From positions 160,001 through 224,000 of the forward strand of contig CAWJTV010000015.1 of assembly GCA_963845755.1 (NCBI GenBank): a DNA stretch of 64,000 nucleotides. Direction: 5' to 3'. Below the pieces are notes generated by a model. It was given only the letters and a program-made list of their open reading frames with translations. It ran no database searches and was not told the DNA's origin. Positions 1 through 64,000 of this stretch are shown here, in pieces. Positions within the stretch are counted from its first letter, which is position 1; each line of letters starts with the position of its first letter. This stretch comes from an uncultured Planctomycetota bacterium (GTDB lineage Bacteria; Planctomycetota; Planctomycetia; Isosphaerales; Isosphaeraceae). Made by a program: the position numbers and the translations under genes.

Positions 1-635
1 GATTGAGGGTAACAAGCCTGGCCCGGAAGCTAGCGCGGCCGGAGTGACGATCGATCGCAAGAACCCCCACTCGGGCCAGGGGAGCCTGCGACTGGCCTCA
101 CCGACCGGTCCCGCCTCGGTCCTGAGCGGGTCGTTCGTGCCGAATTCCCTATCCAGCCTGACGATCCAGGCATTCTTCCGATCCGCGCCGGCCGACGCGG
201 TGATCCGCGTCTGGATCGAGGGGGAATCGGGGGGACAGCCGTATATCCGGCGGCTCCGAGTTGGACGTGACGACGAACTGGGAAGGGCGGGCGGTCCGTG
301 CCTCGGACCTGCCGCCGGGAGGGCTCGACTCGGCCCGGCTGCGATTCGAGCTGATGACGCCGGGCGTCCTCTGGATCGACGACCTGCACATCCTGGGCGA
401 TTCCACGTCGAAATCGGCCCGGCTCAACGCACGGCGCGCCCTGCTGGCGGCCTTGCAGGCGCACCGGGAGCAGCGGTACGCAGACTTTGCGCGCCTGGCC
501 GCATCGCACTGGGTCCGGCAGTCGGGGATCTCGGCCTACGGCCGGCTGGCCCGGGGTCCCGACGCCCCGTCGCGAACCGATCGTACGCCGGCTGCCGCGG
601 CTTCTGCCCTATCCTCGGACCGAAAGCTCAGGTAA
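1..635 (+). CDS. 3' part of a large hypothetical protein with a carbohydrate-binding-like jelly-roll segment (partial, frameshifted near 255)
   Basis: ORF 44..649 (HSGQGSLRLAS...VWIEGE) continues in the 261..635 frame (LRFELMTPGVLWIDDL); the start lies before the window. Confidence 0.55.
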
Positions 636-700
636 GATCACACTCCTGACCGTCTTCGCGCCAGTGGAGGATTGGTCCGACTGGAACAAGGAGGAATCGG

Positions 701-1471
701 GTGTTCGTCTCCTGTAGCACACTCTGCTTCGCGCGGGAGCCGCTGGAGGCGGCCCTCCGCCAGATCGCCGAGCTGGAGTTCGACAAGTTCGAGCTGGCCC
801 TCGTCGAGGACGGGATTCATTTGCGGCCATCCGAGGTCGGCGATAATCCCGAGTCGGCGCTGCAACGCCTGCGCAGCGGGCCTAGCCTGATCCCCTCGGC
901 GATCCACATCGACTTCGGCCCGGTCAACTGGTCGGATCCCTTGATCCGCCGCCGGTTTGACGGCCTCTGCCGACTGGCCAAGTCGCTCAGCGTCGCCGTA
1001 TTGACCATGCATGCCGCCCCGGCCGGCACTCCGCTGGACGACGAGATCCAGCGGCTCACCCAGCTCCTGAGCATCGCCATGCGCGAAGGGCTGGTCCTGG
1101 CCATGCTCACCCATTCCGAGACCGTGACCGGCGATCCCCGGGTTGCCGTCGAATTGTGCGAGGCCGTGCCCGGCCTGAGACTGACGCTCGACCCGAGCCA
1201 CTTCCTGCAGGGGTCGCAACCCTACCCCGACTTCGACGACGTCTTCCCCTACGTCCAGAACGTCCACCTCCGCGACACGGGCCAGGCGCCCGGCGAGTTC
1301 CAGGTCCGCGTCGGCCAGGGACAGGTCGATTACGCCCGTATCATCACCATGCTCCAGCGCTACAACTACAACCGCTCGCTCACCGTCGCCATCATCGACC
1401 GGCTCGAAAACCCCTTCGATCGCGAAGTCGAGGTCCGCAAGCTCAAGCTGCTGCTCGAGACCTTGATCTAG
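701..1471 (+). CDS. sugar phosphate isomerase/epimerase (xylose-isomerase-like TIM barrel)
   Basis: LTLDPSHF, NVHLRD and VGQGQVDY motifs; AGGAGG RBS upstream. Confidence 0.85.
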   Translation: MFVSCSTLCFAREPLEAALRQIAELEFDKFELALVEDGIHLRPSEVGDNPESALQRLRSGPSLIPSAIHIDFGPVNWSDPLIRRRFDGLCRLAKSLSVAVLTMHAAPAGTPLDDEIQRLTQLLSIAMREGLVLAMLTHSETVTGDPRVAVELCEAVPGLRLTLDPSHFLQGSQPYPDFDDVFPYVQNVHLRDTGQAPGEFQVRVGQGQVDYARIITMLQRYNYNRSLTVAIIDRLENPFDREVEVRKLKLLLETLI

Positions 1472-1506
1472 CGGATGGAGTGGACGATGATTGACGGGGA
1501 AGCTCC

Positions 1507-1704
1507 ATGGGCAAGAAGCGTGACATCCGCCAGATTGAGTCGATCGCTGGAGAGTTTCGGATGGCCCCTGAAGAGCGGCGCGACTTCGGTAGATATATCG
1601 AAGAATGCAAGGCGGTTGGAGAAAAAGGATCCGGGAAGTATGGAGACTTCACTTATGAAGAGCTACGTGATAAGGCGCGAGAGTTTCGAGGGGAAGAGAG
1701 ATGA
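1507..1704 (+). CDS. small charged helical hypothetical protein (possible toxin-tip-like domain)
   Basis: 65-aa ORF, A-richer than neighbours; stop overlaps the next start (ATGA). Confidence 0.6.
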   Translation: MGKKRDIRQIESIAGEFRMAPEERRDFGRYIEECKAVGEKGSGKYGDFTYEELRDKAREFRGEER

Positions 1705-2309
1705 GCACCACGCTGATCGATCTGAGTCGGGAACACGCGCAGTCCTCTGATGACCTCCCGGGTCTGCATGCCCACCTCGCTCAATTGATCGGCGAGCCAT
1801 TTCGTTTTGTTCAGTACTCGTATGGGGACGAGTTGACCCTGCACTTCGGGGACCTGGAGCCAGCGCGGCACCCGAAACTCAAAGGTAGACTGTACGGGGC
1901 GTTTATGCTGGGTCTACGCGCATCGCCCTGGAACTTGAAATCCGGATCCGAGCCTTGGGTCGTAAACGGGGGGATGTTGCTCGACGCTTCCAAGGCTGAG
2001 TTGGGGACGCCTCTAGACAAACGAGAATTGGAATCCCGGAAGATCATCGAACCCGGGAGTCTCGTCTTGGCGGCAGTCCCGTTTTTCGTCCAGCCGGTGG
2101 ATGGATTTGGGCTTCAACTTCGATTTGCGGATGGGAGTCTTCTGTCGGTCGTCCCCGCGGTCCCTGTACCGGATGAACCCGAGGACGAAGGTCTGCCCGA
2201 CCTGGCTGACTGGGAGGTCTTCACTCCGCGAGGTCTTCTGAGTGCCGGGCCCGGCCGCAGGTGGTCATTCGAGCCGAAGGGCGTAGCTTCGACCGCTCAG
2301 AAGGCGTAG
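1701..2309 (+). CDS. hypothetical protein translationally coupled to 1507..1704
   Basis: 202-aa ORF with ATGA overlap; GDELTLHFG ... W ... DWEVFTP pattern. Confidence 0.7.
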   Translation: MSTTLIDLSREHAQSSDDLPGLHAHLAQLIGEPFRFVQYSYGDELTLHFGDLEPARHPKLKGRLYGAFMLGLRASPWNLKSGSEPWVVNGGMLLDASKAELGTPLDKRELESRKIIEPGSLVLAAVPFFVQPVDGFGLQLRFADGSLLSVVPAVPVPDEPEDEGLPDLADWEVFTPRGLLSAGPGRRWSFEPKGVASTAQKA

Positions 2310-2356
2310 CATGTCCCGTCGTTTTGTAGGCTGGCGTCCCTCGAGGGGGAACCCAC

Positions 2357-2608
2357 ATGGCCGAAGTCAAGACGCTCGCCGAATGGATGGCCGAACGCGG
2401 TAACGGCGTGTCCGAGCTGGTCGCGGCCTCGGGCTTGGATGCGCGGGTGGTCGAAGCGATCGTCGAGAATCGTTACACGCCCAGTCCCCAGCAGCGACAG
2501 CGACTCTCTGTCGCGCTGGGGATCGAGCCCGACCAGGTTGCCTGGGGGCACGTGGCGGCGGTCGAACACGTCTATGGCCACGGCCCGCAGTTTGGCCGGA
2601 GTCCTTGA
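2357..2608 (+). CDS. XRE/Cro-like HTH protein, paralog 1
   Basis: ELVAASGLDARVVEAIVENRYTPS HTH pattern; GAGGGG RBS. Confidence 0.8.
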   Translation: MAEVKTLAEWMAERGNGVSELVAASGLDARVVEAIVENRYTPSPQQRQRLSVALGIEPDQVAWGHVAAVEHVYGHGPQFGRSP

Positions 2609-2650
2609 GCGCGTCCGCTCACCAGCAGGGCGAACAGAGGGCGAACGATC

Positions 2651-2890
2651 ATGACCGAGAACGTCCAGACGATCGAGCAGCTTTGCGTCGAGCACGGGAT
2701 CGACGCCCGGCAGTTGGCCGAACGCGCCGGCGTGGACGAGCAGCGGGTCCTGGCGATCGTAGAAGGTCGTTGGACGCCGAGCCCCCAGGAGCGCGACCGG
2801 ATCGCCGCCGTCTTCGGGGTGACCCGCGACCAGGTTGCCTGGGGCCACAAGACGCCGATCCAGCACCTCTACGGCCAGGGACCGGCCTGA
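2651..2890 (+). CDS. XRE/Cro-like HTH protein, paralog 2
   Basis: QLAERAGVDEQRVLAIVEGRWTPS; shares the DQVAWGH tail with paralog 1. Confidence 0.8.
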   Translation: MTENVQTIEQLCVEHGIDARQLAERAGVDEQRVLAIVEGRWTPSPQERDRIAAVFGVTRDQVAWGHKTPIQHLYGQGPA

Positions 2891-2937
2891 ACGAGCCGGC
2901 AGGATCCGCGGTCGAATCTCCTCGGCGCTCCACCGCG

Positions 2938-3836
2938 TCACGGGAATCTGCCGGCATGACGGCGGACGCGCTCTCCGTGCTCGGCCAGCAAGGCGTATTC
3001 CGAAGCGGCCAGCGGTCGGCTCGATCGCAAAACCTCGAGGTCTTCATCCAGCTCGGCCCGATTCGACGGAGCGGCCAGCACCACGGCAACAGAATCAGAT
3101 TGGAGCACGAAGCGGTACAGGTCGGGTGCCGTCGGGACGCGGAACCCGGGCGGGTCTTCGGGCGCCGGCTGGAGCAGGGCCCCCCATCGCAGAGCCGTGT
3201 AGGCGATCACGGGCATCCCGATCGCGTCGGTGGTGGGGAAGACTTCGCGCTCGGCGCCGCGGTGAGCCGCGTTGTACCGGATCATCAGCGCATCGAGGAG
3301 TCCACTCCGCGCCATCTCGGCCGCCAGGGGCGCTGATGGCTCGTAACTCCGAGCGACCGGATGATCCCGTCCTGCTTCGCGGCCTGGCAATAAGCCAAGG
3401 CGCCTCCGGGAGCGGTCAGGGCCCGCCATTCCGCCGCCCGTTCCACGTAATAGAACGTCAAGACATCGATGTAGTCGGTCCCGAGTACGGCCAGGATCGA
3501 GTGGAGCTCCTCCGCGGCGTCGGACGAAGTGCGGGCTCCGAACTGGACGGAGACGACGATCGACTCGCGCCACGAACCCAGCGCGGCAATGACCTCACTG
3601 AGCGCGTCCGCGCCACCTGGGGTATCGGCCTCGCCCGGCCAGTTCAGGAAGTTCAGGCCCCGCTCGATAGCGTGAAGCACGTCGTCCGGGGTGAGCCCGG
3701 TACGGTCACCTCGCGTGGCCAGCCCGAGCCGGCAGGCCGGTTTGCCGAACGCGACGGCCGGGCAGGTTAGGAAGGAGGGCGATCCGGCCGCGGGCCTCGC
3801 CGGATCGTCTGATGAAGAGGGACTCACGTTCGTCAT
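2938..3836 (-). CDS. aldo/keto reductase (frameshifted near 3330)
   Basis: ORF 3285..3836 (LGTDYIDVL, GIIRSLGVTSH) joins 2938..3573 (MIRYNAAHR, VIAYTALRWG). Confidence 0.85.
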
Positions 3837-3854
3837 GCGGTTACTCCTGGTCTC

Positions 3855-6635
3855 TCATCGGTCGGGCCCGTCGCCCTGAGGTTGTCCTTCGTGCCGCTTG
3901 ATGACCACGAAGTTGCAGCCGTTGGACGCCACGTTGACCGTGAACCGTAGGTGGCCATCGGCTTGCCGTGGATGCGACGACGTGCTGGTCGGATGACACT
4001 CGGACGTCTTCCGGATCTCCTCGACCTCAACCGCAGGATAGGCCGTGGGACCCAGGGCGCCCCGGACAATGGCTGCGGCCGCGTCGCGGACGCGCCGGTC
4101 CTTCGCCTGCCCGGCCAGCGTGAAGACCGCTTCCAGGGTCGCGCGACGCGCCACGGCATCGAGTTTCATGAGCGTCTCGATGGCCTGGAGCTGGACCGCC
4201 GGATCGTCGCTTTCCAGGCCCTTCTTCACCTCCGCCAGCCGAACGGCGTCGGGCTGGCCACCCGGCCTGGGAAGATCGAGGATCGCACGCATCAGCCGGA
4301 ATGGCGAATTGTGTTCGCGATCGAAGCGATATTCCTGGACCTGAGCGTCCCCGGACCAGCCCAGTCCGTCGAGGTCGAGCGTCAAGTCGAAGGACGCCTC
4401 CGACCGCGACTGGGTGTCCTGCGCGTGGTGGGAGTAGAGCAGGATCCGAATGACTCCCCGGTCGTCGCGCGAGGCAACGCCGCTCGTCACGGTGCCGGCG
4501 ACCACCCGATCCGGAAGGACCCAGTATTGGTCGCCGAAATCCGACAGCATCCCCAGCACGTGGAAGATCGGCATCGGGATGGTCACGGTCCGGTCCGACC
4601 GGCCGTCTCCGTCATCGTCGCAATGGAGGACTCGCGTGATGGCGTTCAAGCCCGCGAAATTCGCGGGCGGCGGCCAGACCGTCAGGATCGTCTCACCGTA
4701 TGCATATCGGTGATCGCGAGCGGCCCGAAGGAGCTGGCGGTGCACGACGTCGGCACACCAGCTAGGGAAGTAGCCATTGCCCAGGTACGCGTCGGTGGCC
4801 GCTTGTTCAGGTGGCGGCATCCAGTCGGGGCACGACTCGTGCGAGTTGACCCAGAGCGCTCGGTAGTAGTCCGGGTCGATCTCCAACGCGAATTCCTTGG
4901 CCCGGATCAGCTTGTCGGCCATCAGCTCGGACCGGTTGTAGCTGTGGATCGAGATGAAATCACAGGGGCTCCCCTTGCCGCCGTGTTCGCGGCAGAGGGC
5001 CTCGACACGTTGGGATCGCATGCCATCGAGCCGATGGTCGGCCACGGCGGCGTTGAGGGGTAAAGCGCCCTCGGCGCGGGCACGGGGCGAGCAGTGGGCG
5101 AGGAACTCGCGAAGTCTCAGGTTCGTGCCGAAGATGCCGCCGAGCTCCAGGCCGCCGATGAAGACCTTCTTCGAGTCGTACCCGCGATCCTCGAAGGCGC
5201 GGAGAATCGCGTCCGTCGTGTAATCGTAGAACCGCTGGAGCTCCTTCCAGTCGGCCCGCCAGAAAAGGGCACCCAGGTCCGGCTCGTTGAAGACGCTCCA
5301 GGTGAAGCCGAGGGCAGCGTCGCCGTAGCGTTCGATCACATGGCCGGCGATCGTGCCGGCCACCTCGTGCCACTGGACATAGTCCTTGACGGTCGTCCAG
5401 CTCCGGCCGTCGCGCGCCAGGTCTCCGGGAGCGTCCGCGAAGTTGACCATGATGCGACGGCCATACTTGCGGTGGGCCAGGTCCCATTCCTTGTCGAGCC
5501 GCCCCCAGTAATAGCACGCTGTGCCGGGCGGGTCGAACTTGCGAAGGTAGCACCCGCCTGATGGGAAAAGCCCCGGCGCGTCGGGATTCTCTCGTTCGGG
5601 GAGCGGACCCTCGTATGCGATCTTCCACCCGCCGGGCGGCCTCGCGATGGGAGTAACGGTGACTGTGCCAGCCGCACGATCCGCGGCCATGACCTTCGCT
5701 CGGGCGTCATGGACACCGTCGGCGATGAGCACCGTATCGCCCGGGCGATAGTCCTCGGACACCGATCGACCCGCCGGGATGCCGTACTGCTCGTGACCGA
5801 ACACGTCCTCGAGGCGGAGCACGACGCCCCCCGCGCGCGACTCCATCGCGGCGATCCGGCGCGTCTCGCGTTCGCGGACGATGTTGGGCAGCCTCTGCGG
5901 AAGGAATCCCGCGGGCCGGAACTCGGTGCCCGTCGGCCAGAAGTCGCGCTGATAACTCCAGGCCGAAGGATGCTGCTTACGAGCTTCGGCCATCAGCTCA
6001 TACGTCGGCCCGTAATTCGCCGCCTCGCTGCAGAAGATCACGTTGCAGAGGCCCGAGAAGAACCGTCCCTGCCACTGGACCGGTGGGGCTCCGAGATCGA
6101 TGGGGAACTCCAGAGTCCGGACGGAAGGAGTCGTTTCGGTCGTGAAGCTCCAGGTCCCCACATTCTCGGTTTGCCCGGTCCCACCGGCCGCGCCGGCCGA
6201 CACTCGCACGCCATAAGTCGTCGCGGGCTCGAGCGGGCCCCGGGGCTCGATGTAGACTGCAAGCGCCCTGGCACCAGAGAGGTCAGTCCTGGGCTTCAAC
6301 CATCCCGAGACCCGCTCGGCGAAGCGGCGACCGGGCCTGAGCAGATCAACGCCATCGCCTCGCTTCGACTCGAGTCGGACGGCCACCGAATCGGGGCTCA
6401 CATCCCGGGGATTGCTCGTCCTTGCGGACAACGCGAGCTCGAAGTACAGGCTCGTCCGAAGCGGGACATCCCGCGCGTCGCGGAACGGCCGGGGACTACC
6501 GTGCGGATCGGGCACACGCTCAACCAACTTGACCGTCTGACCGAGCGACGTGCCGGCGCCGAGCGGCTCGAGGGCAAGGAGGAGGAACGCCACGGATTTG
6601 CGAGTGGGCCAGGCCATTTCAAGAAGCCCGAACAC
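3855..6635 (-). CDS. secreted glycoside-hydrolase-like protein (GH39/clan A-like) with N-terminal Ig-like region and C-terminal HEAT-like repeat
   Basis: Signal peptide; WSVFNEPD acid/base motif; CDFISIHSY; LESDDPAVQLQAIETL and DRRVRDAAA repeat. Confidence 0.65.
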   Translation of the reverse strand: MFGLLEMAWPTRKSVAFLLLALEPLGAGTSLGQTVKLVERVPDPHGSPRPFRDARDVPLRTSLYFELALSARTSNPRDVSPDSVAVRLESKRGDGVDLLRPGRRFAERVSGWLKPRTDLSGARALAVYIEPRGPLEPATTYGVRVSAGAAGGTGQTENVGTWSFTTETTPSVRTLEFPIDLGAPPVQWQGRFFSGLCNVIFCSEAANYGPTYELMAEARKQHPSAWSYQRDFWPTGTEFRPAGFLPQRLPNIVRERETRRIAAMESRAGGVVLRLEDVFGHEQYGIPAGRSVSEDYRPGDTVLIADGVHDARAKVMAADRAAGTVTVTPIARPPGGWKIAYEGPLPERENPDAPGLFPSGGCYLRKFDPPGTACYYWGRLDKEWDLAHRKYGRRIMVNFADAPGDLARDGRSWTTVKDYVQWHEVAGTIAGHVIERYGDAALGFTWSVFNEPDLGALFWRADWKELQRFYDYTTDAILRAFEDRGYDSKKVFIGGLELGGIFGTNLRLREFLAHCSPRARAEGALPLNAAVADHRLDGMRSQRVEALCREHGGKGSPCDFISIHSYNRSELMADKLIRAKEFALEIDPDYYRALWVNSHESCPDWMPPPEQAATDAYLGNGYFPSWCADVVHRQLLRAARDHRYAYGETILTVWPPPANFAGLNAITRVLHCDDDGDGRSDRTVTIPMPIFHVLGMLSDFGDQYWVLPDRVVAGTVTSGVASRDDRGVIRILLYSHHAQDTQSRSEASFDLTLDLDGLGWSGDAQVQEYRFDREHNSPFRLMRAILDLPRPGGQPDAVRLAEVKKGLESDDPAVQLQAIETLMKLDAVARRATLEAVFTLAGQAKDRRVRDAAAAIVRGALGPTAYPAVEVEEIRKTSECHPTSTSSHPRQADGHLRFTVNVASNGCNFVVIKRHEGQPQGDGPDR

Positions 6636-6769
6636 GCTTCACGGGAGAGTCGCGTACGTCACCTCGATCGTGTGGTGCGTGCCGGACCTCGGCGCGAAGG
6701 GCTCGAGGGTTGTCCTCCTGGTAACAGGTGAAATAACAGGTGGAGCGTCCGCACGCCAGTTTCATCGGC

Positions 6770-6840
6770 ATTTACCGATAATATAAAAAATCTAAATATT
6801 AATATGTTCACAAATTCGGTGTACAATTCATTTGCAGATT
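6770..6840. promoter_or_regulatory. AT-rich intergenic island between divergent genes (likely promoter region)
   Basis: ttaccgataatataaaaaatctaaatattaatatgttcacaaatt in a very GC-rich background. Confidence 0.45.
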
Positions 6841-7232
6841 GCCCTCGCTGCCGAACGGGCCTGCGTGCCGGACACGCCGGCGGAGTTCACCTGGCCTGCG
6901 ACTGAGGCCGGGCGAGTCTCTCAGGGCACCAACCCATCACGTTGCGGAGCGTCGGTTTGCCGGGATGGAATCCGGCGGGCTCGCGGGACGTTCAACTTGA
7001 ATGTTACCCGCACCGCGACCGAATCGCCACGCCCCGTCATTGCAACATGAGTCCGAGAGAGACTGGATTGGCCCGTGCCCCGGGGTTATGCTCTACGCTC
7101 GAGTGGGCACCGGCAAGGGCGACGCGTTGTCTGCAGGCTCAGCGCCTTGCCTCTCACTCGAAGGCATGCGCTCTCAATGCATCTATCCGGCGCCACGAAT
7201 GACGCCCGATCGCGCGAGGGGAGGGAGACACG

Positions 7233-9957
7233 ATGTGGTTCTGGGTACAGGCGGCACTGGCCGCCACGATCGCCGTTACTCTGGTCTTGCTCTACTCGAG
7301 GTTCATCTCGGACCTTCTACGTTACTTGCTCGATCACATGGGTCAGACGGTGATCCTCATCCTCCTTTACTTGATCGTTTACGCGCAAGTCGGTGGTGCA
7401 GCTGGGAGTCCCCTACTTGTTCTGGAACGAGGAGCCGGTGACTCGGTTCTCCGCGGCCGTCGGTTGCACGCTGCTGTTGGCGTTGCTCGGGATCAACGCT
7501 TACTACCTCATTCCCGAAAACCAACAGGTCGAGGTGATGGACCGGATCGAGGCGTTCCTCGCCCGCAGGTCCGTCTTGAAGCTCCCGTTCGGGCGTTGGC
7601 TCGAACCGAGCCGTGGGAACGCAGTCGAATTGAGCCGCTTTCTGCGGGCTGCCCGATTCCCGTTCCTGATGATGCTCTTTCTGCCGGCGCTACTGCCCCT
7701 GGTCTTCCCGGTCGTGCCCCGTTATGCGCCCGTCGCATCGGAGGATTTGGAGAGGCTCCTCAACTGGGCGAATCGGCACGACCTCTACGACGAGTGGAAC
7801 CGGCACCCCGATGTCTCTGCCCACGTCCCGGCTTACCTGTTCGGGCTGGCCATCTGGGCCGCAGGGTTATTGACCGGCGTGGTCGTCGTCAAGTTCGCCA
7901 TCAAGGCGACATCTTCACTCCACCCGCTGGTCAAGCGGTTCGACGCCTTCGTCTTCCCGCCGGTCCGTCGGGTACTCGTGCGGTTGAGCGAGTTGCTGCG
8001 TGGGACCACCAACCGCCCATCCGCCATAACGATCTCGGCCGCAAAGCTGAACTCGATCATCACGTTCTTCGGCGTCACGATCCTTTGCTATATCGCGTTC
8101 GGTACGGTCTTTTACGGGAACCACGACCTCGGCCTGTTCGTGTATCGGGGGGTGGCGCCGCATGTGCCATCTGTGCCCTTCTGGGCATCCTGGCGATGGC
8201 GACCGCCGCGTTTGAACTGACCAGGCCACGGTTCCGGCTGCTGGTCGTCGCCGTGGCGATCGGCTGGATCGGCTGGATGAACCACGACCCCTTCAAGCTT
8301 CGGTTCGAGAACCTGCCGCACTATCCGCCCGAGCGCCCAGTCGTGCTCACGGAGGCGACGGTATTCAAGTCGTACGACGACCCGAATTTTCGCCCCAAGT
8401 CGCTCGTCGACGAGAGTCAGTTGCTGCCGCGCTGGGCCCAATACGCACAGGCGAACTCCGCATTTCCCGGCGCAAGCCGAAACTGGCCGTCGTCTGCGTA
8501 TCCGGTGGCGCGACCCGGTCGGCGTACTGGAGCGCGCTGGTCCTGGATCGGCTCGATCGAAGGATCGACCCGGCCCATCCGTTCCACAACCACGTCCGGC
8601 TGATAACGGGCGCCTCGGGGGGCATGGTCGGCACCGCGTATTACGTGAAGTGGCTGTACGACAATCACCCTCGGTCCGACCCCGCGAAGAGAAGAATCTG
8701 GCCGTCCGGTCAAGACCGTTGGTACTGGGTGATGCCGATCGACAGCCTCAGAGCCGTGGCGCGCTCGCTCGCGCTCCGCGAGACATGGAGGATGTTGGTC
8801 CCGCGCTGGGGGAAGAACTTCGACGACCGGGGGAATGTCCTGGAGAAGGACTGGGGCGATCTCCGCCTGGTCGCGTTTTCCGACCTCCGCCCCCTGGAGG
8901 AGGCGGGCGAGCTGCCGTCGCTGATCTTCTCGCCGATGACCGTCGATGACGGGCGCCGTCTCTTGATCAGCAACCTGGATCTCCGGACCGACGCCCCGAC
9001 GCCGAGCGAGCCGACGGCTCATGCCCTTCCGCTCAACCGGGGGAGCGCGCTCAACGGCGATAACGATGGGACGAAGATGGAGCGTTACTCGCTCTCCGGG
9101 ATCGAGTTCTTCAAGGTATTCCCGGGTGCGAACGACTTCCAGCTTTCGACCGCCGCGCGAATGAGCGCGACGTTCCCGTGGGTGTCCCCCGCGGTGAACC
9201 TGCCCACCGACCCGCCTCTCCGGGTCGTCGACGCCGGTTACTTCGACAACTTCGGAGTCAACATCGCGGGCGCCTGGCTGCACCTTCACCAAGATTGGAT
9301 CGTCGCGAACACGTCGGGAGTGGTCCTCATCCAGATCCGCGATTCCGTGAGCCGGAACGACCGATTGGGTTTTCCCGAGCCCGAGACCTACGGCGCGATC
9401 GAGCAGGCGCTTGCGGGGTTCCAGTTCCTCTTCAGCCCGGTCGACGCGGTGCTCGCGGCGCGGACGACCTCAGCGATCTACCGGAACGACCAGGCGGTTG
9501 CCGCGATCGGGGAGAGCTTCACGCGACTGACGAAGGACCCGGCGTTCTTCACCACGGTCGCCTTTGAGAACTCCGCCGAGGTCACCGTCGATCAGGCCCA
9601 GGATCGATGGGGACGACACCTGGTCCGACATCCAGAACGACACTTCGTCCTCCGAGGTCCCGTCGTCTTCCACGACGGTGGCGATGAGCTGGTACCTGAC
9701 CCAGGCCGAGGTCCGTGCCCTCGAGAACGCCATTCCCGAGTTGAACGTGACCCCGGGCTTTTCGAAGCAGCGGGAGGAGTGGATCGTCACGCACGCCAGG
9801 AAGGTCGCCGACGTGCCCCGCGGCAGCGCCGAGCGAATGCGATTGATGCGCCAGTTGGACCGTGCCCGCATGTTCAACGAACTCGCCGGGAACGCCGAGC
9901 GCGTTCGACGCTCTCGCGAAGTGGTGGAGGGAAGATCATACGGTCAAGGCCAGATGA
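7233..9957 (+). CDS. multi-pass membrane protein with C-terminal patatin-like phospholipase domain (several frameshifts; 3' end could extend to 10016)
   Basis: TM helices in 7233..8300; SGGATRSA oxyanion motif (~8500), ITGASGGMVG nucleophile (~8605) and VVDAGYFDNFG. Confidence 0.75.
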
Positions 9958-10159
9958 TCAGTTCGGCGATGCCAAGGCTGAGCGGGCGAACTCCGAGTCT
10001 GTTCCAGAACGGGTAATTCCGGTCGAGCGGGGGGCGTCAGCCCCCACCCCCGTCGGAGTCGCCATCTGGCCGGAATTCTTCTGACCGATGGATCACCGTC
10101 TCCGAGGGATTCGCCAATGTGGCCGGCGTTGACGATGAGGGCGCGGAGATCGTCGTCAC

Positions 10160-10409
10160 TCACCCAGTCGCGCCGTTATACTGGAACCCGACAATGGTCG
10201 AAGACGAACTCGGGTACGATCCCGCCACCTGCCCCAGATTGTTGAGATTCGCGCTGGTGATCGCCGCGGTCCAAGGCGAGGTGGGGGCTCGATTGGTGAG
10301 TGCGGTGACCGTATACAACGGATCGGCACCCGCCCGAGTCCCGATCGCGAGGACGAAGACGGAACCAACCAAAACCATCCGGCGAGCGCGGTACGTAATG
10401 CTTGCTCAT
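10160..10409 (-). pseudogene. truncated N-terminal fragment of a secreted HAF-repeat/PEP-CTERM-type protein
   Basis: Signal peptide ...AGADPLYTVTAL...NNLGQVAG, then an in-frame TGA at 10160-10162. Confidence 0.4.
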
Positions 10410-10748
10410 GCTACCATCCATGGATGACAGTCAGCGTAACAGCATGCACGTCGATCCGTGGATGCTTAACCGATTCCCGAGTCGGCGGCAACGTCAATTT
10501 CCCGGGATGCATGCTCGTCTCTGGACCGGCCTCCAGGCTGCGCCGAGCGTGAGGTGCTCGAGTACCACCCATCCAGATCGTCGGCGCGTGGACGAGTCCA
10601 TCGACCTCCGGATTCGGAGGCTTACCCAGAACCCATGCGCTGCAGTAACTTACGATCACTCCTGCACTTCTCTGGTTCGCGGTCGCGCGTTAGCATTGAT
10701 GAGCGACTCCCTCGTTACTGAGATCGACTACCGCCGGGAGCAAGGTCG

Positions 10749-11380
10749 ATGAAGCCGGGCTCCGGAGCCAAAGCCGACGGCGAGGACCCAGTTCCTCCGC
10801 CGACGAACGCTGTGATCCGCATTCTCTCGGACATCGAGCATGGCGACCCGGCTGCGGCCGAGCGTCTCCTGCCCCTGGTGTACGATGAGTTGCGCAACCT
10901 CGCCGCGCAGATGCTCGCTCAGGAGAAGCCAGGGCAGACCCTCCAGCCCACCGCGCTGGTGCACGAGGCGTACCTCCGGCTGGTCGGGGATGAGCCCGAG
11001 AAGCCCTGGAACGGGCGCCGGCATTTCTTCGGCGCCGCGGCCGAGGCGATGCGTCGGGTCCTGATCGACCGGGCCCGCAATCGTTCGACGGCAAAAGCGC
11101 GGCGGGGAGTCGCCGGCGCGTTCGGATCGACCTCGAGGCTCTCCTCGTCGATCCACCCGACGAGGACCTTCTGGCATTGGACGAGGCTCTGGAGGCAATG
11201 GTGCGCGAGGACCCAGCCGGGGCCGAGCTGGTCCGGTTACGCGCCTTCGCGGGCCTGACGCTCGGCGAGGCGGCCGAGGTGCTGGGCATCGGTCGCCGCA
11301 CCGCCGACCGCTACTGGGCTTATGCCCGTGCCTGGCTCTGCGACGCGTTGAGCGGAGACGAGTCGGCCTCTCCTACCTGA
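10749..11380 (+). CDS. ECF-type RNA polymerase sigma factor (planctomycete kinase-associated type), frameshifted
   Basis: [29 protein letters not shown] and [15 protein letters not shown]. Confidence 0.9.
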
Positions 11381-11471
11381 TCGAAAAAACGTGCCGACCT
11401 GGCGCAGTTCGGGCGAAAACGGAGCATGGAGGGGGAAGGAAGCGAATTTTGCTCAGAAAAGGGGATCGATC

Positions 11472-14400
11472 TTGGACCAGGCCAGAAGCGATGCGAAGGC
11501 GATATTTATGGAGGCTCTGGACCGCGAACCCGGCGCCGAGCGGGCCGCGTACCTGCATGCCGCCTGCGGGGACCGCTTCGATCTGAGAAAGCGAGTCGAG
11601 ACCCTCCTTGCGGCCCACGAGCGGGCCGACGAAGTGCTCGGGCCTGATTTGGGCCCGAAGGACGCGGCCACCGTCGCCATGACCTTCGTTCCCGGCCCGG
11701 GACCGGAGATCGAGCCGACCCAGGCCATCGCCTCACGCGCCAATACCCTCGGCGCGACCGTCGCCCCGACTGCGGGCGTCGATGCCGGAGTTGAGACGGC
11801 CGCTTACCCCGAAAGCCGAAATGGCGACGGCTTGGCCCAAGGTACGACGGTCCGCTACTTCGGCGACTACGAGATCCTGGGTGAACTGGGCCGCGGCGGT
11901 ATGGGCGTCGTGTACAAGGCCCGGCAGGTCTCTCTCAACCGAGCGGTGGCCCTCAAGGTGGTGCGTTCGGGGGTTCTGGCCGGCGACGACGAATTGCGCC
12001 GATTCCAGAATGAGGCCGAAGCCGTGGCCATGCTCGACCACCCGGGCATCGTCCCGGTGTATGAGGTCGGCGAACACAACGGTCAGCGCTACCTCAGCAT
12101 GAAACTGATCGAGGGCACCAGCCTCGTCCCCGCGCTCGCGAAGTACAAGGACGACCCGACTGCAGCCGCCCGGCTCGTCGTCGAGGCGGCCGGGGCTGTG
12201 GCCCATGCCCACATGCGCGGGATTCTGCATCGCGATCTCAAGCCGGCGAACATCCTGGTTCGACCCGGATGGCCGCCCGCACGTCACCGACTTCGGCCTG
12301 GCCAAGCGCCTGGAGGAGGACGTCGAGCTCACCCAGTCGGGCGCGATCCTGGGCACGCCCGCCTACATGTCGCCCGAGCAGGCCAAGGGCCGCCGTGGTA
12401 CGATCACCACGGCCACCGACGTCTACGGCCTGGGGGCCGTGCTCTATGCACTTCTGGCCGGAAAGGCACCCTTCGGCGAAGACAGCGTGCTGGACACCCT
12501 GCAAGCGGTGAAGGAGCACGCTCCCGAACCACCTACCCGGTTCAACGCCAAGGTGTCCCGCGACCTGGAAAGGATCTGTCTCAAGTGTTTGGAGAAGCAT
12601 CCGCGCCATCGCTACCCGACGGCTCAGGCCCTGGCCGACGACCTTTGCGCCTGGCTGGAGCACCGGCCCCTCGCGGCGCGGCGCGTCGGCGCGGCCGAGC
12701 GCGCCTGGCTCTGGTGCCGGCGTCGGCCGGCACTGCGCGGGACTTCTTGCGGCGCTTCTCACGGCGTTTGCGCTCTTGATCATCGGAGCGACGGGTTTCT
12801 CGATCGTCTATGCCCGCCAGCAGGCCGACCGGGCGCGGACCGAGCGAGTCCTGCGCCTGGAGGCGATGCAGGAGCGGGATCGTAATGCCGCGCGAGGCGT
12901 ACATCAGCAGCATCAACCTCGCCTGGCATGAGTGGCAGGACGCAAACCCGGCCCGGGTCCGCGACCTCCTCGAAGCGACACGGCCTGCGTCGGGCGGCCT
13001 CGACTTTCGGAGCTTCGAATGGTTCTACCTGGATCAACTCGGCCGGACACCCCTCTGGACCTACACGGCGAACGAGTTGTTCGGGTCGAACCTCGTATTG
13101 GGTCCTGAAGGCACCTGGGTTGCCGCGGCGCTGAACCGGCGTGATGGCCAAGCGAACGACATCGTCGTCCTCGATGCCCACACGGGGAAGGAGATTCGGA
13201 AGATCGTCGGACGGCGCGTTCCGTTCACCCAGATCGCGATCAGCCCTGTTGACAACCAGCTTGTCACCTTGGACGCCGACGGAATGGTCGTCTTTCTTGA
13301 TGTCGAAACCGGCGAGGAACGACAGAGGCTCTTCAGCACGTCGATCCAACCGACGGGTGTGGGACGTGTGACGTTCAGCCACGATGGTCGGTATCTGGCC
13401 AGGCCGGTGCCGAAATCGCCGCCGGATTCCTCTCGATCCTCGGTCGAACTCTGGGATGTTGCGGCGAAACGAAAGGTCCAGAGCTTTTCGATGCGCCCGG
13501 ACGATCTCGGAGCCCGGCCGTTCAGTGTGAGCCCCGACGGGAGCCGCATGGCCATCGCGTCTGGGAAGCTGAACATCTGGAACGTATCGACGGGCAAGGT
13601 CGAGAAGGAGATCGACACGAGCGCGCTTCTCACCGACGTGTCTTTTAGTCCCGACGGCACGTCGTTGGCCGTGGCAACGTTCACGGGCTGGATTGGACTC
13701 TGGGATCCCGCAACGGGTCTCCGTGGCAGGACACTCAGCGGCCACCGAGGCGAGATCCATCGGATCGACTTCAGTCCAGACGGAAGGCGACTGGCGTCCG
13801 CCGGCCGTGACCGGGTCGTCAGGATCTGGGACGTTTTCTCCGGGAACCTTCACCTCGAGCTGCGCGGTCATGAATCCGAGATCTGGGACGTGGGCTTCAC
13901 TCGCGATGGCCATCACCTCGTATCGGTCGGCTTCCACGATGGCGAGGTCAAACTCTGGGGCACTGAACGAGCACCGGAGTCGAACGTGCTGAGCCAGGAG
14001 CCACTTTCTCCCATGATCCTCCCGACGTTCGGGCTGGCCTTCAGTCCCGACGGTCGAGTGCTCGCGGCGACACAGGCCGCGGGAACCCTCCAGGTATGGG
14101 ATCCCGGCGGGAGCCGGCCGCTGTACCGGATCGACAGCCGCGCCGCGATCGGCCGCGGTTGGGTTGCGATCGGCCCCAGGTCGGACGTGCTTGCGATGCT
14201 GGATGACAAACGATCGATCGTCCTCCGAAATCCGTTCGACCGGCGCCGAGATTCGGACCCTGGACTCCTCCGAAAGCAGCCGAGTGTGTGTCTTCAGCCT
14301 GAATGGCCGGTTCCTGGTCGGGGGTAGCGATCGGGTGAACACGATTCGGGTCTGGGAAGTGGCCTCGGGACGACTCGTTGCGATCCTCGATGGTCATGCC

Positions 14401-14913
14401 CAGCCCGTCGAATGCCTGGCCTTCAGTCCAGACGGAGGGAAACTGGCGTCCGGCAGCTTCGACAAGACCGTGAGGATCTGGGACTTCGCCTCACGAAAGG
14501 AGGTGATGGTCTATCGCGGCCACTCCAGCGGGATCGCCAGCGTTGCCTTTCATCCGGATGGGCAGAGCCTTGCCTCCTCAAGTTTGGATTCCCGGCTTCG
14601 CGGCGAGATCCGGCTGTGGGACGCCAAGACCGCCAAGGACTCGCAGGTTCTTCGCGGACACGCCGCTTTCGTGCGGAGGCTTGCGTTCCTCCCGGATGGG
14701 CAACGCCTGGTGTCCCTCGGGGATGACGGGGTACTCAAGGTCTGGGATGTCGTATCTGGACAGGAGACGCTCTCGATCACAGCCCATGGCCGGAATGGTC
14801 TTGGACTGGCCGTCAGTCCCGACGGACGACGACTGGCAACCTCGGGCGCGGAGGGATCCATCCGAATCTGGGATTCCGGGGTCCCACTCGCGCGATCGCC
14901 AGTTGACCATTAG
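11472..14913 (+). CDS. Ser/Thr protein kinase with WD40 repeats (frameshifted)
   Basis: [24 protein letters not shown] and [10 protein letters not shown]; many GH...WD repeats. Confidence 0.9.
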
Positions 14914-14925
14914 ACTTTATCAGAA

Positions 14926-15039
14926 TCTGTTCCCGAAGGGGCAGGTCCGGGCGAGCGGGGGCCGTCGGCCCCCTGTCCGGTGAGAGACGACCCTCGAAGA
15001 CAGGGGGCTGACACCCCCCGCTCGCCGTTCGGGAACAGA
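14926..15039. repeat. long imperfect palindrome (REP-like)
   Basis: tctgttcccgaa..ggcgagcggggg..ccccctgtc pairs with gacaggggg..cccccgctcgcc..ttcgggaacaga; a half copy lies near 10023-10045. Confidence 0.7.
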
Positions 15040-15161
15040 CTTTCAGAAACAAGGACTTCCGTGCGTTTTCCCCAGGATTTCTCGAGGATAGCCCCCTCGA
15101 AGTCGCAATCGGGGATGACGTCGGATGCGTCCACACTCGTGCTCTTGACCCGTGTCTTTCC

Positions 15162-16271
15162 GTGGCTGGGAGGGTGACGATGATGAGTTGCAGGGAATCG
15201 GGACGGCGGCTCTTCGCTCCGGCTGTGCTCCCCATGCTGGCAAGTGGTGCGCTCACCCTGCCGCTCCTGACTGTCCTAGCGGCCGCAGGCGAGTTCCAAC
15301 CCAACGCTCTCAAGTTCGGGTCGGTTCGAGTTGGTGCAACCGCCGAGGGCAGCGTGCGCATCTTCCGGAACGGGAAGGAGGCAAGCGGGCTGGCGGTCAA
15401 GGTCGAGCCACCCGCTTTCGTGCGGGTCGAGCAGATCCAGGTCGGCAGCCAGGAATTTGGGGCCAACATCCGGGGCTACTGCGATCTCTGGTTGTCCATC
15501 GACACCCGGCGCGCCGGGGATTATTCCGGCGAGCTGCGCGTCGAGATCGGTCGTGAGGGAGTCGCCGTCCCGGTGAGCGTGACGGTGCGACCACAGTTGC
15601 CGCACCTAACTCGGTTGCTCGTCGTGGAAACCCCGTTCGAAAGGTTCTCGACCAGCGACGCGGCCATATTCGACCCCTGGCTGGACCTGGTCAGCAAATC
15701 CCATCTCGACGTGCATTACCTCGATTCGCGACACCGGGGGGCCGTACTCGAAAAGATCGACCTCGAGAAGTTTGACATCGTCCTCCTGGGCATGGAAGGG
15801 CTCGTCGGTCTCGTCGATTCGGACATCAGGCTCTTGAGGGCTTTCATGGAGCGAGGCGGTCGGACGATCGTGGCAGCGAACGCCTTCTTCGTCGGGACCG
15901 TCGGCAAAGCCAACGAGTTGCTGGTGCCTTATGGATTGCGAATGAAGGACACCGAACCCCGCGACCGAAACGAGTTCCATCTGGGGGCAGCCGAGATCAC
16001 CCATGATCCGCTGACCGAGGGAGTGAAAACGCTGTACTTCCATCGTCCGTCTCCTGTCGCGGTCACGGACTCGCGGCAAGGGAGAGTCCTCGTGGCGGCC
16101 CCCGGTTCTCCCACTGAGGGTTTCGTCGCCGTGGCACGTGCTGGCCAGGGGGAAGTCGTTGCCCTCGGGGAGTCACTCTGGTGGAATTGGGTCGGCCAAG
16201 CCAAGGCGAGGGGGTCTGACAATGTGGTGTTGCTGAGGGACCTCCTGGAGAGACCCAGTCAGCGGAAGTGA
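15162..16271 (+). CDS. secreted hypothetical protein with Ig-like and class I GATase/ThuA-like domain
   Basis: Intact 369-aa ORF; LEKFDIVLL, FMERGGRTIV and GQGEVVALGE. Confidence 0.6.
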   Translation: MAGRVTMMSCRESGRRLFAPAVLPMLASGALTLPLLTVLAAAGEFQPNALKFGSVRVGATAEGSVRIFRNGKEASGLAVKVEPPAFVRVEQIQVGSQEFGANIRGYCDLWLSIDTRRAGDYSGELRVEIGREGVAVPVSVTVRPQLPHLTRLLVVETPFERFSTSDAAIFDPWLDLVSKSHLDVHYLDSRHRGAVLEKIDLEKFDIVLLGMEGLVGLVDSDIRLLRAFMERGGRTIVAANAFFVGTVGKANELLVPYGLRMKDTEPRDRNEFHLGAAEITHDPLTEGVKTLYFHRPSPVAVTDSRQGRVLVAAPGSPTEGFVAVARAGQGEVVALGESLWWNWVGQAKARGSDNVVLLRDLLERPSQRK

Positions 16272-16417
16272 GCCGACGTGGATCTTACCTCCGTGAGAGT
16301 GGCCAGTCGCATCGATCGTTTCAGCGGCAGCGAATCGCCGCCTGCCGAAACGGTCCGGACCGGGCTCGTTCAGCCCCGTTCGGGCGGTGCATGATCCCGC
16401 GAGCCGGAGTCCGCCCC

Positions 16418-17795
16418 ATGTCCCAGACGTCCGTCGTCTTGCCCCCCGCAGGCGTACTCCCTCCTGGGCCCAGGTCGCCGGCCTGGTGGCAGCTCTTCCG
16501 GTTCGCGGGCGACCCGCTCGGACTTCTCGCGGCGTGCCACCGCCGGTTCGGTGACGCCTTCACGCTGGATATCGCCGGCAACGGCCGGTTCGTGATGCTG
16601 TCCGACCCGGAGGCTGTCCGCGACGTCTTCCGCGGCGACCCGGCGGTGCTCCACTCGGGAGAGGCCAACGCGTTATTGACCCCGACCGTCGGGCGGTCCT
16701 CGGTCCTGGTGCTGGACGAGGCCCCGCATGCGCAACAGCGCCGGGTCCTGGTCCCGCCCTTGAAGGGCGAGCGGATGCGCGCGGTTCTTCGACGCCATGC
16801 GGCTGGAGACCCTGGAGGCCGTGCGGGCGTGGCCGCTCGAGACGCCGTTCCCCAGTCTGCCGGCGATGCGACGGATCACGATGCGGGTCATCCTCCGCAC
16901 GGGGCTGGGCCTGGCTCCCGGCCTGGAGATGGACCGCTTCGAGGCCAAGATGGAACGGTTCCTGTCCCAAGGCCGGCAGCGGTACGCCCTGGTGCTGATC
17001 ACGATCATCCCGATCGACCGGCTCAGCGGGTCGCGTTGGGCTCCGCTGTTCCGGCAACTGAGCGACCTGGACGATGACCTGTTCGCGGTCATCACGGCGC
17101 GGCGGCGGGGCGAGCACGGGCCGAGCGGCGAGAACGTGCTCGACGACTTGCTCGCGGCGACGCACGAGGACGGCTCGCCGCTCGATGATCGCGAAGTGCG
17201 CAATGCGCTCATCACGATCCTGATCGCCGGCCACGACACGACGGCGCTCGCCCTGTCCTGGGCGCTGGCCGATATCGTGCCGCGCCCGGAGGTCGTCGAT
17301 CGCCTGGCCGACGAGTTACGCCGGGTCACCGGCGGCGGGCCGCCCGAGGCGGAGCACCTGCCGGCGCTGGAGTACCTCGACGGGGCGATCCGCGAGAGTC
17401 TGCGGCGAAGTCCGGTGGTGCCGTTCGTCGTGCGGAGGACGGTCCAGCCGTTCGTGGCGGGCGGCCGGGAGTACCCTACCGGAGTGGTCCTCTGCCCCTG
17501 TTCGTACCTGGTCCACCGGCGCGCGGACCTCTACCCCGAGCCCGACCAGTTCCGCCCCGAACGATTCCTGAATCGGAAGTTCGGCCCGCACGAGTGGTTC
17601 CCTTTCGGCGGCGGCAACCGGGTCTGCCTGGGCATGCCCTTCGCGCTGTATGAGATGAAGGTCCTGCTCGCGACGCTCTTCAGCCAGGTCCGGCTTGCCC
17701 GCCCACCCGGGGCGCGGTCGCGGGCGAGGCGGTACGGCATCGTCCTGGGGCCGGATGATGGGGCTCGCGTGATCGTTCGGGGATCAAGACTCTAG
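16418..17795 (+). CDS. cytochrome P450 (frameshifted near 16785)
   Basis: AGHDTT I-helix, ESLR, PERF and FGGGNRVCLG heme motif. Confidence 0.92.
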
Positions 17796-17975
17796 AACGC
17801 TTCAGATGGGAAGCCCTCTAATTCAACGGTATTGCGCTTAATGCCATTGAGCAACGGCCTCTTTGTTCCCCGGTCGGGATCGCGAAGGCTCGGGGCAATC
17901 CCCCCACGAATGCAGCGATCGGATGGATCGAGCCTCGGTTCCTCTCGGCGAGTCCCGCGGGATTCGTCGCGGAAC

Positions 17976-18368
17976 TCACCTCGGTCTGGAGAAATATCCG
18001 AGCGCCCAGCCGACCGCCACTGCAAGGATCTGCGCGACCAACGCCCAGATCCGCTTGCCCCACTCGACCTTTTGCGTCTTGACCTATTCCTGCCACTTCT
18101 TTAGCTCCTCGGTCTCCTTGCGCATCAGAGCCAATTCGACCTTGAGATGGTCGATCGTCCCGAAGCTATCCCTCCATTCCCGGAGATCCTTGAGTTGCTG
18201 CTCGATGACAGCCAGCAATTTGCCGAACGCCGCGACCTCCCTGACGAGTTTGGTCTTCTCCGAGACGATCACGTCGAGCCGGCCGTCGACGGCTCGTAAC
18301 TGCTCCACGTGTCCCGAGACCACCTTGGTCAGGTCGTCGATCTTATCTTCATTCGTCTTGCTCGGCAT
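17976..18368 (-). CDS. coiled-coil protein with C-terminal membrane anchor, interrupted by an in-frame TAG at 18084-18086
   Basis: The frame continues past the TAG as VKTQKVEWGKRIWALVAQILAVAVGWALGYFSRPR*. Confidence 0.55.
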
Positions 18369-18369
18369 C

Positions 18370-19278
18370 TCAGCCCGCCTCCTTCACGCCCGTGATGTTC
18401 TCCAAAAGTTTCGTGTTGCGAATTTGGAGAAGATCACCCCAGAGCTTGAAGAGACGGCCCTTCATGTGTTGGGTCTTTGCCAGCTCGTCTGTCGCGAACG
18501 TGCCGGTGACTGTCCCCGTGAAGTCCGAGAGCTTGAGGGTCAAAACTGGTCGGCCATCGCCATCCTCGCCGAGGTCCCAGTCCACGGACACGAGCTCACG
18601 AGAAGTGCCTAGCACCTCGTCCAGCAGATTCGTCGCGGATTCGACCTGGTTGCGGAGGCCCGTTTCCCGATCGATCTTGTTTCGGATCACCGTGACCCAA
18701 GCACCGTCGCGGATATGACGCCGGTCGGAGAGCCGGGCATGCTTGAGCTTCCTGACGATCTCCAACAGGGATGTGATGGCTTCGGACGGAACTTCCCGGG
18801 GTTGCACCCCGTGGACGATCATGTTCCGGAGGTACATCCCCTCGCGGAGCCTGTCGGCCTCGGCTGGGTCGATGAGCCCGGCCTTCAGCAGGCCCTCGAT
18901 CAAGGTGGACGGCGTCCGCTTCTCGAAGGGGCTGCCTTCCCCCTGCAAGACCTCCCGCGCCGCGACCTCGAACGCTGTCCAGCCCATCAGCAACGCGGCA
19001 CGCCGGGTCTCCGGCGTCTGGAGCCGTTCGGCCACTCTCAGGAGTGATAGACTCGTGTCCCCGCCCATCTTCCCTTCGGCAATAACGACCGGTCGGTCCT
19101 TTTGCTCTCCATGCCTCTTGAGGCTGACCGCGAGAACCTCCTCGCCCTTGGTCGCAATTAAATCGACGTCAGGGATCTCCAGCAATTGGGCAAGCCCGCT
19201 GTGTGGATGGACTGCGACGGTGTAGCCGTCTCGTCGGTACCGGTCGGCAAGCACATTGATTGTTTCGGGTTCGGCCAC
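18370..19278 (-). CDS. restriction-endonuclease-fold (REase_AHJR-like) + HEPN domain fusion protein
   Basis: ADRYRRDGYTV..PDVDLIATKGEEVLAVSLK; HEPN helix GWTAFEVAAR and RNMIVH (Rx4H). Confidence 0.65.
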   Translation of the reverse strand: MAEPETINVLADRYRRDGYTVAVHPHSGLAQLLEIPDVDLIATKGEEVLAVSLKRHGEQKDRPVVIAEGKMGGDTSLSLLRVAERLQTPETRRAALLMGWTAFEVAAREVLQGEGSPFEKRTPSTLIEGLLKAGLIDPAEADRLREGMYLRNMIVHGVQPREVPSEAITSLLEIVRKLKHARLSDRRHIRDGAWVTVIRNKIDRETGLRNQVESATNLLDEVLGTSRELVSVDWDLGEDGDGRPVLTLKLSDFTGTVTGTFATDELAKTQHMKGRLFKLWGDLLQIRNTKLLENITGVKEAG

Positions 19279-19504
19279 GGCACACCCCTCAGCGAGTCGG
19301 ATTATTCGATTCCTCTGGCTCCTGAATCTATCCGGAACCGATACGCTCTCACAACTTGCGTTCGAAGGGTTGAGGTCCCTGTACGGGCCAAGGAGGGAGA
19401 GCTCATGATCGCTCGCCGGACGATCGGCCTTGTGAGCACAGGATTCTTTAACAATAATTTAACGAGGCAGATGGAGGTTTTGAGACTGGACGGATGACAT
19501 CGCC

Positions 19505-22080
19505 ATGCACACAATTCGACCGCTGGTCTTCGCGGCCATCGCGATCAGCCTGAGTCTGACCTCGACTGCTCGGGCCGGTGATACGAAGGAGACGGCACCG
19601 ACGTTTGAGCGGGATGTACGGCCGATCTTCAAGGCGTATTGCCTCGACTGTCACGGCGGGACGACAGAGCTCAAGGGAAAGCTCGACCTGCGCCTGGCGC
19701 GAACGGCGCGGCACGGAGGGAAGAGCGGGCCGGCGTTCGTCGCTGGCCAGCCCGAGGAGAGCCTGCTCTTGAGTCGCCTCCAGGACGGCGAGATGCCGCC
19801 GACGGAGAAGAAAGTCCCGCCGAGCCAGGTTGCCGTCATCGAGCGCTGGATCGCCTCGGGGGCCCGGACGAGCCGCGACGAGCCCGAGAGCCTGCCGCCG
19901 GGCATCGACATCACCCCCGAGGAGCGCGCCTACTGGGCCTTTCAGCCGATCCGCCGACCCGATCTGCCGGCACTCAAGTCCGAAGACCAGGCGCGGTGCC
20001 GAACGCCGATCGATGCGTTCCTGCTGGCGAACCTCCGCGAGCGTGGGGCGTCGTTTGCGCCCGAGGCGGACCGGCTCACGCTCCTGCGGCGGGCCAGCCT
20101 TCGATCTCACCGGGCTGCCACCGTCGCGCGAGCAGGTTGACGACCTATCTCGCCGACGCCGCCCCCGATGCTTACGAGCGGATGATCGACCGATTGCTCG
20201 ATTCGCCTCACTACGGCGAGCGCTGGGCGCGTCACTGGCTGGATGTCGCCGGATATGCCGATTCCGACGGCAACGGCAACGACGACACTCCGCGTGCTTA
20301 CGCGTACAAGTATCGCGACTACGTGATCCGTGCATTCAACCGGGACACGCCGCTCGATCGGTTCATCGTCGAGCAACTGGCCGGCGACGAGCTGGTCCCG
20401 CGTCCCTGGAACAACCTGAAGGCGGACCAGATCGAGACGCTCGCCGCCACGGGATTCCTCCGCACGGCCGTGGACGGGACTTCCACCGGTGCGCCCGACG
20501 AACCGCTCGCGGCCAATCAGGTCGTCGCCGACACGCTCAAGATCGTCGGCTCGACCTTCCTGGGACTGACCGTCGGCTGCGCCCAGTGCCACGACCATCG
20601 GTATGACCCGATTCCCCAGTCCGACTATTATCGCCTCCGCGCCGTCTTCGAACCGGGGCTCAATCCCGGGCAATGGCGACGACCTGCGGGCCGGCTGGTT
20701 TCGCTCTACACCGACGCCGATCGCGCCAAGGCGGCGGCCATCGAGTCCGAAGCGCAGAAGCTGGCGAAAGCCCTCGATGCGAAGTCACAGAAGTACCTGG
20801 ACGAGGCGGTGGAGAAGGAGCTGGCGAAGTTCCCGCCGAACCTCCGCGGCAAGCTCCGCGATGCGCTCAAGAAGCCCGAGGCGCAGCGCTCGGTCGAGCA
20901 GAAGAAGCTACTGGCCGCGAATCCGAGCGTGAACATCACTCCGGGGGTCCTTTACCAATACAACCCGGCCGCGGCCGACGACCTGAAGAAGGACCAGGCG
21001 AAAGTCGACGCCGAGCGGGCCAGGAAGCCGGTCGAGGACTTCGTGAGCGTCCTCGACGAGGTTCCCGGCGTGGTGCCCGAGACACGCATCTTCTACCGCG
21101 GAGACCATCGCCAGCCTACCCAACCGGTCAAGCCGGGAGACCTGACCATCGCGGCGACGTCCGGAGGGCGGTTCGAGATCGTACCGAAAGACTCCAAGAT
21201 CGCGACGTCGGGTCGACGGATCGCTTACGCGCGCCACCTCGTCGACGGCCGCCATCCGCTGGTCGGCCGCGTACTGGCCAACCGGATCTGGCTGCATCAC
21301 TTCGGCCGCGGGCTGGTCGACACGCCCGGCGACTTCGGCGTACTGGGCAACCGGCCGACCCATCCCGAACTCCTCGACTGGCTGGCGGATGAACTCGTCC
21401 GCCAGGGCTGGAGCCTCAAGCGGATGCACCGGCTGATCATGACGTCGGCGGCCTATCGGCAAGCGTCGCGCCGGGATTCGTCCCGGGGCATTGCCGACAC
21501 CGAGGATGCCTGGTATGGGCGTTATCCGCTCCGACGCCTCGACGCCGAGACCCTCCGCGACCGGATGCTCTTCGTGAGTGGTCGGCTCGATCGGACGCTG
21601 TTCGGACGTCCGGTCCCGGTCATCGAGGACACCGTCGGCCAGGTGCTGCCGGCGAATGACTCGCCCCGGCGCAGTACCTACCTGGAAGTCCGCCGGACCA
21701 AGCCCGTCTCGCTCCTGGCCGCGTTCGATGCGCCTGTCATGGCCGTGAACTGCGATCGCCGGATGAACAGCACGTCGGCGCCCCAGTCGCTGATGCTCAT
21801 GAACAGCGACTTCGTCCTGAACCACGCCCAGGCGCTGGCGAAGCGATTGCGGTCGGAGGCGCCGGCAAGCCCGACCTTTCCCGGATGATCGCCCACGCCT
21901 GGCAGCTCGCCTACGATCGTCCGATCTCGGACGAGGAAGGGGATTGGGCGGCGCGCGTTCGTCGCGGGGCAGCTCGACGCATTGGCGAAGGCCAATGCGA
22001 CCGGCGATCGGGAACTGACTGTTCTCACGGACCTCTGTCAGCAACTGCTGACATCCAACGAGTTCCTGTATGTGGACTAG
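19505..22080 (+). CDS. planctomycete cytochrome c / DUF1549 / DUF1553 (PSD1) protein (frameshifted)
   Basis: CLDCH, CAQCHDH, YGERWARHWLD, PTHPELLDWLA and terminal SNEFLYVD. Confidence 0.9.
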
Positions 22081-22143
22081 TAGTGTGGTTGCAACCCACC
22101 GAGAACGTGGATCCTGACCTTGGTGGGTTTCACCCACCCTACA
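22081..22143. repeat. REP-like hairpin (GTAGGGTGGGTGAAACCCACC type)
   Basis: ggttgcaacccacc ... ggtgggtttcacccaccctac between the two genes. Confidence 0.55.
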
Positions 22144-22164
22144 AAACAGCTTCAGGTGGTCTTC

Positions 22165-23613
22165 ATGTGGACTGATTCGCCCTATGCAACGCGACGTGCC
22201 TTCCTGGCGAAGAACTCGTTCGGAGTCGGTGCGTTTGCGCTGGCACACCTGCTGCGTCAAGAGGGGTTGCTGGCCGAGACGCCCAAGAAGCCCGGCGAGA
22301 ACTTGCCGCTTGATCTCAAGCCGAAGGCGCCGCACTTCGCTCCGAAGGCGACGGCGATGATCTCGATGTTCATGCACGGCGGTCCGTCGCACGTCAACCT
22401 GCTCGACCCCAAGCCCGAGCTGGCCAAACATCATGGGACCGAGTACGGTGGCGACGTCGTTTACAGCTTCATCCAACGGGCGAACAAGAAGCTCTTCGGC
22501 AGCCCGTGGAAGTTCACGAAGCACGGACAATGCGGCACCGAGGTCTCGGAACTGCTTCCGGCGACGTCGGGCATCGTCGACGACATCTGCGTGATCCGCT
22601 CGATGCACACCGGGCACAATGGGCATGAGGTCTCGATCCGATACTTCCACGGGGGGATTGCCGGCATCGCGGGCCGGCCGACGATGGGGAGCTGGATCGT
22701 GTATGGCCTGGGCAGCCCGTCGCAGGAACTGCCGGCCTACATGGTCCTCTCTGATCCCGGCGGCCACCCGGTCGACGGCACGATCAACTGGTCGAGCGGG
22801 TTCATGCCGCCGCTGTATCAGGGGACGGTGCTCCGCCCCGAGGAGCCGCGGATCTTGAACCTCGACCCGCCGCCGCATCTGCGTGGAACCTTGCAAGCGC
22901 AGAACCTCGCGTTCCTCGACCGGCTCAACCGCCGACATCAGGAACTGCATCCGGGCGAGTCCGACCTGGAGGCCCGGATCCAGAGCTACGAGCTAGCCGC
23001 ATCGATGCAGACGTCCGCCAAGGAGGCGCTCGACGTCACGAGCGAGCCTGCGTCGATCCGGCGGCTTTACGGGCTGGACCAGGACCACACGCGTGAATAC
23101 GGCACGCGCTGCCTGATCGCCCGCAGGTTGGTCGAGCGCGGAGTCCGATTCGTCCAGCTCTTCCTCGGCGGCCAGCCCTGGGACAACCACCAATCGATCC
23201 GTAGCGGGCTCGCCGACATCTGCCATCGGACCGACCGGCCGGCAGCGGCTTTGGTGACGGACCTGAAACAGCGCGGATTGCTCGACACGACGATCGTCCA
23301 CTGGGGCGGCGAGATCGGCCGGCTCCCCGTGAGTGAAGGGAACCTCGACAGCAACGCCGGCCGCGACCATAACGGCCAGGGGTTCTCGATCTGGCTAGCC
23401 GGCGGCGGGATCAAGGGAGGCATGACCTTCGGCGCGACCGACGAGGTCGGCCACCGCGCGGTCCAGGATGTCGTCACCCCGAACGACTTTCAAGCCACCC
23501 TCCTCCAGCTCTTCGGGCTGGACCATAACCGCCTCGTGTATCACGCCAACGGCCGCGAACAACGGCTCATCGACGGCCACGCGTCCCGGGTGGTCAAGGA
23601 GATCCTGGCGTGA
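22165..23613 (+). CDS. DUF1501 family protein (Tat-exported)
   Basis: TRRAFL, FMHGGPSH, ARRLVERGVRFVQ, GEIGRLP and GRDHN. Confidence 0.9.
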   Translation: MWTDSPYATRRAFLAKNSFGVGAFALAHLLRQEGLLAETPKKPGENLPLDLKPKAPHFAPKATAMISMFMHGGPSHVNLLDPKPELAKHHGTEYGGDVVYSFIQRANKKLFGSPWKFTKHGQCGTEVSELLPATSGIVDDICVIRSMHTGHNGHEVSIRYFHGGIAGIAGRPTMGSWIVYGLGSPSQELPAYMVLSDPGGHPVDGTINWSSGFMPPLYQGTVLRPEEPRILNLDPPPHLRGTLQAQNLAFLDRLNRRHQELHPGESDLEARIQSYELAASMQTSAKEALDVTSEPASIRRLYGLDQDHTREYGTRCLIARRLVERGVRFVQLFLGGQPWDNHQSIRSGLADICHRTDRPAAALVTDLKQRGLLDTTIVHWGGEIGRLPVSEGNLDSNAGRDHNGQGFSIWLAGGGIKGGMTFGATDEVGHRAVQDVVTPNDFQATLLQLFGLDHNRLVYHANGREQRLIDGHASRVVKEILA

Positions 23614-24130
23614 GCGCGGATCCACAGTCCCCGCTCGCACAACCTGATGAGGCTGGTCAAGAGCGCGGTTTCCCGCGATCGAGAGGACATCGCGGGACAC
23701 GCCGTCTCCTCCAGCGGATTCTTGTAGCAGCCGGATCCTTCCGGCGATCCGAGATCGAGAAACCGAGACTCCTCCCACACGTAGGTTTCGGGTATGATCA
23801 TGGCTGAGGCTCGGGCGTCGTCCGACGTCGGATCACGAAGGGTCAGGAGCAGATTTCAGTTAACGGTTAGTCCCCAAACCCTTTTCTCATCCAACGACTT
23901 TTGATCCCCATCGTCCTTATTTGGGCACGTCCGGATCCTTAGCACCTCGCCACGGTGAAGAGGCCCGGAATTCCCTTCGGGAGGGCGAGACTCCGTGCGA
24001 GTCGACCATGGTAAGCGGCTCGGACCGAGCCTCGCCCTCTCCAATTCCGATCCTCATATTCGAGGTGCAGTTCTGAGGTCCCCGGGGCGGGCGACCGCCC
24101 TGGGGGATCGGGCCCAATTCCGGTCGGGAG

Positions 24131-24802
24131 TCAGTTCGAGGACCGCTTGCGTCGCGCGAAAGAATGGCCGAGGCCCACCAGTATCGCGATACCGCCCGAG
24201 ACGATCGACGTTGGCTCGGGGACGGCACTCTGGTAACCAACTTCGACATTGGTGACCCCGGGGAGACTTCCGGAACCGTACTGCGTCGTGAGGATGAACG
24301 CGGTAATGTACTCGCCCGGTGTGGTCGTGAGGAAGCCCAGGAAGCTCAGGGATTGAGTTCCATTGTCATATGCTTGATATGGTAGTATATAGCTGCTCAG
24401 GTTGGTATCGACCTCGATCTGAATCTGGTCCTGACGAGCCAGAACGCCCATGTCGAATCCAAACATGTTATACTGTGCCGATGAATCGACGGTCCCGCTA
24501 ACGGGCGACCAGTAGTTGTTTGTCATCAGATTCACGATCGGGTCGTATCCGGTTCCCGTCCCGGTGACAAGGTTTTGATCCGAAGTGTAGGTAACGCCAC
24601 CCCGGGTGAACGGGTCGCCAGGAAAGCTGAACCCGGAGCCGAAATCATTGAAATTCGAGTCGAAGACGATGGTCCCCGATGCATTGAACGTCGAAGAATT
24701 CGTCTCGACAAGCAACCCCGCCGTTGCCTGCCCCGTCGTTGTTGCCACCAGGCACATCGTCGCCACAGTCAAGACGATCCGCTTCATTGCGATCCTCATC
24801 AT
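24131..24802 (-). CDS. PEP-CTERM sorting-domain protein
   Basis: Signal peptide; C-terminal VPEPTS + TM helix + RRKR. Confidence 0.88.
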   Translation of the reverse strand: MMRIAMKRIVLTVATMCLVATTTGQATAGLLVETNSSTFNASGTIVFDSNFNDFGSGFSFPGDPFTRGGVTYTSDQNLVTGTGTGYDPIVNLMTNNYWSPVSGTVDSSAQYNMFGFDMGVLARQDQIQIEVDTNLSSYILPYQAYDNGTQSLSFLGFLTTTPGEYITAFILTTQYGSGSLPGVTNVEVGYQSAVPEPTSIVSGGIAILVGLGHSFARRKRSSN

Positions 24803-24926
24803 CGTATATCTCTCCTACGAGACCCTCTCATCCGCTGACTTGTAGCCATCGACCATAGATGAGCTAAAGCGAATTATCTGCGAGGGAGTTTCATATCTTT
24901 CTCATGGTGCGATGCGACGTTCAATA

Positions 24927-24976
24927 ATGTTGGAAAAAACCAACGAAACTCATGTTGGAAAAAACCAACGAAACTC
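24927..24976. repeat. exact tandem duplication of a 25-bp unit containing a palindrome
   Basis: ATGTTGGAAAAAACCAACGAAACTC x2; internal GTTGG-A6-CCAAC. Confidence 0.85.
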
Positions 24977-25415
24977 GAATATGGTCAACACAAAGGGGTC
25001 ACGCGGAGACAAAGAGGTCAGGAGGAGACACAGGGGTCGCGAGACAAACGGACCAGGAGCTGATTCCAGTAAACGGCTACTCCCAACCCAGTTCCTCATC
25101 CAGCGCACTGACGATGGGACTCAGAACACGCGCACCGCACCTGGCCATTCCCGTAGGCTGCTCTGCGAGCGCCGCGGTGGGCCGGCGACGAGCATCGGTG
25201 CTTACAGAGCACCCGTCTGGCCCGGACACAACCCAGGCGTGAAATGCTCTAACACCCACTTCCACGATTGTCTATTGAGCGACGTCGAAGCGATGCCGGC
25301 CCGGCTATGCAAAGAAGTCTCCCATGTCGAGTCGGATCACTCCGTTGAGCAGCCAGACCAAGACAAACCGACCCCTAGAGCCTTCCGTAGGCTCCCTACG
25401 CCCTGCGCACATCTG

Positions 25416-25497
25416 GGGATTCCGAATTCCGGATTCGCGATTCCGGATTCCCGGATCATTCCCCTTCGGGAATCCGGAATCGCGAATCGGGAATCCC
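25416..25497. repeat. inverted array of 7-bp repeats (ATTCCGG-like)
   Basis: gggattccgaattccggattcgcgattccggattcccg ... cgggaatccggaatcgcgaatcgggaatccc. Confidence 0.75.
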
Positions 25498-25699
25498 GAT
25501 TGGGTTGCGGCCGAAGGCCGCGTTAGGAGGCGGCCGGCAATTAGAGGCATTCGCTGAGGAAGGATTGTCATGGCTCGGTCCTCCGTATCTCGACGTAAGC
25601 CCAACCATTCCTGTCATGAGGCGCACAGTAACCGAACTTGCGACACTTCTCGCCGAACACCACTCGGTTCATGAACCGACGAGCGGGATTCCGCGGCAA

Positions 25700-25913
25700 C
25701 CCTTACGCCAAAGGCGTTAAGAGCAAAGCCCAGGTTCGCCACGGGCGCACCCTGGGTCGGGAACTTCCTTCCCAGGCGAACCGGAGCGTCGGGCTGGGGA
25801 AACCCCGTTGGGGTGCGCCGGAGGAGAGGGAAACCGGAACTCGGTGGCGACTCGACGTTCCCAGGTGCGCCTGCGGCGACCCTGGACTTTGCTGTGCAAC
25901 GCCGTTGGCGTAG
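25700..25913. repeat. inverted pair of a ~60-bp REP/MITE-like element (same family as 54017-54260)
   Basis: tacgccaaaggcgtt..aaagcccagg.tcgcc..ggcgcaccctggg with its reverse complement at 25860-25913. Confidence 0.75.
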
Positions 25914-26145
25914 AGAACTCTGTCGAACCGAGGTGGTGATGAGCGAGGAGTGTCGAATTTGCCGGCTGGTTCGCGTCTCTCGGTGACTCATCCCGCAATG
26001 GCCTCACGGCGTATCGCTTTCACCGGATCGCGGGTATTCTCCAGAGTCTTAATGGCGTCGGCACGGGTTGGTCGTCGAAATCGACACTCGCGATCGGGAA
26101 TTGCTCAGGGAGATGCGTTTCCACCGACTCTCGAGACGCTCACGC

Positions 26146-27973
26146 TCAGTCGAGTTCGCCGCCATACATCGCCGCGAGAGCCTTCAGCGCTGCCTTCGGC
26201 CGCCGGTCGATCGTGACCGCTCCGAAGGCTCCGAACGGCCCGTTCGCCTCGAAATGCCTCCGGTGCTCGTAATCGGCCCAGGACCACAGGACGCCGCCCG
26301 AGACCTCGGGGACGGCGGAGATCGCCTCCCACGCCGAGCGGATGTAGGCGCCCTGGAAATCCTCGGTTGAGGCGACGTCTCCGTGCATCCCGGGAATGCC
26401 CACGGCCCCAAATTCCGCGATCAGGAGCGGCTTGCCCGGGAACGCGTTGATCTGACGTCGTAAATGCTCCTCGGACGGCCTCCGCGCACGCTCGTCGAGC
26501 TGATTGCGATGGACCGCGATGGTCCCGCCGATCGACCCGTAGTACATGTTGGTCGCCACGAGGTCGGCGTCGTCATAGGCTCGGTGCTCGCGGACCGAGC
26601 CTGGTGCCGTCACGAAGGTGACCAGGCGCGTGGGGTCGAGTTGCTTCGTCCGGCCGATGAGAGTACGCATGACCTTGATGCCAATCGCGTTGTCGGTCTT
26701 CGACTCGTTGGCCATGCTCCAGATGAGGATACAAGGGTGGTTCTTGTCGCGGCGGATCATGGTTTCGAGCATCGGCAGGGCGCGATCGAGGATGTGTTCG
26801 TCCTGGACCACGCCTTCCTTGCCGAACCACTCGACGCCCCACCAGTTGATCGGCAGTTCCTCCAGGAACAGCATGCCCAGGCGATCGCAGAGGTCGAGGA
26901 ACTCGGGCGTTTGCGGGTAGTGGGCGCGGATCAGGTTGATGCCGGTCTTCTTCATCAACCGCAGCTCATCCTCGACGAGCTTCATGGGCGGGTTCGGGCC
27001 GAACCGGCCGAACTCGTCGTAGCGATTAACACCCTGGATCTTCAAAGGCTTGCCATTGAGGAGGATCCGTCGGCCTCGCGCGGCGATCGTCCGGATCCCG
27101 AACGATGATGAGGCCCGGTCGATCACCGTCTCGCCCCGATTCAGGGTCGCGACCAGGGTGTTCAGAGCCGGCGACTCGGGCGACCAGGTCCTGGCTTGCG
27201 CGAGCTTCAAGGTCAACTCGTGTCGAGAGGTCGTGCCCGTGCGAGTCGCCATCGATAACGTTCGTGCCGATGGCTCGTTGCCGACGATTCCGAGCTGCAG
27301 GAACACACCCTCGGTATCCTCACTCGCGTGGATCTCGACCGTACAGGCGATGGAGGCTCCGTCGCCTTCGGGTACAGCCCGGATGCCGATGTCCCTGATG
27401 TGAATCAACGCCTTGCTCTCGACGCGGACGGGCTGGAGGATTCCTCCGTACTGCACCCACTCGATCTGCTTGGCCGCCGGGGGCCAGTCGATCCGTGGCC
27501 GATTATCGACCCGCAGCACGAGGTGGTTGGCCGAGTCTTTGAGCTTTCCTGTCACGTCGAATGCGAACGGGAGATAACCGTCGATGTGCTCGTCAAGCAG
27601 CTCGCCGTTGAGCCAGACCATGGCGTGGTACATGACCCGGCCAAACGTCAGGTGCTGGACCTTGCCCGCCCGGGCCCATGTGCCGTCGAGCGTCACCGCA
27701 TACCAGCCGATCCCCTCGTAGCCGTGCATCGCCTCGTCGAAGAGATCCCACGCTCTGGGCACCTCGAGCCTCGCGCCAACCGGATCGATCGAACTCGGTG
27801 CTGAACCAGCGCTCGCGCTCGCCCACATCGCGGGTGTTAACCTGGAATCGCCAGCCGCTGGCGATCTCGCGAACCGTGCGCGGACCGGAATCCTGCGCCT
27901 CGGCGACGGGACTGCCCATCAGCAGGCCGACCGCCGTGAGCATCACAACCGATAACGCTTTGAAGCACTTCAT
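26146..27973 (-). CDS. glycoside hydrolase family 2 (beta-glucuronidase/galactosidase-like), frameshifted near 27770
   Basis: LNGKPLKIQGVNR, IRAHYP, DKNHPCILIWSMANE and LIAEFGA; signal peptide MKCFKALS. Confidence 0.9.
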
Positions 27974-28095
27974 GAATATGCGTCCCTGTGAGATTCGATC
28001 GGGTTCGATGCCACACCGGTGGAAATGGGTTCGGACGGGACCGCTTCCCAGGAATCGCGGTGCCTCTCGGATCGAGCCTGGCACGCGAGACACCG

Positions 28096-28602
28096 TTAGA
28101 GTGGGAATCGGCCCTCTCGCGGCCTCGAGACGGTCGTCGATTCGGATAACAGCGTCGGCCGTCGACACTCCGGACACCAGCGGAGTATCACTCCTCGGGC
28201 CAGGAAAATGAATGCGATGCCGAGCAAGACGACGCGGCCGGAACTCTCGGCGAGATACACATAGCTGATGAGGACACGGTCCGTGGCGTATCCGTAGAGG
28301 TACCGGACCAGGCTCCAGATCGCGAACCCGAGAGCGTCAGCGACCGAGACCAACAAGAGCGCCCGGATCAGCCAATCCTTCATCGGGCCTTTCCGGAGCA
28401 CCGGGAACGCGACCACGGCCAGAACCAGCGGGACTGCCACGGCCGACCAGACGAGGGTGCGCCACCAAGTCCCGATCCCGACGATCGCGAGGCGCGCGAA
28501 CGGCGTCACGCAGGCCGAGGCGGCTGCTGCGAAGATCACCAATTTCATCATCTGAGGCATTGATTGCGTCAAACGAGGACGATGAGGGCGGCCCACGCTC
28601 AT
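28096..28602 (-). CDS. hypothetical membrane protein with a CxxC after the TM helices
   Basis: About four hydrophobic helices followed by RWCPECRR. Confidence 0.55.
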   Translation of the reverse strand: MSVGRPHRPRLTQSMPQMMKLVIFAAAASACVTPFARLAIVGIGTWWRTLVWSAVAVPLVLAVVAFPVLRKGPMKDWLIRALLLVSVADALGFAIWSLVRYLYGYATDRVLISYVYLAESSGRVVLLGIAFIFLARGVILRWCPECRRPTLLSESTTVSRPREGRFPL

Positions 28603-28624
28603 GGGAATCTCCTTCCGACCAGGT

Positions 28625-29135
28625 TCAGCCGTCGATCTCGCGGTCCCAGAGACTGGTTGACATGGTTCGGCCCGGAGCTTTCCGATCCGGCTTCTGGGAT
28701 TCCCAGTGAATCCCCATGCGATACCCGAGGTAACCCCCAGGGATCGTGCCCAGAAAGATCGCGGCACCGACGCCGAGAATGAATCCCCGCTCGCCTGGGA
28801 ATAAGACGATGCCAGCGAGGCCGAGAACGAGCCAGGAGATGATCACCATCAAGATGATGGTCCAACCGGTCCGCTTGACGAATCCGCCCGCGAATCCGCC
28901 CACGAAAGCGAAATGGCCGGCCACGAGCAGCCATCAGCAGGACTTGACCGCCGCCACTCAGTTGGAGCGGCTTCGCGCGAGTGCCTACGACCATCGACAG
29001 AATACCGAACACGGCCCCACAGATTGCACCGATGACCAGACCCCGAGGAGACAAGTCGGGCCCGCCGTTCGATGGTTTCGCGTTGCCTGGCTGCCGGCGG
29101 ATTGTCGCAGGCGAATCCGAGTCAACTGGAGTCAT
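28625..29135 (-). CDS. small Gly-rich membrane protein (frameshifted)
   Basis: Hydrophobic segments split between ORFs 28599..29135 and 28625..28924; start overlaps the upstream stop. Confidence 0.5.
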
Positions 29136-31265
29136 GGATCGAGCCTCCGGTACACGAGCATGCGGCGAAGGAAGTCCTGGATCGACCGACCCGGGGTGTC
29201 ATTCGAGACGACGCGAACCTGGTTCGGCAAGTGCTTCCGGGCTGTCGGCTCCGCGAGCCGATTCCCGTCGCCCTCGATCGGGTTGACGATCAAGCCCTGG
29301 GCGACGCTCCGGGCCAGGAATTGCGGGAGATCGCCATGTCGTAATCCATCGAAGACGAAGAACGTGGCGGGGATCTCCCGGTCGAACGACGTGGTCCGGT
29401 TGCCGTCGGCCGGCATCAGCCGGAACGAGTCGCGGAGCGCGTTGGGCCGCTCGAAGAACGCGCGATAGCTGAGGAATCCGTCGCGCAGCAGATACCATGC
29501 GAGTCGCGTTCGTCCGGGCTCGCCACGTCCATCGTGAGCGATCGCATAGATCGCCAGAAGGGACGCATTCTGACCCCGTGCGTACAGGCCGATCGGCTTG
29601 CCCGGGAATGCGCCGGTGGTGTCCAGCGCCTGGATCACGCGGCTCACGTCGTACGACTGGCGGCCCACGAAGTTCTCGCCCAGCAGCAGGCTGACGGCGA
29701 AGACCCAGCCGGTCTTCATGGTGGCCGATTCGCCGAGGCCGCGCGGGTCGACGCCGCAGACCGCCCAGCCGCGTTCGAATGAGTCCACGACGACCGGATC
29801 CGAGGCCAGGGCTTCCTTGCCGCGATCGTCGACGGCCACGACGACACCACGGACTTCTCCTGGCGGCTGGAGCAGAAACGCCGGAATCGTGATCTCCGAT
29901 TCGGTTGGGATCAAGAGTCGCTGGATGCGGACAGGCTCGACGCGGAGTCGGGACAATTGCGGTGCCGGCCAGGGTCCCAGGATCGATTCCAGCTCGAGTT
30001 TCCGGTCGGGCGAGTCCGGCGGGAGGTTGTGGGCGAGGCGCTGAACCATGGCGATGATCGCCGGCCCGGCCTGCTGATTCTGGCCCGGTGGAAAGCAGCG
30101 GAGTTCTGGAGCGTCGAACTCGGGCGTCTCGGTTGGCGGCTCCGAGAACGGGAGGCCGTCGCCGCGGTCCATCAGCCAGCGGAGGAACCAGCCGTAGGCC
30201 GCCTCACGCTTCTTCCGCTGATAACCGTGCCCTTCGGTTAAGTCGACGACCAGGCCAATCTTTTGACCGGAGTCGTACGCGTCGTAGAGGGCGTGTCCAT
30301 ATTCCGCGACGGCCCGCACGCCCTCGACCGGGAAGCTCTGGTCCTGCTCGGCGGCGATGATCAAGAGCGGCTTCGGCGCCGCCATTGCCAGCAATTCGTG
30401 GTTATTGGCGTATTGGATCAGGCCGGGCACGAAGTGGCAGTGTTCGGCGGCCTGGTACCAATCCAGCGGCCGGCAGACGTGGATCTGCTCGGCGAAATCG
30501 CTCGTGCCGACGACCGGGACCGCCGCCGCGATCCGATCGTCGAGTGCCGCGGTGATCCAGGTGTTGTAGCCGCCTCCCGAGGCCCCCGTAATCCCGATTC
30601 GACGCGGGTCAACCTCTTTTCGCGACACGAGGTACTCGATCGCACAACGCATCTCGTGCTCGGCGATCCCTTGCTGGGCAATGCCCACCAGGAGCGCCTC
30701 GGTGCGGCGATGGTCGCGCGAAGAGACTCCGCGCTCTCCCTGGCCGAAGGGATCGAAGGTCAGCACGACGAAGCCCAGACGCGCCATGTTGATGCAGAAC
30801 GCCTGGAAATCGGGCCGGGTCTTGCTGTCCACCCACCAGTGTCCGGGATAGAAAAGCACGGCCGGCGCTGGCCGGACCAATCCGTTGGGGATGTAGAGGT
30901 GCGCCGGGACCATGAGGTCGGGCAGTGTCTGGTAGACGATCTTCTCCACGCGGTATCTGTTCCGAGCGAGGGTGCCCACGATCTTCGGCTGGAGGTTGGG
31001 CGGCCAGGGCAGGCTCTGAAGCCCGAGGGAGTGCACCAGCCTCCGCCGGAGCGGCGGACGGGCCGAGTCGGCTTCCTGGCGATTGCGCGCCCGCGGGATG
31101 GCTGCTCAGCGCACGACGGGCGCGTGCTTCCAGGTTGTCCAGGACCGCCGTCTCCTGGGTCGTGACGTCCTTCGGCCGCAAGGCGGCGATCTCCTGTGGG
31201 AGGTCGACCTCAGCGGTCACGGAATTGAGGAGAGCGATGAAGACGAGGGCGACCTGATTGGCCAT
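29132..31265 (-). CDS. acetylxylan-esterase-like alpha/beta hydrolase (frameshifted near 31100)
   Basis: DPFGQGER, VDPRRIGITGASGGG and MAAPKPLLI; second hydrolase-like half. Confidence 0.85.
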
Positions 31266-31327
31266 GGTGATGCCACCCGTTGCGAATTGGAGACTGTTCA
31301 GGAGACTCGCGCCGAACAATCCGTTGC

Positions 31328-33407
31328 TCAATTATGCGAGTTCGCCTCGATCCATCGCGGCCGTGAGACCACCGTGCGATAATTGGACTCGTTGTAATCC
31401 GGGTTGCGGATCGGTGCATAGAGTTTCTTGCCGGCAAAGGGCCGGTCCTGGGTGTAGATCCAGACGCGTTCCTGATCCCAGAGGATGACCTCGTCGCGGG
31501 AGTCGCCGGTCAGGTTGGCCACGTTGGCGGTCAGGTCCGGGTGACCGTCGTCGGGGAACATCACGACGCGCCGCAGATGACCGTCGATCATGCCCCCCTC
31601 GCGGGCATTCCCGGAGAGCAGGACGAATTCCTGTCCGTCGCCGCGCCAGTTCACGGGCAGCATGGGACTGCCCGAATGAATCGGCTCTTCCTGGGCCAGG
31701 AGGTTGCCATCCGCATCGAACAGGGTGACGATCCCCGGGTTCTTCCAGAAATTGACGCACATGAGCTGGAGGCCCGGCAAGTCGGGGCGGAACTTGCCCA
31801 CGCTGGCAGTCTGGGCGTGACCGATGCGTTCGTGCTTGAGGATCGTCCCGAGGCGATCGAAGATCAGGAACCCTTCGTCGCTTCCCCAGGCATAGACCCG
31901 CGGCTCGGCTTTCGGGTCGGCGCCGAAGGACCCGACCGCGAGGCCGTCGGCGTGGTCGTGCAGCTCCTTGTCCCGGCTCCAGAGCGGATGGCCGGCTGGG
32001 TTCCAGACGGCGTAGCCGATCGCGAGTTCCTCACGGCCGTCGCCGTCGAGGTCGAAGGGGTACGGGATAATGGCCGGTCTGGCCCTGGCCTTGCCACAGA
32101 CGTTCCAGGCGATTGTTATAGACCCAGAAGTTGGTGTAGCGGTCCTTGACCATGACATCCTGACGCTTCCCCTGTCCGGAGAGATCCAGGAAGGCCAGCG
32201 AGTCGCCGTTGGTCAGCGTGTAAGGCTTCAACCGGTTGTCGACCAGGGCCGGCGGCATCGAGGACGATTGCCGTAGCTTTCCCGTGGCGCCTTCACGGAT
32301 CTGGATCTGGAAGTCCTTCACCATGACGACCTCGTTGCGGCCGTCGCCGTCGAGGTCGTGGATCTGGAACGGGGTATCCGCGGTCAGGAGACCGTTGCGC
32401 GGGTCCGGCCGGCCCAGTTGCCAGAGCACCTTGCCGTCGAGCGTCACGGCGGTCAGGCAACTGATCTGGATGAAGTTGTCGCCGATCCGCGGGATGTTCT
32501 GGGCGATCAGCATCTCGGGCGCGCCGTCGCCGTCGAGGTCGCCGAATCGCGCATTCCGCCCGGCGCCGAATCGCGGGGTGTTGAATGACTTCCAGAGCTT
32601 GGGTCGTGGGTTCTCCGCGCGGAGCCGGGTCAGGTCCGCCTCGCGCCGGGCGATCCGGTCGGCGATCGCTTTCTCGACCTCCTCGGATGCCGAGACACGG
32701 AAGTCCTGGAACCGCGCGGGGATGTTGGCGGTGACACCCGCCTTCCCGCGAAGCAGCTCGCCGTCGTCGGCGGTGAGGACGAGTTTTCCATCGATGGATG
32801 CCTTGATCGCCGAGCCCGCGTTCTCGACTGCCAGATGGTAATAATGCGTCGTGTCGTAGGGGAAGGACACGTTGCCGAGCTCGCGCCACTCCGCCACGCG
32901 AAACGTCTTTTCCAGCGGCAGCCGCACGGCCAGGCGGGCCGTTTTCCCGCCGGTGAGAGCGAAAAGGTAATAGTGGCGATTGGTGTGATACCGGAAGACG
33001 ACGCCGGCCATGTCAGCCAGTGACAGCGGCTTCACCTGGACATCAACCGTGTAACTCTCCCACTCGGGATCCCCGGTGATGAAGAGCGGATTCATGATCG
33101 CCGACTGCTCGTTGACCGTGTGCTGCTCCAGGTAGGGCGTGCCGTCCTCGTCGCCGACGGCCCAGGCGTCGAGGTGGCAAATCGCGTTGGCCCACGGCCC
33201 GAGAGGCACGCCCCGGTGCGGCAAGTAATGATACTCCTGGATCGCACCGTTGAGTTGCCCGATCGGCCTGGTCAACCATCCCGGAGGGAAGCGGGAGAAG
33301 TCGTCGCGGAAGAGGTCGGCGCCCTGACAGGGCCATTCCAGCAGTGTGGCGATAAGAGCCGCGGTAAAGGCCCACGAGAGCCTTGTCCTTCTCGGCAGGT
33401 TGACCAT
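31328..33407 (-). CDS. secreted protein with DUF1080-like N-terminus and FG-GAP/beta-propeller (rhamnogalacturonan lyase-like) repeats, frameshifted near 32060
   Basis: Repeated DLDGDG.xE motifs, GHAQ and ANLTGDSRDEV. Confidence 0.7.
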
Positions 33408-33550
33408 GAGCGGCTCCTTGTCGCTTCCCGACTGTTGAGGGGTTTGGAAATCCTCGACCGGTTCGCCATTTTAATGGATCCACCGCCCAGTTCGCCGCAG
33501 TAATAATGATAGAAGTGGTACGGCACACCGAAGCAACGGGAGTCACGATC

Positions 33551-36500
33551 ATGGCCAACGGGAGCCACGGCTCGGCCTTGCGGCAGATCCGCCGGGTCTT
33601 CGATGAGGGGACACTCGCCGGACTGAGCGAGGGACAGCTCCTGGAACGGTTCGTCAACCGACTCGACGAGGCCGCGTTCGAGGCGATCCTGGCGCGGTAC
33701 GGTCCGATGGTCCTGGGCGTGTGCCGGCGGTTCCTGCACCAGTCGCACGACATCGAGGACGCCTTTCAGGCGACGTTCCTCATCCTGGTCCGGCGGGCCA
33801 AGTCGCTGCGGGATCGTGACCTGCTGGGACACTGGCTCTATGGGGTGGCTTATCGGGTCGCGGTCCGGGCGCGGGCACAGGCCGTTTTGCGTCGATTACG
33901 GGAAGGCTCGGCGGTCAAGGATGTCGCCGTGGTCGCCGACTCTGCCGCCGAATCCGACTGGCAAGAGTTGAATCCCTTGCTCGACGCGGAGATCAACCGG
34001 CTTCCCGAGCGGTTCCGCGCGCCGATCGTGCTCTGTCTGATCGAGGACCGTACGCACGAAGAGGCGGCCCGCGCGCTGGGCTGGCCGGTGGGCACGGTCA
34101 AGAGCCGCCTGGCACGAGGGCGAGAGCGGCTGCGGTCGCGATTGGCCCGACTGGGTCTTGCGCCATCGGCAGCGCTCCTGGCGTTTGCCGTGGCTCCTGA
34201 TCCGGTTCGCGCGGCGGTCCCGTCGGCCCTGGCCCAGGTCACACTCCAGGCCGCGCGACGGATCGCCGCCGGACGCGCCCTGCTCGGAGCGTCGTCGGCT
34301 GTCGCACTGGCCAGAGGCGTACTCCGGTCGCTGGCGCTGGCCCGACTCGGCGTCGCTGCCCTGGTCCTCTTCGCGGTCGCGGCCGCCGGGATGGTCGTCG
34401 CTGGTACGCTCCGAGCGACTGCTGAGTCCGAGTCAACGGCCGCCCCACCCGCGCCCATCACCCCCGTGCCCTCTGGACAGGCCGCGCCGCCTCGGGCCGA
34501 GGCGCGGACCCTCGATCTCCACGTCATCGCACGCAAGACGCGCCAGCCCGTTCCCGGTGCGGTTGTGTTTATTGAGGGTCGCCGGAAGGAGAGCTCCACA
34601 ACCGACGCACAGGGCCGCTGCGCAATCGCACTGCCGAAGATTCCGAGTCGGGATGACTTCAACATCTCCGTCTGGAAAGACGGATTCGCTCCGTTGAACA
34701 TCCATTGCACCGGGTACGACCTGATCGATGATACCTTCACGAATTACACGGCTGAACTCGAACCGGCGGTGGCGATCGGCGGAACGGTCCAGGACGAGCA
34801 GGGGCATCCCATCGCCGGCGCCAGGATCCGGATCCGGCTACAGCATTTTCCGGCCCAGCTCATCAACCCGGCCCAGTCCCTGAATGATCGCGACTCCATC
34901 GAGATTGGGGTCTCCGACCCGATCGAGACCGATGCGGCCGGCCGATGGCGGCTGGGAATGTTTCCGGCCGATTTCCGGGCTAGCGAGCCTCTCAGCATCG
35001 AGGTGTCCCATCCCGACTATGTGTCCGACGTCACCCAGCCCCGGCCGAATCCCCCGCTCGAGGACCTGCGCAATCAATCGGCGATCCACGTGATGACGAA
35101 AGGGCTTCCCGTGCGCGGGACCGTGCTGGACCCGGCGGGAAAGCCAGTCGAGGGCGCAGGCGCTCATCCTGGCCTGGAGCCGGTCGAACGAGTATGAGCG
35201 GTATACCACGACGACGGATGCCGCCGGCCGGTTCGCATTCGGGCAGGCCCGGGCCGGCGAGCAGGTGCTCTGTGTCCGGTCCGATCGGTTCGCACCGACT
35301 CTCGACGAGATCGCTGTCGGCCCCGACTTCAAACCGATGACGATCCGTCTCCAGCCCGGCCGGAAAATCGAGGGACGCGTGATCGACACGCAAAATCAAC
35401 CGGTCGAGGGAGCCAGGCTCATCGTCGCGGAATGGCGGAGCCGGAATATCCTCGACTGGAAGGCCAAGTCGGACGCTCATGGTCGCTTCGTGTGGGAGAA
35501 CGCGCCGAAGGATCCGTTCACGCTCTCCGTTTTCTGGCAAATCGGCCAGAAGCCGGTCGCCGCCGGCTCCGCGCCGACGATGGTCGTGATCCGGGTGAAG
35601 CCAGAACTTAAACTCGAGGGGACCGTCGTGGATGCGACGACGGGCCGCCCCGTGGAGCGGTTCCGCATGATCCGCGGCTTCACCGAAGACCATCCCCGCG
35701 GCGTTCGCCCGAGGCTTCCCGACGAGCGCGAACGCCCGCAATGGCAATACGAAGATCCCCGGACCTTCGACAACGGCCGCTTCGAGGTCGGTTTCGGCCG
35801 TTATGATCGCATCCGCTCATCCGCCCAGTTCGCCAAGGTTGAGGCCGAGGGCTACATCCCGGAAATCTCGCGAAGCTATCAGTACGACGAAGGGCGCCAG
35901 ACGTGGCACGTCCGCCTCGAACGCTCACCCGGCATCTCGGGTATCATTCGTCTAGCCGACGGTTCACCCATAGCGGGCGCCGACGTGATCCTCGTCACGC
36001 GGACGGAGGATCTGACGGTCCGCAACGGGCACCTCGACCCCAAGCACACCCACGCCGACCGGCGTCGGACCGGAGCCGATGGGCGATTCTGGTTCGCCAG
36101 GCCGGACGAGCCGTTCCTGGTGGCGGTGCTGTCGGATCACGGGTTCGCCGTCCGGACGCCGGAAGAGATGGCCGCTGGCCAGGCCGTGACGCTCCAGCCC
36201 TGGGGTCGCATCGAGGGCGTGCTGCGCGTAGGCTCTCAACTCGGGGCCGGCGAACAGGTCGAGGCCTCCGTCCCCTTCGCCAGGACGGACACGACGTGGA
36301 TCAATTTTCAGTATGATGTGAAGACCAATAATCAGGGACGATTTATCCTGGATCGCGTGCTCCCGGGTGGTCTCTCCCTGGACCGAAAGGTCGCATTTCC
36401 AGAGGCCCTGCTGCCCAACAGCCATTTGGCGTATATCGAAATTCAACCGGGAGCCACTGTCGCGGTGACGCTCGGCACCACCGGCCGGCCGATCGTGGGA

Positions 36501-37346
36501 CGCCTGGTCCTTCCCCAGGATACCGGTCCCCAAGCCGGCTTCGCTAACGGCTCGTGCATGCTGATCCGCAATTTGCCACCACCTTATCCCAAGGAGATCC
36601 TCGGTGGGGACATGGTGCGCTTCCGTTCCTGGTGGGGTCGGTTTCGCGAGACCGAGGCGGGCCGGGACTACGCACGGCGAGCACGCGCTTACTCCGCGCT
36701 GGTCGCCGCCGATGGGACCTTCCGGATTGAAAATGTCGAGCCCGGCTCCTACGAGCTGAGATTCGGTGTCCCGCATATCCGGATTGGCGGGGAGGGGAGA
36801 GTCTGGACCACTCTGTCGGGGCAGGGGCAGCGCGTTGTTGACGTGCCCGAGATCCCAGCCGGGCGCACCGAGGAGCCGCTCGACCTGGGAGGTATCGAGC
36901 TGAAAGTCACGACCAACCGCACGCTCAAGGTCGGCGACATGGCTCCGCCGTTCACGATCAAGTCCCTCGACGGGAAGCCGCTCCGCCTGCTCGCTTATCG
37001 GAGCAAGTTTGTCTTGCTCGCCTTCTGGACGTCCTGGTCTGCCGACTGCCTGACCGAGATGTCTTATTTGAAGGACGTGCACGACGCCTTCGGGTCGGAC
37101 GCCCAATTCGTCCTGATCGGCCTGAGCCTCGACGCGAACGCCGATGCCCCGAGGCAGCTCGTCACCGCCAGGGGACTGAAGTCGGCGCAGGGCCATATCC
37201 CCACCGGTGATCTTTCCGAAGATTACGGCGTGTGGTGGGTCCCGCAGATCCTGCTGATCGGTCCCGACGGCAAGGTGATCGCCAGGGACCTCCGGGGCGA
37301 TCGAATCAAGCAGTCTGTCGCCAAGGCCCTCGGACGGGAACCGTGA
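33551..37346 (+). CDS. ECF sigma factor fused via a TM helix to carboxypeptidase-regulatory-like repeats and a TlpA/redoxin domain (frameshifted near 35160)
   Basis: DAFQATFLILVRRA and GTVKSRLARGR; GTVxDxxGxP repeats; VGDMAPPF...FWTSWSADC...LIGPDGKV. Confidence 0.85.
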
Positions 37347-37396
37347 GAGGCGCGCCGCGATCGAGTCGGAGCGAGTCATCGTTCTCCTGGCCAACA

Positions 37397-38238
37397 TCAC
37401 GTCGCTTTTCGCACCGCGAAGTAACGCTCCCAGAGCCGACGGATTTGCCGCAGGTGGCTCATGTGGTCGGGTCCGTCGGTCCCGGCGAAGCCGAGGACGA
37501 CGAAGCGACCCTTCGCAAAGGCGCGGGTCTGAGTCCAGCCTGTGGCCCAGTCGACCTTCACCGGATCGGCTCGACCGGCCACGGCGTCGATCAGGAAGTC
37601 GGCGGTCTCGGCTGTGCTCGCATAGCCCTCGGGTATGAGGGCCGAGTGGGTCACCAGGAACGTCTTGCGGCCGGCGGCGGCTTCGAGGGCAAACCGGCGG
37701 AAACCGTCCATCAAGGCCGGGTCCACCTTGTGGTCCTTCGGGTCGCCGGTGTAGCCGCAATAGATCGAGTCGGCCATGATCAGGCCATCGATCCGGTCGA
37801 AGTGCTCGGGCACCTTGAGCAGGGCGCGCACCCCGCCGAACCCCGCGCTGAAGGAACTGACCACGATGCGGCCAATTCTCGGTTCGTCCGCCACTTTCTG
37901 GTCCTTCAGAACGGATCGCGCAGTCGTCGAGCAATCGGGTGAAGAGCGTCGCGTCCGAGAACGGCTCAGCGTAGACGCGCGACAGACCTTTACGATTGAA
38001 CGCGATGAGCACGGCGGGCCATCGGGCATCCACCAGTGCCGGCTCGAGCACCGAAGGCGCACCGTGGAGATGCAGGACCACATCGACTACTCCACCCGTT
38101 CTGGGACGGTATCCCTCGGGGACGAAGAGCATCGCGCCCCTCGACGCCGAGCGGGACGCGACGGCCCGACGTAGACGGCTCCGGTCTCTGGTCCTGAAAG
38201 GCGAGGATCACGCCGACGGCCATACAGAGGAGTGTCAT
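37397..38238 (-). CDS. secreted alpha/beta-hydrolase-like hypothetical protein (frameshifted)
   Basis: VLHLHG, VSSFSAGFGGVR, MADSIY and DHMSH. Confidence 0.65.
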
Positions 38239-38245
38239 GTCGGAG

Positions 38246-38273
38246 GGATGAAGGATGAAGGACGAAGGATGAA
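38246..38273 (+). repeat. heptamer tandem repeat GGATGAA x4
   Basis: ggatgaa ggatgaa ggacgaa ggatgaa. Confidence 0.8.
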
Positions 38274-38470
38274 TCATGCCGAAGATCGTCATTGCAGGGA
38301 ACCTCTCTGGGAAGGATGAAGGCTAGGAGGGCCCGGTCGAGAGGTCATCATAGTCCGACAGGGCCGCCGCCGGACAGACTCGAACTCGATGGGGAACGTT
38401 GAGTTCTTTGCGCAACGGTCAGTAAGATAGGCGGAAAATGCCTCGTCCTCTCCGAGACAGGGAGTAGCCC

Positions 38471-39238
38471 GTGCCTGATCCGTCCTCCAAGCCGGAATCG
38501 AAGTCACCCGGACCTCGGTCGGCGTCCGGGTCGCCTGCGTCGTCACAGGCACCGAAACCGGCCGCGGCGCCATCCGCTCCGCCGCGGTCCGCGCCGGTCC
38601 GCTCCGCCGCGACGGTACCCGTGAACAATGCCCCCGGCGACCTCCCGATCAGCGTGGCCATCGCGGCAGGTTCCGGGGAGCCCGGCACGGTCACGGCGCG
38701 GAAGGCCGGCGGCCTGCGCGACATGGCCCTGCAAGTGAACCCACGGAACGCCGGCGTCAAGGCGTCGCTCCAACACCTGGCCAAGGCCGTCAACATCGCG
38801 TTTCAGACGGACTTCGGCGAGAACTACCTCGAATCGGTCTACCAGGCGGCGATCGTCCGGCGCGGCGAGGTCCACATCATCCACAAAGAATACTTCGGGT
38901 TTGGCGACAACTGGTTCAGTCAGTTCGGCCGGTTGATCCGTTCGATGCAATTGACGCTCGAAGGACCCGACCCGGCCTCTCCGGAAGGCCAGAAACTGAT
39001 CGCCGAGAAAGGTCCTTCGTCGATCCGCGGCATCTTCAACCTGATCGGCCGCAAGCTCGACCTGGTCGCCGAATATGAAGACCGCGTCCCGGCCTACGTC
39101 GAACAGATGTTCGACCGGCTCGAAGCGTCCGGCATCATCCTCGGCTGGGACCGCAATGATTGGGAGATCTGGACGACCCAGATTGGCCTCGATATCCGGA
39201 TCGCTCCCAAGGCGGAAGGCGCGGTCGAACTCTCGTAG
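38471..39238 (+). CDS. hypothetical protein with Pro/Ser/Ala-rich N-terminus
   Basis: 255-aa ORF with genome-typical codon usage; GGGAG RBS before GTG. Confidence 0.7.
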   Translation: MPDPSSKPESKSPGPRSASGSPASSQAPKPAAAPSAPPRSAPVRSAATVPVNNAPGDLPISVAIAAGSGEPGTVTARKAGGLRDMALQVNPRNAGVKASLQHLAKAVNIAFQTDFGENYLESVYQAAIVRRGEVHIIHKEYFGFGDNWFSQFGRLIRSMQLTLEGPDPASPEGQKLIAEKGPSSIRGIFNLIGRKLDLVAEYEDRVPAYVEQMFDRLEASGIILGWDRNDWEIWTTQIGLDIRIAPKAEGAVELS

Positions 39239-39294
39239 CGTGCTCTGTGAGCCACGGATCCTCGTGTCGATAACGATCCTATAACGGATCCTGG

Positions 39295-40233
39295 ATGCCC
39301 GAAACGCGATCTTCGACAACGCACCCGCCTTGGCGCGGAGACCCGATTCCGATCGCGGTGGTCCTGGCTCTGCTCGGCGGCCTCGCGGCCTCGGCTTCCG
39401 AGCCGGTCCGGCTCACCGGGGACGGTGCTCGGAAGATGGCCCCGACGTTCATCGACGGCGGCCAAACCCTTGTGTTCGCGACGCACGAACGACCGAACCT
39501 GGTGTCCCTCGTGCAGGTTTCGTGTCGTGATGGGACACGCGAGCGCGTGCTGCCCAAGGTCGTCAACCACCAGCTCGACCCAGCATTCTCGTCGGACGGC
39601 CGCTTCCTCGCCTATTCCCGGACGGCGACCAGTCCCCACAGCGATCTGATCATCCGCGACCGTCGCGAGCAACGTGAAGTGACGTTCCGCCCCCAGGATT
39701 CGCGCCAACCGTTCGATATCCCTGCTTCGCGCCCGATGGCTCCCGCGTGGTCTTCAGCGTCTCCGACGTCGGCGGTCAACAGGTCGCAACCGTCAACCGG
39801 AAGGGTCAGGGGTTCACGGTGCTCGCTCCCTCGGGGGGCATCAGCGGTTGGCCGGCCTACTCGCCCAGCGGGAGGGCGATCGCCTTCTCCTCCAGCCGAG
39901 ACGGCGACCTGGAACTCTACGTGATGGATGCCGATGGCAATCACCTCCGGCGCCTCACTCGCAGCCTCGGCCGCGACGTGCGGCCCGCCTGGTCGCCGGA
40001 CGGTAACCGGATCGCGTTTACCAGCAGCCGCGATGGCGATGAGGAGATCTACGTTATCGACGTCGACGGCGCACATCCGCGGAACCTGACCCGCCATCCC
40101 GGACGCGATAGCGACCCCGGCCTGGCACCCCGATGGACGTCGACTCGCCTTCGTGTCGGATCGCGATGGGCAGTCAGATATCTATCTGATTGAAGTCGTG
40201 CCGGCAGCGCCGGACACACCTCGCTCGCCCTGA
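39295..40233 (+). CDS. TolB-like PD40 beta-propeller protein (frameshifted)
   Basis: Repeated PAWSPDG..IAFxSxRDG...IY motifs. Confidence 0.85.
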
Positions 40234-40483
40234 GGAGCCGCTTCGTCCATGCTATCTCGCAGTCCATGGGATTCCCGAACGCGATAAGTATGGTCATGTG
40301 AATACGTGAAGTCTCATATGGATCGACCCTGGATTCGGACGTTCCGGACGGTCAACCGGCTCCCTGTGTCCGATCAAGCAGCGGTTTACCCCGAGCCGCG
40401 GAATCAGTAGCATCGAAGGAAAGGTCGCCTGACAAGCGGCTGCCGTATCGACGCTTCAATCGACCTGGATCGCGAGTCGGGAA

Positions 40484-41050
40484 ATGGTCGGAGTGACCCC
40501 GGAACAGGCCCGTGATTTCTACCGCGCCGCGGCGAACTTCCATCGCCAGGAGCCCTGGCGATCGGTCACTTCGAGCGAGACCATCAGGGTGGATTGCGTG
40601 CAACTGGGGGGCGGTCCCTGGTACGCAGTTGTCTTGGGGAAAGAGAGCCGCCTCAGGGGATTGATGCTGTTCGATGTCCAGGAGAGCCCCCTGTTAATCG
40701 GACGCGCCGACTGCGCGACGATCGCCGACCGGCTTCGGAATATCGGTGTCCATTTCGAGGATCGGAAGCAGGTGCGTCCGGAGGAGCTGGCGGCGATCCG
40801 TCGGCACGGGTTTGAGGTGGCCGGTCCGGGTGCCTACCCGCAGTCATTTCGCATGGAACAGCGCCGACGATTCCGATCGCCGGTCGCCTGGGAACTGGAA
40901 CTGCTCGAGGCCTGCCTCTGGACGATCCCCGACTTCCTCGAGCGCGCCAAGGACCGCGCGCCCGATGTCCTGGAATATGCCTTCAAGGGGATGATCGGTC
41001 GGATGACGTTCGATCTCTCGTGGGTCTCTCGGAAAGCTTCGGAAGGATGA
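40484..41050 (+). CDS. hypothetical protein
   Basis: 188-aa ORF; FYRAAANF..QEPW ... WELELLEACL. Confidence 0.65.
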   Translation: MVGVTPEQARDFYRAAANFHRQEPWRSVTSSETIRVDCVQLGGGPWYAVVLGKESRLRGLMLFDVQESPLLIGRADCATIADRLRNIGVHFEDRKQVRPEELAAIRRHGFEVAGPGAYPQSFRMEQRRRFRSPVAWELELLEACLWTIPDFLERAKDRAPDVLEYAFKGMIGRMTFDLSWVSRKASEG

Positions 41051-41066
41051 AGGAGGAGCGCGTGCC

Positions 41067-41705
41067 ATGTCCGAGATTCGAGCGTTGTGGATTGAGGTCG
41101 AGGGAGGGAAAGTCCACTATCGGGTCACGGGGCAAGAGAGCGGCCGACCGGTCGTCCTGCTCCATGGAGCCAGCTTCACGTCGGCGACCTGGGAAGAAAT
41201 TGGCACGTTGGAAGCACTGGCCCAGGCCGGTTATCGCGTCTATGCCTTGGACCTGCCGGGCTTCGGCCAGTCGTCGCCATCGCACGGTTCGGCCCGCACC
41301 TGGCTGAGGATCCTTCTCGACCTGCTGAAGATCGACCGCCCCGTGATTGTCTCGCCGTCGATGAGCGGGCGCTTCTCGCTCCCATTGGTTACCGAGGACC
41401 CCGATCGCGTCTCGGGCTTCGTGGCGGTCGCACCCGTGGGAATTACGAGCTTCGCCAATCAGCTCTATCGGATCTCCGCGCCGGTGCTGGCGATCTGGGG
41501 CCAGAAGGATACCCTCATCCCCCAGGAACAGGCCGATCTGCTGGTGCGGGCCGTCCGGGTCGGCCGCAAGGTCGTCATCCGCGGCGGCAGCCATGCACCC
41601 TACGTGAGCGACCTAAAGACCTTCCACGCGAGATTGCTCGAGTTCCTGGGCGGCCTGCCCGGGAAGGTCAACCATCCCGATCCCGGCCGGCGCCCTGCTC
41701 ATTAA
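41067..41705 (+). CDS. alpha/beta fold hydrolase (ABHD14-like)
   Basis: VLLHGASF, DLPGFG, VSPSMSG and GGSHAPY. Confidence 0.88.
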   Translation: MSEIRALWIEVEGGKVHYRVTGQESGRPVVLLHGASFTSATWEEIGTLEALAQAGYRVYALDLPGFGQSSPSHGSARTWLRILLDLLKIDRPVIVSPSMSGRFSLPLVTEDPDRVSGFVAVAPVGITSFANQLYRISAPVLAIWGQKDTLIPQEQADLLVRAVRVGRKVVIRGGSHAPYVSDLKTFHARLLEFLGGLPGKVNHPDPGRRPAH

Positions 41706-41820
41706 TCCGGCTACTTTCGATGGCCTTGACCGCCTCGCTCGGTCGTCTAACACTGAAGAGGGTGTCTGGACCTTTCGCGTTTCCATCCTCATGCGCTCTG
41801 GGAGCCGGGAAGTGATCGCC

Positions 41821-42522
41821 ATGCAGCCGCTGTGGGTCGTGACTGCCGGGACGCTAGGGCTCGTTCTCGGAGTGGCCTCGTACGGCGACGAGCAGGAGAT
41901 CAAGTTCTCCGACTGCCCCGCCGCCGTGAGGAAGACGTTTGAATCCGAAGGACACGGGGCGAAGATCAAGACCGTCATGAAGGAGACGGATGAAGATAAC
42001 GAGACGATCTACTGGGCCGACGTGACCGTCAAGGGCAAGATGTATGCGGTCGGCGTCCTGGAGGACGGCACACTGACCGAGATGAACCTGGCTCTCGACG
42101 CGGAAGAGCACCCGTTCGACCGTTGCCCGGCGCCTGTCCAGGCGACGTTGCGTCATGAGGCGTTCGGCCAGAAAGTGGGCGACGTCGGCAAGGATATCAA
42201 GTACGGCGTGACGATCTACCAGACCGTCGTCGTTTACCGAGGCAAGTCGTACGAGATCGTGGTCGCCGAAGATGGGACCCTGGTGGAAAAAGTCCTGGTG
42301 ATCGAGGACGAGGAGGTCGAGGTGGACAAGTGCCCCACCGCCGTGCAGGCCACCCTGCGCGCCCACGCCGAGGGCGGGACCATCGGCGAGATTACTCGCG
42401 CCACCGGCATCGGTCAACCCACGTTCGAGGCCGAGATCAAGATCAAGTCCAAGGTCTACCTGGTCGAGATCGCCGAGAGTGGACTCTTGATCTCCAAGTC
42501 GCTCGAGGCCGGCGAGGAATGA
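41821..42522 (+). CDS. secreted PepSY-like repeat protein (three repeats)
   Basis: CPxxV repeated three times, each followed by Y....EDGTL-type endings. Confidence 0.75.
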   Translation: MQPLWVVTAGTLGLVLGVASYGDEQEIKFSDCPAAVRKTFESEGHGAKIKTVMKETDEDNETIYWADVTVKGKMYAVGVLEDGTLTEMNLALDAEEHPFDRCPAPVQATLRHEAFGQKVGDVGKDIKYGVTIYQTVVVYRGKSYEIVVAEDGTLVEKVLVIEDEEVEVDKCPTAVQATLRAHAEGGTIGEITRATGIGQPTFEAEIKIKSKVYLVEIAESGLLISKSLEAGEE

Positions 42523-42563
42523 AGACAACTCGGCCCGAAGGCCTTCGAGGTTCCCGCCGCCCG

Positions 42564-43511
42564 CTATCGGATCGAAAGCGCGACGTTCAGCTCCTGGATC
42601 GCTCGCTGGATGTGTCCGCCCACCCAGGCGTGTCCTGATGTATTGGTCCCCTGGTTATTGAGCTGCATATTGATTCCCTGCAAGGTGCGGAGGGCCTGAC
42701 TCATCCGGGCGTCGGATTGGGCCTGGGGCATGCGGCTGAGCTTGGACGTACGGCCACCGGCCCCTAAACCGGCTCGTCCCATCCCCATGCCCCGTCCGCT
42801 ATTCATGCCGGACGCGAAGCCCACGCCGTTATACACCATCGACCGGTGGGTGAGCTGTCGGATGGCCATCGAGATCGCATGCATCGCCCGCGCTCGGTGC
42901 CCCGCGTAGTCGTGATCGATCCGCGCGAGGTTCGCGTGGACAGATCGCAACCGGCCGATCAGTGCGCGGTTGTAGCCCTGGGACCGGCCGTAACCGTAGC
43001 CCCGTCCATAAGAACGGTTGCGGTAGCCCGACCCGTAGCCGTAGGCGCGGTAGCCGCGAGCATTGTTCCCCATCCCATAGGTATAACGGTTTGGGGCAAG
43101 GCTGCTGGCCGTGGTACCCGTCGTGTTCGCGACGCTGGTCCTGCTCGCATTGAGGGTGCCCGTGGTGGCCTGCCGCCGTGCCGCCGCCGTCGCAAGGTTG
43201 GTATAAGACTGTGCGTGAATTGAACGCGTCTGAGCGTTAGTCGCGCGAGCTTGCGTATTGTACGCCGGGGCCTGCGCGTTGCCGACTCGCGTCTGCGCCC
43301 GAGCGCCGTTGCGCGCGCACGGGGCCATCGCGCGAGGCATTCGCGGTGCCTTGTAGGACTGTCGGGGCGCATTAACATGCGGAGCCCGTTCGACCCGGCC
43401 CCCCGAATGGCCGCCCCGCGACTTCTGGGCGTTGGCCTCTGGAAAGGCCAGCAGAGCAAACAGTAGCGCCACCGGCAACAGCCCGCGAATCCGGCTCGAT
43501 TGTGTGTTCAT
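42564..43511 (-). CDS. secreted low-complexity (G/Y/R-rich) hypothetical protein
   Basis: Signal peptide; YGYG repeats; DHDYAGHRARA motif. Confidence 0.7.
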   Translation of the reverse strand: MNTQSSRIRGLLPVALLFALLAFPEANAQKSRGGHSGGRVERAPHVNAPRQSYKAPRMPRAMAPCARNGARAQTRVGNAQAPAYNTQARATNAQTRSIHAQSYTNLATAAARRQATTGTLNASRTSVANTTGTTASSLAPNRYTYGMGNNARGYRAYGYGSGYRNRSYGRGYGYGRSQGYNRALIGRLRSVHANLARIDHDYAGHRARAMHAISMAIRQLTHRSMVYNGVGFASGMNSGRGMGMGRAGLGAGGRTSKLSRMPQAQSDARMSQALRTLQGINMQLNNQGTNTSGHAWVGGHIQRAIQELNVALSIR

Positions 43512-43721
43512 GGGAATCGTCCCAACTTTTTGTGACGCCCGAACGGTCCCGGAGGGCCCCCGCCTGACTGCCGCGCATCTCACTGGGACCGCGTTCTTCC
43601 CTCGTCTTGTACCGTGGCGGCACCTGAAGTATCTAACCCTCGAACCGGCCTGCGGTTTCGCCAGGACGCTCCACAGACGGCCCGAATCAGCCCGAGATTG
43701 GGCGGCGGATCCGGATGTCTC

Positions 43722-44048
43722 TCATCCTCCGCCGGCGATGGCGTTCAATCCCTTTCGAACCTCGTCGACCTCCGGTCGGGCCGATTGCTGGACGACCTGG
43801 CCATCCTTCAGGAAGACCAGGTTGGGCCAGATCTTCACTCGGAACGATCGCCCGAGCGGCTGGCCGGGACCGTCCTCGATTCGAATGTGGCGAATCCCCG
43901 GGTAGTCGCGCAGGAGCCCGGACAACTTGGGTGCCAGCGCCTTGCAGAACGGACACCAACTCGCGCCGAACTCCAGCAGGACCGGGCCTTGGGTCCGGTC
44001 GATCTCGTCTCGAGTGGGTTCGGTTTCCTGCGGGTCTTCTTCGGGCAT
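43722..44048 (-). CDS. thioredoxin family protein
   Basis: FGASWCPFC. Confidence 0.9.
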   Translation of the reverse strand: MPEEDPQETEPTRDEIDRTQGPVLLEFGASWCPFCKALAPKLSGLLRDYPGIRHIRIEDGPGQPLGRSFRVKIWPNLVFLKDGQVVQQSARPEVDEVRKGLNAIAGGG

Positions 44049-45476
44049 GGGATCTCTCCTCAGGACATTTCCGCCCTCGATCCTGGCCCAGCAGGCCCGT
44101 AAAGATCAAGGCCCGAATTCCTCGATCGTGGCGAATCACCCGGCAATCGCAACGGCGATTTCGCCGTGGTACGATCTGCGTTCGTACAATCCTCGTGCCA
44201 TATTGCGCATCCTGTGGACGCCCGATTCCCTTGAGGGATATTGCCGGGATCTCGTATTCGGAGTCCCATTCCGACTGGAGCACGCCGATGATGCCCGCCT
44301 GCACGCTGATCGCCGTCCTGGCGACCCTCTCGGCCGGGGCCATTCCCTCGGCTTCTGCGCCAACGGATAGGGCGCGGCCCAACATCGTGGTGATCCTCGC
44401 CGATGACCTCGGCTACTCCGACCTGGGTTGTTACGGCGGTGAGATCCGGACGCCTCACCTGGATGGTCTGGCCTCCCGTGGACTGCGATTCACTCAGTTT
44501 TACAACACGGCGCGGTGCTGGCCTTCGCGAGCTGCCATCCTCACGGGCTACTACGCTCAGGAAGTCCGACGCGACACCGTGCCGGGGGTCACCAGCGGGG
44601 GCAACGGCCGGCGTCCCGGCTGGGCGAAGCTGCTGCCGGAGCGGCTCCGGCCGCTCGGCTATCGGTCGTACCACTCGGGCAAATGGCACGTCAACGGCAT
44701 GCCGCTGGCCAACGGCTTCGACCGCTCCTACTACCTCCAGGATACCGGGCGCCACTTCCATCCGCACATACATTACGAGGACGATCAGAAGCTCCCGCCG
44801 GTCGAGCCCGGGAGCGGCTACTACACGACGACCGCCATCGCCCAGCACGCGACCGACTACCTCCGAGACCATGCGGCCAACCACAAAGCCCAGCCGTTCT
44901 TGCTCTATCTCGCCTTCACCGCACCGCATTTCCCCTTGCAAGCACCGTCGGAGGATATCGCCCGATACCGCGATCGGTATCGGGTCGGCTGGGAAGCCGT
45001 CCGCGCCGACCGGTGGAGGCGGATCCAGGAACTGGGCCTCGTTCGAGGGAAACTTTCGGACGTGGAGCGCGACGTCGGTCCCCCCTACCACTTCCCGGAT
45101 GCTCTCAAGGCACTCGGTCCCGACGAGGTCAACCGGCCCATGCCCTGGTCCGATCTGACTGAGGCGCAGCGCGGCTTCCAGGCGACGAAGATGGGCATTC
45201 ACGCCGCGATGGTCAACCGGATGGACCAGGAGATCGGCCGGGTCCTGGATCAACTCCGCGCGATGGGTGCCCGGGAGAACACGCTCATTCTTTTCCTGTC
45301 CGACAATGGTGCCAGTGCGGAGATCATGGTCCGCGACGACGGCCACGACCCGTCGGCGCCACCGGGCTCGGCCAGGTCGCACCTCTGCCTCGGTCCGGGC
45401 TGGTCGACCGTCGCCAATACCCCATTCCGTCGTCATAAGACCTGGGTGCACGAAGGGGGAATCGCGACCCCCTTAA

Positions 45477-46386
45477 GAGCGCTCGGAAAAAATGAGTTCA
45501 CTGGCCCAGGAGCCTCAAACAGATCAAGGAACATGCTAACTTGAGGAACGCGTCTTGAATCTCGGTGAGCCGATCCAAACGGCGGCGCAGCCGGCCGAAG
45601 GAGTGCAGCCACGCGATGGTCCGCTCTACGTACCAGCGGGACTTGCCCAAACCGCTGCCGTGCTCCGTATTGCGGGCCGCCAGCACCGGCGTGGTCCCCC
45701 GGCCGCGCAAACCCTGCCGCACCGGTTCCGAGTCGTAGCCCCGATCCCCCTGCAAGCGGTCGGGCTTCTGCCGCTTCGGCCCCGGCTTGCCGCCCACCGG
45801 CGGCATGTCGTCGAGCGTCGTGAAGACCTGGGTGATCTCGGGGACGTTGGCGGCGGTCACCGTCGCCGCCAGCGGCACGCCTTGGGCGTCGGTCATCACG
45901 TGGTGCTTGCTGCCGGATTTGCTCCGGTCCGTCGGATTCGGGCCGGTATCCTCGCCCCCTTCCGGGGCCTTGGCGAAGGAGGCGTCGATCAGCGCCCGCT
46001 CCCAGTCGATCGCGTCAGCGCCGTTGCAGCTCGGCCAGCAAGACGGCGTGCAACTGGCGCCAGACACCGGCCTGCTGCCACGCCTGCAGGTAGGACCGGC
46101 AGGTCTTGCCGCAGCCGCAGCCGAGGTCGGCGGGCAAGTCGTCCCAGGCGATGCCGGTCTTGAGCACGAACAAGATGCCGGTGAGGATCTTGCGGTAGTC
46201 CAGGGGTTTGCGTCCCGGGAAGCGGAAGCGGCGCGGAGGCGGGGGTGGCAGCAAGGGCTCCAGGCGCTTGCCACAGCGCATCGGAGACAAGGGGTTTCAT
46301 GGTGGTCCTCCTTCGGTTCGGGAGATCACTCTCCGAAGGACTCAAGAGCAGACAGCGTGCCAGTGGATTCATTTTTTCCGACGCTC
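45477..46386 (-). mobile_element. IS5-family insertion sequence (~910 bp)
   Basis: Terminal IRs GAGCGCTCGGAAAAAATGAGTTCACTGGC / GCCAGTGGATTCATTTTTTCCGACGCTC; TTAA (or TA) duplicated at 45473-45476 and 46387-46390. Confidence 0.92.
45498..46300 (-). CDS. IS5-family transposase (frameshifted)
   Basis: LVSDALW, GILFVLKTGIAW, IDAS, GSKHH, GDRGYDS and RWYVERTIAW. Confidence 0.9.
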
Positions 46387-46948
46387 TTAATCGTCCAGTG
46401 GACCGAAGGGATCACCGCGCGCGGCGAGCTTCGCCACAATCCGGGCCATGTCATCGACCTCCTGCCAACGATACTGGAAGTGGCCGGCGGATCTCGCGTC
46501 GAGTCTGACGATCTCCCGGGTATCCCCGTGCGTCCTGGCAAGAGCCTTGTTCCGGCCTTCGCCCACGACGGCACGGTCCGGCACGACGCACTATGGTGGG
46601 CCCACGAAGGGAATCGCGCGATCCGCGTGGGCGACTGGAAGCTCGTGGCGGCCGGTCAGGACGGGCCCTGGGAACTCTACGACCTCGCCACCGACCGTAC
46701 CGAGACCCGCAACCTCGCGCGGCAGCATCCTGAAAAAGTCCGTGAACTGGCCCAGCACTGGCAGCGCCTGTGGGACGAGTTCGCCGCGATCGCTTGTAAG
46801 TAACGTCTTACGAACCCATTCAGGCTCCGCGCTCTGGCGGAGCGTGCAAGAATTGTTTAACATTCGCGAAGTTCTCCCAGGTTGACGTCGGGACCACGGC
46901 GGCCGGCTGGTGTGATTGTGATGTCGGGAATGGGCTGGAGGCTTCGGT

Positions 46949-48361
46949 ATGAACGACGATGCGATGTCCCGGTCGGCGCACGTGGATCGCCGGACATTCC
47001 TCGTAGCCTCAGGCGCGGGCATGGCGGGGCTGCGACTGGTCCCGACTACCGAAGCGGCCGAGCCCGAAGCAGCGACGGCGCGGTCGACGATCCTGTTCTT
47101 CCTCTGTGGCGGGGCGTCGCACATCGACACGTGGGACTTGAAGCCGGATGCACCGGCCGAGTACCGCGGGCCGTTCCGTCCAATCGCGACGACGGCACCG
47201 GGCGTTCGTTTCTGCGAGCACCTGCCGCTCCTGGCCCGCCAGGCCCACCACCTGGCCGTGGTCAACTCGGTCGGCGCCACGGTGAATACGAACGACCACC
47301 ATGCCGGCTATTACTACAACCTGACCGGCCATGTCCCGGATACGAGCTTCCGGACGCTCGCCAACGACCGGACCCCGCGGCCGGACGACTGGCCTTACAT
47401 GGGCTGCGTTGCCGCCTCGCGCCGCCCGCCGCACCGGCACTTCCCTAACGCGATCACGCTGCCGCACCGGCCGAGCAAGGCACCGTACACGCGGCCCGGT
47501 CAGTTCGCCGCGCGGCTGGGGATCGAGCACGACCCGCTCTACGTCCACGGCGATCTCGGCCAGCCTCTCCGCTTCCAGGCGCCGGCCTTGACCCTGGGCG
47601 GCGACATGACCGCGCAGAGGCTCCAGGACCGCCGGGGACTGCTCGCGGCCGTCGACGCCGCCCGGCGGGACCTCGAACACGGTTCTCGGAATCGCATCTG
47701 GTCGAGCCTTCAGCAGAGGGCCTGGGGCTTGCTGGCCTCGTCGCGGACGACTTCGGCGTTCGATGTCGCCTCCGAGCCGGAACTGGTCCGCGAGCGTTAC
47801 GGCCAGACGATCAATGGTATGAGCCTGCTTCTCGCCCGGCGACTCGTCGAGGCCGGTGTCCCCTTCGTGACGGTCTTCTGGAAGGAGAACGAGGCGATTG
47901 CCAACAAGTGCAAGAGTGCCGGCGGTTGGGACACCCACGGCAACAACTTTAACTGTCTGAAGGAAAACCTCCTCCCGGAATTCGACCGGGCGTTTTCGGC
48001 CCTGGTCGAGGATCTGGCATGCCGCGGCTTGCTCCCGCAAACGCTTCTCCTGGTCACCAGCGAGATGGGGCGTACTCCGAGGATCGGCGATCCGCGATCG
48101 GGAGGCACGTCGGGAGCGGGCCGCGACCACTGGACCCATTGCATGAGCAACCTCCTGGCCGGTGGCGGCATCCAGGGGGGCCAGGTCTATGGCTCGAGCG
48201 ATCGACGCGGCGAATATCCCGCCCACAGGCCCGTCACACCGGCTCATATCGCCAAGACGGTCTATCATGCGATGGGAATCCACGACCTCACGGCCACCGC
48301 CAATGACGGACGTGTGTATCATCTGCTGGAAGAGGGTGAGCCGTTGCGGGAATTGTTCTGA
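46949..48361 (+). CDS. DUF1501 family protein
   Basis: DRRTFL, LCGGASHIDTWD, ARRLVEAGVPFV, SEMGRTP and GRDHW. Confidence 0.9.
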   Translation: MNDDAMSRSAHVDRRTFLVASGAGMAGLRLVPTTEAAEPEAATARSTILFFLCGGASHIDTWDLKPDAPAEYRGPFRPIATTAPGVRFCEHLPLLARQAHHLAVVNSVGATVNTNDHHAGYYYNLTGHVPDTSFRTLANDRTPRPDDWPYMGCVAASRRPPHRHFPNAITLPHRPSKAPYTRPGQFAARLGIEHDPLYVHGDLGQPLRFQAPALTLGGDMTAQRLQDRRGLLAAVDAARRDLEHGSRNRIWSSLQQRAWGLLASSRTTSAFDVASEPELVRERYGQTINGMSLLLARRLVEAGVPFVTVFWKENEAIANKCKSAGGWDTHGNNFNCLKENLLPEFDRAFSALVEDLACRGLLPQTLLLVTSEMGRTPRIGDPRSGGTSGAGRDHWTHCMSNLLAGGGIQGGQVYGSSDRRGEYPAHRPVTPAHIAKTVYHAMGIHDLTATANDGRVYHLLEEGEPLRELF

Positions 48362-48475
48362 ACCGACGGGTCGGCCAACCGACGGAGAAGACGGTTTTCA
48401 GTCGATGGGCTGAGAGACGAAGGTTTTCGATGTGCTCGCTCGGTCGAGCCTGATCTACGAGATTGAGGACTCACG

Positions 48476-49180
48476 ATGATCTCGATCGGCCGGTTCACCG
48501 AACGGACATGCCAGGGAATGACGCGGCGGGCCTTCCTCCAGATCGGTGCGGCCGCGCCTTTCATGACGGGGCTTCCGGCGCGAGCATCGTTCTCGTCGCC
48601 GGCCACCCATGCGGCGCTGGACCTCTCGCGCGAGTCGGCGGCCATGCGCGCCGCGTACGGCCGCACCTCGTTCGGCCAGAGCTGCCTGCTCGGCAGGCGG
48701 CTCGTCGAGGCCGGGGTACCCTACGTCCAGGTGAACTGGAGCCAGTACGTCGAGGTCTTCTACGCATTCTCCGACTACGGCTGGGACACGCACGCCGACA
48801 ACTTCGGCCTGCTCGCCGACTGGCACGGACCGCTCCTCGACCAGGTGCTCTCGACCCTGCTCGACGACCTCCGCCGGCGCGGGCTACTCGAGACGACGTT
48901 ATTGCTCTGTATGGGTGAGTTCGGCCGCACGCCGCGGATCAACGCGATCGGCTCCCGCGACCACTGGCATCATTGCTATTCCTCGATCTGGGCGGGGACC
49001 TGCGTGCGGGCCGGCCACGTCATCGGCGAGAGCGACGCTCGCGGCGAGCACCCCGCCTCCGATTCGATCACGCCCGCGATGGTCGGGACCACAATCCTCG
49101 ATCGCCTGGGTATCAGTTCGGCGGAACGGGCCGAGCTCCGGGTACTCGTGAGCGGGCGTGTGATCGATGAGCTGGGATGA
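48476..49180 (+). CDS. short DUF1501 protein lacking the N-terminal half (internal deletion)
   Basis: Tat-like TRRAFL joined directly to ALDLSRES..YGRTSFGQSCLLGRRLVEAGV; the GG.SH.D motif is absent. Confidence 0.7.
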   Translation: MISIGRFTERTCQGMTRRAFLQIGAAAPFMTGLPARASFSSPATHAALDLSRESAAMRAAYGRTSFGQSCLLGRRLVEAGVPYVQVNWSQYVEVFYAFSDYGWDTHADNFGLLADWHGPLLDQVLSTLLDDLRRRGLLETTLLLCMGEFGRTPRINAIGSRDHWHHCYSSIWAGTCVRAGHVIGESDARGEHPASDSITPAMVGTTILDRLGISSAERAELRVLVSGRVIDELG

Positions 49181-49217
49181 CGGCGGCCGTTGCCTCGACT
49201 CGTCAAGAATCGGATCC

Positions 49218-50529
49218 TCAGCCCGGCTTGCTGCGTTTGACGAAGCGGGGGATCAACCGTGAGGACGCCCGGGAGATGCAGTACAGCAGTGGGACGGTCA
49301 CCCAGGTGGATTGGATCTCGGCCGGCCGGATGGCGGGGAGGCCGGAGATCGGATCGAGCTGGATGTTCGGGCCCAGCGAGCTCACCGCGATATAAGTGAT
49401 GTCGCGCGCGAAGCTCTCGGCGGCGGTCACGGTTTCGGGACAGTAGTGGAGGAGGATTCGCCGCAGCAGTTCCGAGAGGTGCTCGATACGGTCCATGTCG
49501 ACGCCCGCGACGTGGTCGACGGTTCGCCATGGGTCGCCCTTGGCTTCGGTGTCGAGCAGGTGGTTCCACTCATCGAGCTTCGAGAGGACGACGACCAGCG
49601 GCCGGTCGAACGGTGCGGTGTGCGGCAGTCCGGCGTGGCGACGGATCCGCGCCGCGGCCTCGTTGAGGATCGTCTCCTGCCGGCTGATCCGCCCGGCTGA
49701 CGGCACGGCGCCTCCACTGCCCGATGCGGCCCCTCGACAAGCGGAACGGAACCGCGGGTCCTGTGTCGGGTCGAACAGGAAGAGCACCGCGCGCGACCGG
49801 GCCAGATGCCGCGTCACCGGGCTCGACGCCGTGTCCTGGCCGGGCTGGAAGTGCTCGCCCGCGTTGTCGTAGAGGCAGAGCATCCGCGCCAGCTTCGCGG
49901 AGTCGCTCCGCGAGTGGCCCTCACGCGGCTGCATCGTGAATAAGAGCGGACGCGGATAGCTCACGGTTTGCTGGCCGTAGGCCACCGTGTCATACAGCTC
50001 GCCTTGCAGCTCGGTCTTCCGGATCAGATTGCCCAGGGGGATCACCTTTGTGTCGTCGGGGTTGAGGAACAGCGCCTCTTCGCAGGCGTTGAGCACCCGG
50101 TTGGCCGTCGGGTCAGCGTCGGTGAACGCGACGTGGAAGTGCATGGGTAAGACCTGTCGCAGTTGCCAGGTCATGGTGGTCAGGAAGTACGACTTGCCGC
50201 TGGCCGGACTGCCCAGGATCGAATAGAACAACGGCTCCATCTCGAGCATGGCGCGGGGGACCTGGAGATGGCAATGCGGGCAGGCCAGATCCCGGCAGGT
50301 CATGCCCTTGGCGTTCGACGGCGTCGCCCTCGACCGTGAACCGGCTCGGGAGGAAGCGCTGCTGCCGTTCCGGACCGAGCATCGGGTCGCCGAGCAGCTC
50401 GACATGCTCCGAGATCCACAAGACCTGTTCCGGCGGGAACGTCTCCCAGCAATGCGGGCAGGTCACCCTCGTCAGCAGCCGGATCGGCTCCGCGTCGTTG
50501 GTATGGGAATCGTTCTCCAACCGGGTCAT
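49218..50529 (-). CDS. TRAFAC-clade GTPase with CxxC knuckles (double-GTPase-like), frameshifted near 50315
   Basis: CPHC x2; G1 GSPASGKS, G3 DNAGE and G4 SKLD. Confidence 0.75.
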
Positions 50530-50559
50530 GCTCGGGCTTCCTCCAGGGGATCCCGCGGT

Positions 50560-50967
50560 TCAATCGGTCCTGGCCTCATCATGGCGCCGAAACACGAGCC
50601 AATCTCGAGGGCCTTTGCGATGGAAGCGGACCAGGGCATAGGTCCCATGTAGCCGCCGGCCGTTCAGCACGAATGCGATCGACGTGTCGTTCCATTCCAG
50701 CAAGTCGTAGGTGCCGTCATCCCAGATCTCAACGGTCCCCGCCCCATACTGCCCCTCCGGGATGGTCCCCTCAAACGATCCGTAAGCCAGCGGATGATCG
50801 GGCACTTGCACGGCCAGCCGGCGGGTTCCCACAGTCTCCGGGATCCCCTTGGGCACGGCCCAGCTCTTGTAGACCCCGTCCTTCTCGAGGCGGAAGTCGT
50901 AGTGCAACGTCCGGGCCCGATGTTTCTGAACGACGAACCGACCCCCCGCGCCCTGGTGCTGGTCCAT
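50560..50967 (-). CDS. stand-alone LigD 3'-phosphoesterase domain protein
   Basis: FVVQKHRARTLHYDFRLE, SWAVPKG and YGAGTVEIWD. Confidence 0.92.
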   Translation of the reverse strand: MDQHQGAGGRFVVQKHRARTLHYDFRLEKDGVYKSWAVPKGIPETVGTRRLAVQVPDHPLAYGSFEGTIPEGQYGAGTVEIWDDGTYDLLEWNDTSIAFVLNGRRLHGTYALVRFHRKGPRDWLVFRRHDEARTD

Positions 50968-51036
50968 ACCTCACCTCATCGATGCCCGACCCAGAGGTGC
51001 TACGATCCTGGCTGCCGTCACTTCTGGCCTATTGTA

Positions 51037-51426
51037 TCAGGTCCCGCTCACTCCCGTGGCCAGCTCGATCAGGTCAGCGATCGAGCGGATCGTCTGCGGC
51101 GCGGCGAGATAACCGATGCCGCGATGCAAGTGCAGCCGGAACTGGCGGGCCAGGACGTCTTCCGAGGTACCCAGCCCATCGCGCTGGCAACGTTCCTTGA
51201 GCAAGGCGAGGTACAGCTCGTGGGCATCGCCGCCGAAGACGGGCCAGCTCATCTCGACATTGCTGTCCGCCGGAACATCCAGCGAGGCCGGTGGCGAGGA
51301 CTGCCGGAGCGACAGGCAGAACGCCCATCGACAGAGCACATTCCAGTGAGGGATGCCCGTCCGGGTCTTGAGACGGATGAGCTGCTCCTTCGCCTGCGTC
51401 GAGAGCTTCACCTGTCGGATACTCAT
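51037..51426 (-). CDS. dndE: DNA sulfur modification protein DndE
   Basis: QVKLSTQAKEQLIRLKTRTGIPHWNVLCRWAFCLSL..SNVEMSWPVFGG..HLHRGIGYL. Confidence 0.92.
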   Translation of the reverse strand: MSIRQVKLSTQAKEQLIRLKTRTGIPHWNVLCRWAFCLSLRQSSPPASLDVPADSNVEMSWPVFGGDAHELYLALLKERCQRDGLGTSEDVLARQFRLHLHRGIGYLAAPQTIRSIADLIELATGVSGT

Positions 51427-51893
51427 CGCCCTCACCGTTGCTAGGAACGTCCAGAATGGTACCAGTTCGGCTGGTCTGGCCCCAGGGCCGTGACCGCCGG
51501 GGACCCGCCGAGGCTGCTGGCAGCGGGCGTGCCAGGTCCATGCCGGCTTGCTTGACGCAACCTCAAGTTTCCGTGGAATTTCGGTCAGAAAGTCGGTGGC
51601 ACAAAGTGGCACTCAATATGATCTTTTGGGAAATGCCCGCTCTTCCACGGTCCTGCCCGATTGGTCGTCGGGGCAGGCCGAGAAATGATGAGCCGATCGG
51701 CCGGCAATCTTGGGACATTCGTTCCGGACTCCGCGCATTCTGGGGGGGCTCCCGGCCCGCCGGCGCCTGCACGTTGGGCCTCTACCTATTAGGATGCCGC
51801 AACTTCGGAAAAACGTTAATGCACCTACGCGAAAAATCGCGGTTTCTCTCGCAGCAACGCGTGATGCGGTCGAGACATAAAAATTTTAAGAAA

Positions 51894-53968
51894 TTATTTT
51901 CGCCGGGGGATCCGTCCGCGACTCGGGCGGCGGATTTGCGCCGGGAGCCCCTCTCCACTCCCGTGTGCCTCCTCCCAGAAGTAGCCCGGCTCCGCGTAGG
52001 TGGCCCGGGTTTCCTCGTCGTAGCGGAGGTGATAGGCCCGGGCGATGTGGGTCCGGAGCGACTGATAGTAATGCCGGTTGACCTCCGTGTCGGTCGAGAG
52101 GATCAGCACCTGGTGGCTGGCGTTGGGGAAGTAGCGTTCGATCAGGTGGCGGCGGTGAGCGGCGTCGAGCCGGGCCATCGGCGTGTCGATGATCGCCGGC
52201 AGGGGATGGGCCGATGCGCGGGCCAGACCCCACAAGACCGAGATGGCGAAGATCTGCTTCTCGCCTTCAGATAACCGCTCCCGGGGCAGGGCATGCCCGG
52301 CCTGGTTGAAGAGGGTGATGGCGAACGTCGTGGGATCGATCTGGATCCGTTCGACCAGGCTCTGCTTGCGTAGGAGGTACCGGAACGATTCGGTGATCAG
52401 GTCGGAGAGACGGTCGATCTTCCGTTCGGTCGCCCGGGTCAGGAACTCCTGCATGACGACCTGGGTCCTGGCGGCGACCCGGGTCATCCGCAGGCGATCG
52501 TCCTGGGCGTCCTCCTCGTTCGCTTGCCGCACCTGGATCGCACGTAACTTCTCCGTCCGGGCCTCCCGTTCCGCACGACGTTCCGCGATCGTCCGGTCCA
52601 GTTGTCGGGCCTCTTCGTGGACCGTTCCCAATCGCTCGGACGACGCCCGAAGCCGATTGAGGAACTGGCGGATCGCCTCGTCCTCGACTGTGATCGAATC
52701 GTCGCGATCCACCTCCTTGAACTGCGCGGTCCAGGTCCGATCGCCGATCCATCACACTCGCGGCATCCCGACGCAATTCCGAGAGCCGTTGTCCCCGGAG
52801 GTTGTGGAGCAGGGACCGGGCGCCCGGCGCCAGGAGGAGCCGTGCCTCAACGTCGTGAGCCGCCCCGGTGCGCGATTCTCGGTCCCGGGCGAGATGCGTC
52901 TTGACCTTCCTCACGACGGCCGGCGCCGTCTCCAGCTCGGCGAGCAAGGCGAGAACCTTCTCGTCGCGCTCGTCGAGCAGGCGCCGGATGACCTCGGCCT
53001 CGGCCGCTTCCGTCTCGCGCTTGTCCTGGTCCTCGACGGCTTCGAGCAGGTCGCCGACCAGGCAGAGCGGCAGCTCCGTGGCGGCCAGGGCGACGAGCTG
53101 CGCGTCGCACGCGCGGACCTCCTGGGCGAGTCCTTCCTTCCGGCGCTCGCGGTCCCCGCGCTTCTCCCAGTGCCGGCCCCCCGCCGCCTGGAACTCGTCC
53201 TCCAACCGTTCGTAGTCGGCCTTCGCTCGCAGCACGACGTTCTCGTGCTCGCTGCGCCTCGTGTTCAGGGCAGCGATCTCCTTGCGTAGGTCCTCGATCT
53301 CCCGCGCGAGCCCGGCCCGATCCTCGCGCGGTTTGCTGGCCTCGGCGCCTCGGGCGGCCAGCCGCGTTTCGAGGACGGCGGCGTCGGCGATCAGCCGCTC
53401 GGCGATATCGAGGCCCAGAAGCGATTTGACGGCCGTCCCCAGCACCTGGCTGCTGGTCTCATCCTCGGCGAGCGATCGGATCTTCTCCGCGTCGAAGAAG
53501 AAGAGCTGGGAGACCTCCAGCGGGAAGAAATCCTCCACGAGCTGGCCCCAGTGCTCCGAATGCCAGCGATCGTGCAGACCGTCCAGCGAGACCTGGAGCT
53601 CCTCGCGCACCTTCTTGCCCTGCACGCTCCAGAACCGGCTGACATCATAGACGTGCTCCTCCCCGCCGGCTGCATGGCGGAACGTCAGCGAGACGCCCGC
53701 CCCTTCCGCGCCGCCGACCCCATGGTGGATCGACTGACGGAGGAACTCGTCATACCCCAGGTTGGCCCGCTTCGAACACCGCGCAGGGTGCCATAGAGCG
53801 CGACCTGGATCGCGTCAAGCAGCGTGGTCTTCCCGGCGCCGTTGGTGCCGCCGAACAGGACGATCGGCCGCATGCCGGCGTTCCGGGGTGCGGGCGCGGA
53901 GTCAGGTCAAAAGATTGTTCGCCGCGGTAGAGACCGAAGTTCCGCAACGTCACGCGTTCGAGGATCAT
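51894..53968 (-). CDS. dndD: DNA sulfur modification protein DndD (SMC-like ATPase), frameshifted
   Basis: LRNFGLYRG, GGTNGAGKTT, LFFFDAEKI, LSEGEKQ, IIDTPMARLD and QVLILSTDTEV. Confidence 0.92.
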
Positions 53969-54016
53969 TATGGTCTCGCCGGTCGGTGGTAGGGCGTCCA
54001 GAACCTTGTCTACTCG

Positions 54017-54260
54017 GTGTTCCCAGGGTGCGCCTTCGGCGACCCTGGGCTTTGATGTGCAACGCCTTTGGCGTAGGGATCATCGCGGGTGCCCTCGTGT
54101 TCCCAGGGTGCGCCTCGGCGACCCTGGGCTTTGATGTGCAACGCCTTTGGCGTAGGGATCTGGCGTTTCCTTTGATGTGCACCGCCTTCTGCGTAACGAC
54201 CCGGCGTTTCTTGACCCCAACGGGTCGGACAACAAAGCCCAGGGTCGCCGAAGGCGCATC
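54017..54260. repeat. REP/MITE-like array (two direct copies, one partial, one inverted) between dndC and dndD
   Basis: gtgttcccagggtgcgcc(t)tcggcgaccctgggctttgatgtgcaacgcctttggcgtagggatc at 54017 and 54097. Confidence 0.85.
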
Positions 54261-54275
54261 CAGCGACGGTGCTCG

Positions 54276-55789
54276 CTAATCGCTACTCTTTTCAAAGAAA
54301 ACCATCTGCCCACTCTCCCCGACTTCATCCGGGTCTTTCAACCGCTTCAACCGCTGATCCCGTTCTGTGAGGACCGCGAACGCTTCTTTCTCATCCTCGA
54401 ACACCGCCGCCTTGAGGCACTTCTCCAGCGCCTCGATGACGCCGACACGCCGGGTCATTCCCCGGAACTTCTGTTCGACCCCGAGGAGTGCGACCTGGAG
54501 GTCGAAGAGGACCTCGTCTCCCTCGCAGACGTCGCGGAGCAGCTCCCAATCGTCGGACCGGAGCGTATTGCCCTCCTCCCGCGGCCTGGGGAATTCCTCG
54601 CCGGTCACCTCCTGGTAGATCCTCGGCAGGCTGTCGTCGAACTCGTGCTTCTCGTGCAACCAGAGCCGGCGGATCTCGTCCAGTTCCTCCAGGCTGATGA
54701 GCTGGATCTCGCGGAACTCCTTCGGTCCCTCCCGGCGTGCGCTCTGCTGGGCTTCGAGCACCCGACGGAGCCAGTATTCGCGCGCCTCCTTCTTGTACGG
54801 GCCGGGGATCGTCCCATCGTGCCAGAGCTGGACCTGGCCGTTCATCCGCCGGAAGTCGCGCTTGTCCTTGTCGGGCTCGCCGAGCTCGTTGCGCAGCTCG
54901 AGGAGCGGCGTCATCCAGACTTTTTCTTCGTCGTTCTTGATCATGGCCTCCATAGAGCGGTCCTTGTCGACGACCGTGCAGACCCAGCACCCGAACCGGC
55001 TGCTGCCGCAACTGGGGGTCGAGCTATCGACGACCAGCGGGCATTCGCCCCCCTCGGTGGCCCCTTGATACATCCCCAGCAGCGACTTGTTGTCGTGGCC
55101 CCACGGGTTCTTGACCTGCATGAGGAACAGCCAGACGTCGTCGTTGTTCCAGTCCTCGATCGGCGTATAGACGAGCGAATTCGGCAGGCTGGCGTTGGGG
55201 ACGAGCCGGTCGCGGACCCGACGCTCGGCGTGCTTCTCGATGGTGATGGCCCGACGCTGGCTCTCGGCCTTGCGAGTGCCGAGGACGAGGATGGCCTCGC
55301 CATACTCCTGCACGACCCCGCGGATGAACGCATTCGACGGCTTGATCTTGAGCCGCTCGGTGCACCATCGAAACTTCTGATTCGGGGCCGGGTAACCACG
55401 CCCGATCAGGTTCACCCAGAACGAGTTGGCGATCTCGGGCGTGAGCTTGTGCGGGTGGATCGGTAGCTCCTGCTCGCGCGCCGCGGCGCGCATGCGGTCG
55501 AGCGAGGTCTCGACCCACTTCGCGACGACCGGTTGTTCGACCATCGTATCGGTCGAGATCACGTGAATCGCCTTCGTCCGCTCGGCGGCCGGCAGCTTGC
55601 GGATGGCCAGCCAGACGAGCTGGAGGGTCGCGCTCGAATCTTTACCACCGCTATAACCCACCACCCAGGGAATCGCGTCGGCGAGATACAACTCGCGAAT
55701 CTCGGCGCACACGGCCTCGACCGTCCTGGCCAGGCCCACGCGCGGAAGGCGGAAGGCGGTCCGGCAGGCTTATTAGACGACCTGGCCAT
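54276..55789 (-). CDS. dndC: DNA phosphorothioation protein DndC (PAPS-reductase-like, Fe-S); N-terminus frameshifted near 55740
   Basis: YSGGKDS, FWVNLIGRGYPAP, RWCT and GECP..SCGSSRFGCWVCT. Confidence 0.93.
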
Positions 55790-56873
55790 TGCGGTTCCTT
55801 CGGAATTGGGTTTCCAATTCCTGTTCGTCATCGGTGAGCTTGAGACCGAGGTGCTTTTTGATGGCATTGCCGGTAAGACCGACATTGATCAACCGCTTCG
55901 AGAGCCTCCCTGTGGTCATCGCACGGCCCTCCCAGAGCGCCGCGTTGCTCCGTGACCAGTCGAGCGATTCCAGCCTGGCGAGTTTCCGCTTCCAATCCTT
56001 GGGATGCTCGGCGCATAGCGCACTGCCGGCCCTGGCAATCGCGGCGAGAGCGAGAGTATGGGCGTGGATGTAATCCCGTCGGAGATCCGCGGCGCTGACC
56101 TTCCGCTCCTTGGCGAGTTGCCAGTCCGGCATTCGCTTCGCCACCTCATTCCAGAACTCGGCGGCGATTGCAGCCCTGGCTTCGATCGCGTCATCGGCGT
56201 GGTCGGCTAACAGGATGCGAGTCGCCTGATAGATCCCGCTCAGTGTGAACAGCTTGATCGATCGATTCGAAATCGTGCTTCTCTCCGTTTCCGTGAGATC
56301 CGTGAACACCGACACGCGTTGCATGAGGATCTTGGCGACCTGGGCGTCTTCGTCGCGATGGTCGTAGACGATGCTGAGCGATGTTGTCGGCCGGATTGCG
56401 TAACGGTTGAGATCGGCGAACATCTGCTGGCAACGCTTCAGACCAACGTCCATGAAGAAGACGACCGCGATCGTCTCATCCCCCAATTCGGGATTGTCCC
56501 GCAGCGCCCCTTCGATACCCGCCCGGCGGTGTTGGCCGTCGTTGATGACGAACCGAGCCGACATGGGAATCCGGAGCTGGCCGACATTGTTTTCCGGTCC
56601 CCCGGGACCAAAGGGCTCAAACGTAATCTCTCCATCGATCGAGGCGGTCAAGGCGGAGAAGGTGTAGTCTCGGGGGTGCTGCACGATGTAGCGGGCAATC
56701 TCCGGCACACGGGTCTTGTTCAGGATCCGCTGAGCACGTAGCTCCGGCTTCAGCTCATCCTCGTCGAAGAGGAAGATCCGTGGGATGAGCCTCAACGGGC
56801 ACATCGAGACGTAATAGGCCCGCCCGGCTTGGATCCCGCGAATCGCTGGAAAGATGTATTCGAAGGTCGCCAT
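55773..56873 (-). CDS. dndB: DndB DGQHR-domain regulator
   Basis: FPAIRGIQAG, RAQRILNKTR, INDGQHR, QQMFADLN and SIKLFTL. Confidence 0.93.
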   Translation of the reverse strand: MATFEYIFPAIRGIQAGRAYYVSMCPLRLIPRIFLFDEDELKPELRAQRILNKTRVPEIARYIVQHPRDYTFSALTASIDGEITFEPFGPGGPENNVGQLRIPMSARFVINDGQHRRAGIEGALRDNPELGDETIAVVFFMDVGLKRCQQMFADLNRYAIRPTTSLSIVYDHRDEDAQVAKILMQRVSVFTDLTETERSTISNRSIKLFTLSGIYQATRILLADHADDAIEARAAIAAEFWNEVAKRMPDWQLAKERKVSAADLRRDYIHAHTLALAAIARAGSALCAEHPKDWKRKLARLESLDWSRSNAALWEGRAMTTGRLSKRLINVGLTGNAIKKHLGLKLTDDEQELETQFRRNRNGQVV

Positions 56874-56892
56874 AGGATTGTGGACGGCCAGA

Positions 56893-56953
56893 GTTGGAAG
56901 TCAATTAATAGACTTCCAACACACTACACTTGACTTCCAATTGCGTCAATTGG
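56893..56953. promoter_or_regulatory. operator-like element upstream of dndB (copy 1)
   Basis: GTTGGAAGTC-N8-GACTTCCAAC, a third GACTTCCAA 21 bp later, then CGTCAATTGG. Confidence 0.7.
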
Positions 56954-57252
56954 GCAGCTTGGAGGCCCTGTCGCCAAGCCGCGGTCTCGCGGGGTGGTGA
57001 CGGTCGCTGGGCCAAGCCGAGTGCATCTGTCCCGAATTGTCGGGTTGAACTTAAATCGTTTGCTATTGACGGGTTGTGAAACGAGAGATATAACAGGTCC
57101 CGGGATTGACGCTCGAAACCAAAGATCGGAGAGAGGGCTCGATTCGGACTCGGCGATCCACCGCGCTGGAAGTCAAACGAGGTCTCCACTCGGAGCATCC
57201 ATTCGAGCGCTTAACTTTTGCATGGCGCACGCCCTATGGCCCCGCGAGTTCA

Positions 57253-57345
57253 CCCCCCGGAACCCCCCCTTCGCAAGGGGGGGACAAGAAACGGGCTTTT
57301 TCCGATCAATATCCCCCCCTTGCGAAGGGGGGGTTCCGGGGGGTT
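57253..57345. repeat. REP-like palindrome (CCCCCCTTCGCAAGGGGGG pair)
   Basis: accccccggaaccccccctt..aagggggg ... ccccccttgcgaagggggggttccggggggt. Confidence 0.75.
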
Positions 57346-57396
57346 TTTCGGGAACAGGCTTCGAGCGTGTGCAACCCAACTGTGAGGCGCTCTGGA

Positions 57397-57458
57397 AGAA
57401 CCTGGTCAAGATCAATCAGGCCGGGGGAAGTGACCCATGTCCACGATCACACCGACTC
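57397..57458 (+). repeat. Uma2 leader repeat, copy 1 (other copies at ~58387-58458 and ~59183-59254)
   Basis: agaacctggtcaaga.caa..aggc.gggggaagtgacccATGtccacgatcacaccgactc. Confidence 0.85.
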
Positions 57459-58053
57459 CACCGATGACGAATTCGTACTGGATCCCCGCGCCCTGCATCG
57501 TTTGACGCTCGACGAATACGAAGCGATGGTCAAGTCTGGTATCCTGACGGCTCGGGATCGGGTGCATCTCATCAACGGATGTCTGGTGGAGAAGATATCA
57601 CATAGTCCAGCCCATGCGTGCGTCAACGAAATCTGTGGCGATACCCTTCGCGCTCTCTTGCCCCCAGGCTGGTCATTGCGAGGCGCGAAGCCCGTGCGAA
57701 TCCCGAGACCCAGACCGGAAGCGGATAGCGAGCCGGAACCGGACCGGTGCATCGTCAGGGGCACCACCCGGGATTATGAGGATCAGCATCCGGAGCCCGA
57801 GGACGTCGCGCTCGTCGTCGAGGTATCCAGGTCCAGCCTGGCGGAAGATCGCAAAATGGCAGGCATATACGGCCGCGCAGGGATACCGGTCTACTGGCTG
57901 ATCGATGCCGTGAACCGCCAGATTGAGGTCTACTCCCAACCCGGCCCGGGTGGTTACACGGTGATGGACGTGCTCGCGCCGGGGCATGTCCTGACCCTCG
58001 TTATCGACGGCGCCGAGGTGGGCCAAATCCCCGTGGAGGACATCCTGCCCTGA
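57437..58053 (+). CDS. Uma2 (DUF820) family endonuclease, copy 1 (frameshift near 57492)
   Basis: LTLDEYEAM, SEPEPD, LVVEVS and YGRAGIPVYWLID. Confidence 0.88.
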
Positions 58054-58120
58054 TCACTTCCGGGGGGCGGTCCGGAGAGCCTTCGATGTCCCAGGTCTTG
58101 AAGTTGCTGGAGACCAACTT

Positions 58121-58330
58121 ATGATCGACCTACCGACCATTGACGAGCTGCGTGAGACCCGTCGTCGCCTGGCAGAACAATCGGGGCTGGACGTCCAGCG
58201 CTACGCGGCCTTGCTACAGCAGTCCGTGCCGAGGTCAGCCGGCCCCTACGTGTCCACGCCGCTTCTGCCCCAACCGATGTCCCCGTTCCGTCAGTCGTCT
58301 GACCTCGAACCCGAGCACGCCGGGGCCTGA
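58121..58330 (+). CDS. small hypothetical protein
   Basis: 69 aa, PTIDELRETRRRLAEQSGLDVQRY; GGAG RBS. Confidence 0.6.
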   Translation: MIDLPTIDELRETRRRLAEQSGLDVQRYAALLQQSVPRSAGPYVSTPLLPQPMSPFRQSSDLEPEHAGA

Positions 58331-58435
58331 TTATTTGGCCCGGGTCGTTGTGACTGCGTACCGTGTCCGCGAGAAGGGAGGCGGGACGTGACGGAGAACC
58401 TAGTCAAGACCAAGAAGGCAGGGGGAAATTGACCC

Positions 58436-59146
58436 ATGTCCACGATCACACCGACTCCGTCGATGCCGCTGCCGGAGGAACCGACGTCCGCCGCGCCATT
58501 CATCCCGGTTTCCGGCGACAAGAGGACGCTCATTCCGGGCGTTCCCTGGGAGACCTACCGCACCCTGTCCGAATCAATCGGCGAGGGCGAACATGTCCGA
58601 CTGGCCTATGACGGGAAGGACCTGGAGATCACGACCGTCGGCAATATCCACGAGATGGTTAAAGGGTTGACCGGCGACGTCGTTCATGAGGTGGCGGCGG
58701 CCCTGGACGTCGATTATGTGGCGTGCGGCGAAACGATATGGGACGCTCCGCCCCGGGGACTCCAGGCCGATCTGTCGTACCACTTCGACGCCGGGAAGAT
58801 CCGGATCGCCAGGGAAGCGGCGGCCCGCGGCTCGAAGGAACCGAGCGACGATCCCCATCCCGATATGGCGGTCGAGATCGACATGTCGCCTCCTCAGAAC
58901 GACCGGCCTGCAATCTACCGGGACCTCCGCGTTACCGAGGTCTGGCGACTGGTCAGGCTCGAGAAGCTCATGATCGAGCAACTCCAGCCGGATGGTTCCT
59001 ACGCCGCGGTAGCGGAGAGCCGGTTCCTGCGGATTCCACCCGAGGATCTTCTCCGCTGGGTGAAAGAGGGGCTCGCCGAAAGCCGACCCGCCTGGACCCG
59101 TCGCTTAAGACAGTGGGCCGCGGCGTTGGGCCAACATGCCCCCTGA
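58436..59146 (+). CDS. Uma2 family endonuclease, copy 2 (divergent subfamily)
   Basis: GVPWETY, RLAYDGKDLEI, GLQAD, PDMAVEID and IYRDLRVTEVWR. Confidence 0.88.
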   Translation: MSTITPTPSMPLPEEPTSAAPFIPVSGDKRTLIPGVPWETYRTLSESIGEGEHVRLAYDGKDLEITTVGNIHEMVKGLTGDVVHEVAAALDVDYVACGETIWDAPPRGLQADLSYHFDAGKIRIAREAAARGSKEPSDDPHPDMAVEIDMSPPQNDRPAIYRDLRVTEVWRLVRLEKLMIEQLQPDGSYAAVAESRFLRIPPEDLLRWVKEGLAESRPAWTRRLRQWAAALGQHAP

Positions 59147-59232
59147 TCGCCTCCCGGGAGGCGGTCCAAGAAGAGAAACGGCACGTGACGGAGAACCTGG
59201 TCAAGACCAAGAAGGCAGGGGGGAAGTGACCC

Positions 59233-59872
59233 ATGTCCACGATCACACCGACTCTAACGATGCCGCAGCCGGCGGATCCGGACTGGGTACCCGAGCCGCT
59301 GGGTCGCTTGACGTTGGACCAATACGAGGCGATGGTCGAATCCGGCATCCTGACGGCCCGCGACCGGATGATGCTCATCAACGGGTGTTTGGTGGAGAAG
59401 ATGACACACAGCCCTCCCCATGCGGTCGCCGATGAGCTGCTGCGGCGACGCGCTCCGACCCCTCTTGCCGGCGGGCTGGTCGTTGCGGACAGCCAAGCCC
59501 ATCCGGATCCGTAGGCCGGCCCCGGAACGGGACAGCGAACCGGAACCGGACCGGTGCATCGTCAGGGGCACCACGCGGGATTACGAGGATCAGCATCCGG
59601 AGCCCAAAGACGTCGCAGTCACCGTCGAGGTATCCAGGTCCAGCCTGGTGCTCGATCGCAAGATGGCTGGCATCTCTGGACGGGCCGGCATCCCCACCTA
59701 CTGGCTCATCGACGCGGTCAACCGCCAGGTCGAGGTCTATTCCCAGCCTGGGCCGTCCGGTTACGGGGCCATGGAAGTGCTCGCGCCGGGACATGTCCTG
59801 ACCGTCATCATCGACGGTGTTGCGGTGGGCGAAATCCCCGTCGCAGACATCATGCCACGCGAACGGCCCTGA
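59233..59872 (+). CDS. Uma2 family endonuclease, copy 3 (close paralog of copy 1; frameshift near 59440)
   Basis: LTLDQYEAM, SEPEPDRCIVRGTTRDY and GIPTYWLID. Confidence 0.88.
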
Positions 59873-59970
59873 CTCCTTCCGGCGGTCCCGCTTTGGCCAT
59901 GGCAAGCACGCCGACGTCGAAATCTTGGCGATCGCATCTTGAGCCAACCCGGTGTGATAGGCTATGGTGA

Positions 59971-60028
59971 TTGGAAGTCGAACAATGACTTCCAAAGTCA
60001 ACACGGAAACTTCCAACTCGTCAATTGG
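59971..60028. promoter_or_regulatory. operator-like element upstream of dndA (copy 2)
   Basis: TTGGAAGTC-N7-GACTTCCAA, AACTTCCAA 21 bp later, then CGTCAATTGG. Confidence 0.7.
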
Positions 60029-60068
60029 CGGATCGGAGATTCCGCAACATCTCCCGGAGGCTCGCTCC

Positions 60069-61212
60069 GTGAGACCGATTTACCTCGACTACAACGCGAC
60101 AACCCCGCTCGACCCGCGAGTCTTCGAGGCCATGCGGCCCTACTATCTGGCGGAGTTCGGCAATGCCGGGAGCCGGACCCACCTCTACGGCAACCAGGCC
60201 AGGGACGCGGTGGAACTTGCCCGAGCCGCGATTGCCGCACTCCTCGGCCGAAGGCCGGAAGAGGTCGTGTTTACGAGTGGCGCGACCGAGAGCAATAACC
60301 TCGTCTTGCTCGGCCTGATGGCCCATGGTCTGGGTTCCGGTCGAACCCACGTACTGGCTTCCAGCATCGAGCACAAGTCCGTCCTGGCGCCCCTGGAAAA
60401 GCTCCGGTCGGCCGGTTTCGAGGTCGAGTTGTTGCCGGTGACGGACGGAGGCTATGTCGATTCGGAAGAGGTCCGTCGTCGGTTGCGCGAATACGCTCCT
60501 TGTCTCGCTTATGCACGCCAACAATGAGACGGGCGTTCTCCAGCCCGTGCGCGAGGTCGCCGGTCTCATGGCTGACTCCCGTACGCTCTTTCACGTCGAC
60601 GCCGCGCAGACGTTCGGCAAGCAGGTGGACGAATTACGCCAGCTCGACTGCGATTTCCTCGCGATCAGCGGCCACAAAATCTATGGACCGGCCGGCATCG
60701 GGGCGCTTTGCATCCGACGTTCCCGACTCCACCGGACGGCGCTCGAACCGATTATGAGAGGCGGCGGTCAGGAAAGAGGACTCCGGCCCGGCACGCTCCC
60801 CGTTCCCTTGATTGTGGGACTCGGCGCCGCGGCCGAACTGGCGGGGCGGGAGCACGGGGCACGAACCGCCCACGCCGCGGGATTGAAGCGGGAGCTTCTG
60901 ATCGCCCTGGATGCCGTCCCCCATCGAATCAATGGGGATCTTGCCAGGATGCAACCTCATGTCCTCAACGTCAGCTTTCCGGGCGTGCAAAGCGAGGCGC
61001 TCATGCTGGCCTTGCGGTACGAGATGGCAATCTCCAACGGCTCCGCCTGTACGTCGTCCAGCTATTCGACGAGCCATGTCTTGCGAGCCATGGGCCTGTC
61101 GGAGAGCCGGATCGAAACGGCGGTCCGGTTTTCCTGGGGGCCGGGCGTGGACTCGATCCCAGTCATGGCCCTGATCGAAGCGGTCAGGAAGCTGACGTGC
61201 TCGAGCTCTTAA
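60069..61212 (+). CDS. dndA: cysteine desulfurase DndA/IscS type (frameshift near 60490; start could be 59985)
   Basis: YLDYNATTP, FTSGATE, HVDAAQ, SGHK and SNGSACTS; dnd context. Confidence 0.88.
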
Positions 61213-61319
61213 CGTTTGAGTCGCGCACGAGCAGCACCAAGCCGACGCGCATCCTGAAGTGATACGAGAGGGGGAGGGTGACGGAGTGTGATTGGCCCCG
61301 AAGTCGCAGATGTCCTCCG

Positions 61320-61510
61320 ACGGCCTGAAGGGCCGCAGGAACCCAGCCCGGGGAGAATCCCGGGAATGGGTCGCACCGCAAGTCCTCCGTGCACCCGGAA
61401 GGGGTGCCGGAGCCGGTTCCTGCGGCCTTTCAGGCCGCCGGAGGTCTGGGGTATGCCGCGGACCCCGGGTTTTCACCCGGGGCTGGGCTTCTGCGGCCCT
61501 TCAGGCCGCC
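61320..61510. repeat. REP-like inverted repeats (cggcctgaagggccgcag.a.cccagccc type)
   Basis: One forward and two reverse-complement copies. Confidence 0.75.
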
Positions 61511-61633
61511 GGTGATAGGCTATCCTTAGTGATTGCAACCCATCCGTTAAGTGCTCTAGACTTTGCTCGACCGCCTTGGGGATGACGGGCAATTGCTGGG
61601 ACGCGATCGGAACGAATCTCGGAAACATTGACC

Positions 61634-62740
61634 ATGGCCGGCTTCGAGCTTCACCTACCGGCGATCCGCGGCAAGCAAGCGGGACGCGAGTTCTTCCTCA
61701 TCATGTGTCCCCTCGCGGTCCTCCCGCGCCTTTTTCGCTCGGAAGATGAGGATGTCCAGCCCGAACTCCAGGCCCAGCGGGTCCTGATCCGGAGCCGGGT
61801 CCCGGAGATCGCCCGCTACATCACGGATAATCCCGACTCTTACGTCCTGTCCTCGATCGTCGGCTCGGTCGACCGCGAGGTTCGCTTTGAGCCGGTCCCT
61901 GGCCAGGCCGGGGCGTCAGGGATGGGCACCCTGACGCTGCCGATCGCCGCCCGTTTCCTGATCCACGACGGCCTCCACCGCCGCGCCGCCATCGAAGCCG
62001 CCCTTCGTCTCAAGCCCGAACTCGGTGAAGAGACCGTCTCGCTCGTCCTGTATGTCGACCCGGGCTTCCAGCGATCGGAGCAAATCTTCTCGGACCTGAA
62101 ACGCCACGAATCGCGCTCGTCGCGCTCGCAGGGAATCCTCTGCGATAACCGCGACGAAATGGCCCTCATCACCAAGGAGCTGATCAAGAGGGTGGATGTC
62201 TTCGAAGGCATGACCGAGATGGTCCGGAGCAAGATCTCGAACCGCTCGCTCAAACTGTTCACGCTGAGCGGGATTTACCACGCGACGGAGACGCTCCTCT
62301 CCCAGAAGCCGAAGGCCCCGTTCGCCGAGAAGCTTGCCCTGGCGACGCAGTTCTGGACCGAGGTGGCGAACCAGATCCCGGACTGGAGCCGCGCCAAGCG
62401 TCGAGAGATCAGTCCGGCCGACTTGCGGGCATGGTGTGTCCACTCACACGCGATCGCGTTGGCGGCCTTGGCACGGGCGGGGCGATCTCTGCTGGAGATC
62501 GACCGAGACAAATGGCGAAAGCGTCTGGCACCGCTCCGGAAACTCAACTGGCTCCGGTCGAACCGGCAGCTCTGGGAGGGTCGAGCCATGATCGCAGGCC
62601 GCCTGTCCAAGTCGAATATGAATGTGTTGCTCACGGGCAACGTCATCAAACGGCAGTTGAGGCTGCCGCTGACGCGTGAAGAGCAGGGGGCCGAAGAACG
62701 TCTGACGACACCGACGTTGGATAAGAGCCCGAAGCGCTAG
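61634..62740 (+). CDS. dndB: second DndB-family protein with DGLHR variant motif
   Basis: LPAIRGKQAG, QAQRVLIRSRVPEIARY, HDGLHR, ISNRSLKLFTLSGIY and WEGRAM; aligns end to end with 55773..56873. Confidence 0.85.
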   Translation: MAGFELHLPAIRGKQAGREFFLIMCPLAVLPRLFRSEDEDVQPELQAQRVLIRSRVPEIARYITDNPDSYVLSSIVGSVDREVRFEPVPGQAGASGMGTLTLPIAARFLIHDGLHRRAAIEAALRLKPELGEETVSLVLYVDPGFQRSEQIFSDLKRHESRSSRSQGILCDNRDEMALITKELIKRVDVFEGMTEMVRSKISNRSLKLFTLSGIYHATETLLSQKPKAPFAEKLALATQFWTEVANQIPDWSRAKRREISPADLRAWCVHSHAIALAALARAGRSLLEIDRDKWRKRLAPLRKLNWLRSNRQLWEGRAMIAGRLSKSNMNVLLTGNVIKRQLRLPLTREEQGAEERLTTPTLDKSPKR

Positions 62741-62791
62741 CGAGTGAATTCCGCCGGAGTCCATCCATTCACTCGCTAGCGGGTCGGGCTC
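62725..62791. repeat. REP-like hairpin between convergent genes (possible terminator)
   Basis: gagcccga..cgctagcgagtgaat ... attcactcgctagcg..tcgggctc. Confidence 0.7.
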
Positions 62792-62824
62792 GTATGAGCC
62801 GTCGCCAACCCAACGTTCGACGCT

Positions 62825-63735
62825 CTAGCCGGATCCCAGGAACTTCTGCCTCCGATGCCAGTCGAGATACGCTGGGTCGGGGTAGAGCGACGAATCGTTG
62901 GGCAACCGGATCTTCTGCCCATGATACTCGGCGAGCGGCTTCTGGTCGGGGCTGTCTTCGGCGAAACAGTCGCGAGCGACGATGACCGTGAAGTCGTCCG
63001 CGATCGTCCAGAGCCCGTTATCGAACATCCAGTGGGCGTTTCGGCAAAGAGCGATGCCGTTCCGGACGTCGTTATTCCGCGAATCCGAGAACTGGTGGAT
63101 ATGGGCCGCGTCGATGAGCGTGCTCGACGAGACGGTCATGATCCGGTAGCCGGTCAGGGCACACGCATAGTTGTACGTCGGGACAACCTGGAGCCGGAAT
63201 CGGGCTTCCCGGCCCTTCTGCGTCGCATCCTCCGGCGCATGGTGCTGGGAGGCACTGACAACCTGGTCCTCGTTCGGAACCGGGATGCCCAGGAGAGCGC
63301 AAAGACCCGGCCACTCGTCGTTCGGGAAATACTTGCAGATCAGAACCCGGGCGCCTCGTCCCGAAAAGCCGCGTCCTTCAGGCATGCCTCGAAGTCGGGA
63401 TTGAGTTCGGCAAACCTTGCCAGGCGACGATCGGGCGCGGGCTTGCCGTTCTCGCCTACGGCCTTCCAGCAGCCGTCGCTCTGCAAGTGGTAGAACGGGA
63501 AGCGCACGTCGGGAGCCTGCGTCCGGCGTTCCGCGACGACGTACCAGTACGAACAAAACTGGAAGGCCAACTCGGGCGTCAGAGGCATGACCTTCTCGGG
63601 TAAGCGAGCTTGTTCGGCGAGCTCCATGATCGCGAGGAGAAGCAGCGGCTTGTGCGGTGCTGGGTTGCCCTTGGCCCAGTCAACTCGCAGTTTCCCGAGC
63701 TTTGACAGCCATCGCTCTCGCGTTATCGCATCCAT
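62825..63735 (-). CDS. SBD-HNH endonuclease (phosphorothioate-reader-type restriction nuclease family), frameshift near 63350
   Basis: N-terminal APHKPLLLLA ... RFPFYHLQSDGCW; C-terminal CALTG..AAHI..NGIALCRNAHWMFD..LDWH. Confidence 0.8.
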
Positions 63736-63832
63736 CCGGATGCCCTCTTCGACTCTTCGACAACGGACAACGAAGGAATTGTGGGGAAAAGCACCGACGC
63801 CGATTCCTCCAACTCCTTATGACACCAGTTCC

Positions 63833-64000
63833 TTACGTCACAGTTATCTCGTCAGGCGCGGCTTCATAGCCCTCTTTCTCCCTGGCCTGCCGGATCCGCT
63901 CGATCAGCGCCGGCAGGTGCGGCCCAAGCCACTCTTTATTGTTCCCAGGAAACAGCCTGATTCGCCAATGACGAAACCTCTCGCCTCGCCCACCAATCTT
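63833..64000 (-). CDS. 3' end of a hypothetical protein running in from beyond the window
   Basis: Open frame ...WLGPHLPALIERIRQAREKEGYEAAPDEITVT*. Confidence 0.4.
   Translation of the reverse strand, partial: KIGGRGERFRHWRIRLFPGNNKEWLGPHLPALIERIRQAREKEGYEAAPDEITVT

Follow-up and report, generated by a model that had tools for sequence, protein, structure and literature searches.

A phosphorothioation writer locus of an uncultured planctomycete with two DndB lineages and a neighbouring SBD-HNH nuclease gene

Introduction

The writer proteins DndABCDE, which introduce phosphorothioate (PT) marks into DNA, are usually partnered by the restriction module DndFGH. According to a 2018 review (PMC6435447, citing Tong 2018), about half of the dnd clusters lack DndFGH, and HNH and uma2 nucleases are encoded beside such solitary clusters. 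PMC10853773 reports, for 698 taxa, an SBD(wHTH)+SAD+HNH protein encoded in the Dnd locus and proposes the embedded SBD(wHTH)+SAD(SRA)+HNH nuclease as an alternative restriction component. Both ideas for a nuclease partner, HNH and Uma2, are thus already in print in these sources. All SBD-HNH enzymes characterised according to PMC7461809 cut PT-DNA, and the retention of a PT-DNA-killing nuclease family beside a PT writer across several phyla is a paradox raised in PMC7461809 and PMC10853773. Regarding regulation, PMC4507180 gives the DndB box of Salmonella as TACG-N10-CGTA.

Here, we analysed a 64,000-nt stretch of DNA (the window) from an uncultured member of the Planctomycetota (genome G000, 14.27 Mb, 87.9% complete) that contains a dnd locus at 51037..63735. 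The question on which this locus bears is the identity of the restriction agent in dnd clusters without DndFGH.

Results

Profile searches of the open reading frames in the window recovered, in place, all genes that an initial annotation had named. On the minus strand lie dndE, dndD, dndC and dndB1, followed on the plus strand by three tandem Uma2 genes, dndA and dndB2, and by a convergent SBD-HNH gene on the minus strand. The locus is a real DNA phosphorothioation (Dnd) writer locus and a variant of a type common in Planctomycetota. DndC scores above its cut-off, DndD and DndE are present and adjacent, and DndA and DndB are encoded in the same cluster. In the proposed mechanism, DndA would mobilise sulfur, while DndC, DndD and DndE would install PT at a sequence motif.

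The gene for the PAPS-reductase-like sulfurtransferase DndC (54276..55739, minus strand) is intact, reaches 673.4 bits with TIGR03183 (cut-off 290.4), occurs once in the genome and shows a pN/pS of 0.12 relative to the sister genome G046. For dndE (51037..51426, minus strand), the scores were 117.4 bits with TIGR03184 (cut-off 71.85) and 135.7 bits with PF08870; its start is the ATG at 51424-51426, and the extension of the reading frame to 51612 is upstream read-through, as the DndE proteins of relatives align only from residue ~62 of the long frame. Between dndE and dndD lies a non-coding insertion of ~0.5 kb (51427..51893) that is not present in G046; in the alignment, 45 nt of G046 face 555 nt here. 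A dispersed short repeat within it occupies ~51770-51911, and a blastn search with this segment returned 65 matches genome-wide. The SMC-like ATPase gene dndD (51894..53968, minus strand; TIGR03185 and PADLOC DndD) is spread over three frames, with frameshifts near 52712-52723 and between 53625 and 53790. The three reading frames cover positions 1-27, 113-411 and 423-659 of the PADLOC model PDLC02668. The C-terminal piece alone reaches 247.9 bits with TIGR03185 (cut-off 245.85), and the other pieces cover positions 1-27 and 111-398. The ortholog in G046 is an unbroken frame of 675 aa. The PbeC models matched dndD alone, which scores lower with them than with the DndD models. The cysteine desulfurase gene dndA (59964..61212, plus strand) carries a single frameshift near 60485-60495. 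Both resulting pieces have TIGR03235 as their top-scoring model and cover its positions 1-137 and 137-353 with 173 and 286 bits, neither alone reaching 480. The start of dndA is uncertain, and its reading frame enters the conserved core only at residue 37.

Two DndB lineages are present within the one locus, which is a new detail. The intact dndB1 (55773..56873, minus strand; TIGR03233 524.3 bits, cut-off 328) is a canonical dndB upstream of dndC and falls in a 100/100-supported clade of DndB proteins encoded in that position. The likewise intact dndB2 (61628..62740, plus strand; 406.7 bits with the same model) is located after dndA, convergent with the SBD-HNH gene. Its product is 50% identical to DndB1, and its pN/pS relative to G046 is 0.03-0.25.

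Both dnd promoters carry the palindrome GGAAGT-N9/10-ACTTCC. One copy, GGAAGTCAATTAATAGACTTCC, is located at 56896..56917, upstream of dndB1 and 23 nt from its start, and this site has the same placement in relatives. Two adjacent operator-like sites are found at the head of dndA (59973..60014), namely GGAAGTCGAACAATGACTTCC with perfect arms and AAGTCAACACGGAAACTTCC with imperfect ones. The strict motif has three matches in 14.27 Mb, two of them in the dnd locus. Among 112 sequences, 23 matches occurred in 21, all within dnd clusters and distributed over 17 genomes, so that the palindrome is conserved in 16 genomes besides this one. Judging from its position and from its geometry, which is similar to that of the Salmonella DndB box given in PMC4507180, the palindrome is likely a DndB operator, a second new detail. 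DndB1 and/or DndB2 would bind these sites and limit transcription of both operons. The underlying layout may be a regulated promoter region common to dndC-dndD-dndE, read one way, and dndA-dndB2, read the other way. This genome has two additions: the canonical dndB1 in front of dndC, and the three tandem Uma2 paralogs, which would have entered the divergent promoter region in this genus only. After that insertion, each operon would have retained its own copy of the palindrome. The spacer between dndB1 and Uma2-1 also contains a perfect 33-nt inverted repeat (57252..57344, 100% complementary) with two C7...G7 hairpins.

The Uma2 genes, the DndB2 gene and the SBD-HNH gene had all been put forward in the initial annotation as a possible effector or regulatory arm of the system. 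In a survey of gene neighbourhoods in relatives, two of the three recurred beside dnd, which supports the proposal in part. A dndB2-type gene was found after dndA or beside HNH in 12 of 20 relatives' loci and, together with SBD-HNH, recurs beside dnd across Planctomycetota. Uma2 genes did not recur: they lie beside dnd in only one of the 20 loci, that of the same-genus G046, and in one of the nearest 80 public SBD-HNH loci. The three genes encode PD-(D/E)xK nucleases of the Uma2 family (PF05685, threshold 27 bits) and are all located on the plus strand. Uma2-1 (57437..58053) scores 82.3 bits, and its start was chosen from a leader plus ATG common to all three copies, the leader being repeat family D4/D5. 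Uma2-2 (58436..59146) scores 29.9 bits and matches the PADLOC family PDC-S17 with 73.6 bits. Uma2-3 (59233..59872) is a paralog of Uma2-1, to which its direct repeats D1/D2 are 77-79% identical; it scores 56.4 bits from profile position 60 and has a frameshift near 59439, an indel relative to G046. That this array serves as the restriction or effector arm of the PT system is suggested by the position of three nuclease genes between the two dnd operons, by related families among the PADLOC defence candidates (PDC-S03 and PDC-S17) and by the uma2-family nucleases that PMC6435447, citing Tong 2018, places beside solitary dnd clusters elsewhere. We nevertheless regard this role as very improbable, given the scarcity of Uma2 beside dnd described above, the 68 matches of the family in this genome, often in further tandem clusters, and pN/pS values relative to G046 of 1.09 for Uma2-1 and 0.51 for Uma2-2, compared to 0.03-0.28 for the dnd genes. 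As far as the sequences tell, the Uma2 genes show relaxed constraint. They look like a local insertion and would be passengers of the locus.

At least five frameshifts fall within the 12.7 kb of the locus, affecting dndD, dndA, Uma2-3 and SBD-HNH. If real, they would mark a decaying, non-functional PT system, which would be in line with up to four indels in dndD relative to G046, with the insertion between dndD and dndE and with the decayed dnd clusters known in relatives. We consider this improbable. Because essential genes of the same assembly are equally broken (rpoB one shift, rpoC two, gyrA one and uvrA on contig C33 one; about five in 13 kb), and because the sister genome breaks other genes, the frameshifts are most likely assembly errors, and the affected genes are therefore probably intact in the organism. 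The two genomes are ~95% identical at the locus, and the pattern of broken and intact genes is reciprocal: dndD and SBD-HNH are unbroken in G046, dndB1 and dndB2 in G000. Moreover, pN/pS is low across the dnd genes, the pieces of dndD included, and a GCGC coincides with eight of the 11 breaks that were inspected, a pattern indicative of systematic error in the consensus. Split Pfam domains also occur in other genes of the window (Pkinase, WD40, P450, PSCyt/PSD1 and abhydrolase). Apparent pseudogenes of an assembly so rich in frame errors are to be read with caution.

Neither DndFGH nor PbeABCD had been seen in the window by the initial annotation. DndFGH was sought in the whole genome and the archaeal PT-linked restriction system PbeABCD, using PADLOC, in the locus and its flanks; neither was found. 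TIGR03236, TIGR03237 and TIGR03238 (DndF/G/H) had no match in the 14.27 Mb of the 87.9% complete genome; these families were also absent from 14 control genomes, so that the controls gave no positives. Apart from the dnd genes, the PADLOC models for DndF/G/H and PbeB/C/D matched nothing in window positions 40433-51441 (frames of at least 170 aa) or in the next 20 kb (frames of at least 150 aa), and no Pbe set was present in these flanks. PbeA gave weak, helicase-level matches only, those at 67 bits being confined to the helicase core of a neighbouring helicase-HNH protein. The gene for this protein (853 aa, ResIII/Helicase_C with a C-terminal HNH), through which the locus extends beyond 63735, is the immediate upstream neighbour of SBD-HNH, likewise on the minus strand, with its 3' end at 63836..64000 of the window (full gene C15:223836-226409). 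Its conservation beside dnd was looked for in relatives and not found. A Shedu SduA gene is located ~10 kb further on.

The SBD-HNH gene (62825..63735, minus strand) encodes a sulfur-binding domain (SBD) at the N-terminus and a C-terminal HNH domain, detected in two pieces with NF045808 and Pfam HNH_2. A frameshift at ~63351, where the sequence has a 1-nt gap relative to G046, separates the pieces, which score 94.2 and 29.4 bits with NF045808. The curated cut-off of this model, 180 bits, is also missed by intact orthologs (124.7 and 130.0 bits). The intact 303-aa ortholog from G046 matched SBDHga (PDB 8h0l) in phmmer with an E-value of 2.5e-5. The HNH domain encoded in the window scores 46.3 bits with PF13391 HNH_2 (cut-off 21). 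In Foldseek searches with a structure model (pLDDT 88.6), 8h0l was the best match, followed by the SBDs of SprMcrA and ScoMcrA and the HNH of TagI/VcaM4I, with target-normalised TM-scores of 0.72 for 8h0l, 0.60-0.67 for 7ccd and 0.56 for 5zmo. The sulfur-cavity residues of SBDHga (PMC10602919), H25, K26, L75, P76 and H79, align to H28, K29, F/Y79, P80 and H83. In 81 sequences, H28 and P80 of the cavity and H212 and N226 of the HNH domain are invariant, and K29, H83 and H235 are at least 90% conserved. The SBD half shows a pN/pS of 0.26. With an SBD fold and its cavity residues, and an HNH domain with its catalytic residues, the nuclease looks competent.

The gene is linked to dnd well beyond this genome. 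SBD-HNH lies beside dnd in seven of the 20 relatives' loci and in G031, and among the 11 genomes of the family that have both, the two are adjacent in G000 and eight relatives. Among the nearest 80 public SBD-HNH loci, 33 have dndB/C/D/E at a distance of at most 10 kb; 22 of the 33 carry dndC immediately upstream of the nuclease gene, in the same orientation. This order, checked by NCBIfam in two loci, leaves the genes 3 nt apart or overlapping by 34 nt, which indicates joint production of nuclease and writer there. The same SBD-HNH clade directly follows dndC in other phyla. Furthermore, of the 19 genomes in which SBD-HNH is full-length, 11 also have dndC, compared to 12 of the other 102. We propose that SBD-HNH is functionally coupled to the PT marks of its own host and would be a PT-reading nuclease arm that replaces DndFGH, not an unrelated neighbour.

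The enzyme could instead act autonomously, as a type IV restriction enzyme that depends on PT and travels with the dnd island but neither reads nor needs the host's marks, a reading we consider possible though somewhat doubtful. Its target would then, equally tentatively, be incoming DNA with PT in a sequence context other than that of the host. From eight of the 19 genomes in which SBD-HNH is full-length, dndC is missing. In three of these (G014, G112 and G040) SBD-HNH stands alone, with no dnd remnant within 10 kb, and in four (G030, G034, G039 and G110) its frame is open beside a decayed dnd cluster; such retention without a writer fits an autonomous enzyme. Characterised members are PT-dependent according to PMC7461809, which proposes differing sequence contexts for coexistence with dnd. 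In Planctomycetota, moreover, SBD-HNH is convergent to dndB2 and is not transcribed together with it, and the region, with its helicase-HNH and SduA genes, resembles a defence island. An independent enzyme is, however, harder to reconcile with the same-strand position directly after dndC in 22 of the 80 public loci, near-touching or overlapping in the two checked. With 33 of 80 loci, this clade is also linked to dnd far more often than the homologs of the characterised enzymes, for which PMC7461809 gives <3.6%, and the top structural match, SBDHga, is sequence-promiscuous (PMC10602919), so that this match gives no sign of a narrow choice of sequence.

Discussion

The explanation that we prefer for the locus as a whole, and regard as an even call, is a Dnd writer locus that is regulated by DndB, whose SBD-HNH nuclease is coupled to the PT marks of the host, whose Uma2 genes are passengers and whose frameshifts are artefactual. 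A further step, which we advance as rather unlikely, is that a 'solitary' Dnd writer is completed by a conserved PT-reader module consisting of SBD-HNH and the dndB2-type gene, with two DndB lineages acting on one operator. If true, host PT would serve SBD-HNH as a docking site or would regulate it, and the enzyme would cut unmarked or differently marked invaders, a self-sensing logic as in SspE or DndI, but based on an SBD. The DndB lineages would separately set the writer (dndB1-C-D-E) and the sulfur supply plus reader (dndA-dndB2 / SBD-HNH). This would be a defence system of a kind without prior experimental demonstration. The lineage offers a compact, testable case with five writer genes, one 303-aa reader and a defined candidate operator; among its natural variants, the second DndB, dndA and the Uma2 insert are each present in some and missing from others.

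The architecture of the promoters resembles that of the DndB-autoregulated dnd clusters of Streptomyces lividans and Salmonella described in PMC4507180, in which dndA is divergent from dndB-C-D-E and the promoter holds two copies of a palindromic box whose arms are ~10 nt apart. The box reads GGAAGT...ACTTCC here and TACG...CGTA there. In addition, a second DndB lineage follows dndA in the present locus, whose promoter region is interrupted by three Uma2 genes.

SspE (PMC9646914) and DndI (PMC11662687) are, as described there, single-protein nucleases that read host PT to distinguish self from non-self and are paired with a PT writer without DndFGH; they would be a working model for SBD-HNH. 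Both are coupled to an NTPase, a domain that SBD-HNH lacks, and no sequence or domain relationship links them to it.

The loci of PMC10853773 share with this one DndABCDE without DndFGH and a PT-binding HNH nuclease encoded within the locus. They differ in that SBD-HNH here is a two-domain protein of 303 aa, whose model leaves no room for an SRA domain, and in that its gene is convergent to dndB instead of downstream of the modification genes.

The two-domain architecture itself is that of the SBD-HNH type IV enzymes, among them SprMcrA, EcoWI and Ksp11411I (PMC7461809; NF045808). The SBD fold agrees (Foldseek probability 1.0 to 8h0l, 7ccd and 5zmo), and the HK + aromatic-P...H cavity residues and the HNH motif are conserved. 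Known by sequence and model, the clade described here scores 125-130 bits against the NF045808 cut-off of 180, and is set apart from the tested enzymes, as surveyed in PMC7461809, by its much closer association with dnd.

Gene content and integrity of the dnd locus

The study genome (G000; 14.27 Mb in 49 contigs, 87.9% complete) encodes PSCyt1, PSD1 and DUF1501 proteins in the window, planctomycete-specific families that indicate Planctomycetota. As the named relatives of its loci are MAGs of Isosphaeraceae and Singulisphaera, the genome is assigned to Isosphaeraceae. ORFs between 51037 and 64000 were scanned with Pfam, PADLOC and NCBIfam, and every gene that the initial annotation had listed for the DNA phosphorothioation (PT) locus at 51037..63735 was recovered. 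The minus strand carries dndE, dndD, dndC and a dndB in front of dndC (dndB1), and the plus strand three tandem Uma2 nuclease genes (Uma2-1 to Uma2-3), dndA and a second dndB (dndB2). Convergent with dndB2, a minus-strand gene matches NCBIfam NF045808 (phosphorothioated-DNA-binding restriction endonuclease) and Pfam HNH_2; it is referred to here as SBD-HNH, for its sulfur-binding domain (SBD) and HNH nuclease. A further candidate, orf97 (56905-57198, minus strand), was rejected as a gene, since it had no family match and was conserved in the same-genus sister genome G046 no better than expected from DNA identity.

The genes dndC, dndE, both dndB, Uma2-1 and Uma2-2 are open frames. The dndD gene is split over three frames (model positions 1-27, 113-411 and 423-659), dndA and SBD-HNH over two each (1-137 and 137-353; 3-86 and 156-283), and the match to Uma2-3 starts at profile position 60. 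The indels concerned lie at about 52723, 53785, 59439, 60490 and 63351. Such breaks could be read as true decay of the dnd locus, but they are most likely not real. Other parts of the window also contain single Pfam domains that are split over overlapping frames (Pkinase, WD40, P450, PSCyt1 with PSCyt2-PSD1, and abhydrolase), with frame-error sites at 11352-12882, 12780-14910, 16220-17792, 19484-21885 and 41007-42519. In other contigs, rpoB occupies two frames (C34:79366-83015), rpoC leaves and then re-enters its frame (C34:567489-571586), and gyrA (C11:955092-957483) and one uvrA are each split once. These indispensable genes have about 5 breaks per 13 kb, and the dnd locus has at least 5 over its 12.7 kb.

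Over this locus, G046 and G000 share about 95% DNA identity and single-base indels break different genes: G046 has an intact dndD (an uninterrupted 675-aa ORF) and SBD-HNH (303 aa) but a broken dndB1 and dndB2, both of which are intact in G000. Between the two genomes, dndB1, dndB2, dndC, dndE and the pieces of dndD have pN/pS values of 0.03-0.28, and the SBD half has a value of 0.26. Furthermore, GCGC lies within a few bases at 8 of the 11 break sites examined in the dnd locus and in essential genes (genome rate 7.95 per kb), often within GCGCAG/CTGCGC. The pattern points to consensus errors that arise systematically at one motif, which is perhaps a modified one. Due to the similar break density in essential genes, the reciprocal pattern in G046, the low pN/pS and the GCGC bias, true decay of the locus is improbable.

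Conservation of the locus and two lineages of DndB

Of the 121 genomes of the family, 23 encode dndC. For 20 of the 22 relatives, 20 kb around dndC were fetched and compared with the window proteins by tblastn. In five of these 20 loci, the dnd genes are of a distant type, with a DndC that is ~41% identical. The remaining loci share a common plan, in which SBD-HNH is convergent with a dndB2-type gene, dndA is located upstream of that dndB, and dndC-D-E are divergent from dndA. SBD-HNH was found beside dnd in 7 of the 20 loci, plus the relative G031, and a dndB2-type gene in 12. A dndB1-type gene in front of dndC occurs in six and both dndB types together in four, plus G000 itself; both were also detected on two contigs of G005 and in one Planctomycetia MAG. 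Uma2 genes adjoin dnd in one of the 20 loci, that of G046. The initial annotation had proposed the Uma2 array, DndB2 and/or SBD-HNH as the effector or regulatory arm of the system, an interpretation that was already in print as a hypothesis and proved half right: SBD-HNH and dndB2 recur beside dnd in relatives, and Uma2 does not.

The DndB tree comprised 17 unbroken rows after removal of frameshifted DndBs and of those with an HSP below 320 aa, including those of G046, G036, G032, G026, G025, G010 and G011. In this 17-row tree, the four DndBs encoded in front of dndC form one clade (100/100), apart from the copies located after dndA or beside the HNH gene. Together with the gene positions, this indicates that the two DndBs are old lineages with fixed positions and not the result of a recent duplication. 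A literature search revealed no paper on two DndB paralogs within one cluster.

A further rearranged form, dndB1-dndC-dndB2-like on one strand, was observed in L038, L039 and L048 (loci of G026, G041 and G025), with no dndD or dndE match in the 20 kb fetched. Between G000 and G046, the 3' 525 nt of SBD-HNH (window 62825-63349 versus L032, the G046 locus) are identical, and the neighbouring genes differ. The mosaic divergence along the locus (pS 0.04-0.40) suggests recent recombination inside it.

A candidate operator and a probable Uma2 insertion

The strict palindrome GGAAGT-N9/10-ACTTCC has three copies in the 14.27-Mb genome, two of which are located in the dnd locus, at 56896-56917, 23 nt upstream of dndB1, and at 59973-59993, at the head of dndA. 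An imperfect third copy (59995-60014) lies beside the latter. Among 112 sequences scanned, 21 contained 23 strict matches, all inside the dnd cluster and nearly all in the divergent promoter. These counts refer to the strict pattern only; if one mismatch per arm is allowed, the genome yields about 20 background matches per Mb. The strict matches are distributed over 17 genomes (Isosphaeraceae, Pirellulaceae and Planctomycetaceae), and the palindrome was found in relatives in the fetched sequences L032-L049, L054, L077, L084, L087, L141 and L142. In Salmonella, the promoter of dndB contains two TACG-N10-CGTA palindromes to which DndB itself binds (PMC4507180). Their geometry is the same, which makes DndB the obvious candidate binder and the palindrome a candidate DndB operator. 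In G005, two adjacent copies are located between dndB1 and dndA, which fits an Uma2 insertion in G000 that split an ancestral operator pair.

The Uma2 family has 68 matches in G000, including several other tandem groups. The three copies of the locus have a leader and start codon in common (repeat families D3-D5), and Uma2-3 is a copy of Uma2-1 (77-79% identical). Uma2 pN/pS values versus G046 are 1.09 and 0.51, and the segment with Uma2-3 and dndA is missing from G046. Among the best 80 of 511 SBD-HNH loci in public genomes, one had a Uma2 match. We read the array as a genus-specific insertion between the divergent dnd promoters. Nucleases of the HNH, uma2 or an unclassified type are reported near 63 of 651 solitary systems (PMC6435447, citing Tong et al. 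2018). For the present locus, we regard it as very improbable that Uma2 is the effector of the PT system.

Between dndB1 and Uma2-1, a perfect 33-nt inverted repeat (window 57252-57344) contains two C7-TTCGCAA-G7 hairpins, whose homopolymer length differs between G000 and G046.

Absent partners and flanking genes

TIGR03236, TIGR03237 and TIGR03238 ('dnd_assoc_1-3' in NCBIfam), which we take to stand for DndF, DndG and DndH, had no match in the whole genome at 88% completeness; the control genomes were also without these families. PADLOC detected no further DndF/G/H or Pbe among ORFs of at least 150 aa in the 20 kb beyond the window, nor among ORFs of at least 170 aa in window 40433-51441.

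Directly upstream of SBD-HNH and on the same strand, an 853-aa helicase-HNH gene (ResIII/Helicase_C with a C-terminal HNH) extends from window 63836-64000 on to C15:226409 (L052:1-2409 in the fetched flank). Its PADLOC matches are weak, namely helicase-level PbeA and type IV REase, and it was dismissed as a conserved partner because none of the 20 relatives has it next to dnd. Instead, four of them carry a different gene for a ~770-aa MTES_1575 REase with a ResIII helicase (L033:13057-15360, L042:10934-13192, L040:7878-10259 and L038:1372-3699). It lies on the dndB2 side of the dnd cluster, matches PADLOC type IV REase models at 153-188 bits and is separated from the cluster by a HIT-domain gene in two of the four.

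The region looks like a defence island, given a Shedu SduA fragment ~10 kb beyond the dnd locus (L052:9642-10163, i.e. C15:233642-234163; PADLOC SduA 148.9 bits). A DDE_Tnp_1 transposase ORF (window 45501-46325) is located ~5 kb from dndE, and the dnd loci of G046 and G033 are also flanked by IS21 and DDE transposases. The dndD/dndE insertion of ~0.5 kb (window 51427-51893), absent in G046, contains a short dispersed repeat with its core at about 51770-51911 and 65 blastn matches across the genome.

The SBD-HNH nuclease and its linkage to dnd

The intact G046 ortholog of SBD-HNH is 90-97% identical to the pieces in the window and matches PDB chain 8h0l, the sulfur-binding domain of Hga (E 2.5e-5), as well as the HNH of TagI. 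An AlphaFold model based on 81 homologs (pLDDT 88.6), which supersedes a poor earlier one (6 sequences, pLDDT 62.5), consists of two domains that span residues 1-155 and 168-303 and leave no space where an SRA domain could fit. Foldseek related this model to the SBDs of Hga (target-normalised TM-score 0.72), SprMcrA and ScoMcrA, and to the HNH enzymes VcaM4I and TagI. The residues that form the sulfur cavity of SBDHga (H25, K26, L75, P76 and H79; PMC10602919) align to H28, K29, F/Y79, P80 and H83. No variation occurs at H28 or P80 across the 81 sequences, conservation of K29 and H83 is 90% or higher, and the HNH residues H212, N226 and H235 are conserved. SBD-HNH orthologs match NF045808 end to end at 125-130 bits, under its 180-bit cut-off. 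Structure prediction of a complex of DndB2 and SBD-HNH gave no support, which counts neither for nor against it.

Full-length SBD-HNH is present in 19 of the 121 family genomes. Of these, 11 contain dndC versus 12 of the 102 others, a comparison among kin that are not independent, and both genes are adjacent in nine of the 11. The eight SBD-HNH genomes without dndC comprise five with dnd remnants within 10 kb and three with none. Open SBD-HNH frames adjoin decayed dnd clusters in L134, L135, L137 and L140 (G030, G110, G034 and G039), in which dndE and/or dndD fragments alone remain.

A pattern scan of public genomes yielded 511 SBD-HNH relatives. Among the best 80 of these 511 loci, at least 33 have dndB, C, D or E within 10 kb, a lower bound given some short contigs and planctomycete proteins as queries. 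The planctomycete plan is present in 11 of these 33 dnd-linked loci, while in 22 dndC is located directly upstream on the same strand; the latter belong to Verrucomicrobiota, Nitrospira, deltaproteobacterial and other MAGs. In two annotated dndC-SBD-HNH loci, dndC scores 387 and 396 bits, past the curated cut-off. Only 3 nt separate dndC from the start of SBD-HNH in one of them, and the two genes share a 34-nt overlap in the other; a DGQHR_dnd_1 protein and then NifS/DndA follow. The same clade lies directly after dndC in L073:8637-16865 and L074:8636-18305 (Abditibacteriaceae and Nitrospira MAGs); there, the next genes encode a HerA/VirB4-like ATPase and a DGQHR_dnd_1 protein, and then comes a convergent NifS/DndA.

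Position, co-occurrence and, in other phyla, the placement right behind a dndC of the same orientation argue for a coupling of SBD-HNH to the writer. A functional link to the host's own PT is the favoured reading, at about even odds. Alternatively, SBD-HNH could be an autonomous type IV enzyme against foreign PT patterns. The characterised two-domain SBD-HNH enzymes are PT-dependent cutters, dnd clusters are reported near fewer than 3.6% of their homologs, and differing sequence contexts were suggested to allow coexistence with dnd (PMC7461809). Given the linkage described here, this autonomous role is considered somewhat less probable. SBD-HNH is kept beside decayed clusters and in dnd-free genomes, which indicates that it is not lethal without PT and that the writer is not needed for its retention. 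This fits either a PT-activated self-sensing effector or the autonomous enzyme, and it argues against the classical scheme in which PT protects self from the nuclease.

Comparison with known systems

We read the locus as a Dnd writer of the working type to which a PT-reader nuclease is linked, with two DndB lineages under one shared candidate operator and a local insertion of Uma2. Of 1349 dndBCDE clusters, 615 were reported to be without dndFGH (PMC6435447, citing Tong et al. 2018). Nucleases of the wHTH(SBD)+SAD+HNH type were described in the Dnd locus of 698 taxa, with DndFGH in only 197, and proposed to be alternative restriction components or suicide effectors (PMC10853773). Our literature search found no tested dnd-embedded SBD-HNH enzyme besides Bsp48385I (PMC7461809). 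Sensing of the host's own PT is described for DndI (PMC11662687) and SspE (PMC9646914), nucleases unrelated to SBD-HNH. Compared to these systems, the double DndB, the conserved candidate operator and the clear evidence for dnd linkage of this SBD-HNH clade are new.
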